This document shows, piece after piece, positions 1-64,000 of a DNA stretch of 64,000 nt. The stretch is from NCBI GenBank assembly GCA_046347625.1, contig JAXMFU010000001.1, positions 671,512 through 735,511 of the forward strand, written 5' to 3'. Origin of the DNA: Candidatus Competibacteraceae bacterium. Its GTDB lineage: Bacteria; Pseudomonadota; Gammaproteobacteria; Competibacterales; Competibacteraceae. The position numbers and the translations under genes were made by a program. A model generated the notes under the pieces. That model was not told the origin of the DNA. It saw nothing but the letters and a program-made list of their open reading frames with translations, and did no database searches. Position 1 is the stretch's first letter. Every line of letters starts with the position of its first letter.

Positions 1-66
1 GGGCTCCTCGAAGGCGGGCTTGGGCGGCTCGCCAGGGGCCTCGGCGGCGGTCGTGGCTTCAGGCAT
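1..66 (-). CDS. Partial CDS, N-terminus only; the gene runs off the window start. Hypothetical protein beginning MPEATTAAEAPGEPPKPAFEEP.
   Basis: The reverse complement of positions 64-66 is ATG, and the frame stays open to position 1. Nothing else could be evaluated. Confidence 0.3.
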   Translation of the reverse strand, partial: MPEATTAAEAPGEPPKPAFEEP

Positions 67-258
67 TGGACGGGTGAGATCGTGCATTATGGACTTTCTC
101 CGTGGTTGAGGAACTTGGTCACGTTGGGTGGAGCAAGAGTTTGCCGATAAGGAAAATCCTGACAGCGCCCGGCGCACTGCTTCCCGGCCGAGTTGGGGTA
201 GAGGGGCGGAACGGTTATTATTGACGAATTGACTTGACCTTGCGGAGGACAAACGGCC

Positions 259-954
259 ATGGCCACCGTGATCGAGCAGGTTGACCGGCTGGCGGAGGCG
301 CTGGCGAATTTTGTCACCAGCGTCGGCATTGAATTCAACAAAGTGTACAACTCGCAACTGCGCACCGAGGCGGAACTGCGCGCGTTCCAGGAGGAGATGC
401 GGCTATACCGGGAGCGGGCCGAAGCGGATACCCGCGCGTTCCAGGAGGAGATGCGGGCGTTTAAGGACGAGATGCGCGCTTACAAGGATGAAAACCGTCG
501 GCAGACGCGGGAGATGAACCGCCAGTGGGGGGACCTGGCCAACAAGCTGGGCACGCTGGTGGAAGACCTGGTCTACCCCAGCCTGCCACACATCGTTGCG
601 CAGACCCTGGGGCGGGAGGTCATCCGCTGCGTGCCACGCCTCAAGCAGCGCCTCCCCGACGGCCGGGTGAAGGAATTTGACGCCGTCGCGGTGACCGCGG
701 ACCTGGTGGGGCTGAACAGCACCAAGGCGACGCTGACCAGCGCCGATGTGGATCGGTTCGTTGCCGATATTGCGGCATTTCGGGAATTTCTGCCCGAATA
801 TCGGGAATTGCCGGTGGTGGGGATACTGGCCACGCTGGCGGTGGAGGAGGGCGTGCTGAGCTACGCCGAGAAGGTGGGGTTTCTGGTGCTGGCAGTGGGC
901 GATGAGGTGATGGAGGTCAAGAACCGCCCGGGGTTCGAGCCCAAGCGGTGGTGA
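259..954 (+). CDS. Hypothetical protein. The N-terminus has a coiled-coil repeat (RAFQEEMR appears three times). The C-terminal domain resembles a PD-(D/E)XK / DUF3782-type fold.
   Basis: 231-aa ORF. The repeated heptad-like motif is visible in the translation. The C-terminal stretch EFDAVAV...VGILATLAVEEG looks like a nuclease fold, judged by pattern recall only. Confidence 0.5.
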   Translation: MATVIEQVDRLAEALANFVTSVGIEFNKVYNSQLRTEAELRAFQEEMRLYRERAEADTRAFQEEMRAFKDEMRAYKDENRRQTREMNRQWGDLANKLGTLVEDLVYPSLPHIVAQTLGREVIRCVPRLKQRLPDGRVKEFDAVAVTADLVGLNSTKATLTSADVDRFVADIAAFREFLPEYRELPVVGILATLAVEEGVLSYAEKVGFLVLAVGDEVMEVKNRPGFEPKRW

Positions 955-1829
955 GGGAGCGGCGTATACGCTCTCAGGGTAAACCCGGCGCGCCGGGCCG
1001 ACCGGCTGGTTCATTGAGCAAAGAGTCCTTCATCGATGAACAGTTGCGGGGGCATTACTCGGCGGATATGCTCTATCACCTGAAACGCAAGGACGGCGCA
1101 CCGGTTCAAGTCTATATCCTGCTGGAGCATAAGCGCACCCCGGAACGGTCCGCCCCCTTTCAACTGCTGCGCTACGAGGTCAAAATCGGTGAACGTGCCT
1201 TGAACGAGGGCATCGATCCCGCCGACCTGCCGCCGGTCATCCCGGTGCTGGTCTATCAGGGCGACAGTCCCTGGCCTTATGGGCAGACATTCCAGCAGTC
1301 CTTGCGCCTGCCGGACGCCTTCGCTCGGTATATGCCGGAATTCCGCTATGTACTGTGCGATCTAAGCCGGCTGTCGGATGCCGAGATCAAAGGAATCGTC
1401 TGGTTGCAGGTGGCGCTGCTGCTGATGAAACATATCGCCGATCCCACGCTGGCGGAGCAATTGCCGGCCATCTTCGGTCTGTGCCGGGAATTGGGGTCTA
1501 AACGCACAGCGTTGGGTTATCTGGAAACGATCTTACGGTATCTGAGCGCGGCATCGAAGACGGTCGGTATCCACGACATCCGCCGCGCGATTGCAACGAC
1601 ATTACCCAAGTTGGAGGAAAGACTCATGCCGACGATAGCGGAAGAATGGTTGGAAGAAGGGAAAGTATTGGGAGAAAGACAAATGCTGCTAAACATGTTG
1701 CAGCAGCGCTTTGGCACCGTGCCGGCAAGCTACAAGAAACGGCTCAAAGAGGCGGATTCGGATACGCTGCTGGAATGGGGCCGACGGCTGTTGTCGGCGC
1801 CCAGCCTCAAGGAGGTCTTTAAGCAATAG
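948..1829 (+). CDS. Rpn-family recombination-promoting nuclease / putative transposase (PDDEXK_1, YhgA-like).
   Basis: The core VYILLEHKRTPERSAPFQLLRYEV matches the LLEHQS...RLLRY region of the Rpn/transposase_31 family. Length is about 290 aa. Confidence 0.65.
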   Translation: MVRERRIRSQGKPGAPGRPAGSLSKESFIDEQLRGHYSADMLYHLKRKDGAPVQVYILLEHKRTPERSAPFQLLRYEVKIGERALNEGIDPADLPPVIPVLVYQGDSPWPYGQTFQQSLRLPDAFARYMPEFRYVLCDLSRLSDAEIKGIVWLQVALLLMKHIADPTLAEQLPAIFGLCRELGSKRTALGYLETILRYLSAASKTVGIHDIRRAIATTLPKLEERLMPTIAEEWLEEGKVLGERQMLLNMLQQRFGTVPASYKKRLKEADSDTLLEWGRRLLSAPSLKEVFKQ

Positions 1830-1835
1830 TATGCA

Positions 1836-2510
1836 TCATGACGAATCCCCGCGAGCGGCCTTCGGCTTGAGCAGATAGACCTTTTCCTCCAGCCGGTCGA
1901 GGCGATCGTGGAAACGGGGATTTTCCGCCAGAGCATCGTGGACATACAGCCGTTCGATGGCGTAGGCATTGCCGTACAGCGCCTGCACTTCCGATTCCTC
2001 GACCGAAAACGGCGGACCCTGCATGGCTTCCTGAGGATATTCGAGCGTAACCAGCAGCACGCCGGCCGAAGGCGGCAGGATGGCTGTCAGATGGCGGGCG
2101 TATTGTTGCCGTATGGCGGGAGGCAGGGCGATCAGTGAGGCACGATCGTAGACGCTGGCAATATCGCTCAAGTCCGCAGGGACAAGGGCAAAGAAATCGC
2201 CGAGCAGCAGCGTGAAGGCATCGGCCTGCCAGACCTCGAAACGTTCCGTCCGCCGGATTTGCGGGTTTACATCGTTTTCCTGGAAAAAACTTTCCACCGC
2301 CAGCCGATTGATCTCCACGCCCAACACCGGATGGCCCTGACCGGCCAGCCAGAGCATATCCAGGCTCTTCCCACACAGGGGAACGAAGATGCGCTCGTTG
2401 GGCTTTACCGTCAGACGGCTCCAGAACTGTTGCAGATGGGTGTTGATGTCCTGTTGATGAAAGGCAATCTCGTTCTTGCGCCAGCGGCGATGCCAGAAGT
2501 CGGGTTCCAT
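1836..2510 (-). CDS. tpm: Thiopurine S-methyltransferase.
   Basis: The N-terminus MEPDFWHRRWRKNEIAFHQ and the stretch PLCGKSLDMLWLAGQGHPVLGVE are typical of bacterial Tpm. Confidence 0.85.
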   Translation of the reverse strand: MEPDFWHRRWRKNEIAFHQQDINTHLQQFWSRLTVKPNERIFVPLCGKSLDMLWLAGQGHPVLGVEINRLAVESFFQENDVNPQIRRTERFEVWQADAFTLLLGDFFALVPADLSDIASVYDRASLIALPPAIRQQYARHLTAILPPSAGVLLVTLEYPQEAMQGPPFSVEESEVQALYGNAYAIERLYVHDALAENPRFHDRLDRLEEKVYLLKPKAARGDSS

Positions 2511-2705
2511 CGTGTCGGTTCTCCCGTTAAAGGTTGCTTGCCATTACAAAGATATTTTAACCTGTTCGGCCATGATTGCTGCCGAGTCCGAGGCACGCCG
2601 GCTCGTGCAATTTGCCGGTGATTGCGCTGTCAAAGCGTGCGATAAGCTTTACTTCTTGAAAATGTTAAGTTTTCTTTTTTATTACGAGCGACGTGGAGTG
2701 AATGA

Positions 2706-3692
2706 ATGCGCAAATCGATGTTGACCAAACTCCTGGTCGGCTTTGCCTTGGGGGCGCTGGGAATGCTCACAGGTTTGGCCGCCCGTGCTGAAACATTTGT
2801 ACTGCCGCCCCCGGATGTGGATCTGATCGGTGGCGTAAAAGTCGTCTATGCCAAGAAGGACGATACGCTGATGGATATCGCCCGCCGCTATGACGTGGGC
2901 TACGATCAGATCGTCAAGGCCAATCCTGGCATAAGCCGCTGGACGCCGGGAGAGGGCACACCCATTGTGCTGCCGACCCGTTATATTCTTCCCAATGCGC
3001 CCCGGGAAGGCATTGTGCTGAATATTTCGGAAATGCGCATCTATTATTATCCCAAGCCGGAGGCAGGACAGAAACCGGTGGTCATTACCTATCCGGTCAG
3101 CATCGGTCGGATGGACTGGAAGACGCCGCTGGGTAAGACTTCGGTAATCGATAAGAAGAAGGACCCGGCCTGGTATCCACCGGCTTCGGTCAAACGTGAA
3201 CATGCCGCCGACGGCGAGGAACTGCCGGATATGATACCGGGGGGTGACCCTGAAAATCCGCTAGGGCATTATGCCCTCTATCTGGGAATCCCCGGCTATC
3301 GAATCCATGGCACCGACGAACGCAAGGCCCTGGGTATCGGAATGCGGGTCACCCACGGTTGCGTGCGCTTGTATCCCGAAAATATCGAGCAATTGTTCAG
3401 CATCGTGCCGGTGGGTACCCCGGTGTATATCGTCGATCAACCGGTCAAGGCAGGCTGGCTGGCCGATACCCTGTTTTTAGAAGTGCATTCCCCGCTGGAA
3501 GAAGATGAACTGCCGATGAATGTCAGCGTAGAAGGCGCCCTGAAAGTCGCAAAAGCCAAAGCCAGGGCGGAGACCCCGATCGATATGCAGGCGATTGAAT
3601 TGCTCGTGGAGCAGGGCAGCGGCATCCCGGTGCCGATCGCCAGCGCGATGGAACAGGCCGGTCCCGGCCTGGTATCGACCTCACCTAATTAG
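2706..3692 (+). CDS. L,D-transpeptidase with an N-terminal LysM domain (YkuD catalytic domain).
   Basis: Signal peptide present. LysM motif DTLMDIARRYDVGYDQIVKANP. Catalytic HGT...THGCVRL motif. Confidence 0.85.
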   Translation: MRKSMLTKLLVGFALGALGMLTGLAARAETFVLPPPDVDLIGGVKVVYAKKDDTLMDIARRYDVGYDQIVKANPGISRWTPGEGTPIVLPTRYILPNAPREGIVLNISEMRIYYYPKPEAGQKPVVITYPVSIGRMDWKTPLGKTSVIDKKKDPAWYPPASVKREHAADGEELPDMIPGGDPENPLGHYALYLGIPGYRIHGTDERKALGIGMRVTHGCVRLYPENIEQLFSIVPVGTPVYIVDQPVKAGWLADTLFLEVHSPLEEDELPMNVSVEGALKVAKAKARAETPIDMQAIELLVEQGSGIPVPIASAMEQAGPGLVSTSPN

Positions 3693-3957
3693 GTGAACAC
3701 GGGTGCGCAGGGCGCAGCCTGCTGGTAGGAGCGAGCCGGCTCGCTCCTACAGTCCAACGCTCTAAAAGCCTATACGAAAACTAAGACTTTGCCTGGCAAT
3801 GATGGGTTTCGCTCCGCTGGCGCTGCGCTCTACCCATCCTACCGCATAGCTTCACAACCCCGCCCGCTAGAGACCATAAATTATTGTAGTTATTGTAGGA
3901 TGGGTAGAACCGCGCGTAGCGCCGTGAAACCCATCGGTTGCACTTTAAAACCTGCGG

Positions 3958-3996
3958 ACATAAAAAAACCCCGCGGCCCACAGGGGCCCCGGGGGT
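3958..3996. terminator. Bidirectional Rho-independent terminator between the convergent ldt and lpp-like genes.
   Basis: The sequence aaaaaaaccccgcggcccacaggggccccgggggtttttt is a GC-rich hairpin flanked by A and T runs. Confidence 0.6.
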
Positions 3997-4013
3997 TTTT
4001 TACCGCGAACGGC

Positions 4014-4268
4014 TTATTTGTACATGCTCTTTTTGTAGCCCTTGTTCAAGGCTTGCTCGAGCTGATTGATACGGGCGGCGTTGTCAGCGCAGCACTGATT
4101 CGCGGTCGCCAGGGCATTGTCCGCGGTCTGCTTGGCTTCGTTCGCCGTACCTTGGGCGGCCACAGCCGTCTGCCGTACTTTCTCCAGTTCGCTGGTGCTG
4201 GCGCAACCAACGCTCAGAGCGGCCACCAGGGCTACGGCGGAGACTTTGGTCAGGGTTTTCAAGCTCAT
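4014..4268 (-). CDS. Small alanine-zipper outer-membrane lipoprotein (Lpp/OprI-like).
   Basis: 84 aa. Lipobox LSVGC. Ala- and Gln-rich helical repeats as in OprI/Lpp. Confidence 0.7.
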   Translation of the reverse strand: MSLKTLTKVSAVALVAALSVGCASTSELEKVRQTAVAAQGTANEAKQTADNALATANQCCADNAARINQLEQALNKGYKKSMYK

Positions 4269-4525
4269 TGTTTACACTCCTTTTTTATTTAAGAGAGTTT
4301 AACAAACAGGGTATGACGTTAAAAGTTAACACAAGGGTTAACATAAGATGGGATATTCATCCACGCGGGGATACTGCCTTAAACAGGCGGATTTGTAAAG
4401 TGACGATTCATACCAGTGACCAAAGCTATCCTTATTTCATATACAGTTATCCCTTTCGGTCGCCATAAACAGTAAAGAAATCTTTATGAGGCCCAACATT
4501 TTCAGGTAATCATCCAAATTCAGTC

Positions 4526-5158
4526 CTAGCGAATCTCCACAGTGGTTCCTATATCCACCCATTGAGCAAGGCGATCGATTTGGTCGTTATCCAACGCCAC
4601 ACAACCGCTGGTCCAGTTGTAGCTGGCGTGGACCAGAGGATCGCCGGCGCCGATGCCGTGGATGCCAATGCTGCCGCCCAGTGCGGTATCTTGGGGCGGT
4701 GTCGCCCCCATGTCGATAGCATAGCGGATGTTGGAATAATCCCAATCGCTGATCCGCCCTTCCCGATAGGCTTGCTCGGCATACTCCCGATTGGGGTAAT
4801 CCAGACCGAAGAAAGTTTTGAACCGGCTGTGCCAGTTGATCCAGCCGATACGAAATACGCCTAAGGGAGTGACCTCGTCACCGCGCCAGCGCTTTTGACC
4901 GGCGCCACCACTGCCGATCGCAATATGGTAGAAAACCTCTATCGGACGGTTGCCACTCATGATCGATAAGGTATCCCGCCGGGTATCCACCAGCACCCAG
5001 GGATTGGACCGAGACGGTTTGATAACTTGGGGCCTGATGATGACCGGTTGGGTCTTGGGCGCTTCCTCCACCGGAGCCGGGGTTTCGGCACAGGCGGCCA
5101 GCAGACAGACCAAACCGAAGAGGAGTAGCTGTCTTCTGCTATTGATGAATTGCCACAT
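4526..5158 (-). CDS. L,D-transpeptidase lipoprotein (YkuD family).
   Basis: Lipobox LLAAC. Motif IGIHGIG...TSGCVAL matches the catalytic Cys loop. Confidence 0.8.
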   Translation of the reverse strand: MWQFINSRRQLLLFGLVCLLAACAETPAPVEEAPKTQPVIIRPQVIKPSRSNPWVLVDTRRDTLSIMSGNRPIEVFYHIAIGSGGAGQKRWRGDEVTPLGVFRIGWINWHSRFKTFFGLDYPNREYAEQAYREGRISDWDYSNIRYAIDMGATPPQDTALGGSIGIHGIGAGDPLVHASYNWTSGCVALDNDQIDRLAQWVDIGTTVEIR

Positions 5159-5192
5159 AGGTACTGTTCTCGAGACTTTTTACTGGATAAGA

Positions 5193-5537
5193 TTAGCCAT
5201 GTTCACTTTTCTGAACTTGCGACAGATTCTCGGCATGCTTCTTGCCAAGTGCCAGGAAGCGAGGGGTACGGCCCACGTCCTCGAAGATAGGGTCGCCCAA
5301 TTCATCTTCGGCGATAACGCGGTCACCCTGTTCGTAAGGAAACGATGCCTGCACCAGGTCCAGGGCTACTGTGAGCAGTTCAGTGATAATTTCGGTTTCC
5401 GTTTTTAAGGGATACATTTCCGCCAGGGCGGCCACCCGGGCGGCATCGTGCAAGGGTAGACGAACCCGATACTCGTGAGGAGCCAGGGTTACGCCGGCGG
5501 ATTTTTCCCAGTTTTGAAGCAGTTCTTTAATATCCAT
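5193..5537 (-). CDS. Hypothetical protein. The start was moved to the internal Met (MDIKELLQNW) so that it no longer overlaps osmC.
   Basis: ORF only; no motif recognised. Confidence 0.35.
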   Translation of the reverse strand: MDIKELLQNWEKSAGVTLAPHEYRVRLPLHDAARVAALAEMYPLKTETEIITELLTVALDLVQASFPYEQGDRVIAEDELGDPIFEDVGRTPRFLALGKKHAENLSQVQKSEHG

Positions 5538-5566
5538 CGGCAATTGTCTTGGGCCAGGCCATACCG

Positions 5567-6016
5567 TCAGCGCGGGGCGATGGCCACCTCGGATCGTAGG
5601 GAGTTGGAGACAAAACAATTTTCCTCGGCCTTACGGTATAACTCGGCCAGGGTTTCCGGGTCCGGTTGCCGGCCCGGGCCGAAGCTCACCTTGGGGTGCA
5701 GGATAATCCGGCTAATCATGGTTTTACCGCGTTCATTCTTTCCCAGTTCGCACTCGGCCTCATCCTCGTAGCTGTCTACCACCAAGCGCTTGAGCGCGGC
5801 GATTGACAGAAACGTCAGCATAAAGCAACTGGACAGGGAGGCGATTAGAATCTCTTCAGGGTCGGTCAGTGTCGGATCGCCGAAATAAGCCGGCGATGAC
5901 GAACCCGGTAAGATCTGTCCTCCGGAGAAGTGTAACTCATAGCTGCGATCGAACGTTTGGTATTCGAAATCCGGCGAGCGACGCTGCCAGCGCAGGGTGA
6001 CTCGGTGTGCGGCCAT
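5567..6016 (-). CDS. osmC: OsmC/Ohr-family peroxiredoxin-like protein.
   Basis: Contains ASLSSCFMLTF and a second Cys (ENCFVSNS), as in OsmC. Confidence 0.8.
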   Translation of the reverse strand: MAAHRVTLRWQRRSPDFEYQTFDRSYELHFSGGQILPGSSSPAYFGDPTLTDPEEILIASLSSCFMLTFLSIAALKRLVVDSYEDEAECELGKNERGKTMISRIILHPKVSFGPGRQPDPETLAELYRKAEENCFVSNSLRSEVAIAPR

Positions 6017-6290
6017 AGCCTTCCTTTTGGTTGCAAGCTGGATTGCTTATCCTACCACGTTCGAGCGGGTCGGTGGTTTTGCGTTAGATCAAGGTTTCGG
6101 GTACCTGCTGTGCGAGCATGCTCACGCTTACGGCATGTCGCCATGACAATCCTCGTAGGCCGTGTTATGGTGAATTGTAAACCGCATAAAGCCTTCACAC
6201 GCCGTCTGCGGCCGGCGCTGTTCCCGGTGGGAACAGGTTTCTAACGCCGTTGCGCCGGCAATGAGTCTGATATGGGGAAAAGCAATAGTT

Positions 6291-6920
6291 ATGCCTAGAT
6301 TAACCGTATTTCTGACCGGGCTCTTTTTATTGTTGGGAACGCCGGCCTTGGCCGCGCCCGCCGATTCGCAGGTCCAGGGCTATTTTCGCGACCTGAAATC
6401 CTTGCAGGCGGACTTTACCCAGACGATTCTGGATGAACAATCGCGAACCTTGGAAACGTCCAAGGGGCAGATGTTTATGCAAAAGCCCGGCCGTTTCCGT
6501 TGGGACTACCGCCAGCCCCCTTCCCAGTTGATCGTGGCGGATGGTCAACGGATGTGGCTGTATGATAAGGAATTGCAGCAGGTGACCGTACGCCGGCTGG
6601 ATAAGGCGCTGAGCGCTACCCCGCTGGCCTTATTGAGCGGAGCGGCACCACTCGAGAATGCCTTTGTCGTCAGTGGTTCCGGCGTCCGGGACGGTCTACA
6701 GTGGTACGAGTTGCGTCCGAAGGAAGAACAACCCGAGTTCAAGATGCTGCGAGTGGCCTTCGACGGCAATGTGCTGAAAATCATCGAATTGGAAGATGCC
6801 TTCAACCAGCGCACCCGCCTCAGCTTCGACCGTTTACAGCGCAACGTACCCATCGATCCGGAATTGCTGCGCTTTGTTCCTCCCCAGGGTGTGGATGTCG
6901 TAGGCGATGTGCCCCGTTGA
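6291..6920 (+). CDS. lolA: Outer-membrane lipoprotein carrier protein LolA.
   Basis: Signal peptide followed by FRDLKSLQADFTQ and GRFRWDYRQP, which are LolA signatures. The start was set at MPRLTVF. Confidence 0.85.
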   Translation: MPRLTVFLTGLFLLLGTPALAAPADSQVQGYFRDLKSLQADFTQTILDEQSRTLETSKGQMFMQKPGRFRWDYRQPPSQLIVADGQRMWLYDKELQQVTVRRLDKALSATPLALLSGAAPLENAFVVSGSGVRDGLQWYELRPKEEQPEFKMLRVAFDGNVLKIIELEDAFNQRTRLSFDRLQRNVPIDPELLRFVPPQGVDVVGDVPR

Positions 6921-8241
6921 TGACAGTCCGCCGGCGGCCCGGCTGGAACTGCGGCCGCTGGCCGACCGAATCCGGCCCCGCCGCCTGGAAGAGGTGGCGG
7001 GGCAATCCCATCTGCTGGCACCCGGTAAACCTCTCTACACGGCTATCGTCAGGGGTCAATTGCACTCGCTGGTGCTGTGGGGACCGCCGGGTACGGGTAA
7101 AACCACGTTGGCTCGCCTGGTCGCCGACTACAGCGGTGCGTTGTTTCTCAGTCTGTCGGCGGTACTGGCCGGGGTAAAGGAAGTGCGCGCGGCGGTGGAA
7201 CAGGCCCAGAAGCTTTGGCGGGCGGAGCGGCGACGCACCATTTTGTTTGTCGATGAAGTGCATCGCTTCAATAAAGCCCAGCAGGATGCCTTTCTACCCT
7301 TTGTAGAAGACGGCACTTTGATTTTAATTGGCGCGACCACGGAAAATCCTAGCTTCGCGCTGAATGCGGCGCTGCTGTCGCGGCTGCGGGTTTATGTGCT
7401 GAAACCACTGACCAAGGATGATCTCAGGCAATTGCTCGAACGGGCCTTGCGGGACAGCGAACGGGGTCTGGGCGGACACGGCGTGGAACTGAGCGAGGCA
7501 CAGCGGGACAGCCTGGTTCAGGCCGCCGATGGTGATGCCCGTCGTGCCTTGACGTTGCTGGAACTGACCGTCGAACTGGTGGAATCGGGCCAGGATTTGG
7601 ATGCGGCCGTGGCCGAGGTCGTGACCGGCGGTATCCGACGTTTCGACAAGGGCGGCGATATTTTTTACGAGCAGATTTCCGCGCTGCACAAAGCGGTGCG
7701 GGGCAGTCACCCGGATGCGACCCTGTACTGGTTCGCCCGGATGCTGGATGGTGGTTGCGATCCCCTGTATATCGCCCGGCGGGTGGTGCGGATGGCGTCG
7801 GAAGATATCGGCAATGCCGATCCGCGGGGATTGCGGCTCGCGTTGGACGCCTGGGAAACCTACGAACGCCTGGGCAGTCCCGAGGGCGAATTGGCCATCG
7901 CTCAGGCGTTGGTCTATCTGGCCTGTGCGCCCAAGAGCAATGCGGTTTATCTGGCACTGGGGGCGGCAATGCAGGATGTCCGCGAGTACGGTTCGCTGGA
8001 GGTGCCGCTGCAATTGCGCAATGCGCCCACCCGTCTGCTGAAGGAACTAGGTTACGGCAAGGACTATCGTTATGCTCACGATGAACCCGAAGCCTATGCC
8101 GCCGGCGAGACCTATTTCCCGACCGAACTGGGAGAGCGCCACTATTATCGACCGGTACAGCGGGGGCTTGAAATCAAGATCGCCGCGAAACTGGCTTATT
8201 TACGAGGGTTGGATGCTAAGGCCAAAGAGAACAAGCTATAG
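6907..8241 (+). CDS. rarA: Replication-associated recombination protein A (AAA+ ATPase).
   Basis: Walker A motif [17 protein letters not shown], and the C-terminal MgsA domain. The gene order lolA-rarA is conserved. Confidence 0.9.
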
Positions 8242-8426
8242 CTGTCGCCCAAACTGTTACCCCATGCAGGACCGAAGTGTCTGAACTCACGACCTTGCGA
8301 TCACCTTCGGGGCAACGCTGCCATGCTGCTGTCGGAAGAGACCCAGGAAACCGCCGGCGACACTGCAGAGGCGGGCGCCGCAGTTTTAAGGTAAGTTTCA
8401 GGTGTGCCGGGTCTCGCGCGGACTGA

Positions 8427-8678
8427 TCAATGTGTCCCCAGCCATTCCTCTTTCTTCGGCATCTGCAAATGCCAACCCCGTTCTTGCAGATTCCGCATGA
8501 CTTCCACGACATCCTCCTGGGCCAGCTTGCGCTCCGGCGACAGTTCCAGATCCATCACGTAGACCGGTTGACCCAGCAACCGGAGCAGAGACTCCGGTAC
8601 CCGGCTGAAGTCATCCTTGACGGCCACATACAGATAGGTGTCATATTTCTTGAGGCTCTTGTAAATCGCACAAAACAT
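8427..8678 (-). CDS. ycgL: YcgL-domain protein. The start was moved to the internal Met (MFCAIYKS).
   Basis: MFCAIYKSLKKYDTYLYV...DDFSRVPE matches the E. coli YcgL N-terminus. Confidence 0.75.
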   Translation of the reverse strand: MFCAIYKSLKKYDTYLYVAVKDDFSRVPESLLRLLGQPVYVMDLELSPERKLAQEDVVEVMRNLQERGWHLQMPKKEEWLGTH

Positions 8679-8785
8679 GGAAGTGGCTCCTGGTAACGGT
8701 TCACAGTCAAGGCCATCAGACATTATCATTGACAACTCATCCGCATATTTTTCAGCACCCAGCATAACTGGCGAGGTTTCACTCC

Positions 8786-9430
8786 ATGGCCGAAATAGAA
8801 GCGTTACTCCAGGGTTTCCGTCGTTTCCGCAGTAAAGCCTTTCAGGAAAACCGTCGATTATTCAATGAACTGGCGCAACAAGGCCAATCTCCCAAAACCT
8901 TGATCATCGGCTGCAGCGATTCTCGGGTCGATCCCGGTGCCATCACGGATGCGTCCCCCGGCGATTTGTTCGTCGTCCGCAATGTGGCCAACCTGGTGCC
9001 GCCCTGCGAAACCGACCATGCTCACCATGGGACCAGTGCCGCCCTGGAGTACGCGGTCTGCCACCTCCAGGTCAAAAACATCATCGTATTGGGACATGCC
9101 CATTGCGGCGGCATCAAGGCCCTGATGGAAGGCTATGATGAAAAGGATGACAACTTTATCGGACCCTGGGTCAAAATCGCCGCTTCCGCGCGCGATAAAG
9201 TGCTGGAGCGCTGGCCGGGCGCCGGTAGCGAATTCCAGCAGCGCGCCTGCGAACGCGCCAGTATCCTGGCTTCGCTGACCAACTTGCAGACTTTTCCTTT
9301 TGTTAAGGAGGCGATGGCGGCGGGAAGCCTGCGCCTGTTCGGCTGGTACTTCGATATCGATAACGGCGAACTGCTGCAATACGATCCTGAAAAGCACCAT
9401 TTTCATGATCTTTATTTCGATTGGGAATAA
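8786..9430 (+). CDS. can: Beta-class carbonic anhydrase.
   Basis: Motifs CSDSRV and HGHAHCGG. Confidence 0.85.
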   Translation: MAEIEALLQGFRRFRSKAFQENRRLFNELAQQGQSPKTLIIGCSDSRVDPGAITDASPGDLFVVRNVANLVPPCETDHAHHGTSAALEYAVCHLQVKNIIVLGHAHCGGIKALMEGYDEKDDNFIGPWVKIAASARDKVLERWPGAGSEFQQRACERASILASLTNLQTFPFVKEAMAAGSLRLFGWYFDIDNGELLQYDPEKHHFHDLYFDWE

Positions 9431-9432
9431 CA

Positions 9433-9504
9433 GTAGGAGCGAGCTGGCTCGTGAATTCGGTCGGTTGCCACCGTGCGCCCCTTCGCGAGCCAGCTCGCTC
9501 CTAC
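9433..9504. repeat. REP-like palindrome, family A: GTAGGAGCGAGC ... GCTCGCTCCTAC, with a loop of about 34 nt.
   Basis: A perfect 19-nt inverted repeat. The same arm sequence is seen at 3725-3750 and 31295-31367. Confidence 0.7.
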
Positions 9505-9604
9505 GACTACGGGAGTGAAACGGCCCAACCGTTTTAACGGCACCCGGTGAAGAATATATTATTTAAGGAGTGCCCCAAGCACCGGCCGAGATTGGCAGAA
9601 TCCT

Positions 9605-10255
9605 GTGAACCCTATCGAAACCGCGATTAGCGACGGAATCCACTCGCTGGGTCTACAAGTACCGACTGACGCCCCGGCTCGTCTTTACACTTATATAAGG
9701 CTGCTGGAACGCTGGAATCGGGTCTATAATCTCACCGCCGTGCGCCGTCCCGAGGACATGGTCAGCCGTCATCTCCTGGACAGTCTGTCGATCCTGCCCT
9801 GGGTGCGGGGACCGCGCGTGCTGGACGTGGGCAGCGGCGCCGGTCTGCCGGGGATTCCACTGGCCGTCGCCCGACCCCAATGGGAATTTTACCTGGTAGA
9901 CAGTAACGCCAAGCGCACCCGCTTTATGCAACAGGCGATCGCAGAACTCAAGTTGACACATACCCAGGTGGTGCGTTGCCGGCTTCAGGATTATTATCCT
10001 GACATCAAGTTCGCCAGTCTGGTCACTCGGGCTTATGCTACGCTAACGGAACTCACGGTGGATAGCGCTCGTCTGTGCGCGGCGGACGGCTGCCTGCTGG
10101 TCATGAAAGGCGCCTATCCTCATGCAGAACTCAAGCACGTTTCTCCCGCCTGGCAGGTCGTGGGCGTCCACCGGCTGACGGTGCCGGGATTGGATGCCGA
10201 GCGCCATCTGGTCGAACTTGTGCCGCGGGATACTGATACTCAGGCAAACGGTTAA
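9605..10255 (+). CDS. rsmG: 16S rRNA (guanine527-N7)-methyltransferase.
   Basis: Contains LLERWNRVYNLTAV and the SAM-binding motif LDVGSGAGLPG. Sits upstream of parA. Confidence 0.9.
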   Translation: MNPIETAISDGIHSLGLQVPTDAPARLYTYIRLLERWNRVYNLTAVRRPEDMVSRHLLDSLSILPWVRGPRVLDVGSGAGLPGIPLAVARPQWEFYLVDSNAKRTRFMQQAIAELKLTHTQVVRCRLQDYYPDIKFASLVTRAYATLTELTVDSARLCAADGCLLVMKGAYPHAELKHVSPAWQVVGVHRLTVPGLDAERHLVELVPRDTDTQANG

Positions 10256-11046
10256 TGGCTATTATTCTTGCAATCGCCAATCAAAAGGGTGGGGTGGGAA
10301 AAACGACCACGGCGGTCAATCTTGCCGCCTGTCTGGCGGCTTCTAAACTCAAGCCGCGTGTCCTGCTGATCGACCTGGACCCCCAGGGCAATGCCACCAT
10401 GGGCTGTGGCATCGATAAGCGTGTCGCCAAGGCGACCAGCTATGAAGTCCTGCTGCGGCAGACAGCCGTGCGGGACGCCTTACAGTGTTCGGAATCGGCC
10501 GCTATTCAGGTACTGCCCGCCAATATCGATCTGACCGGCGCGGAAGTGGCCCTGCTGGATGCCGACAAAGGTCAGCACCGGCTGCGCGAAGTGCTCGAGC
10601 CGCTGCACCATGAGTTCGACTATATTCTGATCGATTGCCCGCCATCGCTGAGCATGTTGACGGTGAACGCCTTGACCGCCGCCCAGGGAGTCATCATTCC
10701 CATTCAATGCGAGTACTATGCGCTCGAGGGATTGTCGGCTTTGCTGGATACCATCGAAAAAGTGCGTCGGACCACCAACCCGCGCCTGCGCATCGAGGGC
10801 CTGCTGCGCACCATGTTCGATCCACGCAACCGGCTGGCGAACGAGGTCTCGACCCAATTGCTGGAGCACTTCGGCAGCATCGTCTATAAGACCTTGATTC
10901 CCCGTAATGTCCGCTTGGCCGAAGCGCCCAGCCATGGACAGCCGGTGATTACTTACGATAAAAGCTCCAAGGGTGCCGAGAGTTATCTGGAACTGGCCAG
11001 AGAATTACAACAACGGGTACGCAAGCAACTGCGGGCTGTAAGCTGA
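10255..11046 (+). CDS. parA: Chromosome partitioning ATPase ParA.
   Basis: The N-terminus IANQKGGVGKTTTAVNLAA is the deviant Walker A motif. Confidence 0.9.
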   Translation: MAIILAIANQKGGVGKTTTAVNLAACLAASKLKPRVLLIDLDPQGNATMGCGIDKRVAKATSYEVLLRQTAVRDALQCSESAAIQVLPANIDLTGAEVALLDADKGQHRLREVLEPLHHEFDYILIDCPPSLSMLTVNALTAAQGVIIPIQCEYYALEGLSALLDTIEKVRRTTNPRLRIEGLLRTMFDPRNRLANEVSTQLLEHFGSIVYKTLIPRNVRLAEAPSHGQPVITYDKSSKGAESYLELARELQQRVRKQLRAVS

Positions 11047-11065
11047 GCATTCTGGGGGTACGAAC

Positions 11066-11926
11066 ATGGCGGTAAAAAAGCGCGGTCTGGGGCGTGGCCT
11101 GGATGCCCTGTTAGGTCCTCTCAATGTCAGCGGGGGTGGTCCTGCCGGCGAAGAAGCCCTGCGGCTGCTGCCGGTCGAGCACATCACCCGCAGCCGCTAT
11201 CAACCACGGCTGAATCTCCACCAGGAACACCTGCAGGAATTGGCCGATTCGATTCGTGCCCAGGGTCTGGTTCAGCCTATCGTGGTGCGGGCGGCGGTGG
11301 CGGGGCGTTACGAATTGATTGCCGGCGAACGACGCTGGCGCGCGGCCCAACTGGCGGGACTGCCGGAAGTGCCGGCGCTGGTCCGCGAGGTATCGGATCA
11401 AGTCGCCATGGCGATGGCTTTGATCGAAAATATCCACCGGGAGGATTTGAATCCGCTGGAAGAAGCCCAGGCACTGCAACGCCTGATCGAAGAATTTACG
11501 ATGACCCATCAACAAGTCGCCGAAACCATCGGGCGGTCGCGGGCGGCGGTCACCAACCTGCTGCGGCTGCTCGAACTCAGTGAAGAAGTGCGGCAACTGG
11601 TGCAGGACGAGCAACTGGAGATGGGCCATGCGCGAGCCCTGCTGCCCCTGCCGCCGACGCTGCAGCAGGAACTGGCCCGGCAAGTGGTGCGGCGCGGCTT
11701 ATCGGTCAGGGAGACCGAAGCCTGGGTAAAGCGCCTGCAGGGCGGCCTGGCCACCGCCGTAGCCAACCGCACGCCGGACCCCGATATCCATCGCTTGCAG
11801 GAAGAGCTTTCCACCCGCCTGGGCGCCCGGGTACTATTACAGCACAGCACCTCGGGCAAGGGACGGTTGGTCATCCACTACAACACCCTGGATGAACTCG
11901 ATGGGATCCTCAACCGGGTGAAGTGA
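11066..11926 (+). CDS. parB: Chromosome partitioning protein ParB.
   Basis: N-terminus KRGLGRGLDALL, the ParB box, and a helix-turn-helix. Confidence 0.9.
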   Translation: MAVKKRGLGRGLDALLGPLNVSGGGPAGEEALRLLPVEHITRSRYQPRLNLHQEHLQELADSIRAQGLVQPIVVRAAVAGRYELIAGERRWRAAQLAGLPEVPALVREVSDQVAMAMALIENIHREDLNPLEEAQALQRLIEEFTMTHQQVAETIGRSRAAVTNLLRLLELSEEVRQLVQDEQLEMGHARALLPLPPTLQQELARQVVRRGLSVRETEAWVKRLQGGLATAVANRTPDPDIHRLQEELSTRLGARVLLQHSTSGKGRLVIHYNTLDELDGILNRVK

Positions 11927-12080
11927 GGCATTTTTCGCATTGACCTATGTAGTGTAAGTCTTTATAATATCGAACATACTTTTCAGTGTCAGTGGCATAA
12001 CAGTTCCGGTAGCCGAGCAAAAACAATGGTTGCAAGGCCGTTAATACAAGGGATGGAGCCACCCTTAGAATGGGTAGATA

Positions 12081-13240
<1,160 letters not shown>

Positions 13241-13261
13241 TCCTGTGGCCCTGTGTATTAA

Positions 13262-13576
<315 letters not shown>

Positions 13577-13614
13577 GCAACCACAGTGCTCCTACAGACA
13601 GGAGGGGATAAGAC

Positions 13615-14085
13615 GTGAATTTTAATGCTACCCTGATTGGGCAGATGATCACGTTTATCCTGCTGGTGGCCTTCACCATGAAATATGTATGGCCTCCTTT
13701 GATGCAGGCCATGCAGGATCGCCAGAAGCGCATCGCCGAGGGCTTGGCATCGGCCGAGCGCGGCGTCCGCGAGCAGGAACTGGCGGCCGTCAAGGCGGCG
13801 GAAACGCTCAGAGAGGCCAAAAAGCAGGCAGCGGAAATCATCACCCAGGCGCAGAAACGCGCCAACGAAATCGTCGAGCAGTCCAAGAACGAGGCCCGCG
13901 AAGAGGGGCAGCGGCAGCTGGAAGCGGCCAAAGCCGAAATCGATCAGGAATTCAATCGTGCGCGGGAACAGCTTCGCAAGCAGGTATCCAGCATTGCAGT
14001 CGAAGCGGCGGGCCGGATTCTAGGTCGTGAGGTCGATGCCAAAGCGAATGCCAAGCTGGTCAAAGATCTGGTCGCTCAACTCTGA
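13615..14085 (+). CDS. atpF: F0 ATP synthase subunit b.
   Basis: An N-terminal transmembrane helix followed by a long charged helix. Confidence 0.85.
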
Positions 14086-14100
14086 TAGAGGACGGTAGTT

Positions 14101-14649
14101 ATGGCTGAAACGACAACCGTCGCCCGACCCTATGCCCGCGCCGCCTTCGAACAGGCTTTTGCGACGCAGGAATTAAAACGCTGGTCTGATCTGTTGCAAA
14201 CGGCTACGGTTGTCGCCGCCGATCCGTCCATGCGTAATCTGTTGGCCAGCCCGCAGGTGGGTTACCAGCAAAAAGCGGATTTGCTGCTCGATATTGCCGG
14301 CGGCGTCTGTCCCGAGGGAATTCCGGAGCAGGCGCGCAATTTTATTGTGCTGCTGGCACAAAATCGCCGCCTGGGCTTGTTACCGCCCATTGCCGCGCTA
14401 TTCGAGAGGCTGCGCGCCGAAGCGGAAAAGACGGTCGATGCCGAAGTCGTCAGCGCCTTTCCGGTCGATGATACGCAGCGTGACGAGATCACCCAGGGTC
14501 TGGAAAAACGCCTCAGGCGCTCGATTCTGCTGCATTGCAAAGTGGACGAGTCGCTGATCGGCGGTGCGATTATCCGGGCGGGTGATTTGGTTATTGACGG
14601 TTCCGTGCGTGGGCAGCTGCAACGACTTGGCGCTGTTCTGCAACAGTAA
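14101..14649 (+). CDS. atpH: F1 ATP synthase subunit delta.
   Basis: Operon position. The N-terminus [10 protein letters not shown] fits the OSCP/delta family. Confidence 0.85.
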
Positions 14650-14660
14650 CGGGGAAAACT

Positions 14661-16202
14661 ATGCAACTTAATCCATCTGAAATCAGCGAACTGATTCGAC
14701 AGCGCATCGATAAATTCGAAGTGCGCGCCGAGGCGCGCAACGAAGGCACGATCGTCAGTTTGGCCGATGGTATTGCCCGTATCCATGGCCTGGATGATGC
14801 CATGCAGGGTGAAATGCTGGAGTTTCCCTCCAACATTTTCGGCCTGGCGCTGAACCTGGAGCGTGATTCGGTCGGCGCGGTGATTCTGGGCGATTACGAG
14901 AAGCTGTCCGAAGGTGATACGGTCAAATGCACCGGCCGTATTCTCGAGGTGCCCGTCGGTGATGCCCTGATCGGTCGGGTCGTCAACTCGCTGGGTCAAG
15001 CCATCGACGGCAAGGGGCCGATCGAGACCCCTTACAGCTCCCCGATCGAGAAAATCGCGCCGGGCGTGATCGAGCGGCAATCGGTCAGCCAGCCGGTACA
15101 AACCGGTCTCAAGGCCATCGACTCGATGGTGCCCATCGGGCGCGGTCAGCGCGAATTGATCATCGGTGACCGCCAGACCGGCAAGACCGCCGTCGCCATC
15201 GATACCATTATCAATCAGAAAGGCGGCGACATTATCTGTATCTATGTCGCTATCGGTCAGAAGAATTCTTCCATCGCCGGCGTCGTGCGCAAGCTGGAAG
15301 AATATGGTGCCATGGCGCATACCATCGTCGTGGCCGCCAGTGCATCCGACCATGCCGCCATGCAGTATATCGCTCCCTATTCCGGCTGCGCGATGGGCGA
15401 GTACTTCCGCGACCGGGGCCGGGATGCGCTGATCATCTACGATGACCTGACCAAGCAAGCCTGGGCTTACCGCCAAGTCTCTCTGCTGCTCAAGCGGCCG
15501 CCGGGACGTGAAGCCTATCCGGGCGATGTATTCTATCTCCATTCCCGCCTGCTGGAGCGGGCCTCCCGCATCAACGCCGATGAAGTGGAACGCCTGACCA
15601 ATGGGGAAGTTAAAGGTAGAACCGGGTCGCTGACCGCCTTGCCGATCATCGAAACCCAGGCGGGTGACGTCTCGGCCTTCGTGCCGACCAACGTGATTTC
15701 CATCACCGACGGCCAGATCTATCTGGAAACCGACCTGTTCAATGCCGGTATCCGTCCGGCCATCAACCCCGGCCTGTCGGTATCGCGGGTCGGTGGCGCG
15801 GCCCAGACCAAGATCGTCAAGAAACTTGGTGGTGGTGTCCGCCTGGCTCTGGCGCAATATCGCGAGTTGGCGGCATTCGCCCAGTTCGCCTCGGATTTGG
15901 ACGAAGCCACCCGCAAGCAGTTGGAACGCGGCCAGCGGGTAACCGAACTGCTCAAGCAAAAGCAGTATGCGCCGATGAGCGTCGGTGAAATGGCAATCGA
16001 TCTGTTCGCGGTCGACCGGGGTTATCTGGACGATCTGCCGCTCAACAAGATCGGTGATTTCGAGGCGGCGCTGCTGTCCCACATGCGGGGCAATTACAAG
16101 GACTTGATGGCCAAGATCGACCAGACTGGCGATTTCAACGACGAAATCGAGTCGGCCTTCAAGAAAGCGCTGGACGAGTTCAAAGCCAACTATGTCGGGT
16201 AA
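14661..16202 (+). CDS. atpA: F1 ATP synthase subunit alpha.
   Basis: Walker A motif GDRQTGKT; 513 aa. Confidence 0.95.
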
Positions 16203-16213
16203 GAAGGTGCGCC

Positions 16214-18494
<2,281 letters not shown>

Positions 18495-18541
18495 TGCAAA
18501 CGGACCCCCCGCAAGGGGGGTTCAGCGCTCGAGGTGACGCC

Positions 18542-18964
18542 ATGGCGATGACCATCCATGTAGATATTGTCAGTACCACTCGTGAAATCTTCTCCGGCCC
18601 GGTGACACTGGTGACGGCAACGGGCGAACTGGGTGAGCTGGGTATTCTGCCCCGCCATAGCCAGTTACTGACCCGGCTCAAGCCCGGGTTGGTCAAGCTG
18701 CGGATGCTGGATGGAGAAGAAGAGGTATTTTATGTATCCGGTGGCCTGATGGAGGTACAACCTCATGTGGTCACCATTCTGGCCGACACCGCCGAGAATG
18801 CGGGTAATCTGGACGAAGCGGCGGCCATGGAGGCCAAGCGGCATGCCGAACAGTTGATGGCCGACAAGCGCGGCGATTACGAATATGCCCGGGCCGAGGC
18901 CGAACTGGCGGAAGCCATTGCCCAGCTCAGGGCGATCGAGAAGCTGCGCAAGAAACGTCATTAA
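18542..18964 (+). CDS. atpC: F1 ATP synthase subunit epsilon.
   Basis: The N-terminus MAMTIHVDIVS is typical of epsilon. It is the last gene of the operon. Confidence 0.85.
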   Translation: MAMTIHVDIVSTTREIFSGPVTLVTATGELGELGILPRHSQLLTRLKPGLVKLRMLDGEEEVFYVSGGLMEVQPHVVTILADTAENAGNLDEAAAMEAKRHAEQLMADKRGDYEYARAEAELAEAIAQLRAIEKLRKKRH

Positions 18965-18979
18965 AGAGTCATTGTACTG

Positions 18980-20350
18980 ATGCCGCTAGCGGTCGTTATT
19001 CTTGCCGCCGGCAAGGGCAAGCGGATGGTATCCGACTTGCCCAAGGTGCTCCACCGGGTCGGTGGCAAGCCTATGCTGGTTCACGTCATCGAAACAGCGC
19101 ACAGCCTGGAAGCCGAGCGCTGTTTTGTCGTTTATGGCCATGGCGGTGAAGCGGTCAAGGCTGCCTTTGCCGGGCTGCCGGGAATCGACTGGGTGGAACA
19201 GGCCCAACAGTTAGGGACCGGTCATGCGGTAGGCCAGGCTTTGCCAAGCATCCCCGATCAGGATATCGTGCTGGTGCTCTATGGCGATGTTCCGCTGATC
19301 CAGGCCGAGACGCTGCGACCGCTGCTGGAGAGCGCCCATAAGGGCTATCTGGGCTTGCTGACGGTAGAACTGGACAATCCCACCGGTTATGGCCGGATTA
19401 TTCGTGATGCTACAGGCCAAGTGATTCGGAACGTCGAAGAAAAAGATGCGGCTGCCGAGCAACGGCTGATTCATGAGGTCAACACCGGCATTGTGGCGGT
19501 TCAGGCGCAACACCTGAAGGCCTGGGTGGCCGCACTGAAGAACGATAATTCGCAGGGTGAGTATTACCTGACGGACGTGATCGAACTGGCGGTGGGTGAA
19601 GGTATCGGCGTGGAAGCCTTCAGAGCCTATGCGCCGGAAGAAGTGCAGGGTGTCAACGATCGGCTGCAACTGGCCCAGTTGGAGCGCTATTATCAACGCC
19701 GCCAGGTGGAAGTGCTGATGTTGAGCGGCGTTACGTTGCTGGACCCGGCGCGGGTGGATATCCGCGGTACGGTAGTCGCGGGGCGGGATGTCGTGATCGA
19801 TGTCAATGTGATCCTGGAAGGCGAAATACGCCTGGGAGACCGGGTGATTATCGGTCCGTATTGCGTGCTGCGCGATGCCGTATTAGGCGACGATACCGAA
19901 GTGTTATCCCATTGCCGGATCGAGGAGGCACAGACCGGCAAGGGTGTGCATGTTGGCCCCTTTGCCCGCTTGCGGCCGGGTGCCCGGATTGCCGATGGGG
20001 CCAGAATCGGTAATTTCGTTGAAATAAAACAAGCTCTGATCGGGCAGGATTCCAAGGTCAATCATCTCACCTATATCGGCGATGCTGAAATCGGCGCCGA
20101 TGTCAATGTCGGCGCAGGTACGATTACCTGCAATTACGATGGCGTCAACAAACATAAAACGATAATAGAAGATCGAGTATTCGTCGGTTCCAATACGGCC
20201 CTGGTAGCACCGGTCAAAATAGGGGAGGGGGCGACTCTCGGTGCGGGTTCCACTATTACCAAAGATGTGCCGGCGGACAGTCTATCGCTGACCCGTGCGC
20301 CGCAGAAAACGATTACCGATTGGCAGCGGCCGAGTAAGAAGTCTTCTTGA
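18980..20350 (+). CDS. glmU: Bifunctional UDP-N-acetylglucosamine pyrophosphorylase / glucosamine-1-phosphate N-acetyltransferase.
   Basis: N-terminus LAAGKGKRM, with C-terminal hexapeptide repeats. Sits downstream of the atp operon. Confidence 0.9.
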
Positions 20351-20445
20351 CAAGCGGACAGTCCTTGCCAACCATATTAGCGCTCGGAAGCCAGGCGTTG
20401 GAAGGTTTTACCAGCGTGATCGCATCTGAGATAAAGGGCCAATAA

Positions 20446-21093
20446 GTGCGCGCCTGCCTTCGTGAGCCAATTTCGGAGATCGCCGATGCCGCTCGTTATT
20501 TGGATGCTGCTGTTTCTGCTCACTTAGCCGGCGAAGTAATGTTAGCTGAGCGTTTAATCGTGCTTGCGGATATATCTGTAATACGTGACTGGACAGAATC
20601 CATTTGGGGTAAGAACAGCCCATATGTTCAATACCGTGCGCTAGATGGCTTACCAGGCATTCCATTGGATGAGCGTGTTAAAGCACGTATGCCCAACGCA
20701 TTGGAGAGGCATCAACTGCATGACAGGGATGGCTATCATTGTAGGTTCTGCGGCATTCCTGTTATCCGGCGTGAGATCCGCATACGAATCATGCAGCACT
20801 ATCCAAATGCACTCAGATGGGGTAAGCACAACTCAGAGCAACACGCGGCATTCCAAGCTATGTGGGCGCAATATGATCATGTTGTACCGCATGCTAGGGG
20901 CGGCACTAATTCGCTTGATAACGTAGTGGTTTCCTGCGCTCCATGCAACTTTGGACGCATGAGCTACACGCTGGCTGAGGTCGGGTTAAGCAATCCATTT
21001 GAGCGGGAGCCTGTTAGGTCCTTGTGGGATGGTCTTGAGCGCTTTGCATCAACACCAGCTAACAATTCATTCAAGCCGGCGGAGCTAGCGTAG
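20446..21093 (+). CDS. HNH-endonuclease-domain protein. The N-terminal domain of about 100 aa is of unknown function.
   Basis: Motifs HCRFCG ... DHVVPHARGG ... NVVVSCAPCN. Local GC content looks lower than in the flanking genes. Confidence 0.65.
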   Translation: MRACLREPISEIADAARYLDAAVSAHLAGEVMLAERLIVLADISVIRDWTESIWGKNSPYVQYRALDGLPGIPLDERVKARMPNALERHQLHDRDGYHCRFCGIPVIRREIRIRIMQHYPNALRWGKHNSEQHAAFQAMWAQYDHVVPHARGGTNSLDNVVVSCAPCNFGRMSYTLAEVGLSNPFEREPVRSLWDGLERFASTPANNSFKPAELA

Positions 21094-21097
21094 TCAG

Positions 21098-21162
21098 GTA
21101 GGGTGGGCACGGCCCACCTTGATTCGTCCCCACGGTAAAAATGTGGGCCATGCCCACCCTAC
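21098..21162. repeat. REP-like inverted pair, family B: GTAGGGTGGGCA(C/T)GGCCCACC ... GGTGGGCCATGCCCACCCTAC.
   Basis: Two inverted copies of about 21 nt separated by roughly 25 nt. The same element occurs at 26318-26384. Confidence 0.7.
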
Positions 21163-21180
21163 AACTACGGGTTCTCGTGA

Positions 21181-21669
21181 GTGATAATGAAAGCCTCGGT
21201 TTACATCGAGTCATCGGTAATTAGCTACTGCGTAGCACGTACCAGCCAAAACTTGATAGTAGCCGCTCGCCAAGCGATCACACAGGAGTGGTGGAACTGG
21301 GGTATCAAGCGGTACACATGTTATATTTCAGCGGTAGTAGAGCGGGAAATATCGGCAGGCGATCCAGAAGCGGCCAAACAAAGGCAGAAATTGATTGTTG
21401 AGATACCCAGCTTGCAGGTTAACGAAGACGCTCAATATCTGACCCAAGGTTTATTATCGGCTCAACTTTTACCCATTGGCAGCGTTGATGATGCGCTTCA
21501 TATTGCAATAGCTTCGGTTCATGGCATGGATTACCTATTGACCTGGAATTTTAAGCACATCAACAATGCTGAGACGAAGGGCAAGATTATGACTTTTGTT
21601 GAAGAATCAGGCTATCGCTGCCCGGTGCTGTGTTCACCCGAAGAATTAGGAGGTTCATTCGATGATTGA
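21181..21669 (+). CDS. PIN-domain-like protein; a possible toxin or nuclease with degenerate acidic residues.
   Basis: The C-terminal DDALHIAIA ... LLTWNFKHI resembles the last PIN helices. The first and last acidic positions appear to be E and N instead of D. Confidence 0.4.
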   Translation: MIMKASVYIESSVISYCVARTSQNLIVAARQAITQEWWNWGIKRYTCYISAVVEREISAGDPEAAKQRQKLIVEIPSLQVNEDAQYLTQGLLSAQLLPIGSVDDALHIAIASVHGMDYLLTWNFKHINNAETKGKIMTFVEESGYRCPVLCSPEELGGSFDD

Positions 21670-21838
21670 AGATCCGATTGTAAAAGAGATTCACAAAATC
21701 AGGCAGGAGTACGCTGCGAAGTTTGGCTTCGATGTGGCGGCGATCTGCGCCGATTACAGAGAGCGTGAAAAAAAATCCAAGCTTAAGTTAGTATCCTGCC
21801 CCCCTAAACGTATAGCGGAATCCGCAGAAAGCGCATAA
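21662..21838 (+). CDS. Small overlapping ORF of about 58 aa (MIEDPIVKEIHKIRQEYAAKFGFD...); a possible partner protein of the PIN-like gene.
   Basis: The 8-nt ATGATTGA overlap with the preceding stop suggests translational coupling. It is below the 60-aa threshold of the ORF track. Confidence 0.3.
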   Translation: MIEDPIVKEIHKIRQEYAAKFGFDVAAICADYREREKKSKLKLVSCPPKRIAESAESA

Positions 21839-22113
21839 ACTCGTGTAGCCAGTGTAGCCGTGTGGTTCGTTCCAGCCCGAAAATAGGGTTGTTATAAGGC
21901 TGGCAGATTGGCGAGGTAGCCAACTGAACTGGGATTTTGATGCCGGTTAAAATCCTGCCACCTAGAGGCATGGTGAAGCCTATAACCTGCCCAGTCCGAA
22001 AGGTTGATCACCCCGTAGGATAAGAGCTTGGGTAGAAGGCCCGGTAACGGAAGCGGGAGTCCCAATCAGAGGTCGGCGGTAAAGTTGTACCGATCACCCT
22101 GGGGACTGGTCAA

Positions 22114-22566
22114 GTGACTATGGTAAACAAGCCCGGAAGGGTCAACGTGATCGACTCAGACTATTATTGGAAAAAACAGGGAATATTGCCTTGGGAAAAT
22201 ATCCACGACTGGATAGACAAACCAAATACGCTTTGGAATTTAGGACAAGGAAGCTACTCCGGCCTTAACAACCGTGTGGCGATTGGGCAAGAGAACGGTA
22301 CATCGCTGTATCTTATTTCCGTCGAACGCCTGAACCTGTTGGTCGGTCGTAAAGCACCCGAATACCCTGATTCCAAACGCGCCGTGCGAGGCGAGTTCGT
22401 TTATCGAGGTACGAACTATCGAATGGACGTAACCGACCCGGTAATCGAGCGGAACTATTTATTCCGGGCTGATGGTCAATACGACATTCTTCGTCCTGTA
22501 CTGTGTATTAGCCTTGGCGATCTTTACGAAGGCTATTTCTACAAACTCATAGCGGCGGTCTTGTAG
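22114..22566 (+). CDS. Hypothetical protein, 150 aa.
   Basis: ORF inside the AT-richer insertion; no motif recognised. Confidence 0.4.
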   Translation: MTMVNKPGRVNVIDSDYYWKKQGILPWENIHDWIDKPNTLWNLGQGSYSGLNNRVAIGQENGTSLYLISVERLNLLVGRKAPEYPDSKRAVRGEFVYRGTNYRMDVTDPVIERNYLFRADGQYDILRPVLCISLGDLYEGYFYKLIAAVL

Positions 22567-22580
22567 CCGGAGCGGTTCGC

Positions 22581-22970
22581 TTGAATTCTATGTTATACAC
22601 TATTGGCCATTCAAACCACGAGATAACTGCATTCATCGGGCTACTGCAACAGCACGGTATCACAGCTCTCGGTGATGTGAGGTCGCACCCCTACAGCCGT
22701 TACGTGCCGCATTACTCCCGCGAACCCTTGAAGGCTACATTGGCCAACGCTGGTATTGCCTATGTATTTCTCGGTAAACAGCTAGGCGCTCGGAGTGACA
22801 ATCCTGCTTGCTATAACAAAGGCAGGGTTCAATATGACCGATTGGCGCAAGAAGAAAGTTTCTCAGAAGGAATCATGCGCGTGATGCATGGGATGAATCG
22901 GCACTGTATCGCACTGATGTGCGCCGAGAAAGATCCCATCGCGTGTCATCGAGCAATGTCTCTCAACTAG
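22581..22970 (+). CDS. DUF488-family protein.
   Basis: N-terminal TIGHSNH followed by ...YVFLGKQLG... and a C-terminal CAEKDPIACHR, the pattern of DUF488. Confidence 0.6.
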   Translation: MNSMLYTIGHSNHEITAFIGLLQQHGITALGDVRSHPYSRYVPHYSREPLKATLANAGIAYVFLGKQLGARSDNPACYNKGRVQYDRLAQEESFSEGIMRVMHGMNRHCIALMCAEKDPIACHRAMSLN

Positions 22971-23287
22971 CCGGTTTCACCAAGAAAGATGACTTGGGGT
23001 TTTTTCTCCATGAAATCTGCAAGATCGATTACGTTCATTTGCCAGAGTTGGCGCCAACCCAAGACATCCTTGATACTTATAAAAAGAAAGGCGGTGATTG
23101 GGTAATTTACGAGAAACAGTTTTTAGCGTTATTGGAGGCACGCCGTATAGAGGAGACAATAGATAAAAGCTTAGTCGATGGCTGCTGCCTACTATGCAGT
23201 GAGGCCAATTCTGAGCATTGTCATAGACGGTTGGTAGCAGAGTATCTTCGTGAAAAATGGGGCAATATCGAAATTCAGCACTTATAA
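22919..23287 (+). CDS. Second, N-terminally incomplete DUF488 copy; a possible fragment or frameshifted duplication.
   Basis: YVHLPELAP ... LLCSEANSEHCHRRLVAEYL matches only the C-terminal half of DUF488. It overlaps the previous ORF in a different frame. Confidence 0.4.
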   Translation: MRRERSHRVSSSNVSQLAGFTKKDDLGFFLHEICKIDYVHLPELAPTQDILDTYKKKGGDWVIYEKQFLALLEARRIEETIDKSLVDGCCLLCSEANSEHCHRRLVAEYLREKWGNIEIQHL

Positions 23288-23356
23288 AGCCGGGTAAAGC
23301 GGGCACAGGAGGTGCCCGACATATACCGCCACAAATTGGGAAAGCATCGGGCAACA

Positions 23357-25429
23357 CTAAAGGCCGATTAGCTGATACATAATACTCCGCAGCTTGGCCG
23401 GTGGTACGGGTTTATGCAGCAGAGGATAACCGCTGGCCTGGGCTTCGCGCAGCCGATCGGGTGCGGTATCGCCGGTGATTACCAACACCGGAACCCGCCG
23501 GCCCAGGACAGCCTGCAGGGCCGCCGCCACATTCAGACCGGAGGCCTGACCGCGCAGCCGGTAATCCACAATCAACAGTTCCGGCGGCTGTGTGCTGTTC
23601 CCTGTCTTTTTTCGGGCCTCTTCCAGCGAGCCGGCCGTGGTGACCTGACAACCCCAGCTCTGAAGCAGACTCTTCATGGCCGCCAGGATGGTGGTATCGT
23701 CATCCAGGACCAGTACCCGGCGGTCTTTCAGTTCCAAAGTCGGCAATGTCGATGCCGGCAGTGAGGTCTGGCGAGGCGCCTTTCGGGCCAAAGGAACGGT
23801 AATCGCAAAGCAGGAGCCATGCCCCAGCCGCGAGCGGACCGTAATCTCATGCCCTAACAGTGCGGCTAAGCGCTTGACGATAGCTAGTCCTAACCCCAGT
23901 CCCTGGCGCCGGTCCCGCTCCGGATTACCCAGTTGATAGAATTCCTGAAAGATATCATCGAGCTTACTAGCGGGAATACCGGAGCCGGTATCATAGATCT
24001 CGAGGCGCAGCCGGGTGCCGCGCTGACGGGCGGCCAACAGTACCCGACCTTCGAGAGTATAGCGCAGGGCATTGGCGACTAGATTTCTGAGCATCCGCTC
24101 CAGCATGGCGGCGTCGCTCTGCACGATCGCTTGACAGGGACGCACGCGCAGGCTGTTGCCGTTTTCCTGGGCCATGGGTTGATACTCGGCTTCCAGCCGT
24201 TGGAACAGTCCAGCCATTGCGACCGGCCCTATCTTGGGTTGGACCACGCCGGCATCCAGTTTGGAAATATCCAACAGGGCATTGAGCATGGTATCGACCG
24301 CGTCGATCGCATCCTCGATCGGTTTGATCAGCGGTTCCGTCTCGGCACTACGCACCTTTGCCGCCAGGGCGGCGAAGAATAAACCGAGGGCATGAGTGGG
24401 TTGACGCAGATCGTGACTGGCGGTGGCCAGAAACCGGGTCTTGGCCGTATTGGCCTGCTCCGCCACCTGACGGGCCGCCTCCAGCGCTTGTTCCCGGCGC
24501 TTCCGGTCGCTGATATTGGCATAAGTCAATACCCGACCGCCGTCCGGCATGGCATTTTGCAAAATTTCGATGACGACGCCGTCCGAGCGTCGATACTCGA
24601 GCTGTTTTCCCGAAATGCCGGACAGCGGGGGGTCAGCGCTCCGCAATACGGTGTCCAGGGATTGACGACCGTCCGGTTGGAGGTTGTCAAGACCGAGCAG
24701 GTCCAGAAAATGTTGATTCCACATCCGCAGCCGGCCTTCTCGATCGACTACGCTGATGCCCTGCTGCATATTTTGCAGCGTAGTCTCCAACAGGGCGGAT
24801 TTTTCCTCGGTCTCCCGGCGCAGAGCGATATTCTCGAATCGAAGTCGCAGCGATTCGTTGAGCACCCGGTGTACGTTGCTGAGATAAATCAAATTGATCA
24901 CCAGATTGAGAGCGACCAGAATGGCCAGCGCCATGCCCACTTTGCCGCCGCGTAACCACAATATTGCAGTCAGAGATGTCAGGATCGGTACGGCAAACGT
25001 GATAAAGGCCGGCGGATAGGATGCAAAAGCTACGGTGCCACCGGCACAGATCACATTCAAAATAAGGGTAATCGCAATCAGGCTTGCCGGTTGAGCCGGA
25101 TCCAGGAACAGGATGGGCGCTACCCCCCAGATAAGGCCAAAGATCCCCGTCAGGACCGCGGTTATCAAGCCCCACCGGGGCGCCGCTTCGGGAGAGGGCG
25201 GCTGTTGCCGATAGGCCCGGATGAGAAGCATGCGAATAAGCGCCGTACTATAGAGGGCGGCAAGCCAGCCAAGCAGACTGTCATGGGGCGCGGTGTCCCA
25301 CAGGATGAAAAACAACACGGCGCCGGTAATGATATGGGCGATAAAGATGGCGATATAAGCCGGGCGAAACAGGGTACGGATATGCTCGGCCTGAATTTCG
25401 GCCTGGGGAATCCGGTGGTCTGGGGTCAT
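23357..25429 (-). CDS. Hybrid sensor histidine kinase / response regulator: a membrane N-terminal domain, then PAS, HisKA, HATPase and REC domains.
   Basis: Multiple transmembrane helices. H-box SHDLRQP. HATPase motif DTGSGIP. C-terminal receiver domain with VLVLDDD. Confidence 0.85.
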   Translation of the reverse strand: MTPDHRIPQAEIQAEHIRTLFRPAYIAIFIAHIITGAVLFFILWDTAPHDSLLGWLAALYSTALIRMLLIRAYRQQPPSPEAAPRWGLITAVLTGIFGLIWGVAPILFLDPAQPASLIAITLILNVICAGGTVAFASYPPAFITFAVPILTSLTAILWLRGGKVGMALAILVALNLVINLIYLSNVHRVLNESLRLRFENIALRRETEEKSALLETTLQNMQQGISVVDREGRLRMWNQHFLDLLGLDNLQPDGRQSLDTVLRSADPPLSGISGKQLEYRRSDGVVIEILQNAMPDGGRVLTYANISDRKRREQALEAARQVAEQANTAKTRFLATASHDLRQPTHALGLFFAALAAKVRSAETEPLIKPIEDAIDAVDTMLNALLDISKLDAGVVQPKIGPVAMAGLFQRLEAEYQPMAQENGNSLRVRPCQAIVQSDAAMLERMLRNLVANALRYTLEGRVLLAARQRGTRLRLEIYDTGSGIPASKLDDIFQEFYQLGNPERDRRQGLGLGLAIVKRLAALLGHEITVRSRLGHGSCFAITVPLARKAPRQTSLPASTLPTLELKDRRVLVLDDDTTILAAMKSLLQSWGCQVTTAGSLEEARKKTGNSTQPPELLIVDYRLRGQASGLNVAAALQAVLGRRVPVLVITGDTAPDRLREAQASGYPLLHKPVPPAKLRSIMYQLIGL

Positions 25430-25537
25430 GAGGGTTTTACCTTATGCCAGGGGTGATCTCGTTATTGTTTTAGCTTAACGCATACGGTCGACAAATTAAA
25501 AATATCGATTCCGTCAGGTAGGGGTGCCAAGACAAAA

Positions 25538-25578
25538 AAACCACCCGGTAGTACTCTGTCGGTACTACCGGGCGGCTG
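25538..25578 (-). terminator. Rho-independent terminator downstream of the phasin gene.
   Basis: Read on the minus strand, cccggtagtaccgacagagtactaccggg is followed by a T run. Confidence 0.5.
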
Positions 25579-25605
25579 CTTATCAAACCGGTGAAAAGGT
25601 TAAGT

Positions 25606-26055
25606 TCAGGCGGCTTCGCCGATGCTGCGGATATTGGCCTTCCGGGGCGCCATTCTGGCTTCCTCAGCCTTGATCATTTCCTTGATGCTCTCTTGCAGTA
25701 CATTGACCTGCCGGGCAAGGTCCTGAATGTCATCACGACTAGGCACCCCCAGACGGTGCAGGGCGCGCGTAACCCGCTTCTGGAATGCTTTCTCCAGCTT
25801 GTTCAGGTTGTCGACAGCGCTTTCCCGGGCTTCGTCCAAGCGATCTTTCAATTCCTCGACCGCATCTTCGGCCTTTTGCATTGCCTGTGCCTCCAGTTCC
25901 TCGCCACGCTTGACCAGGGTATCGAACAGTTTGTTGCCTTCCTTTTCTGCTTTAGCGAGCGCGCCCAGACCGGCCAGCCAGACCTGCCGGGCATATTCTA
26001 TGGCGTTGTCGGCCATCGGATTATCGATCAGGGTAGTAGTCACGGTGGCGACCAT
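25606..26055 (-). CDS. Phasin-family PHA-granule-associated protein.
   Basis: VWLAGLGALAKAEKEGNKLFDTLVKRGEE resembles the PhaF/PhaI N-terminal phasin domain. Helical and charged. Confidence 0.65.
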   Translation of the reverse strand: MVATVTTTLIDNPMADNAIEYARQVWLAGLGALAKAEKEGNKLFDTLVKRGEELEAQAMQKAEDAVEELKDRLDEARESAVDNLNKLEKAFQKRVTRALHRLGVPSRDDIQDLARQVNVLQESIKEMIKAEEARMAPRKANIRSIGEAA

Positions 26056-26317
26056 TTTACCTCCTTAACTTAAGCAAGAGTGCGGATAGACTAACCGGGT
26101 GGGGACGATAACAGTACTGTCAAACCGTTGACTGTCGATTCCCAATTACCCTGAACTTTAATCAAAAAAATTAGAATAAACACCCTATTAGCCTGTTCGT
26201 GACGGTTCTCGGTGCGGGTGCCTGGAACCGTGAGCCGGCGGGAAACCAAGCCGCTGGTGGTGCGTCAAAGAATAACGAACAGCTAATACCAATTTGGTTG
26301 GAGTTTCAACGTAAACC

Positions 26318-26384
26318 GTAGGGTGGGCATGGCCCACCTTCGGTAGCGAAATCAAAAGGATAAGGTGGGCCATGCCCACCCTAC
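26318..26384. repeat. REP-like inverted pair, family B (second copy).
   Basis: Same arm sequences as at 21098-21162. Confidence 0.7.
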
Positions 26385-26777
26385 CTGGTGCTTTTAAACC
26401 CGAAACTTATTAAGATTTGGTATAAGGTCCCGGCTGGGCCGGTTGAACCCATCTGGCGGCCTCTGCATTATGATCGAGTGTTAGCTGGGAGTGCAGGCGT
26501 CCTTACCGGTTTGAGGGTGGCAAGGCTGCTGCGATGTTGGGTTACGGCGCGCCGGCCCGTTCCTGCTATCTCCAACCGTTCAGCGAGCGGCGCGCCTAAC
26601 CCAACCTACCGTACCGGTTTTAATTACACGCTGCTGTGAATTTAACTGGATTACCTGGCATGGTCCTAATACAATTGACCGTTTAATGTAGATCGGCCGG
26701 GTAGGATGCCAGGTCTATGATTCCCCTCTGATGACTCCCTGCATCACTGCAATCTCTAACTCAAAGAGAGGTAAAAA

Positions 26778-28463
26778 ATGGTGGATACGGTGGAACGTGA
26801 AAGTATGGAGTACGATGTCGTTATCGTCGGCGCCGGTCCTGCCGGTCTGTCGGCGGCGATTCGCCTCAAGCAACTGGCGGCTGCGAAAGAACAAGAAATC
26901 GGCGTCTGCGTACTCGAAAAAGGGTCTGCGGTAGGCTCTCATATTCTGTCCGGCGCGGTCCTGGAACCGCGTGCCCTTAATGAACTGCTGCCCGATTGGA
27001 AGGAACGTGGCGCCCCGCTGAATGTGCCGGCGACGGATGACAGCTTCCTGCTGTTGACCAGCCAGACTTCGTATAAGTTGCCCACGCCGCCGCAGATGCA
27101 TAATCACGGCAACTATATCATCAGCGAGGCCAACTTCTGTCGCTGGCTGGCAACACAGGCGGAAGAACTGGGCGTGGAAATCTATCCCGGTTTTCCGGCG
27201 GCGCAGCTCATCTATGGAGATGATGGCAGCGTCCAAGGTGTGATTACCGGCGATAAAGGGCTGAGCAAAGATTGGCAGCCGACCGAAAACTTTGAGCCGG
27301 GCATGGAACTGCGCGCTAAATATACGATGATCGCCGAGGGTTGTCGCGGTTCGCTGACCCGGCAACTGGAGACCCGCTTCAAGCTGCGGGAAAATCTGGA
27401 CCCGGCGATTTACGGCAAGACCAAAGCCGACCCACAGACCTACGGTATCGGTGTCAAGGAAATCTGGGAAGTCGATCCCGCCAAGCATCAGCCGGGTAAG
27501 ATCGTCCATACCGTCGGCTGGCCACTGGATCTGAATACTTATGGGGGATCTTTCCTCTATCACATCGAGAACAATCAGGTGGCGGTCGGCTTCGTGGTCG
27601 GGTTGGATTACACCAATCCCTTCTTAAGTCCGTTCGAGGAGTTCCAGCGCTTCAAGACCCATCCGGATATCCGCCCCTTGTTCGAGGGCGGAACCCGCAA
27701 AGCTTACGGCGCCCGCGCGTTGAACGAGGGTGGCTGGCAATCGATTCCCAAGCTGACCTTCCCCGGCGGCATGTTGATCGGCTGCTCGGCGGGTTTCCTC
27801 AATACCCCCAAGATCAAGGGTATTCACAACGCTATGAAGTCGGCGATGACGGCGGCGGAGGTGGTCTTCGAAGCCGTGGGGCAGGGCGCCAGCGTCAAGG
27901 AACTGGTCGAGTATCCCCGGCGGTTGCTGGATCGGAAGACGAGTTGGCTGGCGGATGAATTGTTCCGGGCGCGCAATATCCGGCCCTCGTTCCAGTACGG
28001 TACTCTGTTTGCCTTCGCTTATTCCGGTCTGGATACCTACGTCTTCCGGGGGAAGGCGCCGTGGACGATGCATTTCCATCATGCCGACAACCAGACGCTG
28101 AAGAAGGCCGGCGAATCCCGGCGGATCGAGTATCCCAAGCCGGATGGCAAGATCAGCTTCGACCGCTTGTCGTCGGTATTCCTGTCCAACACCCATCACG
28201 GCGAACATCAGCCGGCCCATCTGACGCTCAAGGATGCTGCGGTGCCGGTCAAGATCAATCTCAAGGAATACGATGCACCGGAAGAGCGCTATTGCCCGGC
28301 GGGGGTCTATGAGATTGTCGGCAGAGATACCGGCGATGCACGCTTGCAGATCAACTTCTCCAACTGCGTGCACTGCAAGACCTGCGATATCAAGGATCCC
28401 ACCCAGAATATCGTCTGGGTGCCGCCGGAAGGTGGCGACGGACCGGAATATCCGAATATGTAA
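26778..28463 (+). CDS. Electron-transferring-flavoprotein:ubiquinone oxidoreductase.
   Basis: FAD fingerprint VVIVGAGPAGLSAA. C-terminal 4Fe-4S motif CVHCKTCDIKDP. Confidence 0.9.
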   Translation: MVDTVERESMEYDVVIVGAGPAGLSAAIRLKQLAAAKEQEIGVCVLEKGSAVGSHILSGAVLEPRALNELLPDWKERGAPLNVPATDDSFLLLTSQTSYKLPTPPQMHNHGNYIISEANFCRWLATQAEELGVEIYPGFPAAQLIYGDDGSVQGVITGDKGLSKDWQPTENFEPGMELRAKYTMIAEGCRGSLTRQLETRFKLRENLDPAIYGKTKADPQTYGIGVKEIWEVDPAKHQPGKIVHTVGWPLDLNTYGGSFLYHIENNQVAVGFVVGLDYTNPFLSPFEEFQRFKTHPDIRPLFEGGTRKAYGARALNEGGWQSIPKLTFPGGMLIGCSAGFLNTPKIKGIHNAMKSAMTAAEVVFEAVGQGASVKELVEYPRRLLDRKTSWLADELFRARNIRPSFQYGTLFAFAYSGLDTYVFRGKAPWTMHFHHADNQTLKKAGESRRIEYPKPDGKISFDRLSSVFLSNTHHGEHQPAHLTLKDAAVPVKINLKEYDAPEERYCPAGVYEIVGRDTGDARLQINFSNCVHCKTCDIKDPTQNIVWVPPEGGDGPEYPNM

Positions 28464-28489
28464 TCCTGTAAGCTTCCTGTAAGCTTGGT

Positions 28490-28535
28490 ACCATACCGCC
28501 GGCGTCCCGATCGGGAGGTCGGCGGTTTTTTATTG
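28490..28535 (+). terminator. Rho-independent terminator after the ETF-QO gene.
   Basis: ccgccggcgtcccgatcgggaggtcggcgg followed by tttttt. Confidence 0.5.
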
Positions 28536-28617
28536 CCGAATCCGGATGTAGGGCACTATTCCTTGCTTTCATGGTCTATGTTTCCTGAACTTTACACCAT
28601 AAGCCCGGAGGTTTTTA

Positions 28618-29286
28618 ATGGCGGAAAGAAATTACGCGGTACTGAGTCCTGTGCAAGGGGTGCTGAGCACCAATAAGGTACTGCGCAATACCTATGCGCT
28701 ACTGTCCATGACCTTGCTGTTCAGTGCGCTGACGGCCGGTTTGGCGATGGTCAGCAACGCCCCACCGTTACCTTGGTTTATTGTCCTGGCAGGCTATTTC
28801 GGCCTGTTCTTTCTGACGGCCAGGCTGAGTAACAGTGCCTGGGGATTGGCGGCGGTATTCGCGCTGACCGGCTTTATGGGTTATACCCTGGGGCCGATTC
28901 TCAATCTTTATCTATCGCTGCCTAACGGTCCACAGATTGTGATGACCGCGCTGGGTGGAACCGGCGCTATCTTCCTGGGATTGTCGGCCTATGCCTTGGT
29001 TACCCGTAAAGATTTCAACTTTATGGGTGGCTTCCTGATGGTCGGTATGCTGGTGGTCGTTCTGGCCATGCTCGCCAATATTTTTCTGGCGATTCCGGCT
29101 TTGACGATGACGCTGTCGGCCGTGGTTATCCTGCTGATGGCCGGTTTTATCCTGTACGATACCAGCCGGATTATCAACGGCGGCGAGACCAACTACATCA
29201 TGGCTACCGTCGCCCTGTACATCGATATTTATAACCTGTTTATCAACCTGCTGCAGCTTTTAGGCATCTTCAGCGGCGACGACTGA
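28618..29286 (+). CDS. yccA: Bax-inhibitor-1 / YccA-family membrane protein.
   Basis: Seven-transmembrane profile. The N-terminus MAERNYAVLSPVQGVLSTNKVLRNTYALLSMTL is typical. Confidence 0.85.
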   Translation: MAERNYAVLSPVQGVLSTNKVLRNTYALLSMTLLFSALTAGLAMVSNAPPLPWFIVLAGYFGLFFLTARLSNSAWGLAAVFALTGFMGYTLGPILNLYLSLPNGPQIVMTALGGTGAIFLGLSAYALVTRKDFNFMGGFLMVGMLVVVLAMLANIFLAIPALTMTLSAVVILLMAGFILYDTSRIINGGETNYIMATVALYIDIYNLFINLLQLLGIFSGDD

Positions 29287-29317
29287 GACCTTCTCTTCGG
29301 TGGCAGTCCGGCAGAAC

Positions 29318-29350
29318 TCCAAGCCCCGCACAGCGGGGCTTTTTTATGTT
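29318..29350. terminator. Bidirectional terminator between yccA and the convergent 581-aa gene.
   Basis: aagccccgcacagcggggctttttt. Confidence 0.6.
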
Positions 29351-29440
29351 CGAGTGCTGCGTTTCATCGTACGGCTGCCGGGCTCGAAGCCCGCCGGTTT
29401 GCGGCTGATCCAGTCGATAAAGCGGCGGATATCGGCCGGA

Positions 29441-31186
29441 TTAGAGCATCCCTTTTCCCGAAGCGGCGCTCAGTTCTTTGAGAAAAGCCCGGTGGCGGGG
29501 GAAACGGTTGCGGATTTCCGCCAGCAGCAGGCTGCCATCCTGGCGGTTCCCGCGCAACCGAAGCACCTCCGCGCAGGCACTGATCAAAACGGCGGCTTTG
29601 TCGTAACTGTCCCGATGCTGGCCGCTGACGATGGCTTCCACCCGCTGCCTGGCGGTTTCCAGACACCAGGCCAACACCTGTTCCTGGGCGGCGATATCGA
29701 GCGTTACCCGTGGGAACAGGGTGGTGTAAATCCGCTCCAGACGTTCGGTGGGAGAGACCTCTTCGGGCGTTAGCTTCCAGTCGCTGAAGCTGACACTGTT
29801 GTGCAGGTTCCACAGCCAGATCTGGCGGACATTATCCGGCAGGGCGCCGGACGGTTTGCCGGAAAGCAACACCAGGAGGAATGCCACCACCAGTCCCTGT
29901 GGATTCGTGCTGCTGCTCCAGCCCAGGACCTTCGCCGGCAGGCTGAGTTCATAGGCGGCCTGCCAGTCACCGGCCAGCAGATAGGCATGTGCCAGGGCAG
30001 ATTCATGCACCCGGATCGGCGTTTCCAGGTCATCCGTTTGCCGGTACAGTGACTCCAGATAGCTCGATGGCTGGGCCAGGCAGTTCCGTAAATAATCGGC
30101 GGCAGCCCGCATGGTCTGCGGCTGTTGCGGTGCCGGCGTTGCATCCCACAGTTCCAGCAGGCGTCGCAAGGCGGGCTTGGCCTGGAATGCCTCCCAGCGG
30201 GCTACCTGAAGCAGTTCCGGCTGTTGCAACGTGGTGGCGGCCTGATAGACATAATCGGCGATGGCCGCCCGGATGGGCAGGGCAGGGGGCAGTGCCCGCA
30301 AGGCTTCCTGAGCGGCCTCCAGCAACTGTCGAGGTTGTGCCTCCTGTGCCAGGACGGCACACCAGTCCAGATAGGCGCGGGGTCGCTGTAAGCCCTGGTT
30401 GCGCGCCAGTTCCGCCAGTCCGGCGGCGCCGTAGGCAAGACGGATCGCCTCCCGTAACCAGGTGTCGGCTTCGTAGCCCTCCCGGGTCCGCAGCCAGGCT
30501 ATCCAGGCGCTCAGGAATGACGCCTGATCGGATAATGGCTGTGGGGATACGTCCAGTAAATCGCTCAGTATGGGTAGATGGCCGCTGCCCCAGGGATGCA
30601 CTTCCAGCAATTGCTCGAACAGGATAGCGGGCCGCTGCGGGAGCGGTTCAGTCTCGTAAACGGCGCGCAGATAACGGGCGATAGCCGCATCGATATCGAC
30701 GTCTTCCAGATCGGCGGCTCTCACCCCACGGCCATAGTCGTCTTCCAGGTTCAAGACGGCGAACAGTTTCCGATAGGCCCCGCGAGCCAGGGTCAGATTG
30801 CCCTGATCGAATACCGCCTCGGTGCGGTCGAATAGAATGCTCAAGGGATCCACGAACACGACATAAGGTCCCAGCCGGTCCTCATCGTCCCATTCCTGCC
30901 AGCCGTAACGATCCTCGTCGCAATTGTCCATTTCGTTTTGCAACTCCAGCACCAGATCGTCGATATCGGCCAGCAGATCTTCCTGCTGCACGGCTTGCAA
31001 AATGCCGGCATCGGTGCCAGCCGGTGGTGGTTGCAGTCTATCCAGAAATGCCTGCCGTTCGCTGGGCAGCGTTTCCCGCGCGATGAGCCGCAGAATGGTG
31101 CGCAGTTCCTCGGCGGAACAGGTCGTCAACCGCTGTTCGACGGCATCCCAGAAAGTTTTGAACGGCAGCTTGGCGCTGGAGGACAT
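29441..31186 (-). CDS. Large acidic hypothetical protein, 581 aa, with no recognisable domain.
   Basis: Long uninterrupted ORF. Flanked by a terminator and sitting upstream of an SPFH gene on the same strand. Confidence 0.6.
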   Translation of the reverse strand: MSSSAKLPFKTFWDAVEQRLTTCSAEELRTILRLIARETLPSERQAFLDRLQPPPAGTDAGILQAVQQEDLLADIDDLVLELQNEMDNCDEDRYGWQEWDDEDRLGPYVVFVDPLSILFDRTEAVFDQGNLTLARGAYRKLFAVLNLEDDYGRGVRAADLEDVDIDAAIARYLRAVYETEPLPQRPAILFEQLLEVHPWGSGHLPILSDLLDVSPQPLSDQASFLSAWIAWLRTREGYEADTWLREAIRLAYGAAGLAELARNQGLQRPRAYLDWCAVLAQEAQPRQLLEAAQEALRALPPALPIRAAIADYVYQAATTLQQPELLQVARWEAFQAKPALRRLLELWDATPAPQQPQTMRAAADYLRNCLAQPSSYLESLYRQTDDLETPIRVHESALAHAYLLAGDWQAAYELSLPAKVLGWSSSTNPQGLVVAFLLVLLSGKPSGALPDNVRQIWLWNLHNSVSFSDWKLTPEEVSPTERLERIYTTLFPRVTLDIAAQEQVLAWCLETARQRVEAIVSGQHRDSYDKAAVLISACAEVLRLRGNRQDGSLLLAEIRNRFPRHRAFLKELSAASGKGML

Positions 31187-31294
31187 GGATTTCGGACCTC
31201 GGAACGATCAGGTAGGCAATACGGCTTTGAGTTTACTACTTTTCCGAGATTTGGGTTACCTGTGGACCGATTGCCTGCACATCATTCCCTGGCT

Positions 31295-31367
31295 GTAGGA
31301 GCGAGCTTGCTCGCGAAGGGAACGGGCAATGCCAACCCGGCCGGTTCACAAGCAAGCTCGCTCCTAC
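31295..31367. repeat. REP-like palindrome, family A.
   Basis: gtaggagcgagcttgctcg ... caagctcgctcctac. Confidence 0.7.
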
Positions 31368-31432
31368 CGCTGATAGAATCCCGCCGCCGTCTCGATATAA
31401 CTGTTCAGGACGGCGGCAAGGATGATGGCTGC

Positions 31433-32569
31433 TTATGCCCGGATCTTCACCAGATCCTTAAGCACCCCGTCGAGACCACCGAAAACGGAAATCCTATCGA
31501 TCTTTTCGGTAACCTTTTCCAGGGTTTCCAGTTCCTTCAGCCGCAAGGCGACCGGGTTGTCTTCCATGACCTTGGCGGTGTTGAGCAGCGAGCGGGTCGC
31601 CGCCGTTTCTTCACGACGACGGATCACGTTCGCCTGGGCGGATTTTTCCGCTTCCACCACCTTGGCCAGGATGGTCTTCATGTCGCCCGGCAGGATGATA
31701 TCCTTCACCCCGACCGATTCGATCGTCAGACCGAAACCTTCCACCACCCGCCGGATGTGGGCCGATACGACCTCATCGATCACCCCCTTGTTCTCCAGCA
31801 ACTCATCGAGGGTGCGGGTACCGACCGCGGCGCGCAGACCGAACTGCAATTCCTTGTACAGATAATCGACCGGCTTGGCCTGGCGGGCGAAAGCCAGCTT
31901 GACATCGCTGATGCGGTAACCGGCGGTGAGGTTCACGCGCAGCGCGACCTTATCCCGGGTCAGAATCTCCTGACCGGATACTTCGAGCGCCTGCAATCTC
32001 AGGTCCACCGTCTCCGCGCGCAACTCACGGTTGAACCGGAAGTAGGCGTGCAGCCCTGGTTCGAGTATCCGCTCGATCCTGCCGTCGACGTAGAACACGC
32101 CGACATGGTACTCCGGAACCTGGAGCGCGTAGACACCTTCGACACCCGCCACCCGGAAGCCACCGCGACCGCCGTGGGCCAGCAACGGCACGAGCGCGGG
32201 CGGTACCTCGAATTGCTCGCCGATAGCAATCACCTCATGGCGAATATCGATAAAACCCTTCCAGTACAGCCGGCGCGTGTTCGGCGCGAGCAGTTCCACC
32301 AGCACCTCGTTCTCGTAACGCAGGGCGATGTCGGTCGCGCCGAGTTCGATCACGTGGAAGTGCTCGGCGGCCAGCGCCGGTTCTTCCTTGAGCAGATACT
32401 CCGCCAGCCGATGCTCGAACCGGGGCTGTTGCAATGCGTACACTTCGACCGCCAGCCGCGCCAGTGGGTCGAAAAAGCGGTGCTCACCCGGACCCAGAAT
32501 GGTGACGAAGTCGCCCTTGCGGAACAGCAGCGCGCGCTCGTCCTTCTTGATCAAAAACGTTCTTAACAT
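31433..32569 (-). CDS. SPFH/band-7-domain protein with an extra N-terminal domain and no obvious membrane anchor.
   Basis: C-terminal KDIILPGDMKTILAKVVEAEKSAQANVIRRREETAA is the SPFH signature. The start was set at MLRTFLIKK. Confidence 0.7.
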   Translation of the reverse strand: MLRTFLIKKDERALLFRKGDFVTILGPGEHRFFDPLARLAVEVYALQQPRFEHRLAEYLLKEEPALAAEHFHVIELGATDIALRYENEVLVELLAPNTRRLYWKGFIDIRHEVIAIGEQFEVPPALVPLLAHGGRGGFRVAGVEGVYALQVPEYHVGVFYVDGRIERILEPGLHAYFRFNRELRAETVDLRLQALEVSGQEILTRDKVALRVNLTAGYRISDVKLAFARQAKPVDYLYKELQFGLRAAVGTRTLDELLENKGVIDEVVSAHIRRVVEGFGLTIESVGVKDIILPGDMKTILAKVVEAEKSAQANVIRRREETAATRSLLNTAKVMEDNPVALRLKELETLEKVTEKIDRISVFGGLDGVLKDLVKIRA

Positions 32570-32898
32570 GGTATTCACCTTCCAATAGAGGTCGTTACAC
32601 TTCCACGCAGGGAATAGCAGGGGTCCCCACACCACCCTTGGGAGCAGAGTCTCCCAACGTAAACTGGAGGGCCGGCCGCCCGCCGTCGCGACGGGCCTCC
32701 GCTCGAACGCGGCGGGGAAGTCAGTCGCGCCTTGTCGACCGGTGGCCCTCGGTTCCCACCCTCCCGGCGGAAACGTCGGGCCGCCAAGTCCACTTGGCGG
32801 GTACTGCTTCGCTCACCGCGCTGAAGCGGCGCGCAGGTGCGGCGGTCGGTGCGGATAAGGCATTCGCCTTACCCGCCGAGGCCGGCCCGGGTACTACT

Positions 32899-32921
32899 GA
32901 AAACCTCTTTTCAGGAGGTTT
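32899..32921 (-). terminator. Hairpin plus T-run immediately downstream of the tRNA-like pair.
   Basis: Read on the minus strand: aaacctcctgaaaagaggttttc. Confidence 0.4.
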
Positions 32922-32988
32922 GGAGCGGGAATCGAACCCGCGTACATCGATTTGCAGTCGATTGCTCAACCAACTGAGCTATCCAAGG
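32917..32988 (-). tRNA. tRNA-like sequence with a GCA anticodon (Cys?). D-, anticodon and T-arms are canonical, but the first two acceptor pairs are mismatched and no CCA is encoded.
   Basis: GGATAGCTCAGTTGGTTGAGCA ATCGA CTGCAAA TCGAT GTAC GCGGGTTCGATTCCCGC. The acceptor pairs 5 of 7 positions. Confidence 0.4.
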
Positions 32989-33059
32989 AGATGAACATGG
33001 GAATCGAACCCATGACCCCGGGAGCTTCGTCCCGTGCTCTACCACTGAGCTAGATCACA
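32989..33059 (-). tRNA. tRNA-like sequence (Phe-like, GAA?). It has a 6-nt anticodon loop and an imperfect acceptor stem; it is probably a pseudo-tRNA.
   Basis: TAGCTCAGTGGTAGAGCA CGGGA CGAAGC TCCCG GGGTC ATGGGTTCGATTCCCAT. It abuts the next tRNA-like sequence with no spacer. Confidence 0.3.
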
Positions 33060-33597
33060 TGTGGCATCCACCGCTTCCCAGACCACGGTATACGTCCGTT
33101 CGATTCGCAGAGCGGACGCACCAGCCAGGACTCACGAGCCTGTACCGCTGCGGGCTGTTGGTCGATGAATTCGTTGGGCACCAAGGGCGCCGAAAACCGT
33201 AAAACGAAAAGCCCGGATCACACTGCGTGCAATCCGGGCTTCTGGAGAAAACCGTGCGTGGATTCGCTTAAGCGATAAACCTCCACGCATGCCCGGATTG
33301 TTCGCACGGCCGATCACAGCCGATAGCAGAATTCAGATAAACGCTGCCGACAAACCATGGCTGTTGCCACCATGCCGGGGTCCGGCCTGTAAAGCCATGA
33401 CCGCGGACGAGCGCACTCGCGGCTATGCCTTGGCACAGCGCGTGCAGCGACTCGATCATCAAGGAGGGCGACAACAACATGAGTGCGAATACCAGAAATA
33501 TTGATAAGTTAAAGTGGGCAGGTATCATAGTCGCCTGGATTTGCACTGTCAAGCTCAAAAGTTGTTTCCTATATCAAAATCGATATAATGCCGATCT

Positions 33598-33921
33598 ATG
33601 AAACCTATCGTCTTTCTCGGTGATTCATTGGACGTAATCCGATCCTTTCCTGAAAGTGCTCGTCAGCAGGCGGGTTATCAGCTAGACAAGGTGCAACGGG
33701 GGAGGGAACCTGACGACTGGAAACCGATGAAATCGATCGGGCCGGGTGTTAACGAGATCCGGATTCGAGAAGAGAGCGGAGCATTCCGGGTAATTTATGT
33801 AGCCAAACTGGACGATGCCATCTATGTGTTACACGCTTTCCAGAAAAAAAGCCAGAGGACCAGTAGAACTGACCTGAATCTGGCAAAGATGAGATTGCAA
33901 ACTCTGAGGAACAAGCGATGA
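33598..33921 (+). CDS. Type II toxin of the RelE/ParE superfamily (HigB-like; toxin-first arrangement).
   Basis: 107 aa. Overlaps a downstream XRE-family antitoxin by 4 nt. Motif GAFRVIYV...IYVLHAFQKK. Confidence 0.7.
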   Translation: MKPIVFLGDSLDVIRSFPESARQQAGYQLDKVQRGREPDDWKPMKSIGPGVNEIRIREESGAFRVIYVAKLDDAIYVLHAFQKKSQRTSRTDLNLAKMRLQTLRNKR

Positions 33922-34199
33922 ATGAACCAAGATACAGTAGTGTATGGGATGCTTTGGAGGATACTCCTGAAGCGGCTGAAAACATGAAGATCCGAGCAAC
34001 CCTCTTTTTGGTGTTGCAGGATTATGTGTCCGACTTGGGTGTAACTCAGGTAGAAGCTGCACAGCGATTGGGTATTACCCAACCACGTCTTAACGATCTA
34101 TTGCAAGGCCGGATTGACAAATTCAGCCTCGATGCGCTGGTTAACCTCCTTTACAAAGCCGGTATGCGGCTGGCTATTGAGGTCAAGCGAGCCGCTTGA
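33918..34199 (+). CDS. HigA-like XRE-family helix-turn-helix antitoxin.
   Basis: VTQVEAAQRLGITQPRLNDLLQGR is a helix-turn-helix. Coupled to the upstream toxin. Confidence 0.7.
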   Translation: MNEPRYSSVWDALEDTPEAAENMKIRATLFLVLQDYVSDLGVTQVEAAQRLGITQPRLNDLLQGRIDKFSLDALVNLLYKAGMRLAIEVKRAA

Positions 34200-34287
34200 T
34201 TGGAAGCGAGTTCCTACGAACTAAACTTATTTACTAATTCAAAAGTATTCAAATTTAAGAGCTCGTAGGTTGCTGTGAAAATCCGCC

Positions 34288-34380
34288 CGTAGGTCGGGGT
34301 AGACGCGCCCGCCACCCAGGGAGCCCCTCGCCACGAGATGACGGGCGCGTCGTAACCCGACAGGGAGCCGAGTTTCATCG
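34288..34380. repeat. REP-like element, family C: GTAGGTCGGGGTAGACGCGCCCGC ... GGGCGCGTCGTAACCCGACA.
   Basis: Imperfect palindrome. It recurs two to three times at 35730-35925, and in inverted orientation at 44935-45125. Confidence 0.6.
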
Positions 34381-34674
34381 CCAAGGGTGCATGTTTCTAA
34401 AAAGTAGGACGCAATGAACCAAGAATGGAAAGAGGGTAACCAGCCGAGCGCACCAGGAGAATTCAATAGTGACTCACTATTGAGCCGGCAGCAGATTTTA
34501 AGAATAAATTTGCATTACGTTATAACCGGCTTTTATATAACCTGTATTTGTCGGTCCTTAAATCATCCTACGTCATAAGCAATCCACTTTTTCTTTGTTC
34601 ACGCCGGACTGGTAGGCACTGTATGGTATTTTCAAATGAGTTACCGTTATCAATCCTACCTGACTGAGAATAAA

Positions 34675-35685
34675 ATGAAGGCGAAGCAATTCCTTCCTAT
34701 CCTGCTGGCCGCCGGGCTGGCTGTCGGCACGAGCGCAGCGGCGCCGGCGGAGGTGAATCTACTCAATGTGTCCTACGATCCGACCCGTGAGCTGTATAAG
34801 GATTACAATTCGGCGTTCGTGCAATACTGGCAAAACAAGACCGGAGAAAAGGTTAGCATCCAGCAATCCCACGGCGGTTCGGGCAAGCAGGCGCGAGCGG
34901 TCATCGACGGCCTGGAGGCCGATGTCGTGACGCTGGCGCTGGCCTACGATATCGACGCCATCGCCGCCAAGGGGTTACTCCCGGTTACCTGGCAGCAGCG
35001 GCTGCCGCATAATTCCTCGCCTTATACCTCGACCATCGTGTTCCTGGTTCGCAAGGGTAATCCCAAGCAAATCCATGACTGGTCGGACCTGGTGAAACCG
35101 GGCGTCGAGGTCATCACGCCCAGCCCCAAGACTTCCGGCGGGGCGCGTTGGAATTATCTTGCGGCCTGGGGCTTTGCCCTCGAGCAGCCGGGTAGCAACG
35201 ACGCCAAGGCGCGGGAATTCGTCAGTAAACTCTATAGCAATGTGAAAGTGCTGGATTCAGGCGCACGGGGGTCGACCACCACCTTTACCGAACGGGGCAT
35301 TGGTGATGTACTGATCACCTGGGAAAACGAAGCCTACCTGGCGCTGAAGGAGTTTGGTCCTGATAAATTCGAGATCGTGACACCGCCGCTGTCGATTCTG
35401 GCCGAGCCGCCGGTCAGTGTAGTCGACCGGGTGGCCGATAAACATGGCACGCGCCAGATCGCCCAGGCATATCTGGAGTATCTCTATTCTCCGACCGGGC
35501 AGGAAATTGTGGCCAGAAACTTTTATCGACCGACCGATCCGCAGGTGGCGGCGAAATATGCCAAGCAGTTTGCCTCGATCAAGCTGTTCACCGTAGACGA
35601 ACTGTTCGGCGGCTGGCAACAGGCTCAGAAGACCCACTTTAACGACGGCGGTGTATTCGACCAAATTTATCAGGCCGGCCGCTAA
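34675..35685 (+). CDS. sbp: Sulfate/thiosulfate ABC transporter periplasmic binding protein.
   Basis: Signal peptide. [30 protein letters not shown] matches Sbp/CysP. Confidence 0.85.
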
Positions 35686-35729
35686 AACTGATGGTTTGGT
35701 TATTGCCCGCTTGTATTATCGTGAAACTC

Positions 35730-35925
35730 CCGTAGGTCGGGTTAGACGCGCCCGCCACCCCGTTAGCCAGTGGCAGAAACGTTACAGGCGCGTCGTAACC
35801 CGACAGCGAGCCGAGTTTCATCGTCGAAGGTGCTCTTTTCGCTGCGCATGACCAGTTAGACGCGCCCGCTCCCAAACGGGCCACGGGCAGCAACGTGATG
35901 GGCGCGTCATAACCCGACAAGGATC
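35730..35925. repeat. Cluster of family-C REP elements between sbp and cysB.
   Basis: Repeated ttagacgcgcccgc / ggcgcgtcgtaacccgaca units. Confidence 0.6.
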
Positions 35926-35928
35926 TAC

Positions 35929-36861
35929 ATGAATTTTCAACAGCTACGCATCATTCGTGAAACGATCAAGCACAACTTCAATTTGACCGAGGTGGCGAAC
36001 GCCCTCTTCACTTCCCAGTCTGGGGTGAGTAAGCATATCAAGGACTTGGAGGACGAGCTTGGGGTCGAGCTGTTCGTTCGCCGTGGCAAGCGCTTTCTCG
36101 GTCTGACCGAACCGGGTAAGGAATTGCTGATCATCGTGGAACGGATGCTGATCGATGCCGGCAACCTGCGCCGACTCGCCGAACAGTTTGCCAATCGGGA
36201 TCAGGGCAATCTGTGCATTGCCACCACCCATACCCAGGCGCGTTATGCCCTGCCTCGAGTGGTACAGGCGTTCAAGAGCGCCTTTCCCAAGGTACATTTA
36301 GTATTGCATCAAGGCAGCCCCAGCGAGATTGCCGGCATGCTGCAAAGCGGGGAAGCCGATGTCGGGATTGCGACCGAAGTGCTGCATCAAGTGTCGGAAC
36401 TGCTGCCGTTTCCTTTCTATAGCTGGCATCATGCGGTCATCGTGCCGGATGGACACCCGCTGACGACGGTTTCCAAGCTGAGCCTGGAAGCCATTGCTGA
36501 GTACCCAATTATTACCTATCACGAAGGTTTTACCGGCAGAACCCAGATCGATTCGACCTTTGCCGAAGCCGGGCTGGCGCCCGATATTGTGCTTTCGGCG
36601 CTGGACGCCGATGTGATTAAAACGTATGTGGAACTGGGGTTGGGCATCGGCGTTATCGCGTCGATGGCGTTCGATCCGGCCAGGGATACTAATTTACGGT
36701 TGTTGGATTGCGCCCATTTATTCCCGTTCAATACCACTTGGCTTGCGCTCCGCCGCGGCCACTATCTGCGCGGTTTCGCCTATCGGTTTATCGAGCAATG
36801 CTCGCCGCAACTCAGCGAATCTTATATTAAAAGTGCCCTTGCGCCGCTCCAGGGAGAATAG
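35929..36861 (+). CDS. cysB: LysR-family regulator of the CysB/Cbl type.
   Basis: N-terminus MNFQQLRIIRETIKHNFNLTEVANALFTSQSGVSKHIKDLEDELGVELF. IATTHTQARYALP is close to E. coli CysB. Confidence 0.8.
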   Translation: MNFQQLRIIRETIKHNFNLTEVANALFTSQSGVSKHIKDLEDELGVELFVRRGKRFLGLTEPGKELLIIVERMLIDAGNLRRLAEQFANRDQGNLCIATTHTQARYALPRVVQAFKSAFPKVHLVLHQGSPSEIAGMLQSGEADVGIATEVLHQVSELLPFPFYSWHHAVIVPDGHPLTTVSKLSLEAIAEYPIITYHEGFTGRTQIDSTFAEAGLAPDIVLSALDADVIKTYVELGLGIGVIASMAFDPARDTNLRLLDCAHLFPFNTTWLALRRGHYLRGFAYRFIEQCSPQLSESYIKSALAPLQGE

Positions 36862-37028
36862 ACGAGCGTCGTAGGGTGCGTCCTACGCACCTTAACTTTC
36901 CCCCGGCTGGAGCCCGTAGGATAAGTAGAACGAAGTGAGACTCACCGTATGATCGAAGCTTTGGAATGATGGGTTTCGCTACGCTCTACTCATCCTACGC
37001 GAGCTACGCTGGCTGGATAGAAATCCGG

Positions 37029-37322
37029 CTATAACCGTTTGCGCCAGTACCCAGGCCGACGACTATGATGTGCTACCGCAATGACCAGGACAACATCAGA
37101 ATCAATCATATACACAACACTGAAAGGAAAACGTCGCAGTAACACCCGTCGCGTATCTGCCAAGTAAGGGCTTCCATGTATTGGGAAGGCCGTGATACGT
37201 TCAACCGCACGTTCGACCTCAGTGAGGAAAGCTGCTCCCAGCCTTGGGGTTCCAGCGTCATACCGCTCGGCTACGGCAAGGAGTTCCTCGCGGGCGGCAG
37301 GTAGAAACTCAACCGTAATCAC
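37029..37322 (-). CDS. ParE/RelE-family toxin.
   Basis: 97 aa. Overlaps the upstream small antitoxin by 4 nt. Confidence 0.65.
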   Translation of the reverse strand: MITVEFLPAAREELLAVAERYDAGTPRLGAAFLTEVERAVERITAFPIHGSPYLADTRRVLLRRFPFSVVYMIDSDVVLVIAVAHHSRRPGYWRKRL

Positions 37323-37561
37323 TGCGGCTGCCGAGAGCGGGCTTCAGCCATAACTTGCGAGGCTGGAATCGGCTGAGCCTTGCCGCTGCGGTACTCTTTC
37401 AAACGGCGCTGGATTTCGGCTTCCCATTCGCGCTCTACTTCAATCAGGTCTTCGGTTACGTCCGTATCGAGGCTCTCAATAAGCCGACGAGCAAGGTGTG
37501 CCCGTTCGCGGACGGGTAGCTCCAGTGCTTCAACTTCTAACTTCTCTAGAGGCATGCTCAC
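37319..37561 (-). CDS. Putative addiction-module antitoxin, 80 aa.
   Basis: Acidic helical protein ...EVEREWEAEIQRRL..., coupled to the ParE-like gene. Confidence 0.6.
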   Translation of the reverse strand: MSMPLEKLEVEALELPVRERAHLARRLIESLDTDVTEDLIEVEREWEAEIQRRLKEYRSGKAQPIPASQVMAEARSRQPQ

Positions 37562-37576
37562 GGTTCAATACTCCGG

Positions 37577-37867
37577 TTACGACTGTCCAAGAATATAACA
37601 TTCGCTACGGAAAATTGCCCTTGTTTCCATCTGAAGAGCAGAATCCCCACGAGCGTTCAGAGCCTCTATAAGGGTACGCGCAATCTGGTACTTATTCACC
37701 AACTTTGGATCCGAGCGCAGCTGGGTCATGATCGGTGCTAAGTCTCGCTCCGGTGTCCCTGCGCCCCTGAAGAAGACGACTACGTCGTTCTTGCTCCGGC
37801 AGAGCAAAGGAATAGTGTCTACGAGCAGAGAGAGAAGCTCAGGGGGAAAGTGGTATGAATCAGCCAT
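37577..37867 (-). CDS. Hypothetical protein, 96 aa.
   Basis: ORF only. Confidence 0.35.
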   Translation of the reverse strand: MADSYHFPPELLSLLVDTIPLLCRSKNDVVVFFRGAGTPERDLAPIMTQLRSDPKLVNKYQIARTLIEALNARGDSALQMETRAIFRSECYILGQS

Positions 37868-38070
37868 ATTCCAGTGTACGAATGCGGCTGGAGCCGATGT
37901 CTTTCGAGCGGCCTAGCCAGTAATTGAACTGTTTTGTTTATCTGTACCACCGCCCCCTATCATCCGTCAAGAAAAAATTCTTGGTTAACGGTAGCAGTCG
38001 GGTGAGTCGGGCAACGCGCCGCTTTCGCTTCCCTTTTGCCCGACCTACGCAGGCTATCCACCCGTGAGAA

Positions 38071-38625
38071 TTAAGCCAAGAATAATTGCTCCAGTCCAAT
38101 CCGGTAACCGATGCTGGCAAGTTCCAGGTTATCCTTAATCCCCAATTCGTAGCGCATCCAAGCATCACCCGTGCGCCGGTACAGCACGGCGGTGTGCCCA
38201 GTTGGATCGAGTAATAGGTACTCTTGCAGTGAACCCAGGGTCTGGTAATTGATGCGTTTTTCACCATCGTCATTAGCGGCAGTGCGGGGCGAAAGCACCT
38301 CGATAATCAGGCACGGTGAAGTCTCGTAGTATTCATCGGGTTCTTCCGCCACCGGGTTGCAACACACCATCACATCCGGATAGTAGAAGCGATTGGCGGC
38401 ATCGATCCGCACCTTCATATCGGCTTGATAAACCCGACAGGGAGTCCCCGCCAGATGGTTCCCCAGCAGCCGGCCGCTGCGCGAGACAAGCAGATTGTGA
38501 GCGCGCGAACCGCCGGCCATTGCCACGAGCTCGCCATTCAGGTATTCATGGCGAATGTTAGCATCGCGTTCGGCGGCCAGATATTCATCTACGGTCAGCG
38601 GCTTCAATACTCTCGCAGTAGTCAT
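38071..38625 (-). CDS. Uma2-family (DUF820) restriction-endonuclease-like protein.
   Basis: LTVDEYLAAERDANIRHEYLNGELVAMAG is the hallmark of Uma2. Confidence 0.8.
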   Translation of the reverse strand: MTTARVLKPLTVDEYLAAERDANIRHEYLNGELVAMAGGSRAHNLLVSRSGRLLGNHLAGTPCRVYQADMKVRIDAANRFYYPDVMVCCNPVAEEPDEYYETSPCLIIEVLSPRTAANDDGEKRINYQTLGSLQEYLLLDPTGHTAVLYRRTGDAWMRYELGIKDNLELASIGYRIGLEQLFLA

Positions 38626-38637
38626 CTTGTGCTATTT

Positions 38638-39207
38638 TCAGCTATTCAGATCGCTATAACGAAAACAATCGACAACGTGATCATTGACCATGCCGGCGGC
38701 CTGCATAAAGGCGTAACAGATGGTCGAACCGACAAAACTGAAGCCCAGACGTTTCAATTCCTTGCTCATGGCGTCCGATTCCGGCTTGCGGGTCGGAATT
38801 TCGGCCAGAGACTTCCAGGCATTCTGTCGCGGCTTGAATTCTACAAAGCGCCAGAGAAACGCATCCAGTGAATCGAATTGTTCCTGAACCCTGAGAACCG
38901 CTTGCGCGTTTTTTACCGCCGATTCGATCTTCAGCCGATTCCTGACAATGCCTGGATCCAGGAGTAATTGATTCACCCGGCCGGCGTCGTAATTAGCGAC
39001 TTTCTGCGGATCGAAATTGTCGAACGCCCGGCGGTAATACTCTCGTTTTCTAAGAATGGTCAGCCAACTAAGCCCGGCCTGGGCACCATCGAGTACGAGC
39101 ATCTCGAAGAGTTTACTATCATCGTGCACCGGTACGCCCCATTCCTCGTCATGATAGGCGATATACAAGGGATCATTCCCGCTCCAGGCACAACGTTTAT
39201 GATTCAT
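38638..39207 (-). CDS. tag: DNA-3-methyladenine glycosylase I.
   Basis: RCAWSGNDPLYIAYHDEEWGVP and Zn-binding Cys residues. The start was set at MNHKRC. Confidence 0.85.
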   Translation of the reverse strand: MNHKRCAWSGNDPLYIAYHDEEWGVPVHDDSKLFEMLVLDGAQAGLSWLTILRKREYYRRAFDNFDPQKVANYDAGRVNQLLLDPGIVRNRLKIESAVKNAQAVLRVQEQFDSLDAFLWRFVEFKPRQNAWKSLAEIPTRKPESDAMSKELKRLGFSFVGSTICYAFMQAAGMVNDHVVDCFRYSDLNS

Positions 39208-40925
39208 CAAGCCGCCTCGCTCAACGCCGGCATCAAGCCGCTCTCCGCTTCCAAGGCGTGCTCTTGTTGCCGTCGCATCCATTCATAGACGACTTGCTCG
39301 TCGATTCCATAATCCAGCAGCACCGCCGCCGCCAGGTCCAGTCCTCGCGGAATACTCCGGGTAACCACCGCTTTCATCCCTAACGCATCGAATCTGGCTT
39401 TCTCCTCCACCGTATCGACCGCCACGAAACGTTTCAAATGAGGATACCGATCTTTCAGGATCGGGGTCAGTTCCTGGGAAATCTCGTAGCGGGCCAGGGT
39501 AATGACCGCGGTCATCCGGTGCTCGATTTGCAGGGTTTCCATCAGCCGCAGATCGGCCAGATCGCCAAAGGCTACGACATAGCCATCGGCGTTGGCCCGG
39601 ACGAAGCGGTCATGAGCCATCTCCAGCGCCGTATAGGCAATATGGTGCGATTCCAGGGCATCGGCCACGCGGCGTCCGATCTCGCCCATGCCGAAGACCA
39701 CCACGGGCGGTATTTCCTGTGGGATCGACGATCTGATGCCCTGCTGACAGGCGACCATTTCCTGATTCGCCAACCGCTTGGCAAAGCGGTAGCCCCACTC
39801 GGTCAACAGTGGGGTCAATGCCAGACTGGCGGCGACACCCGTCATGATGATCGCAACCCATTCCGGGCCGAGCACATTATGCAGGGCCGGCATCCCCAGA
39901 ATTACAAAGGCGAACTCGCTGCCCTGTGATAGCAGAAAGCCGAGTTGCATGGCACCCTGCAAGGGCACCTGTAACAATCGCGCGGTCAGAAAGATCAGTA
40001 CGGTCTTGAGGCTCAGCAGCAACAGTAGAAATAGCAGAATCTGCCACCAGGCGCGCAGCAATACGGTAGTGTCCAGCGCCATCCCCACGGTGATAAAGAA
40101 AAAGCCGAGCAACAATCCGCGAAAGGGCTTGACCTCGGTGCGAATCACATGCCGGTAAGGGGTCTCGGAGATAATCATGCCGCCCAGAAAGGCGCCGAGC
40201 GTCAGCGAGAGATTCCAGATACCGGTGGCGCCCGCCGTGACCAGCACGATCAGCAGCGCGGTGGCGGTAAAGACCTCGGCGTCATTGGCCTTTGCCAGCA
40301 CTTTGAAGAGCGGCCCGATCAGCAAGCGCCCGATCAGAATCGCCGCCGCAAAAGCCAATACCGCCTTCAGCGCCGCCAGTGCCAATGCACCGCCCAGGGG
40401 TATCGCCTGATTCTCCAGAGAACTGGCCAGAATCAGCAGAAAGATGGCGCAGATATCCTGAAAAATCAGCACGGCGGTGGCAGTCATCCCGATCGGGCAA
40501 TTCTGCTGCCCATGTTCCGTCAGGGTCTGCACGGCGACCGCTGTGGACGACAGCGCCAGGGTGGCGCCGAGCAGAAGCGCATGGGTAAAACCCAGCCCAA
40601 AAAGCAGGGCCAGACTTCCCAGGCCGAACGCGCACAGACCGACCTGCAAAGGTCCGAACCCCAGAATGGCGCGGCGGGCCTCCCACAGATGACCCAAGGA
40701 GAAATGGACCCCGATATCGAACAGCAGAAAGACCACGCCCAGTTCCGCTAGCAGATGGGTCGTCTCGTTTTCGGCGACGACCCCAAGACCATGCGGACCG
40801 ATCAGGATGCCGGCAAGCAGATAGCCGACAATAGGGCTTAAGCCGAGCGGTCGGGTCAACAGAATCGCCAGGGTACCGATGACCAGCAGGATAATGGCGG
40901 GTTGCAGGGCAGCGACTTGTTCCAT
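39207..40925 (-). CDS. CPA2-family K+/H+ antiporter with a C-terminal RCK/TrkA-N domain (KefB/KefC-like).
   Basis: About 12 transmembrane helices, then the Rossmann motif VVFGMGEIGRRVA. Confidence 0.85.
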   Translation of the reverse strand: MEQVAALQPAIILLVIGTLAILLTRPLGLSPIVGYLLAGILIGPHGLGVVAENETTHLLAELGVVFLLFDIGVHFSLGHLWEARRAILGFGPLQVGLCAFGLGSLALLFGLGFTHALLLGATLALSSTAVAVQTLTEHGQQNCPIGMTATAVLIFQDICAIFLLILASSLENQAIPLGGALALAALKAVLAFAAAILIGRLLIGPLFKVLAKANDAEVFTATALLIVLVTAGATGIWNLSLTLGAFLGGMIISETPYRHVIRTEVKPFRGLLLGFFFITVGMALDTTVLLRAWWQILLFLLLLLSLKTVLIFLTARLLQVPLQGAMQLGFLLSQGSEFAFVILGMPALHNVLGPEWVAIIMTGVAASLALTPLLTEWGYRFAKRLANQEMVACQQGIRSSIPQEIPPVVVFGMGEIGRRVADALESHHIAYTALEMAHDRFVRANADGYVVAFGDLADLRLMETLQIEHRMTAVITLARYEISQELTPILKDRYPHLKRFVAVDTVEEKARFDALGMKAVVTRSIPRGLDLAAAVLLDYGIDEQVVYEWMRRQQEHALEAESGLMPALSEAA

Positions 40926-40957
40926 ATTAAAAACTCTTTAACCTTTAACCTTTAACC

Positions 40958-42574
40958 TCACCCGACACCACTGGCCAGGTAATGGGAAACCCGGGGACCG
41001 CCCGGTTTCAGCAGACATTGGTCGATCTGTTCCTGCAAGGCACGATCGGTCACTGTGAACCGTTCGTGCTGGCGCAGATGCTCGAGCCAGGAATCGACCA
41101 GAAAGCATTCCAGAAAACGATCGGCGTCGGCGGCGTCATGGAACAATCGCCAGCGAATGGCACCATCCCGTCGCCGGGTCCTGCCCAGTTGCCGCATCAG
41201 CGTCAGAAACTCCTGCCGTCTGTAAGGATCGATCTGATATTCCAAGGTGACCAATACCGGCCCATGATCCGGTTCGGGTTCCTGTTCGACCATGGGCGGC
41301 GGCCAATGCAACGACGGCGTGAAATCGAGTAGTTCGCCACCGCCCAGGCGCAGCCGCCAGGCCAGCAAAAGGCCGATCAGCGCGCCCAGCGCCGCCAGCA
41401 TCAGTGCGGCAGGAATACCGGCCAGTTTGGCCACCTGCCCCCAAAGTGTGCTGCCACCCGCCATACAGGCCATGAACGTTACCATAAAGAGCGCCAGCCC
41501 GCGCGCCCGTACCCATTCCGGTAATGCCAGTTGCACCGTTACTTGCAGCGCGGACAGGATCGTAAGCCAGGCGGCCCCGCTCAAGAGCATGGCGATACCC
41601 AATAGATAAATGTTTTGTATCGTAGCCAAGGCCAGCAGCGCAACGGCATAGAGCAGGGTAGCGAGGCGCACCAGCCCATCCCGCGACAGCAGGGAACGTA
41701 ATCGAGGCAGCCATACAGCGGCGGCAACCGCACCGATGCCGATACAGGTCGTCAGACCACCGTAGACCTGAGGACCGGCACCCAGTTCACGGCGGACGAC
41801 CAGAGGGAGCAATGCCCACAGCGCGCTGGCGAATACAAAAAAGGCGCCCCCCCTGAGCAGTACGACCTGCAAACGCGGCGCATGGCGGGCGTAACGTAGG
41901 CCGATTCTGAGCGCGCTGAAAAAGCGCTCGGCAGGCAAGCTGCTCTCGCGCGGCTTGCGGCGCCAGCGCTGGAGCACGATGATGATCCCCAGGAAAGATA
42001 CCGCATTGAGCAGGAAGACGCTGCCCGGTCCGACAGCCGCCACGATCAGACCGGCCAACGCCGGACCAATAGCGCGGGCCACATTGATACCCATGCTGTT
42101 CAAGGCAATGGCGCTGTGCAATTGTGCCCGTGGCACCAGTTCCGGAACAATCGCCGCCCAGGCCGGGAAGGTCAAGGCCGTACCACAACCCAAGGCGAAT
42201 GTGAGCGCCAGCAAGGTCCAGGCGGTCGTTAGTCCGGCCACGGTCAGGACGCCCAACAACCCGGCCATCAGCAGCATCCAGGTCTGAGCGCCGATCGACA
42301 GCCGGCGGCGATCCAGGATATCGGCCAGTGCCCCACCCGGTAGCGCCAGCAGCACCGTCGGTAAAGTGGTCGCCGCCTGCACCAGGGACACCATCACCGG
42401 CGAGGGCGCCAATGAAGTCATCAGCCAGCCGGCGCCGACATCGTGCATCCAGGTACCGATATTGGAAACCACGGCGGCGATCCACAGCCCTCGAAACAGA
42501 GGTTGGCGGAGTGGTTCCCAGGCGGAGGTTTTGTCCGGCGGGCCGGTAGTAGCCGATTGCGGTGGGTTAGTCAT
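40958..42574 (-). CDS. MFS transporter with a soluble C-terminal extension of about 110 aa.
   Basis: 12-transmembrane profile. The start was set at MTNPPQ. Confidence 0.75.
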   Translation of the reverse strand: MTNPPQSATTGPPDKTSAWEPLRQPLFRGLWIAAVVSNIGTWMHDVGAGWLMTSLAPSPVMVSLVQAATTLPTVLLALPGGALADILDRRRLSIGAQTWMLLMAGLLGVLTVAGLTTAWTLLALTFALGCGTALTFPAWAAIVPELVPRAQLHSAIALNSMGINVARAIGPALAGLIVAAVGPGSVFLLNAVSFLGIIIVLQRWRRKPRESSLPAERFFSALRIGLRYARHAPRLQVVLLRGGAFFVFASALWALLPLVVRRELGAGPQVYGGLTTCIGIGAVAAAVWLPRLRSLLSRDGLVRLATLLYAVALLALATIQNIYLLGIAMLLSGAAWLTILSALQVTVQLALPEWVRARGLALFMVTFMACMAGGSTLWGQVAKLAGIPAALMLAALGALIGLLLAWRLRLGGGELLDFTPSLHWPPPMVEQEPEPDHGPVLVTLEYQIDPYRRQEFLTLMRQLGRTRRRDGAIRWRLFHDAADADRFLECFLVDSWLEHLRQHERFTVTDRALQEQIDQCLLKPGGPRVSHYLASGVG

Positions 42575-42692
42575 TACTTGGCGGTAGGCTCCAGGGATAT
42601 AGAGGCCGTAGGATTGTACAACAGCATAGGCGTAGCCTGGATGCAGCGGAGCTTGCGGAGCGCAATCCAGGTTGCCGCCCAAATCCTATAAT

Positions 42693-42869
42693 AGGCTACC
42701 TTTCATGATCCGAGTAATCGGACCCAAATAAGGCGCGGTTCGACGACAGCAATACGCTCGAAGTCGCGGTCGCTGTGCAGAAGTGGGACTCGATTTTCAA
42801 CGGCGATCAGGGCAATCAGACAGCAACACGAATATAGTCGATCCAAACGGAGGTATCGACCAAAAGCAT
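42693..42869 (-). pseudogene. vapC: vapC (PIN toxin) remnant. The N-terminus MLLVDTSVWIDYIR and the C-terminus ...IALIAVENRVPLLHSDRDFERIA survive, but the central ~80 codons are missing.
   Basis: Start ATG lies 6 nt after the vapB stop. An in-frame TGA falls after codon 17. The PIN C-terminal motif reappears in the +1 frame. Confidence 0.55.
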
Positions 42870-42875
42870 GGCGCT

Positions 42876-43106
42876 CTAATCCTCTGCCGTCCGCTCCGTA
42901 AACGAGCGCCCGGCACGAGCCTGCTTGTAATCGTAATCGGGGGCAATGAGGTCACTGCCGAAGAGATCCCGCAAGTCCGGCCGCTTGCGGCTTGCCACCA
43001 GTTCACGCAGCGCAAGGTCTACCACTTCACGCTTGGTCTTGACCTGCGTCAGTTGCATGGTCTCGGTAACGAGTTGGTCATCGAGCACGATATTAGTACG
43101 CATCAT
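42876..43106 (-). CDS. vapB: VapB-family antitoxin.
   Basis: MRTNIVLDDQLV...TKREVVDLALRELV is the classic VapB N-terminus. Confidence 0.7.
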   Translation of the reverse strand: MMRTNIVLDDQLVTETMQLTQVKTKREVVDLALRELVASRKRPDLRDLFGSDLIAPDYDYKQARAGRSFTERTAED

Positions 43107-43479
43107 ACACCTCCTATATGTATTCTAGTAGGCAAGAGCGCTATGGATTTGCCCAAGGCTCAAGTAGGGGTGCTGCCGTTGAATTTTTTCTGCATCCCAA
43201 TGGTAAGCCAGCCGATCGAACACAACTTCTATGACCGTCGTCCGAGTACCGGTGAGATAAGGTACACCATCACTTGTCACGTCAATATGAGGATAGGCTG
43301 TTACGTGCGACTACATCCTCGTAGTTATGGCGATAGATGGTGCCCGCGCCGGCCATATCTTTCCATGCAATCGATGTATACCGTGCTTTCGAATCGCCGG
43401 GCAACAGGCGGCCGGAAAGAGCGATGCTTGCATTTTTTGTCATGGCTGGCTATCAATATATAGCGTCGGATAGCCAGGC

Positions 43480-44190
43480 GTGAATTCGGACAATCACCGA
43501 AGAGAGTCAACCCAACTGAAGAATCTCAAGAGAACAATGCAACAGCAACTGCAAATCCTGTGTCCCGAAGACGTGAACACTATTCCCCATGCAGTGGGCA
43601 CCCAGTACCGCATGATCGTCCCCGGCGGCTTTGTTCCCGGTCACTTGCAGATGATCTATGTCTATCTGCTGTCGAAGAAAATCGGCAAGGTCAGTATCTA
43701 TCGGCATCAGGGATGCCGGTACCCGGTCGTGGGGCGACTCGCCGCGCTGACGGTAGGATTGTTTCGGGCCTTGCCGAAACTGCCGGTCGAAGTCATCTGG
43801 ACTCGACCTGCCGCCACTCCCGTGAACCCGATCGAAGTGGTCGTCATCCAGTGCGTCGATTGCCGCTATCAGGACCTGGGCCGTTTATCATCGACCCTGC
43901 ATGATCCGCTCGAAGAAGGCAGGGCGCTGTTGGTCAGAGTGCCGGGCGCTCGTGCTCCCCGAACCTTGTTGACGACCTTACACAGGATAGCGCCTTCACC
44001 AAAGAAGGTCATCGTGCTCGCTCATCCGGACTGTGCCTACGAAAAATACTTTTTTATACCCTCGTGGGCGCGGTGGTGGTGGCGCGGTAAGCGTCCGGCG
44101 GAGTGGACCTTCGCGGCGGCTAAAAAGACATGGTCCAATGCAGAGGTCGTCCTGGTGGAGGATGATCACCCGGCGGGTGTCCCGCATTAG
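43480..44190 (+). CDS. Hypothetical protein with several Cys pairs (CPEDV, CRYPV, CVDCRY, HPDC).
   Basis: ORF only. The start may be the internal Met MQQQLQIL. Confidence 0.4.
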   Translation: MNSDNHRRESTQLKNLKRTMQQQLQILCPEDVNTIPHAVGTQYRMIVPGGFVPGHLQMIYVYLLSKKIGKVSIYRHQGCRYPVVGRLAALTVGLFRALPKLPVEVIWTRPAATPVNPIEVVVIQCVDCRYQDLGRLSSTLHDPLEEGRALLVRVPGARAPRTLLTTLHRIAPSPKKVIVLAHPDCAYEKYFFIPSWARWWWRGKRPAEWTFAAAKKTWSNAEVVLVEDDHPAGVPH

Positions 44191-44242
44191 CGGGCCGGCG
44201 GCGAATCTCCAGAGAGGCGGTGCCGGCCGGCGCTGAACCGCC

Positions 44243-44662
44243 TCACTCGCCGATGATTTTAACCAGTGCCCGTTTTCTCCGCCGGCCGTCGAATTCGCCG
44301 TAGAAAATCTGCTCCCAGGGACCGAAATCCAGACGACCCTCGGTAACGGCGACCACCACCTCCCGTCCCATTACCTGGCGTTTGAGATGGGCATCGGCGT
44401 TATCCTCCCCGGTCAGATTATGGCGATACCGGCTGGTCGGTTCATGCGGCGCCAGCTTTTCCAGCCAGACATCGTAATCGTGATGCAGGCCGCTCTCGTC
44501 GTCGTTGATAAACACCGAAGCGGTAATATGCATGGCGTTCACCAGTACCAACCCTTCCTTGATACCGCTCTCCCGCAGGTATTCCTGTACCTGCGGGGTA
44601 ATGTTGATAAACCCGCGTCGGCTGGGAACGTTGAACCAGAGTTCTTTACGATAGCTTTTCAT
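44243..44662 (-). CDS. yjbQ: YjbQ-family (UPF0047) secondary thiamine-phosphate synthase.
   Basis: Contains [19 protein letters not shown] and [22 protein letters not shown]. Confidence 0.85.
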
Positions 44663-44934
44663 AAATCCTCCAAGGTAATTCGGAGTACGTGAACATCGCG
44701 TCGCTTAGATTCGCTTCCTACCGAGCCGATCGTAGGCCGGAATAAGCGGAGCGTTTCCGGCGTTCCCGGGCTGACCACCGATGGGTGGGAAATGGCAGGA
44801 ACGGGCCGGCGTGCCGTAACCCGACGCTGCGAACGAACGTAGACAAAGTATAGCGTGCAAGGCAGGCGTGGCTAAGCCGGAACCATGGCGCGGCGGTAGT
44901 GTAAACTATCTATTTTTGGGGGTGCCAGCTGCGC

Positions 44935-45125
44935 AGGTTCCCCTGTCGGGTTACGGCGCACCCGTAATGCTTCTGCTGTTTGCTTACTCGGTAGTGAGCG
45001 CGCCTAACCCGACCTATAGGATTTTTACAGCTCCTGGTTAGTTCCCCTGTCGGGTTACGGTGCGCCCGTAATGCTTCTGCTGTTGGCTTACTCGGTAGTG
45101 AGCGCACCTAACCCGACCTACAGCA
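44935..45125. repeat. Two tandem copies of an ~85-nt REP-like unit (cccctgtcgggttacgg(c/t)gc(a/g)cccgtaatgcttctgctgtt(t/g)gcttactcggtagtgagcgc(g/a)cctaacccgacc).
   Basis: Near-identical direct repeats whose ends contain the family-C core, gtcgggttacgg / taacccgac. Confidence 0.65.
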
Positions 45126-45152
45126 TTTTCACGGTAACGACGACACCAGCCC

Positions 45153-46244
45153 ATGCCAACCCTGACCGTAGATCTTGGCGAACGCAGTTATCCCATCTAT
45201 ATCGGCGCCGGCCTGTTGGCGCGGGCCGATTTATTGCAGCCCCATATTCCCGGCCGCCAAGTGCTGGTGGTCAGCAACGAGACCGTCGCGCCCCTGTATT
45301 TGCAGCAGACGGAAGCGGCACTGGCAGGCTTGCAACACGCCGCCGTGATTCTGCCGGACGGCGAACAGTACAAAACGCTGGAGGTGCTTAACCGGGTTTT
45401 CGACGCCCTGCTGGAACGGCGCTTTGGTCGTAATTGCACCCTGATCGCCCTGGGCGGCGGGGTGATCGGCGATATGGCCGGCTTTGCCGCCGCCTGCTAT
45501 CAGCGCGGAGTCCATTTCATCCAGATTCCCACCACCCTGCTGGCTCAGGTGGATTCTTCGGTGGGCGGCAAGACCGGGGTCAACCATCCGCTGGGGAAGA
45601 ATATGATCGGGGCTTTCTATCAACCCCGCTGTGTCCTGGCCGATACCGATACCTTGAATACCTTGCCCGACCGCGAACTTAGCGCCGGTCTGGCGGAAGT
45701 GATCAAATACGGTCTGATCCGCGATCTGCCCTTTCTGGAATGGCTGGAAGCGCATCTGGAAGCCCTGCTGGAGCGGCAACCGGCGGCGCTTAGCTATGCT
45801 ATCGAACAATCCTGCCGCAATAAAGCCGAGATTGTCGCCGCCGATGAGCGGGAGAGCGGTCTGCGGGCACTGCTCAATCTAGGGCATACCTTCGGTCACG
45901 CCATCGAAACCGGCATGGGCTATGGTCTCTGGCTGCATGGTGAGGCAGTGGCGGCCGGTATGCGGATAGCGGCCGATTTATCGTCCCGGTTGGGTTGGTT
46001 GCAACCGAACGAAGTGGAGCGGGTGATCGGGCTGCTGCGCCGTGCCCGTTTGCCGGTACGATCACCGGCGGAACTGGGTAATGATAAGTTCCTCGAGTTG
46101 ATGGCGGTGGATAAAAAGGTTCAGGATGGTCGCCTGCGCTTGATTCTGCTGCAAAAACTCGGCTACGGCATTATTGCCGAGCAGGTCGATCCAGTTCTGT
46201 TGCGAGCGACCCTGGAGGTCTGCCGTCAGTCGAGCGGCGACTGA
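45153..46244 (+). CDS. aroB: 3-dehydroquinate synthase.
   Basis: Contains [14 protein letters not shown] and HGEAVAAG. 363 aa. Confidence 0.9.
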
Positions 46245-46348
46245 GAGTTCGCTTAGAACACTGGTAAAAGCGAGCCATGCTGGCGACCGCACCGGCGTGC
46301 CGGTGCCTGCTCGATTCGCGAGCAAACTCTTCATTGAAACCGCTGCCG

Positions 46349-47329
46349 TCAGGTCCGTCGCTTCAGCCGTGTTGTGACGGCAATTACCGCGAAGGTGGCA
46401 CTGCTGTAAAGCAGGTAAAGGACATGCAGGCCGGCGGCGCCGAACATAAACCGTGGGCCTCCACAGCGCGCGAAAAAGCGATACAAGCCGGCGTTGAGTC
46501 CCGCGATCAGAGCGAGTGCCAGCAGCGCGCCGACAGCGGCCCAGGGTCGGAACAGGCCGACCACCAGGCAACTCAGCGCGATCCAGGCGGCCAGGGCGCT
46601 CAAGCGACTTTTGCTGTCCAGATTCAAGTCATTGGGCAAGGTCCGGTCGCGCATAATCAACTCCGTCCAGGGAATGGCCCGGTCCCGAATATCGGCGCGC
46701 AACAGTCCGGTAAACGTCCATTCCTTCAGATGGGTCGCCTGTACGTCGGGACATAGGCGAATCCGATAGCCCGCCCGGCGCAGGCGCACGCCCAGTTCGA
46801 TATCCTCGATGGAAGGACGGAGATAGCTTTCATCGAAGCCGCCGACGACCATGAAAGCCTCGCGGCGGATGGCGCCGCAACCGGTCCAGAAGGTGCCGGC
46901 TTCGCGGCGGGCGTGCTGGTGGACATAGTGATGCATCAGGTTCTTATAGCGGGCTGTCAGGCTGCGCCCGGGTGGCACGGTGTCATAGGAACCCATCAGC
47001 GCGGCGACCTCCGGTTCGGCACTCAGATAATGCTCCATGAGAGCGACGGTATCCGGGTGAACCACCACATCGGCATCGAAGAAAAGCAGAATATCCCCTT
47101 GGGCGGCGGCGGCGCCGTGATTACGTGCCACGGCCGGTCCATGGGGAGCGCCGGGCAGGGAAATGACCCTGGCGCCCAGATTGCGCGCCACCTCCGCCGA
47201 GGTATCGGTGGAGGCGTCGTCGACCACGATAATCTCGTCCGGTTGCCGTCGTCCCGAACGCAAGCCCTGCAGACAGCGGTGCAGGTGGTCGGGATCGTTG
47301 TGAACGGGAACAATAGCGGACAATAGCAT
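46349..47329 (-). CDS. Family 2 glycosyltransferase.
   Basis: SAIVPVHNDPDHLHRCL ... IIVVDDASTD (DXD motif). Confidence 0.8.
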   Translation of the reverse strand: MLLSAIVPVHNDPDHLHRCLQGLRSGRRQPDEIIVVDDASTDTSAEVARNLGARVISLPGAPHGPAVARNHGAAAAQGDILLFFDADVVVHPDTVALMEHYLSAEPEVAALMGSYDTVPPGRSLTARYKNLMHHYVHQHARREAGTFWTGCGAIRREAFMVVGGFDESYLRPSIEDIELGVRLRRAGYRIRLCPDVQATHLKEWTFTGLLRADIRDRAIPWTELIMRDRTLPNDLNLDSKSRLSALAAWIALSCLVVGLFRPWAAVGALLALALIAGLNAGLYRFFARCGGPRFMFGAAGLHVLYLLYSSATFAVIAVTTRLKRRT

Positions 47330-47554
47330 TAATTTTTTCTCGTCAGTACTTTAAGGTTGCTAATTCTTCCGGTGAAATCAGGCGTAGTAACCATAGCAAA
47401 GCAAAGCCGGGTAAGCGGCGATAAGCAGCCGTACAGTAGCCCGTCGGTCCGACTGGAATACCGCAGTTGGAGTAATGATAAAAACAGGTAAACGGATGTT
47501 AGTGAACCGTTATAATAATAACCTGAAATCAGATTTACTGAGAGATAAGACGAT

Positions 47555-48412
47555 ATGAACAATATCAAGCTGTCACTGTTGCGCGGCATCTGCCAGATGC
47601 CGGCCTATGTGGCCTATGAGAAGGGGTTCCTGAAGGATGAAGGATTGGAAGCGACATTGGAAATTGTGGCTACGGCCTGGCTGGTGCCCGAGAAGCTGGC
47701 CAGCGGTGATTGTCAGTTTGCCGTAATGCCGTGGACGCGAGTTGCAGCGGCCGAACTGGAAGGACTGCCGTTGGTATTACTGGCCGGTTCGGGATATGAG
47801 GAGGCGGCGATTGTCCTGCGCAATGGGATTTCCCCGGCGGAGGTCAGTAAGGTGGCCATTCCGCTGCGCGGCGGCATCAAGGACCTGACGGCAATGGGCC
47901 TGATCAAGTCGCTTGGCTGGGAAAACGTCCAGCAGATTCGGCAGCCGTCCGGCGACGGCGCAATCATCGCGTTGTTCGGGCAGGGAGCGGATGCCGCCTC
48001 AATGGTGGAACCGTACGCGACGATGATGGAAGGGTTAGGCGTGGGCAAAGTGATCCGGCGCACGGGCGATTTGTGGAAGGGGGCGCCAGGATGTTCGTTG
48101 GCAACGACAAAACCGTTCAGAGATCGCACGCCCGATGTGGTGGAAGGTGTGGTGCGGGCGTTCGCGCGCGGGGTCCAGTTTGTGAAGGAGAACCCACAGG
48201 AGGCTGCGGAGATGGCGTCCCGTTACATCGGTGTCAACAGCCGGTTCATCTGCGCGGCGTTGAAGAACAACCAGCCCAACGTGGATGCTATCCGTAACTC
48301 TCGAGCGATGGCGGAAATTCTCGGGCTGATGCAGCAACTCGGATACATCCACACGCTCCCGACCGACTACGTGGATTTAAGTTTTCTCGACAAAGTCGGC
48401 GCCATTCAATGA
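47555..48412 (+). CDS. NMT1/THI5-like substrate-binding-fold protein (SsuA/TauA-like) with no obvious signal peptide.
   Basis: GYLKDEGLE ... LASGDCQFAVMPW pattern of the NMT1/ABC substrate-binding-protein fold. Confidence 0.55.
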   Translation: MNNIKLSLLRGICQMPAYVAYEKGFLKDEGLEATLEIVATAWLVPEKLASGDCQFAVMPWTRVAAAELEGLPLVLLAGSGYEEAAIVLRNGISPAEVSKVAIPLRGGIKDLTAMGLIKSLGWENVQQIRQPSGDGAIIALFGQGADAASMVEPYATMMEGLGVGKVIRRTGDLWKGAPGCSLATTKPFRDRTPDVVEGVVRAFARGVQFVKENPQEAAEMASRYIGVNSRFICAALKNNQPNVDAIRNSRAMAEILGLMQQLGYIHTLPTDYVDLSFLDKVGAIQ

Positions 48413-49941
48413 GGCTGGGACGGATCAGGCAACTGGTGCACTTGGCGGGCGGCTTCCGCCGGTTTCTGCAAACGCCGGTCAGCTACGATCAAGCTGTCGG
48501 CGATATTCGCCGGCGGCTGGAAAACCGTGACCGCGATTTCAGCGCACTCGCCCAGCGACTGATCTACGACATTCCGTCCAGCCCATACCGCAAGCTGCTG
48601 TTGTGGGCCGGCTGTGACTGGGCCGATCTGTGCGCGAACGTGAAAACGCACGGTCTGGAGAAGACACTGAAACAGCTTTGGGATGCCGGGGTGTACCTGA
48701 CGTTGGAGGAATTTAAGTCGGGTATTCCCATCAGTCGTCCTGGGTTGAACATCGAGACAGGCGAGAGCGACTTCGATAATCCGTTTCTGGGCAGTCACCG
48801 CCTCGAAGGCGCCACCAGCGGCAGCCGGGGGCGGAGCACGCGGGTAGCTTACGACTGGGAGTTCATCACCGAGGAGAGCGCGCACGAGCTGTTGTTATAC
48901 ACCATGCACGGTGTGCTGAACGCGCCGACCGCACTTTGGTTTCCCGTCCCGCCCGGCATCGCCGGCATCCATAACCTGCTGATGAACCTCAAAATGGGAA
49001 GCGTACCTGAAAAATGGTACTCACACACACCGACCGACGCCATGCTGTTGGAAGCGCGGCTGGCACTCCGGTTCATTCACTGGATGAGCAGTTCACCGCG
49101 CCCCGAATTCGTCGACCTCTCCCAGGTAGACCAGGTTGTTGCCTGGCTCGCCGGCGCCTGCGCGAAGCGCGGCATCGCTGTGGTACGGACGTACGGCAGT
49201 TCGGCCGTTCGCCTCGCTCAAACCGCATTGGCGTCCGGCGTTGACATCAGCGGCAGCATCCTGTTCGCCGGGGGTGAACCACTCACTGAACATCGCCGGT
49301 GCTTTATAGCGTCCACTGGCGCGAAGGTATTCCCGCGTTACATCACCACCGAAAGCGGTCTTGTCGGCGCCGCCTGCCCCCATCACAACGGGACCGACGA
49401 CATGCATTTATACAAGGATCGGCTTGCTGTGATCGAACGGGAGGAACGGTTGTTCTATACATCTTTGACCGCGCACGCCGGCAAGATCATGCTCAATACC
49501 GATTTGGGTGATTGCGGGGAACTCACCACCAAGCCTTGCAATTGCCTGTTCGGTGAGTTGGGATTTGACCAGCATCTGTCAAACGTGCGCAGTAACCAGA
49601 AACTGACGGTGGAAGGGATGACGCTGTTGGCTTCCGAGTTGTACCGCGCCATCAGTGTTGCCGTCGAGACCGCCGGGGGCGGGCCGGATTCGTACCAGAT
49701 CCGGCAGAAGCAGGATGAGAGTGGATTGAGCAAATTGGTGATCACCCTCAGCCCTGATGTCAGCGGCGTGGAGGAGGCGAAGCTGGTTGAAGCCGTACTC
49801 GCTCACCTCCAGCGGGGCCGGCCGGCCAGTGCGCTGGCGGCGGATGTCTGGCGGCAGGCGGCGACATTGCAGATCGTGCGCGAGCGGCCGCAGTTGAGCC
49901 GGGGGCACAAGCTGTTGCCGGCGATCGAGAAAGGAACGTAA
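48409..49941 (+). CDS. PaaK / F390-synthetase / CapK-like adenylate-forming enzyme (ANL superfamily).
   Basis: A P-loop-like ATSGSRGRST and ...YITTESGLVGAACPHHNGTDDMHLYKDRLAVIE. It is a paralog of the ORF at 53025-54566. Confidence 0.6.
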   Translation: MRLGRIRQLVHLAGGFRRFLQTPVSYDQAVGDIRRRLENRDRDFSALAQRLIYDIPSSPYRKLLLWAGCDWADLCANVKTHGLEKTLKQLWDAGVYLTLEEFKSGIPISRPGLNIETGESDFDNPFLGSHRLEGATSGSRGRSTRVAYDWEFITEESAHELLLYTMHGVLNAPTALWFPVPPGIAGIHNLLMNLKMGSVPEKWYSHTPTDAMLLEARLALRFIHWMSSSPRPEFVDLSQVDQVVAWLAGACAKRGIAVVRTYGSSAVRLAQTALASGVDISGSILFAGGEPLTEHRRCFIASTGAKVFPRYITTESGLVGAACPHHNGTDDMHLYKDRLAVIEREERLFYTSLTAHAGKIMLNTDLGDCGELTTKPCNCLFGELGFDQHLSNVRSNQKLTVEGMTLLASELYRAISVAVETAGGGPDSYQIRQKQDESGLSKLVITLSPDVSGVEEAKLVEAVLAHLQRGRPASALAADVWRQAATLQIVRERPQLSRGHKLLPAIEKGT

Positions 49942-50648
49942 TGGCGGTAACGTTTGATCCTGAATCGTGGAACCGTGTGTACGACAATCCGCACGATATC
50001 AAGGATTTCGTATTCCGGCGCGGCGCGGAACTGGCGCGTGACAGCTGTCGGGAACTCATCCGGTCCGGTCACCGCTGGTTGGACCTCGGGTGCGGAACCG
50101 GCCAGTTGATGCAGTGGCTGAGTGAAGCCGGCGCCTGCGTAGTGGGGGTTGATCATGACCTGCGGATGATCGAGTTCACCCGCCGGAAAGCGGGGGGAGA
50201 ACTGCGCGGGGTGGTCGCACAGGGCGAACGACTTCCCTTTGGCGATGCCACGCTGGATGGTGTGGTCGCCACCTCCGTGATGGGCTGCATCCCGGAGGCG
50301 AAGTGCATTTACGCCGAAATGTACCGCGTGTTGCGCCCGCACGGTTGTGCGGTACTGACCTTTACCAATCGGGCCAGTTGGTTGCTGAAACTCAACTACC
50401 TCGCCACCCGGCCCGGCGGCACGAAGTATTACCTTTATGATGCGGCTGGTGTGACCCGGGAATTGGAGGGACTCGGTTTCCAGGTCCTCCAAACGCGATT
50501 CTATAACTTCGTGCTCCGTGCAGGTGGTATGTTATTGCCGCCTCCGTCGCTGGCTCGGCGGCTCGATGGCCTGGGTCGGCACCTGTTCAGCAGACATTGG
50601 GCAAGAAACTTCATCGTCGTGGCGCAGAAACGCTCTGCGGTCAGGTGA
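49941..50648 (+). CDS. Class I SAM-dependent methyltransferase.
   Basis: Contains LDLGCGTGQL and RLPFGDATLDGVV (Methyltransf_11 motifs). Confidence 0.8.
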   Translation: MAVTFDPESWNRVYDNPHDIKDFVFRRGAELARDSCRELIRSGHRWLDLGCGTGQLMQWLSEAGACVVGVDHDLRMIEFTRRKAGGELRGVVAQGERLPFGDATLDGVVATSVMGCIPEAKCIYAEMYRVLRPHGCAVLTFTNRASWLLKLNYLATRPGGTKYYLYDAAGVTRELEGLGFQVLQTRFYNFVLRAGGMLLPPPSLARRLDGLGRHLFSRHWARNFIVVAQKRSAVR

Positions 50649-50796
50649 GTGGGAGCGTGCCTTCCCAGCCGCGCTCCAACAGTGGGCATCGAGCCTGGGA
50701 AGTGGCTTCGACTCGGCAGCGTTCGATTTGCAACATCGGCTTGTTCGCCTGCCGGACCGTATTATGCAAGGTAATGCCGGCGATCCCGCACAGGCG

Positions 50797-53028
50797 TCAA
50801 CCTCCCTTCGGGCGGACTGCCCGGACCGCTACGAAATAACCCGTCAACCAGCGCGTCGGCCAGCGTGCCAGCCGCTCCCACTGCATCAGTCCTTCCAGAA
50901 ATCGCTGCTGCCGCGCCGCGTCGCCACGCCGCTGCACTGCGGCGGCCCGTTTCACGGCCAACACCCGTGGACAGTGCAACAATGCGCCCATTCTTCCGAC
51001 CTCGAACCCGGTTTCATGCAACAGCCGCCGCAGTCGTCTCGGTCCGCAGGTGACACCCACCTGGTACGGCATCAGCCCGAGCCGGTGCAGTAGCGCAAAC
51101 GGCAGCAGGTTGCGGATGGCGACCAATGGATTCGCCGCATTGTCCAGGGTCAACAGCAGTTCTCCACCCGGTCGCAACACCCGCCGCAACTCCCGCAGGC
51201 TGCCGATCAATTCCTCCTCGGTCTGAAAATGATCCAACGTCGAGTTCGATACGATGACGTCGAATACGCCATCGGTGAACGGTAACTGACGGACATCCGC
51301 GCCGATGCCCGTTCGGGCGGCCTGCACGGTGGTCAATGCGATATCGATGCCGACCACGAACCGGGCGCGGGAGACGAGTTCCCCGTATAGACCTCCGCCC
51401 ACCGCTTCGTCGAACAGGTCCGTCTTCAACACCCGTTCCACCGGCCGTTGCGGCCACCATGACGCCAGCCATTGTCGGTTCACCGCGTCGCTGTGCGCGC
51501 GCCAGAGCTTATCGGGTTGCGCCTGTCGCCAGTCAGCACCGACCTTGTCCCAATAAAGGAGATCGTCCGATACCGACGGTTTCGTCCCCGTTACCAGCGA
51601 CCAGGCCAATGCAATCTCGCGCCGACTGAACTCGCCCAGTACCAGATATCCGACCAGTACCAACAGCGAGAGGGCTACCAGCTTCACCACCAGCATTATC
51701 CCGCTCGCCGGCCAGAGCGTCGCCAGCGCAAAGGTACCAGTACACAACAGTACGCTGCGCCCTAAAGAGGCCGCTGGCGGCGCCACGCGCCATAACCGCC
51801 GGACCGCTCCCACGGCCAATGCCGCGCCGCACACCGTCAGGCCGGTCGTCACTACCGCCGCTCCCATGGCGCCAAAGGGTGGAATCAGCAACAGATGCCC
51901 GACCAGTCCCAGTGGTACCAGTGGCCCGGCAATGATGAAGGTCCAGTTTGCCTTTCCTCCCGCCGTCAGGATGCCATTCGTCACCCCCAACAAAACTCCC
52001 GCCACCGCACCGAAAATCAATACCGCCAGCAGCGGTCCGGCCGCGGCGAACTGCACCCCGGCGATCAGCCGCACGATCTCACCGGCCGCCCCGGCGCTCA
52101 ATCCCGCCAACGGCAGCAGCAGTAACACTAACCGCATCGCATCGCGCGCCATGAGGTGGGCGTGTTGTTCCCGGCCATCGCGCAACAGCCGCGTCAGCGT
52201 CGACAGCAGCAGCGGCGAGAGTGACGCCGCAAAAATCCCAAACACCACCGTCAAGTTCTGCGCCATGCCATAGATACCGGCCTGTGCGGCAGTCGCACCG
52301 AGCGCTTTCAACATCAACAAATCCAACTTGTCGAACACGCGCAGCGCCATCGCACACAGAAACAACGGTACTACCGCCTCCCACAACCGCCGTACCGGAA
52401 AATCCGCCGGGCCGAACAGCGCAGGACGGATGAACCGGCGGGCGATGGCCAACTCGATTACCGACGTGCCGATGCTGGCGACAATCGCGCCATTGACGGA
52501 GAACCCTGCCAGCCCGACCAGCGCCAGGACCAACACCAGCCGCACCGTCCAGCGGACGGCACTCAGCCAGGCGCGTTGACGGAATCCGCCGGTGCCGATC
52601 AAGATATTGCGGTGGGCGTGCGCGAGGCTGAAGAGCGGAATATCGATAGCGAACAAGCGCAGATACCCGGCCAGGGTCGGTTCGTCCAACAGGGCGGCAA
52701 TCGGCCCGGCCAGCGCCACCAGCAGCACGGCGCACGCGACGCTGACGCCCAGGTGCAGCCGCACCACCAGCGTGCCCACGGGCCGCCAGTCCGACACTTC
52801 GGCGATACACTTATACGTGGCGCGCGCGAATATCGCCGTGATGGTCCATTCGATCCAGGTGACCAGCGTTATCGCCAGCGTGAACAAGCCGTACCCGTCT
52901 GCACCGAGCCGCCGTGTCAACACTACCGTCGCGATCAGACCGGCTGGCAGGATCAATGCTTCGGCGAGGAACACGCGGACCGTGCCGTCCAGAATACGGT
53001 GGCCTGCGGCTGAAGGTCTAGGCTTCAT
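50797..53028 (-). CDS. Fusion protein: an N-terminal Wzx-like polysaccharide flippase (MOP/PST family, about 480 aa, roughly 12-14 transmembrane helices) joined to a C-terminal class I SAM methyltransferase domain.
   Basis: Long hydrophobic N-terminal portion. The C-terminal VVGIDIALT ... LPFTDGVFDVIVSNSTLDH ... LRPGGELLLT are methyltransferase motifs. Confidence 0.7.
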   Translation of the reverse strand: MKPRPSAAGHRILDGTVRVFLAEALILPAGLIATVVLTRRLGADGYGLFTLAITLVTWIEWTITAIFARATYKCIAEVSDWRPVGTLVVRLHLGVSVACAVLLVALAGPIAALLDEPTLAGYLRLFAIDIPLFSLAHAHRNILIGTGGFRQRAWLSAVRWTVRLVLVLALVGLAGFSVNGAIVASIGTSVIELAIARRFIRPALFGPADFPVRRLWEAVVPLFLCAMALRVFDKLDLLMLKALGATAAQAGIYGMAQNLTVVFGIFAASLSPLLLSTLTRLLRDGREQHAHLMARDAMRLVLLLLPLAGLSAGAAGEIVRLIAGVQFAAAGPLLAVLIFGAVAGVLLGVTNGILTAGGKANWTFIIAGPLVPLGLVGHLLLIPPFGAMGAAVVTTGLTVCGAALAVGAVRRLWRVAPPAASLGRSVLLCTGTFALATLWPASGIMLVVKLVALSLLVLVGYLVLGEFSRREIALAWSLVTGTKPSVSDDLLYWDKVGADWRQAQPDKLWRAHSDAVNRQWLASWWPQRPVERVLKTDLFDEAVGGGLYGELVSRARFVVGIDIALTTVQAARTGIGADVRQLPFTDGVFDVIVSNSTLDHFQTEEELIGSLRELRRVLRPGGELLLTLDNAANPLVAIRNLLPFALLHRLGLMPYQVGVTCGPRRLRRLLHETGFEVGRMGALLHCPRVLAVKRAAAVQRRGDAARQQRFLEGLMQWERLARWPTRWLTGYFVAVRAVRPKGG

Positions 53029-54566
53029 CCTGGCGCCGGGATGATTGGAAGATGTTTGCCGCGCTTGGTCAGTTGCGGTTCGGCGCGAATGACTTCGAGC
53101 AACCCGCTCTGTTTCCAGATCTGTGCCGAGAACTTGCCAGAGCCGTGTGCACGGCTAAGCGTGTCGAGCACGGCGCGGATAAACTGCGCTTCGTCCAGGT
53201 TTTCGAGACGGGGATGAATCGCCACCTTGAGGCGGGTCAGTTCACCTTGACCGTCGGTTTCCCAGAACTGGTAATCGTCAGGGCTGCCCCCCAGTTGCTC
53301 GATGAGCGCACCGATGATCTCGTCGAGATCGGTGGCGAGGATCGCCATCCCTTCACCGGTCAGCTTGTCCCGGCTACGAACGTTGACGACGTGGGTTTCC
53401 ATGCCCAAATCACCAAACGCGCAACTGCACCGGCGCGTCACCAGCGCACCGGTATCGCCGATGTCGGTGTTGAAAAGAACCTTACCGGTGTGTGGCGACA
53501 ATGATGTGAACAGGAAGCTTTCCGCCCGCTGAATCACCGCCAAGCGGTCGACGTAGATGTGCATGTCGTCGGCGCCGGTCCGGTACGGGCAAGCCGCGCC
53601 GATCAAGCCGGCCTCCGTTGCCGAGTAGCGTGGAAATACCCGCGCGCCGGTCGCTTCGATGAAGCGGCACCGGCGTTCGGTCAATGGTTCTCCAGCGCTT
53701 AAGATCACGCTGCCGCTAATGTCGAGCCCACGTTCATGCGCAGCTTGGGCCAGGCGCACGGCGGAACTGACATAGGTTCTGAGCAGCGGTGGTCCGACTT
53801 TTCTTTTTGTCGTCGCAATCCATTCAGCAACCCGACCGGCGTGGCTGAAATCCGCAAATTCGGGCCGGGGAAGCGGCTGCCCCAGCAGCCGGCAGCAGCC
53901 AAGCAGGTACTCCATTGCCAGCCGGTGCCTTGACAGCAAACCGCCAGCCTTCCAGTCGGTCTGCGAAAACCATTGCAGCGGCACGCGCCGAAACCGGACA
54001 TTCATCATCGCGCTGCTAACGCCGGCAATCGCCGGCAGCGTCGGTAACCACAACACCAGCGGTGCCGTGCGGACGCCGTGCAGTTCATTGAGAATCAATT
54101 CGTTGGCCGCCTGCTCGTGGAACAACGCCCAGTCATATACCACCCGCGAACCGTGCGAGCGGCTACCACTGGTTGTCGCTTCGAGACCGGTGGCCGTGAA
54201 AAATGGGTTATCGAAATTATCCTCACGCGGTTGCAGCCACAGCCCGGAACGCTGGATGGGCGTGCGCGCCTTGAATTCGGCCAACGACACGTATACGCCG
54301 GCATCGCGCAACTGCGCCAGCGTTGGCTCCAGCCCGTGTCGGCGGACGTTTTGTGCCAAATCACCGTACTCGCACCCGGCCCACGCCAACAAGGCGCGAT
54401 ACGGACTCGAGGGGTTGCCGTAGATATGCGTCTGCGCCAGGCGTAGAAACCGGCCGGCTCGGTCGGCCAGCCGCAGTTTAAGCGCCGCGACGGCTTCGGC
54501 ATAATTCAGCGGCCGGCGGATGAAGGCCGGCAATCCCCATGCCAGGCGCGCCAGTTGCCCAATCAC
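53025..54566 (-). CDS. Second PaaK/CapK-like adenylate-forming enzyme. The start was re-set to a GTG that overlaps the upstream stop (GTGA).
   Basis: Aligns along its whole length with the 48409-49941 protein (SSPYR.LL.WAGC, ATSGSRS.GSRV.YDW, FPRY..TE.GL.GAACP). The 589-aa ORF as listed would overlap the ALDH gene by 230 nt. Confidence 0.6.
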   Translation of the reverse strand: MIGQLARLAWGLPAFIRRPLNYAEAVAALKLRLADRAGRFLRLAQTHIYGNPSSPYRALLAWAGCEYGDLAQNVRRHGLEPTLAQLRDAGVYVSLAEFKARTPIQRSGLWLQPREDNFDNPFFTATGLEATTSGSRSHGSRVVYDWALFHEQAANELILNELHGVRTAPLVLWLPTLPAIAGVSSAMMNVRFRRVPLQWFSQTDWKAGGLLSRHRLAMEYLLGCCRLLGQPLPRPEFADFSHAGRVAEWIATTKRKVGPPLLRTYVSSAVRLAQAAHERGLDISGSVILSAGEPLTERRCRFIEATGARVFPRYSATEAGLIGAACPYRTGADDMHIYVDRLAVIQRAESFLFTSLSPHTGKVLFNTDIGDTGALVTRRCSCAFGDLGMETHVVNVRSRDKLTGEGMAILATDLDEIIGALIEQLGGSPDDYQFWETDGQGELTRLKVAIHPRLENLDEAQFIRAVLDTLSRAHGSGKFSAQIWKQSGLLEVIRAEPQLTKRGKHLPIIPAPG

Positions 54567-56374
54567 TGGTAAATCGCCTGAATGCGGGTGTACACCGCGC
54601 GATTGCTGCGGCCATGTTCGGGAGGGCCGATGCCGGACGCTTTCCAGCCACCGAACGGCGCTTCCGCATCCGCATCGGCGGTGGCGCGATCGAGCTTCAG
54701 GATACCGGCCTGGGCCGTTTCGAGAAATCGCGCCTGCCGCTCCGCCGACCGGCTGAACAGTGCCGCCACCAGACCGTGGCGCACCCCGTTGCACAAGCGC
54801 AAGGCGTCCTCGAAGTCGCGCGCCGGTTGCACGACCAGCACGGGGCCAAACGTTTCTTCCTGTACGATCTCGGCGGCCGGATTGTCACATTGAATGACCG
54901 TCGGCGGAAAATACCCCGGCATCGGGTCCGCCGGGCCTTGCAAGAGCAGTCCACCGGTACGCGCCACCAAGGCGGCCACTTGATCGCGTTTGGCCGTCGA
55001 GATCAATGTGCCGACATCGGTCCGCGGATCCAGCGTGGCCACCGCCCGGTGCAGATGTTCGAGAAACGCATCCCGGCAGGCCGTGTCGAGGATTACCCGC
55101 CGGTTCGCCGTGCAGCGCTGCCCGGCAAAACCGAACGCCGCTTCGGCCACCGCCGTGGCGGCGGCCGCCAAGTCCGTATCCGACCAGACGATGGCGGCGT
55201 TATTGCCGCCCAGTTCGGCCTGCAACGGTACGCGGCGTTGCGCACAGATCACCTGTGCCGTCCAACCGGCCGCCTCCGAGCCGGTCAAGACCACGGCGTC
55301 GACGGCAGGGTCGGCCATCAACCGTTCGGCAACCGTAGCGTCGCCGTTCACCAGGTTCACCACGTCCGGCGGTATACCGGCTGTTTCGAGCAAAGCCATC
55401 AGCCGGACGGCAATACCCGCCGCGGCTGGAGCCGGTTTCCAGACCACCGTGTTGCCATAGAGCAGCGCCGGTGCGAGCCGGCCGACGGGGATGGCGACCG
55501 GGTTATTCCACGGCGTGATGACGGCGATCACCCCGCGCGGACACCGGCGCTCGCGGGAGTGCTCGCCGCACGGTGCTTCCCACGGCTCGCGCGCATACCG
55601 AATCGCGGCGTCGATGAGTGCCACGCTGCGTTCGAGTTCGGCATTACCGTACCGGAGCGGTTTATGAATCTCCGCCACCATCTGTCTGGCTAAGGCCGGC
55701 GACTCCGCCTCGATCAGCGCCGCCAGCCGGATGAGCATCTCGGCGCGATCGTTCAGCGACAGCTTGCACCAGGCGTACCCGGCATGTCGTGCCTTGGCTG
55801 TAGCGCATGCCACGTCCACCCGTTCATCGGCAATGGCGCCGCCGGGTAATCGATCCGCCGGGACAAACTGGACCGCGCGGGCTTCCAGGTACCGGTGCGT
55901 CACGGCGGCATGCAACGGGTCTTCACTGCCGACGGCATCGGCGACAATCCAGACTGTCCACCCACGTTGATAGGCGTCGAGCGCGGTGGCGCGTATGCAG
56001 CTTTGAAGTTGCACGCCCGCCAGCCAGAGGGTGTCGATTCCGCCAGCGCGCAGCACCGTGTCCAATGAGCCATCGACGAACGCACTGAAGCCGGTTTTGT
56101 GCAGCACGGTTTCGGACGGCCAGGGCGGCAACGGCGAGGCATGTCCGGCCGTGCCGTCGACACATATCCATTTACCGTCGCGTTGCCAGTGCGGCATCCG
56201 GTCGTCCGGCTCACGGTGTACCGTGGTCCGGACATGAATGACCGGGATGGCCGCCGCGCGGCAGCGCTCGAGCAGTTTTGCCACCCGGGCGATCAATTCA
56301 CCCGTCGTCGGTTGGAGTGCGGGTGAGTCCAGGTAATCCTGCTGCAGATCGACGAGCACCAGCGCTGGTTTCAT
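54563..56374 (-). CDS. Fusion of an N-terminal isochorismatase-like cysteine hydrolase domain with a C-terminal aldehyde dehydrogenase domain.
   Basis: N-terminal ALVLVDLQQDY and ...CIRATALDAYQRGW. C-terminal ELGGNNAAIV and the catalytic FAGQRCTANRR. Confidence 0.75.
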   Translation of the reverse strand: MKPALVLVDLQQDYLDSPALQPTTGELIARVAKLLERCRAAAIPVIHVRTTVHREPDDRMPHWQRDGKWICVDGTAGHASPLPPWPSETVLHKTGFSAFVDGSLDTVLRAGGIDTLWLAGVQLQSCIRATALDAYQRGWTVWIVADAVGSEDPLHAAVTHRYLEARAVQFVPADRLPGGAIADERVDVACATAKARHAGYAWCKLSLNDRAEMLIRLAALIEAESPALARQMVAEIHKPLRYGNAELERSVALIDAAIRYAREPWEAPCGEHSRERRCPRGVIAVITPWNNPVAIPVGRLAPALLYGNTVVWKPAPAAAGIAVRLMALLETAGIPPDVVNLVNGDATVAERLMADPAVDAVVLTGSEAAGWTAQVICAQRRVPLQAELGGNNAAIVWSDTDLAAAATAVAEAAFGFAGQRCTANRRVILDTACRDAFLEHLHRAVATLDPRTDVGTLISTAKRDQVAALVARTGGLLLQGPADPMPGYFPPTVIQCDNPAAEIVQEETFGPVLVVQPARDFEDALRLCNGVRHGLVAALFSRSAERQARFLETAQAGILKLDRATADADAEAPFGGWKASGIGPPEHGRSNRAVYTRIQAIYQ

Positions 56375-57516
56375 GCAGGGTTCGATTCCCGGTAAAGCGC
56401 GAACACGATGTCCGCGACCAACTCACCCATTTCACGGGTTCCGACCAGGCGTCCACCCAACTCCATCAAATCAGCCGTCCGCCAGCCTTGACGCCAGACT
56501 TGGTGCACGGCCCGTTCGATCGCATCGGCGGCATCGCTGAGACCGAAGCTTTCACGCAGCAACATCGCCACGGAAAGGATCTGGCCGGCCGGGTTTGCCA
56601 CATTCTTGCCGGCCAGGTCGTAGGCGGCGCCATGGTTGGTTTGATACGCCGCCGCGGCGCCGGGGGCAAAGTTGCCGGAGTAGGCCAATGCCCGCGACCC
56701 GAGTAATACCGCGCTTAGGTCGGCCAGCACATCGCCGAAAAGATTCGGCGCCACGATGACATCGAAGTCCCGGGCATGCTGAATCACACAATACGCGGCA
56801 TAATCGACGTTCAGCAACTGTAACTCGATACCCGCCGCGGCGGTAATTTCCAGCGCGCAGTCACGCCATAATTCGCTGATGGTCGGGATGCCGGCGTCTT
56901 TGTAGATGACCGTTAACCGGCCCCGGCGCCGACGGGCGATGCCGGCGGCGGCTTCGAGGATACGCCGCACGTCGGTTTCGGCGTAGGAAAAGTTGTGATT
57001 GGCCACGCGCGTTCCATCGGCTCGAGTGGTTTCGCTCCATTGGCCTTGGTAAATCCCACCGGCATTGTCGCGGATGATGATCAAATCCACGTTATCGCAG
57101 TATTCCGGTTTGAGCCGCGCCGTCAGGCGCAGTGCCGGGTCGGTTCGGACCGGGACAATTTTACAAAACAGATCGAACCGCCGGCGGAGGTCGTAGACGA
57201 AGCGGCCGCCGCCGGCGCCGTGCAACAGGGCGCCCCCATCGGCAAACACGTGACGGCAAAAATTCTCCACTTCAGCCGTCAGAGCGGCACCATGGGCCTG
57301 CTCGGCGGCGGTACCGATCAAGCCGCCGCGGCGAATAATAAAGCTGTATGGGCTGATGGTCTCCAGCGCCTGCAACACGGTGAGACCGGCACCGACGACT
57401 TCCGAGCCGACGCCTTCGCCGTCGAGCACGCCCACCAGATAGTGGCCATTGGAAGGCGACGGTTGGCGCTGACGACCGGGGATACAATCACTCCAGGTTT
57501 TGGCTTCAGGGTACAT
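56371..57516 (-). CDS. Isocitrate/isopropylmalate-dehydrogenase-family beta-decarboxylating dehydrogenase.
   Basis: NLFGDVLADLSAVLLGS is the signature of the IDH/IMDH family. Confidence 0.7.
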   Translation of the reverse strand: MYPEAKTWSDCIPGRQRQPSPSNGHYLVGVLDGEGVGSEVVGAGLTVLQALETISPYSFIIRRGGLIGTAAEQAHGAALTAEVENFCRHVFADGGALLHGAGGGRFVYDLRRRFDLFCKIVPVRTDPALRLTARLKPEYCDNVDLIIIRDNAGGIYQGQWSETTRADGTRVANHNFSYAETDVRRILEAAAGIARRRRGRLTVIYKDAGIPTISELWRDCALEITAAAGIELQLLNVDYAAYCVIQHARDFDVIVAPNLFGDVLADLSAVLLGSRALAYSGNFAPGAAAAYQTNHGAAYDLAGKNVANPAGQILSVAMLLRESFGLSDAADAIERAVHQVWRQGWRTADLMELGGRLVGTREMGELVADIVFALYRESNPA

Positions 57517-57562
57517 GCTGGCTTGTAGGTAATGTTATCTGGATGGCGTTATCTGGATGGCG

Positions 57563-59125
57563 CTATGCCTGGTGCGGATAGACGCCGGTCCATTGGGCCA
57601 ACTTCACTTCAAGGGGAAACTGGTGGAAACGTTTTTTCACCCGCAGGTAGGCAAGCGGATAATAAATCGAGGCAAGCAGACGAACGAGCCAATGAGTTTT
57701 CTTGTACGGCGTGACGAAGTTATTACGGATGGCCAGCGCCGAGGTGAAATGCAACATCCGAATGAGACTTTTCTGGTCGGCCGATAACCAGGGCGCGTAA
57801 CGATTGACGGTGCTGAAGTTGAAACTCACCCATTCTTCCAGCGCGGCGGGGACTTTCAATCCGTGCTGCACGGCGAGATCGAAATCGGCCATACCAGGGA
57901 ACGGGGTGAAGACGTTAAGGCGGGGGACCGCCGCCGGGTTGTCGGCGGCGAGTTGGAGGAAGAGATCGACGGTCTGGGCCAGTTCCTCCTGGGTCTCGGT
58001 GGGAATGCCCATCATGAAGAAATAATGCGGTCGGATATCGAAGCGGGCGAGGCGCCGATTGAAGCGTACGATGGCCGGGATGTCCTGCGGTTTGTTCAAT
58101 AACCCCAGGATGCGCGGGGACGCGGATTCGATCCCGATCATTAACCGCGTACAGCCGCCGTCGCGCAGGATTTGCAGTTCGGCGTCGGACAAGGCAGTCA
58201 GCACGGCGCTGTGGCCGTCGACTTTGGCACAATCGATGCCGAGGTTGAGTTCCTTGAGTTGCCGGAAAATGGCGAGAGCGCGTTCTTTCTTCCCGAAGAA
58301 GTTGTCGTCGGTGAAGATAAAATGCCGAATGCCGTACTCGTTGACGATGCGCTGGAGCCGCCGCACGGTCTCTTCGACGGAGAGCGCGCGCCAGGTGCTA
58401 TGGTAGGCGGCGGTGTTGTAACAGTACTGACAGTGGAACGGGCAACCCCGACTGGTTTCCAGGCTCAGGTGCGGTATGCCGGAAATCAACGGCATATAGT
58501 TGCGGATATCCACCAGATGATAGGCCGGAAACGGTTGTACGTTCAGGTCGATCAATGGCCTCGGCCCGGTCGAACGTGGAGTTCCGTCCGGTTTGTACCA
58601 GACTCCGCGTACCCCGCCCAGCGGCGCGCCGGTCTCCAGGGCCTGCACCAGTTCGAAGAATGTTTCCTCGCCTTCACCTTGTACCACAAGGTCGATGTGC
58701 TCATGGCGCAGCGTCTGTTCCGGCATCAAGGTGGGATGGATACCGCCCCAGACTACCGGTACGGAACTGTGTTGTTTCACCAGGCGGGAGGCTTCCAGCG
58801 CCGAGCGAATCTGCGGTCCGGTCATGGAGGTGACGCCAACACAAACCGGCTCGCGGCGCAGCTCCTCCAGGAGCAACTCGCGCCAGCGGCTTTCCAGCCG
58901 CTGATCGATAATGCGCACGTCGTAACCCGCCCGGTCCAACGGAGTTCCAATCGCCAGCAGACCTTGCGGCAACTCGACACGCGGCTGGACCGCACCGCCA
59001 AATCGATGGGCCGGCTGGAATAATACGATTCGTCGTGAAGTACGTTGATTCATGGTCGTCGGATTCATCGCCAATGCAGCGGTATCGCCCAGGCACGTGT
59101 GGAGCTGGTATACATAGTCACCCAC
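57563..59125 (-). CDS. B12-binding radical SAM protein. The true start is probably the internal Met near 59068.
   Basis: An N-terminal B12-binding region, then the CPFHCQYC radical-SAM cysteine triad. Confidence 0.8.
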   Translation of the reverse strand: MGDYVYQLHTCLGDTAALAMNPTTMNQRTSRRIVLFQPAHRFGGAVQPRVELPQGLLAIGTPLDRAGYDVRIIDQRLESRWRELLLEELRREPVCVGVTSMTGPQIRSALEASRLVKQHSSVPVVWGGIHPTLMPEQTLRHEHIDLVVQGEGEETFFELVQALETGAPLGGVRGVWYKPDGTPRSTGPRPLIDLNVQPFPAYHLVDIRNYMPLISGIPHLSLETSRGCPFHCQYCYNTAAYHSTWRALSVEETVRRLQRIVNEYGIRHFIFTDDNFFGKKERALAIFRQLKELNLGIDCAKVDGHSAVLTALSDAELQILRDGGCTRLMIGIESASPRILGLLNKPQDIPAIVRFNRRLARFDIRPHYFFMMGIPTETQEELAQTVDLFLQLAADNPAAVPRLNVFTPFPGMADFDLAVQHGLKVPAALEEWVSFNFSTVNRYAPWLSADQKSLIRMLHFTSALAIRNNFVTPYKKTHWLVRLLASIYYPLAYLRVKKRFHQFPLEVKLAQWTGVYPHQA

Positions 59126-59271
59126 GCTGCAGCGGGCGGTGTGGAGTTCGAATTCGGGTGCAGGCGGTGGTTCATAGCGATCGAGTCATCGTCTGAGCCG
59201 CAGTGTCGGGTCGGCCTGGATCGGCTGGGCGCCAATTTTAGTTTAAAGCGGAAACGGGTGGAAACGTTTTT

Positions 59272-60507
59272 TTACCTGCGGTGAGCGGCTGAAGTCGCCC
59301 TGATTTTCTCGATTAGCGTGAGGTAATGTTGCAGATGGACTTCCGCCGTCCATTTCGCCTGATAAGCCCGGTATGCAGCGTAACCCAGATCATCCCGGAG
59401 CGCCTTGTTCTCCAGCAATCGCTCCATCGCAGTCAGCAGTTCCGACTCGTTCGTATAGCTGAAACCACCGCCGCTCTCTGCGATCAGCTCCGGCATCGCC
59501 CCTAAATTTCTGACAATCACCGGCGTTCCTTGTTGAAAGGCTTCCAGAATTACCAGCGGGCAAACTTCGAACCATAGGGAGGGCACGATCAGTGCCATCG
59601 CCTGCTGATAGCAGGCTTGCAACCGGCCGGCCGATAGATGACCCAGAAAGCGGATGTTAGTGCTGCCGTCGGCCAACCGCCGTAAGAAGGGTTCGTAATC
59701 ACCGGTACCGGCAATCAGCAGGCGCGCCCGCGAATAATTCCGGAAAAGAGGAATAAGCGTTTGCACTCCTTTGATTTTTTCCAAACGCCCTACATAGAGA
59801 AAATAGGGCACTTCCATGCTATCCCCCACCCATTCCGTTCCTGGTACTGCCGGTTCTTCGGAAATGAAATTGGGCAGATGTACGCCTGGCAGCTCGAGTC
59901 CTCTTTGCCGCAGAGTCTGTGCGCTGAAAAGGCTGGGTGCAATCAGGGTATCCACATGCGCCAGCATTCTCTCTAAAAGTCTGCCATAGCGCCACCATTG
60001 CGGCGGGCGCTTATGGACCAGTGTGCAGGGCAGACAAGTGGGATGCGCGCAGACCGCTCGGTTGAATTTGAACAGCACATGGGCAGGGCAGACCAGCCAG
60101 TAATCATGCGTTGTCAGGAGCTTGATACCCTGGCCATAGGCCAGTATCCCTGGACCACCGACTAAAGAAATGTTGTGATAATGGATGACGTCGAAACCTT
60201 TTTGCAGGATCGACTGGATACGGGCCCGCTTGAAAAAGGGGAGTCCGGTCTGTTGCGTGGCCAGAGGAGACAGTGGACCGAAGCGGCTCCTGAGTCCATG
60301 GATTGTTACATTGGGGTGGTCGTCATAGGTACCTGCCGGCTCCCGTCCCGCCAGCAGTAAATAGGAATCGATACAGTGGATTACCTCCACCTGATGCCCG
60401 CGCCGCGCCAGTTCGTTGCTCAGGCGGCGCACGAAAATCCCGTCTCCACCGAAGTTATAGGGAGGATAGAAGGTAGTAATCATGCAGAAGCGCAGTGACG
60501 TTCTCAT
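59272..60507 (-). CDS. Family 4 glycosyltransferase.
   Basis: The N-terminus MITTFYPPYNFGG and the C-terminal EVCPLVILEAFQQGTPVI form the GT4 fold. Confidence 0.8.
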   Translation of the reverse strand: MRTSLRFCMITTFYPPYNFGGDGIFVRRLSNELARRGHQVEVIHCIDSYLLLAGREPAGTYDDHPNVTIHGLRSRFGPLSPLATQQTGLPFFKRARIQSILQKGFDVIHYHNISLVGGPGILAYGQGIKLLTTHDYWLVCPAHVLFKFNRAVCAHPTCLPCTLVHKRPPQWWRYGRLLERMLAHVDTLIAPSLFSAQTLRQRGLELPGVHLPNFISEEPAVPGTEWVGDSMEVPYFLYVGRLEKIKGVQTLIPLFRNYSRARLLIAGTGDYEPFLRRLADGSTNIRFLGHLSAGRLQACYQQAMALIVPSLWFEVCPLVILEAFQQGTPVIVRNLGAMPELIAESGGGFSYTNESELLTAMERLLENKALRDDLGYAAYRAYQAKWTAEVHLQHYLTLIEKIRATSAAHRR

Positions 60508-61115
60508 GTTATTGCAGCTGCCGTTATATAGAAAACCTGTAATATAATGACTGATAGTTATCGGTAAAACCCCTGAAAAGCTGCGTCGCGGTCGCCGGTT
60601 ATGATGTTCGGCAAGCAGCTAACAGATTTCAAGAACTACTACTGTTGAGTCCCCGACTCGCGAGGGGTTGAAGTGACTTCCTGTCCCTCCAACCCCATCG
60701 CGTTGGCTGGCACTTCGGTGTTAGCGACTCAACCAGCTCACCGGGGCAACCCGGTAACCGTTACCCGTGAATCTGCTCTAGGGACGGTTGACCCTAGCGC
60801 GGTGTGTAGTCACTCCGGGATGCTTCACCAGTCCCGGACTCTGAGGCTGGCGGTTAAACAGTACGCGATCGGGAGACGACAGTGCCGCCACCAGGGATGG
60901 CCCTACGGGGGCAAAAACCACGGGCTAACTGAGCGAGGTGACCGTTACCGGCTTCGACCGGGCTGGGGAGTAATCCCTACCCTGACCCCGACCAGGGGGC
61001 CTCACGGCCACACGTCGGGGACAAACTTTTTCAGCCGCGGGACGCCCAGGCTAACGCCTATGGCTTAAACCCGTGGGGTCGTCACTCATCCCTGAGTTCC
61101 TTCGAGGATAATAGC

Positions 61116-62012
61116 ATGGATATGATCCTGAATTTTGCGCCGACCGGCATGATTCCAACCAAACAGATGACGCCTTATGCAGCTGTCGGCATTCAGGAAA
61201 TTATCGAAGATGTGCATGCCGCCTATGAACTGGGCATCACCCTCGTCCACCTCCATGCCCGGGACGAGGTGACCGAAGAGCCAACGTATAGGGCCGACGT
61301 GTACGCGAAGCTCATCGAGGGTATCCGCGAATTTTCCAAGGATCTCATCGTCTGCGTTTCCCTCAGTGGGCGCACCTTTCAGGAATTCGAAAAACGAGCC
61401 GCGCCGCTTCAACTTGATGGCGATCTCAAGCCGGACATGGGAAGCCTGACGCTCAGTTCGGTCAATTTTCCCCAGGTAGCCAGTGTGAATTCCCCGCAAA
61501 TGATTCAAGCCCTGGCCACCGAGATGCAACGACGCGGCATTCTGGCGGAATTGGAGGTCTTCGACGTGGGCATGATCAATTATGCAAAGTATCTGGAAAG
61601 CAAGGGCTTATTGCAACCGCCGCATTATTTCAATCTGCTGCTGGGCAGTATCGCCGGTGCCCAGGCCGATCTACTGCCTGCCGGCCTCATGATTCGCGAT
61701 CTACCACCGGGTTCCCTGTGGAGTTTTGCCGGCATCGGTGACGATCAACTGACAATGAACGCACTGGCCGTCGCCGCCAGCGGCGGCGTGCGCGTCGGCC
61801 TCGAGGACAATATCTGGTATGACCGCGGCCGCACTCGGCTGGCGCGCAATATCGACCTGGTGCGTCGTATCCACCAGTTGGCGGAGGTCTTGGAACGACG
61901 GATCATGCCACCCCAGGAACTCAGGCGATGCTTGCAACTCGAGGCAGGCAACGGTCGTTATGGCCGCCGCAGCGCCATGGCAGCGAATGCGAAGGCGCCG
62001 GCGATCGCTTGA
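61116..62012 (+). CDS. BKACE-family (DUF849) beta-keto-acid cleavage enzyme; 3-keto-5-aminohexanoate-cleavage-enzyme-like.
   Basis: N-terminus MILNFAPTGMIPTK, TIM-barrel length, and a GLEDN motif. Confidence 0.75.
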   Translation: MDMILNFAPTGMIPTKQMTPYAAVGIQEIIEDVHAAYELGITLVHLHARDEVTEEPTYRADVYAKLIEGIREFSKDLIVCVSLSGRTFQEFEKRAAPLQLDGDLKPDMGSLTLSSVNFPQVASVNSPQMIQALATEMQRRGILAELEVFDVGMINYAKYLESKGLLQPPHYFNLLLGSIAGAQADLLPAGLMIRDLPPGSLWSFAGIGDDQLTMNALAVAASGGVRVGLEDNIWYDRGRTRLARNIDLVRRIHQLAEVLERRIMPPQELRRCLQLEAGNGRYGRRSAMAANAKAPAIA

Positions 62013-62066
62013 CATCCGCTGGATCGCCCCGGTCATCAATCAACCGGACCGATCCAATTACTGTCC

Positions 62067-63431
62067 CTAGCGATTCTCCGCCACCAATCGGCGCAATAAA
62101 CTGTTATAAGCCTGCCCCATTCGATCCGGTGAGAATTCGTTCCGGACCAGCCGTTGGGCGTTCTGCGCAAGTTGTGTTTGCAAGGAGACGTCGGTCAACA
62201 GAGTCACAACGGCTGACGCTAGAGACCGGCGATCGCCCGGTCGATAACACAGACAGGTTTTGTGATCCTGTACCAGTCTGGCGTCGGGATGTGCCGCAGA
62301 GGCAACAACCGGCAGGCCGGCGGCGAAAGCTTCCATGAGAACCAGCGCTACCGGGTCGGTGAAAGGCGAGTAGAAGAACAATAGATCGTGCTCGGCGTAA
62401 GCGGTTTGGAGTGCCGCCCGCTCTACCGGCGGACGCAAGGTTACGATATCGTTCAGGCCGTTACGCCGGATAGTCGCAAGGATGTTGTCGCGATAACCCG
62501 CCGGGCCTTGGGCAGCGATCACCGTCAAAGTGAGTTCTCCGACCGCCTGACGAATCGTGGGAAGCGCATCCAACAGTAAGTGGAGCCCTTTTTCCCGCGA
62601 CAGCCGTCCGACCCATAACAGGCGATTGCGCCCGCTGGCAAGACGGGGCAATGGTTTGGGCAAAGGGACGCTAAAGTAGATAATGTGCGCTCTTTCCTTG
62701 GCTAAGCCGGCCTGGATGGCTTCTTCATACCACTGCCGATTGGCAAACACGGCCAGCTTGATAGCGTGCGGCGAGACCCGCTGCAAGAGAAAAGGATGGA
62801 ACGAGCGGCGCAGACGTCGCCGCACCAGCACCTGCAACCCTGACCACCACCAGGCCCGGAGTTCCATGGCTAAGGCATTGAGACCGATGAGCATCACCCG
62901 TGGATGTCGCCGGGTAGCCAGCGCCATGAGGCCCGGCGCATCGATGGTCGTGGTGCTTAGCAGAACGGCATCATGGCGTTTGCTGTCGGCCAGCAGCTGT
63001 TCCATGCGGTAGAGGTTATCCGAAGCATGCTTCCAGAACGAACCCGGCATAAACAGAGTTTCGACAAGATAGCGAATCTGCACAGGCAACCTTTGCCCCA
63101 GCCACGCAGCCCATGTCCAGCGGCTCAGTACCGCCAGCTTGTTGGAAAAATTGGTTGGCTGCAACGCCAAGACTGAATCCGGTTTTTCTCCCACCGTGGC
63201 AGTCGAGTATACGGGGACATCGACTTCCCATCCCCGGCTCCTCAGTTGGGCGGCCAGATCATCCAGCGCGATCGTCAAGCCTCCTTTTTCTCCCGGGGAA
63301 AGCGCTTGCCCGATGAGCAAGGCTCGCAACGGTCTTCTTGCCGAGACAGCCGGATCGAGACCGGTCATCGTGCCGGTTCCGTTATCCCTGTCAGGGCTAT
63401 CGATGATCGGAGGCGTAGCAGGGCTGGTCAT
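62067..63431 (-). CDS. Family 4 glycosyltransferase, 454 aa.
   Basis: C-terminal LMEAFAAGLPVVASA ... motif of the GT4 fold. Confidence 0.75.
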   Translation of the reverse strand: MTSPATPPIIDSPDRDNGTGTMTGLDPAVSARRPLRALLIGQALSPGEKGGLTIALDDLAAQLRSRGWEVDVPVYSTATVGEKPDSVLALQPTNFSNKLAVLSRWTWAAWLGQRLPVQIRYLVETLFMPGSFWKHASDNLYRMEQLLADSKRHDAVLLSTTTIDAPGLMALATRRHPRVMLIGLNALAMELRAWWWSGLQVLVRRRLRRSFHPFLLQRVSPHAIKLAVFANRQWYEEAIQAGLAKERAHIIYFSVPLPKPLPRLASGRNRLLWVGRLSREKGLHLLLDALPTIRQAVGELTLTVIAAQGPAGYRDNILATIRRNGLNDIVTLRPPVERAALQTAYAEHDLLFFYSPFTDPVALVLMEAFAAGLPVVASAAHPDARLVQDHKTCLCYRPGDRRSLASAVVTLLTDVSLQTQLAQNAQRLVRNEFSPDRMGQAYNSLLRRLVAENR

Positions 63432-63433
63432 GG

Positions 63434-64000
63434 CTACAAGCCCTTCACACCCGTTTTAACCACACTGGCGGGAACACCGGCCACCATGACATTCGCCGGC
63501 ACGGATTTGACGACGACGGCACCGGCACCGACCACGGCTTCCGCTCCAACCGTGAGATGATCGCGGATGACGGCGCCTACGCCGATGTAGGCACCTTCGC
63601 CGATCTCCAGCGCACCGGCCAGGTTGGCACCCGGCCCCAGCGTGCAGAAGGGATGGATGTGATTATCATGCCCTATCAGGCAACCGCGATTGACGATGAC
63701 GTGCGCGTCGATGGTCGTATTGGGTGAAACGACGACACCGGCGTTTACCACGCAGCCGGGGGCGATAGTGGCACGGCGCGAAATCACTGCCGAGGGGTGA
63801 ATGACCGCCGTGAACCGATAGCCCCGCGCCTGCATGATCTCGATGAAACCCCGCCGGCGGGTGCTGACGATGCCGGCCACCAGGTGGCACTCAGTCGGCG
63901 TGAACGGCAAATCATCTGCCCTAAAGACGGGCAGACCATCAAGCGTCGTTCCCGCCGGCGGCGGATCGAGGTTAACGACAAAGCCCAGGGGTTGAAAGCC
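63434..64000 (-). CDS. NeuD/PglD-like sugar N-acetyltransferase (left-handed beta-helix). Partial: the frame stays open to the window end.
   Basis: Hexapeptide repeats (IAPGCVVNAGVVV...IGHDNHI...). Upstream in the same frame, ...VVNLDPPPAGTTLDGLPVFRADDL matches the NeuD N-terminal domain. Coordinates in this stretch may be off by one. Confidence 0.7.
   Translation of the reverse strand, partial: GFQPLGFVVNLDPPPAGTTLDGLPVFRADDLPFTPTECHLVAGIVSTRRRGFIEIMQARGYRFTAVIHPSAVISRRATIAPGCVVNAGVVVSPNTTIDAHVIVNRGCLIGHDNHIHPFCTLGPGANLAGALEIGEGAYIGVGAVIRDHLTVGAEAVVGAGAVVVKSVPANVMVAGVPASVVKTGVKGL

Follow-up and report, generated by a model that had tools for sequence, protein, structure and literature searches.

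We analysed a stretch of 64,000 nucleotides (hereafter the window) from a Candidatus Competibacteraceae bacterium, in which a single open reading frame with an ATG start encodes a protein predicted to join a cysteine amidohydrolase to an NAD(P)+ aldehyde dehydrogenase (ALDH). The features considered here are the following.

46349–47329, minus strand: GT2 glycosyltransferase, edge of the glycan locus (Pfam Glycos_transf_2)
47555–50648, plus strand: second sub-module, with an NMT1-like gene (47555–48412), PaaK-like ligase copy 2 (48409–49941) and a methyltransferase (49941–50648) (sub-module genes by Pfam)
50797–53028, minus strand: fusion of a Wzx-like polysaccharide flippase and a SAM methyltransferase, 743 aa (Pfam Polysacc_synt, Polysacc_synt_3, Methyltransf_11)
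53025–54566, minus strand: PaaK-like adenylate-forming ligase (F5 copy 1), 513 aa (profile search)
54563–56374, minus strand: hydrolase–ALDH fusion gene, 603 aa
54575–55822, minus strand: aldehyde dehydrogenase domain, aa 185–600 (Pfam PF00171)
55877–56365, minus strand: isochorismatase-family domain, aa 4–166 (Pfam PF00857)
56348–56350, 56096–56098 and 55997–55999, minus strand: codons of the hydrolase triad D9, K93 and C126
55505–55507, 55214–55216 and 55112–55114, minus strand: codons of the ALDH residues N290, E387 (in ELGGNN) and C421 (in GQRCTANRR)
56371–57516, minus strand: IPMDH-like beta-decarboxylating dehydrogenase, 381 aa (Pfam Iso_dh, 9e-68)
57563–59125, minus strand: B12-binding radical SAM enzyme of at most 520 aa, preceding the dehydrogenase gene in the operon (Pfam B12-binding, Radical_SAM)
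59272–60507, minus strand: GT4 glycosyltransferase, first gene of the operon (Pfam Glycos_transf_1, Glyco_transf_4)
61116–62012, plus strand: BKACE-family beta-keto-acid cleavage enzyme (Pfam BKACE, 9e-76; NCBIfam Kce-like, under cutoff)
62067–63431, minus strand: second GT4 (Pfam Glyco_trans_1_4)

The minus-strand operon runs from the first GT4 gene through the radical SAM enzyme, the IPMDH-like dehydrogenase, the fusion and the ligase to the flippase–methyltransferase, and the last four genes are linked through overlapping start and stop codons. Reading of the junctions showed that the dehydrogenase stop overlaps the fusion start (ATGA), that the GTG start of the ligase overlaps the TGA stop of the fusion (GTGA), and that the flippase–methyltransferase start overlaps the ligase stop (ATGA). 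The best NCBIfam matches of the radical SAM enzyme, BchE and HpnJ, were far under their cutoffs, and the two ligase copies share 48% identity. Parts of this arrangement recur around the module formed by the dehydrogenase and the fusion in other genomes: GT4 orthologues (family F7) are found with the ligase and the module in L005, L014 and L073, and a flippase–methyltransferase homologue adjoins the module in L024. The trio of NMT1-like, ligase and methyltransferase genes recurs in L091, and the first two of these in L090. The BKACE and second GT4 genes (61116–63431) likely lie at the opposite edge of this locus of glycan genes.

The hydrolase–ALDH fusion proposed in the original prediction is real. 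The single 603-aa reading frame matched the Isochorismatase family with an E-value of 1.2e-33 (117 bits; cutoff 27) and the Aldedh family with an E-value of 6.5e-103 (345 bits; cutoff 23), which is far beyond a chance match. Copies of the protein that are 100% identical were present in an NCBI Competibacteraceae MAG, on a contig of 1.6 Mb, and in a Logan assembly. Both Pfam domains were found in all of the 120 best database relatives, and query residues ~1–602 were matched in 80 of 80 GTDB loci. The AlphaFold2 model (mean pLDDT 86.8, pTM 0.80) consists of two folded domains and a linker of low confidence at residues 179–185. The protein is a bifunctional enzyme, with an amidohydrolase and an ALDH on either side of a short linker.

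The catalytic signatures of both domains are intact, as had been claimed. The hydrolase nucleophile Cys126 is located in LAGVQLQSCIRAT, the ALDH motif GQRCTA at aa 418–423 (Cys421) and ELGGN at aa 387–391 (Glu387). In an alignment of 26 homologues (51–87% identity), the Cys-hydrolase triad D9, K93 and C126 was invariant, and so were the ALDH catalytic and cofactor residues N290, K313, E387, C421 and E507. HMMER alignments with the solved cysteine hydrolases 3hu5, 3eef and 1ilw placed their catalytic Asp, Lys and Cys on D9, K93 and C126. The closest solved relative of the N-terminal domain is 3hu5 (4e-21), followed among others by the CSHase-related 3eef and the PncA structure 1ilw. Its nearest Cys-type relatives in the isochorismatase family are YecD-like, BiuH, RutB, CSHase-related and PncA enzymes, with RutB among the nearest NCBIfam families (1e-10) and in the PDB matches (8bkd). 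PncA reached ~1e-14, whereas the true isochorismatases PhzD, EntB and VibB reached only ~1e-7. Because the closest solved and NCBIfam relatives are Cys-hydrolases, the domain can be assigned by sequence to the Asp-Lys-Cys amidase type of the isochorismatase superfamily. Enzymes of the YecD-like, BiuH, RutB, CSHase-related and PncA types hydrolyse terminal carboxamide or ureido groups with release of ammonia or carbamate; of these, only the RutB type is known to give an aldehyde, and this indirectly. With the Cys-type amidohydrolases (N-carbamoylsarcosine amidase, RutB, BiuH, NicF, PncA, YecD) the domain shares the fold family, the triad and a C-[VI]-R-x-T motif beyond the nucleophile. However, the fusion clade reaches no curated cutoff (no NCBIfam equivalog scored above its own for this domain) and lacks conserved nicotinamidase metal ligands: Asp52, His54 and His71 of 1ilw correspond to His53, Glu55 and Ile70, positions that vary across the family. 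The clade has an invariant M-P-H-W...C-x-x-G-T-x-G-H segment of its own and, unlike these amidohydrolases, is essentially found only joined to an ALDH.

The ALDH domain resembles many subfamilies about equally, solved ALDHs in the PDB being ~27–33% identical to it. Its relatives are mostly dicarboxylate semialdehyde dehydrogenases (GucD, SSADH, AstD, HpaE, P5CDH), with which it shares the full fold, the catalytic Asn, Glu and Cys, and the cofactor motifs. Yet no NCBIfam equivalog passed its cutoff, the best being GucD with 265 bits against 770; AstD (8e-70) and PuuC (1.5e-53) were also among the matches. A GQRCT..RR loop is shared with AstD-annotated enzymes in the alignment with 5u0l, the top 'AstD' structure, which also carries the description fatty aldehyde dehydrogenase. 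The 26-homologue alignment has PWNNP where ALDHs usually have PWNFP, and GPPEHG in place of the usual G-R-E segment. Compared with homologues of ~670 aa, the 603-aa form has a shortened ALDH N-terminus.

The IPMDH-like dehydrogenase resembles 3-isopropylmalate, homoisocitrate and tartrate dehydrogenases in fold and length. Its closest PDB entry is the IPMDH 3u1h (8e-58), and it retains the Mg-binding Asp residues, both catalytic residues (Tyr and Lys) and all but one of the three Arg that contact the substrate in the IPMDH family. In contrast to that family, it scored 216 bits against a leuB cutoff of 353, with no NCBIfam equivalog over cutoff, and it lacks the Arg of the 'NLRP' motif, which in Thermus IPMDH is Arg104, an alpha-carboxylate ligand. 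This residue is Val in the window and Ser or Val in 51 of 51 cassette-linked sequences aligned there, and an invariant Lys is found two residues upstream of it. Also unlike the IPMDH family, no IPMS-like or aconitase-like (isomerase) genes accompany the dehydrogenase in the neighbourhoods of the loci. The tie between this IMDH-like neighbour and the fusion, to which the prediction had drawn attention, proved to be strong. The dehydrogenase gene is present in 76 of 82 non-redundant loci, directly upstream of the fusion on the same strand in 73, and four of the six loci from which it is seemingly absent are contig ends. A 4-bp overlap (ATGA) is the commonest junction, seen in 39 loci and the window. 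Moreover, one protein of 1049 aa (P0209) contains Iso_dh, Isochorismatase and Aldedh domains together, and is identical on two independent contigs from two different samples. The dehydrogenase and the fusion constitute a conserved, translationally coupled module of three activities.

The architecture had been described as uncommon. This holds per genome, with 339 of 185,579 GTDB species carrying it, but the family is large: the clade of the N-terminal domain comprises 139 clusters at 50% identity (E ≤ 1e-30), nearly all fused and mostly of 600–690 aa, and the fusion occurs in hundreds of mostly uncultured bacteria from at least 12 phyla. The original prediction named an architecture both widespread and already characterised as evidence against it; the family is indeed widespread, but only this half applies, since we found no characterised member. 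The module as a whole, with its dehydrogenase partner in nearly all loci, is uncharacterised. Its other neighbours differ widely between lineages, and no transporter or catabolic regulator was consistently associated with it in the neighbourhoods of the loci.

One class of neighbour is nevertheless recurrent across many phyla: an adenylate-forming enzyme, from one of two unrelated families, adjoins the module in about 66 of the 82 loci. By tblastn, an A-T-TE protein was detected in 55 loci and a PaaK-like ligase in 8; three further A-T-TE loci (L050, L065, L082) were recognised by clustering alone. Only L003, L010 and L034 lacked both partners despite at least 6 kb of sequence on each side. 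The majority partner is a stand-alone NRPS-like A-T-TE protein, with domains confirmed by Pfam; in 38 loci its gene follows the module on the same strand at a distance of no more than 3 kb. At position 235 of its A domain, where Gly222 was aligned with the FD-motif Asp of LgrA, 53 sequences had Gly, Ala, Leu or Ser and never Asp, and position 299 was Arg or Lys in 45 of the 53. In NRPS specificity codes, a missing Asp235 together with Arg or Lys at 299 indicates an acid without an alpha-amino group and with a second anionic group. These two positions therefore suggest that the activated acid has no free alpha-amine and bears a second anionic group, an argument that covers the majority A-T-TE context and not the PaaK-like ligase of the window. 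The family of the latter had no Pfam match; a profile search related it to phenylacetate-CoA ligase 9s3l (2.4e-8), the PaaK-like 6siw and AjiA1, and NCBIfam gave weak BagE/FevW and PaaK matches. This ligase family comprises ~168 clusters, every one labelled 'hypothetical protein'.

The original prediction held that an aldehyde released by hydrolysis is channelled to the fused ALDH. In such a scheme, RutB-like cleavage of an enamide or ureido-vinyl group would give an enamine and then the aldehyde. RutB is indeed close to the N-terminal domain in both NCBIfam and the PDB, and its product, which decays to toxic malonic semialdehyde, would rationalise the fused ALDH; the hydrolase precedes the ALDH in the fusion and the triple fusion alike, and its clade essentially never occurs without one. 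However, most relatives (YecD-like, BiuH, CSHase-related, PncA) yield no aldehyde, a RutA-type ring-opening oxygenase is not recurrent in the neighbourhoods, and domain order does not set reaction order. Channelling is not favoured, and we regard this scheme as rather unlikely; an inverted sequence of the two reactions, or two separate steps that each form a carboxylate, is no less plausible. In one such reverse order, the ALDH would oxidise an N-acyl or N-carbamoyl amino-aldehyde, blocked against cyclisation, and the amidase would then unblock the product, after the pattern of AstD/AstE in the arginine succinyltransferase pathway and of PuuC/PuuD in putrescine breakdown. The AstD and PuuC matches, the GQRCT-x-x-RR loop in common with 5u0l, and the proximity of 3eef, as CSHase-type enzymes remove N-carbamoyl groups from amino acids, all speak for it. 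Against this, the likeness to AstD is unspecific, since GucD, SSADH and HpaE match equally well or better, and the hydrolases AstE and PuuD are from families other than that of the amidase domain. An alpha-amino product would moreover be awkward, because the lack of Asp235 in the partner A domains makes a free alpha-amine improbable in the activated acid, although an omega-amine would be compatible. We give this order a similarly small chance.

A cassette for catabolism or detoxification, converting an amide compound into central metabolites next to a ligase and glycan setting that is incidental or regulatory, appears still less probable. Each of the three domain families has its classical role in catabolism or central metabolism, the other neighbours vary with lineage, and the three well-flanked loci without an adenylating neighbour agree with such a role. 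On the other hand, an adenylating neighbour recurs in about 66 of the 82 loci across many phyla, mostly in the same orientation and no more than 3 kb away, the window genes are translationally coupled within a glycan operon, and neither a transporter nor a catabolic regulator is consistent. That the N-terminal domain is a genuine isochorismatase of the EntB/PhzD type, making an aryl acid, or a nicotinamidase in NAD salvage is very improbable, even though the Pfam family name, the PhzD, EntB, VibB and PncA matches and the EntB-type setting point that way, EntB-type enzymes operating beside A domains without Asp235. Cys126 is invariant, whereas true isochorismatases, to our knowledge, have no nucleophilic Cys; the metal-ligand positions expected of a nicotinamidase are variable, and neither an isochorismate synthase nor a dihydrodiol dehydrogenase is a recurring neighbour.

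The best explanation, which we hold tentatively and at somewhat less than even odds, is that the module builds a small acid that is activated by the adjacent adenylating enzyme and, in this organism, decorates a sugar polymer. Such an enzyme is usually present, which fits the original suggestion that a small acid is tailored by oxidation in steps. The hydrolase would act on a terminal amide or ureido group, leaving a carboxylate or an amine and releasing ammonia, the ALDH would convert a semialdehyde to a carboxylate, and the dehydrogenase would carry out a hydroxy-acid oxidation or oxidative decarboxylation. In any order, these three steps may lead to a small, polar acid with several anionic groups and no free alpha-amine, most likely a 2-oxo- or 2-hydroxy-dicarboxylate. 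Besides the A-domain positions, the predominance of dicarboxylate semialdehyde dehydrogenases among the ALDH relatives speaks for an acid of this kind. The three well-flanked loci without an adjacent adenylating enzyme count against this reading, as do the unspecific similarity of the ALDH to many subfamilies and the absence of IPMS-like or aconitase-like genes that could supply the dehydrogenase with its hydroxy-acid. Synteny indicates association and not direction, and the module could alternatively follow the ligase in the pathway or work on intermediates bound to a carrier.

In its general logic, the proposed acid-building route would be analogous to the EntB/EntA/EntE-type and RfbK-O-type systems, in which a hydrolase or dehydrogenases supply the acid and an adenylating enzyme transfers it to a carrier or an amino sugar. 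As there, an isochorismatase-fold enzyme and dehydrogenases lie beside an A domain without Asp235, and the ligase predicted to activate the acid in the window is surrounded by glycan genes. The chemistry differs from that of these systems: the Cys nucleophile is kept, the partners are an ALDH and an IPMDH-like dehydrogenase and not an SDR, and the window has neither an isochorismate synthase nor a separate carrier protein. Activation would fall to the A-T-TE protein in most genomes and to the PaaK-like ligase in the window. Since this ligase sits inside the operon of GT4, B12-binding radical SAM and flippase–methyltransferase genes, its gene neighbourhood suggests that the acid is probably attached to a glycan, where it would form an acyl decoration that is subsequently exported.

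The fusion protein, an isochorismatase-family amidohydrolase joined to an aldehyde dehydrogenase (ALDH), is encoded within an operon on the minus strand, which comprises the following genes:

59272-60507, minus strand: GT4 glycosyltransferase, first gene of the operon
57563-59125, minus strand: B12-binding radical SAM enzyme, immediately upstream of the Iso_dh gene
56371-57516, minus strand: Iso_dh-family dehydrogenase (the IPMDH-like dehydrogenase)
54563-56374, minus strand: amidase-ALDH fusion, a single uninterrupted ORF of 603 aa
53025-54566, minus strand: PaaK-like protein of 513 aa
50797-53028, minus strand: Wzx-like flippase fused to a methyltransferase

The stop codon of the IPMDH-like gene overlaps the start of the fusion gene in ATGA, the stop of the fusion overlaps the GTG start of the PaaK-like gene in GTGA, and the stop of the PaaK-like gene overlaps the flippase start in a further ATGA. 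Because its GTG start overlaps the fusion stop, the PaaK-like protein was assigned 513 aa and not the 589 aa of the mechanical ORF. The operon is flanked by genes for a GT2 glycosyltransferase, a second GT4 and a BKACE-family enzyme, and its setting is a glycan or glycoconjugate biosynthesis locus. AroB (45153-46244), which was tried as a link to cyclitols or chorismate, passes the housekeeping aroB equivalog cutoff and was not assigned to this locus.

In the following, the IPMDH-like dehydrogenase and the fusion together are referred to as the module. The best matches of the B12-binding radical SAM enzyme are BchE and HpnJ, far under cutoff, and one homologue is encoded some 8 kb away from the module in a Bryobacterales MAG (locus L027, 19537-21258). 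The methyltransferase domain of the flippase is SAM-dependent and fused at the C-terminus, and a homologue of this flippase adjoins the module in an Acidobacteriota MAG (locus L024, 11820-13754). The BKACE-family beta-keto-acid cleavage enzyme (61116-62012, plus strand) has its gene between those of the two GT4 enzymes. In a Thermodesulfovibrionia locus, a BKACE remnant of 41 aa (locus L005, 5670-5795) just upstream of the orthologous GT4 gene hints at an older association. The operon region (50000-58000) has a G+C content of 0.61-0.66 compared to about 0.50-0.60 over most of the window, which is compatible with horizontal acquisition of the module. The high G+C also creates long antisense shadow ORFs, such as that at 54539-55693 on the plus strand (384 aa).

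According to the original prediction, both catalytic signatures of the fusion are intact, and this was borne out by the ORF, which contains ELGGN(N) at residues 387-392, GQRCTA(NRR) at 418-426 and the hydrolase Cys126. Pfam locates an Isochorismatase domain (PF00857) at residues 4-166 (E-value 1.2e-33; 117 bits against a cutoff of 27) and an Aldedh domain at residues 185-600 (E-value 6.5e-103). In an alignment of 26 homologues with 51-87% identity, the hydrolase triad Asp9/Lys93/Cys126 is invariant, as are Asn290, Lys313, Glu387, Cys421, Glu507, G365 and G370 of the ALDH. The fusion is genuine and no assembly artefact, because a 100% identical protein is on record both in a Candidatus Competibacteraceae MAG and in an independent Logan assembly, both domains are present in 120 of the 120 best database relatives, and the query is matched end to end in all 80 retained GTDB loci. 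The AlphaFold2 model computed from the alignment (pLDDT 86.8, pTM 0.80) is confident and has two folded domains, a disordered linker (residues 179-185) and a low-confidence stretch (residues 569-588), with pLDDT values of about 85-96 in the N-terminal domain. Searches of the PDB with HMMER and Foldseek returned no solved structure with this two-domain architecture, the Foldseek matches being confined to the ALDH part (about 440 columns).

On the basis of its fold profile and conserved triad, the N-terminal domain is assigned to the isochorismatase superfamily as a predicted cysteine amidohydrolase. In HMMER alignments, Asp9, Lys93 and Cys126 align with the catalytic residues of 3hu5, 3eef and 1ilw. 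The nearest solved relative is 3hu5, an uncharacterised Desulfovibrio protein (4e-21); the N-carbamoylsarcosine amidase-related 3eef is matched at 3e-19 and the Pyrococcus PncA 1ilw at 1e-14. The top NCBIfam models (YecD-like hydrolase, BiuH, RutB and PncA) all score far under cutoff. True isochorismatases are not known to have a nucleophilic Cys, and the invariant Cys126, together with a similarity of only about 1e-7 to PhzD, EntB and VibB, speaks against an enzyme of the EntB/PhzD type. No isochorismate synthase was found among the recurrent neighbours of the compared loci. A nicotinamidase/pyrazinamidase of the PncA type was rejected since the Asp-His-His metal site is not kept: the metal ligands of 1ilw (Asp52, His54 and His71) are opposite His53, Glu55 and Ile70 of the query, at positions that vary freely in the family. 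The NCBIfam PncA model gives 41 bits against a cutoff of 174. Considering that the Cys is invariant, that the nicotinamidase metal ligands are variable and that the relatives are Cys-type amidohydrolases, we regard the domain as a predicted generic Asp-Lys-Cys amidase with a family-specific segment (M-P-H-W...C-x-x-G-T-x-G-H).

The C-terminal domain carries the catalytic Cys, general-base Glu, oxyanion Asn and Rossmann cofactor motifs of the hydrolytic, NAD(P)+-dependent ALDH superfamily, in which it is accordingly placed, and Foldseek aligns it to solved ALDHs with TM values of 0.75-0.87. The leading NCBIfam models (GucD, SSADH, AstD, HpaE and P5CDH) are mostly dicarboxylic-acid semialdehyde dehydrogenases. 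The best equivalog is GucD, with 265 bits against a cutoff of 770, and none of the NCBIfam equivalog cutoffs (GucD, SSADH, AstD, PuuC and others) is reached. A reading specific to AstD, whose models score 226-236 bits against cutoffs of 514-579, was rejected because the scores of GucD, SSADH and HpaE are just as good. The top PDB chain, 5u0l, is named N-succinylglutamate 5-semialdehyde dehydrogenase (AstD) in the sequence file and fatty aldehyde dehydrogenase from Marinobacter in the depositors' title, and it exemplifies that the molecule names of ALDH matches are unreliable as substrate assignments. With about 30% identity to many solved ALDHs, no cutoff reached and this conflict of labels, the specific substrate cannot be read from the domain.

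The IPMDH-like dehydrogenase has an IPMDH as its best solved relative (8e-58) and retains Tyr and Lys as catalytic residues, the Asp residues that bind the metal and two Arg residues that bind the substrate. However, its identity as LeuB (3-isopropylmalate dehydrogenase) fails both on the equivalog score (216 bits on the leuB model TIGR00169 against a cutoff of 353) and on the loss of the Arg104 equivalent. This 'NLRP' Arg, which corresponds to Arg104 of Thermus IPMDH and Arg129 of E. coli ICDH and is a ligand of the alpha-carboxylate, is conserved in IPMDH, ICDH, HICDH and TDH, whereas it is Val in the enzyme of the window (residues 116-122, LFCKIVP). The same column holds Ser or Val in 51 of 51 cassette-linked homologues aligned there, and the Lys two residues upstream is invariant in those sequences. 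Because this Arg is replaced, the substrate is probably not a canonical 3-substituted malate. In the clustered neighbourhoods of the compared loci, no IPMS-like or aconitase-like genes accompany the dehydrogenase.

The distribution of the fusion was determined with a pattern scan in which each GTDB species was represented by one genome and which detected a relative in 339 species, and neighbourhoods were examined for the best 80 of these. These best 80 are MAGs throughout and belong to the Acidobacteriota, Verrucomicrobiota, Planctomycetota, Actinomycetota (Solirubrobacterales, Thermoleophilia), Myxococcota, Gemmatimonadota, Cyanobacteriota, Abditibacteriota, Alpha- and Gammaproteobacteria and Rhodothermia; protein database relatives add the Nitrospirota and Latescibacterota. 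When the N-terminal domain alone was run against 1.84 billion representatives in a full HMMER scan, 139 clusters were obtained at E<=1e-30, nearly all of which are fusions of 600-690 aa or truncated fusions. The fused form is the normal state of this clade. Neighbourhood ORFs were clustered and the counts then redone by tblastn, as a simple ORF script picked antisense shadow ORFs in high-GC loci. The IPMDH-like dehydrogenase is present in 76 of 82 non-redundant loci; in 73 its gene immediately precedes the fusion gene on the same strand, and a contig end accounts for four of the six loci that seem to lack it. The commonest junction between the two genes is a 4-bp overlap (39 loci). In addition, a protein of 1049 aa (P0209) is an Iso_dh-Isochorismatase-Aldedh triple fusion, which occurs in identical form on contigs of two unrelated samples (L087, 4477-7626; L088, 2626-5775) and thus constitutes Rosetta-stone evidence for a single pathway in which all three activities take part. 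Its neighbours are an ATP-grasp enzyme, an A-T protein, a Rieske oxygenase and a Methyltransf_3 O-methyltransferase. Triple fusions of this kind are rare, none having been found in frame among the GTDB loci. On one Verrucomicrobiia contig (JBAPQW010000022.1), two inverted module copies (L068, 10451-32385; L069, 115104-137038) have neighbourhoods of identical gene order, owing either to inverted duplication of a large region or to an artefact of assembly.

The commonest further neighbour of the module is a stand-alone NRPS-like A-T-TE protein of about 906 aa (Pfam AMP-binding, PP-binding and Thioesterase), which was found in 55 loci by tblastn and in three more via clustering; in 38 loci it is encoded on the same strand at most 3 kb downstream. 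Often one of three genes lies between the fusion and A-T-TE, namely a PhyH-like gene (17 loci), a Rieske/LigXa_C oxygenase (12 loci) or a HemN-like radical SAM enzyme (4 loci). The PhyH-like gene probably encodes an Fe/2OG oxygenase, its family having weak matches (Pfam, 0.011; PDB, 0.09) and a conserved H-x-D...H...R pattern. In eight loci and in the window, A-T-TE is replaced by the PaaK-like ligase. These PaaK-class loci include three with an orthologous GT4 (L005, L014 and L073), three with the PhyH-like gene (L046, L073 and L083) and one with a flippase (L024), while Pfam revealed nothing recurrent among ten further neighbours (an amidase-signature protein, transporters, DNA-repair genes). 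Only three loci lack either adenylating enzyme despite at least 6 kb on both sides. As to the acid that is activated, HMMER aligns Gly222 of one A-T-TE (L020, 13288-16008) with the Asp of the LgrA FD motif, equivalent to Asp235, and its Arg290 with specificity position 299. Among 53 sequences, position 235 is G, A, L or S and never D, and position 299 is Arg or Lys in 45. In the NRPS specificity code, such residues indicate that the predicted A-T-TE substrate is an acid which lacks an alpha-amino group and bears a further anionic group.

The 513-aa PaaK-like protein has no Pfam match. A profile built from nine members of its family matches the phenylacetate-CoA ligase 9s3l (2.4e-8), the PaaK-like 6siw and AjiA1, with matches that span only about 110-125 residues, and NCBIfam gives weak matches to BagE/FevW and PaaK; we consider the protein a putative distant PaaK-like adenylate-forming ligase. 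At 90% identity, the family falls into about 168 clusters, which without exception are labelled 'hypothetical protein'; neither Pfam nor NCBIfam has a model for it, and it is recognisable as PaaK-like only through the family profile. The window contains a second, 48% identical paralogue (48409-49941, plus strand), preceded by an NMT1/THI5-like protein and followed by a methyltransferase (47555-50648 for the set), to both of which it is translationally coupled. The pair of NMT1-like protein and ligase recurs in other phyla (L090, 8136-10596; L091, 8144-12264), and this set looks like a separate conserved module. More distant ligase relatives (L092, 3672-8388; L093, 9001-13566) adjoin a TAXI-type TRAP transporter (NMT1_3 and DctM).

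Judged from the sequences, the three domains are catalytically intact, co-inherited, co-translated and occasionally fused, and they are found beside a predicted acid-activating enzyme. Our tentative account, to which we would give nearly even chances, is that the three activities produce a polar di- or poly-acid that is activated by the ligase and, in the window, placed on an exported glycan. The hydrolase would cleave a C-N bond and release ammonia, the bond being by family precedent mostly that of a terminal carboxamide or ureido group; the ALDH would convert a semialdehyde to a carboxylate, and the IPMDH-like dehydrogenase would oxidise, or oxidatively decarboxylate, a hydroxy-acid. Overall, these reactions would yield a polar di- or poly-acid, for which a 2-oxo- or 2-hydroxy-acid is plausible and which the ligase would adenylate. 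In the window, the GT4 and GT2 enzymes would supply the sugar or glycan to which this acid is joined, perhaps with methylation as well, before export by the flippase.

The order of the steps within the fusion could differ from that in the original prediction, in which an aldehyde released by hydrolysis is passed to the fused ALDH. That sequence of events, which requires a RutB-type enamide or ureido-vinyl substrate, we consider unlikely. Oxidation followed by deprotection, by analogy with AstD/AstE or PuuC/PuuD, is just as probable, and the two domains may also work on opposite ends of one molecule without passing on an intermediate. A purely catabolic role of the module is improbable in view of the recurrent adenylating partner and the translational coupling within a glycan operon. 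Genuine isochorismatase or nicotinamidase activity of the N-terminal domain is disfavoured by its residues and seems hardly credible. The account of an activated polar acid can be extended to the module at large: the dehydrogenase, whose carboxylate site is altered, would together with the fusion and an adenylating enzyme form an undescribed, horizontally mobile pathway, spread over at least 12 phyla whose bacteria are largely uncultured and leading to a new polyanionic building block (an oxo- or hydroxy-acid), used by the stand-alone A-T-TE for a small molecule and in the window by the Pfam-less PaaK-like ligase to acylate an exported glycan. This extended proposal is speculative, and we regard it as rather doubtful.

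The individual domains are unremarkable representatives of large superfamilies, and none of this is categorically new. It is common for enzymes that act consecutively or cooperate in a pathway to be fused, and no principle is overturned by the present fusion, which joins two ordinary enzymes. The module is nevertheless an undescribed, widely distributed, three-activity unit whose IPMDH-like member shows a diagnostic change in the active site. None of the curated NCBIfam families claims any of the three domains, fusion homologues are publicly labelled 'aldehyde dehydrogenase family protein' or bear a COG-style double name, and no characterised member was found in the literature on isochorismatase/ALDH/IPMDH fusions and their NRPS-like and PaaK-like partners. 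Explaining the systematic change in the dehydrogenase should reveal a new substrate class for beta-decarboxylating dehydrogenases. The IPMDH-like dehydrogenase, the fusion and the ligase or A-T-TE are a concrete set for genome miners and a well-delimited target for expression and metabolomics. If our account of the module is true, a compact three-gene cassette exists in hundreds of uncultured bacteria from soil, peat, freshwater and wastewater. Competibacter is a glycogen-accumulating organism of wastewater plants, and on the same condition the module may account for acyl decoration of its extracellular polysaccharide.
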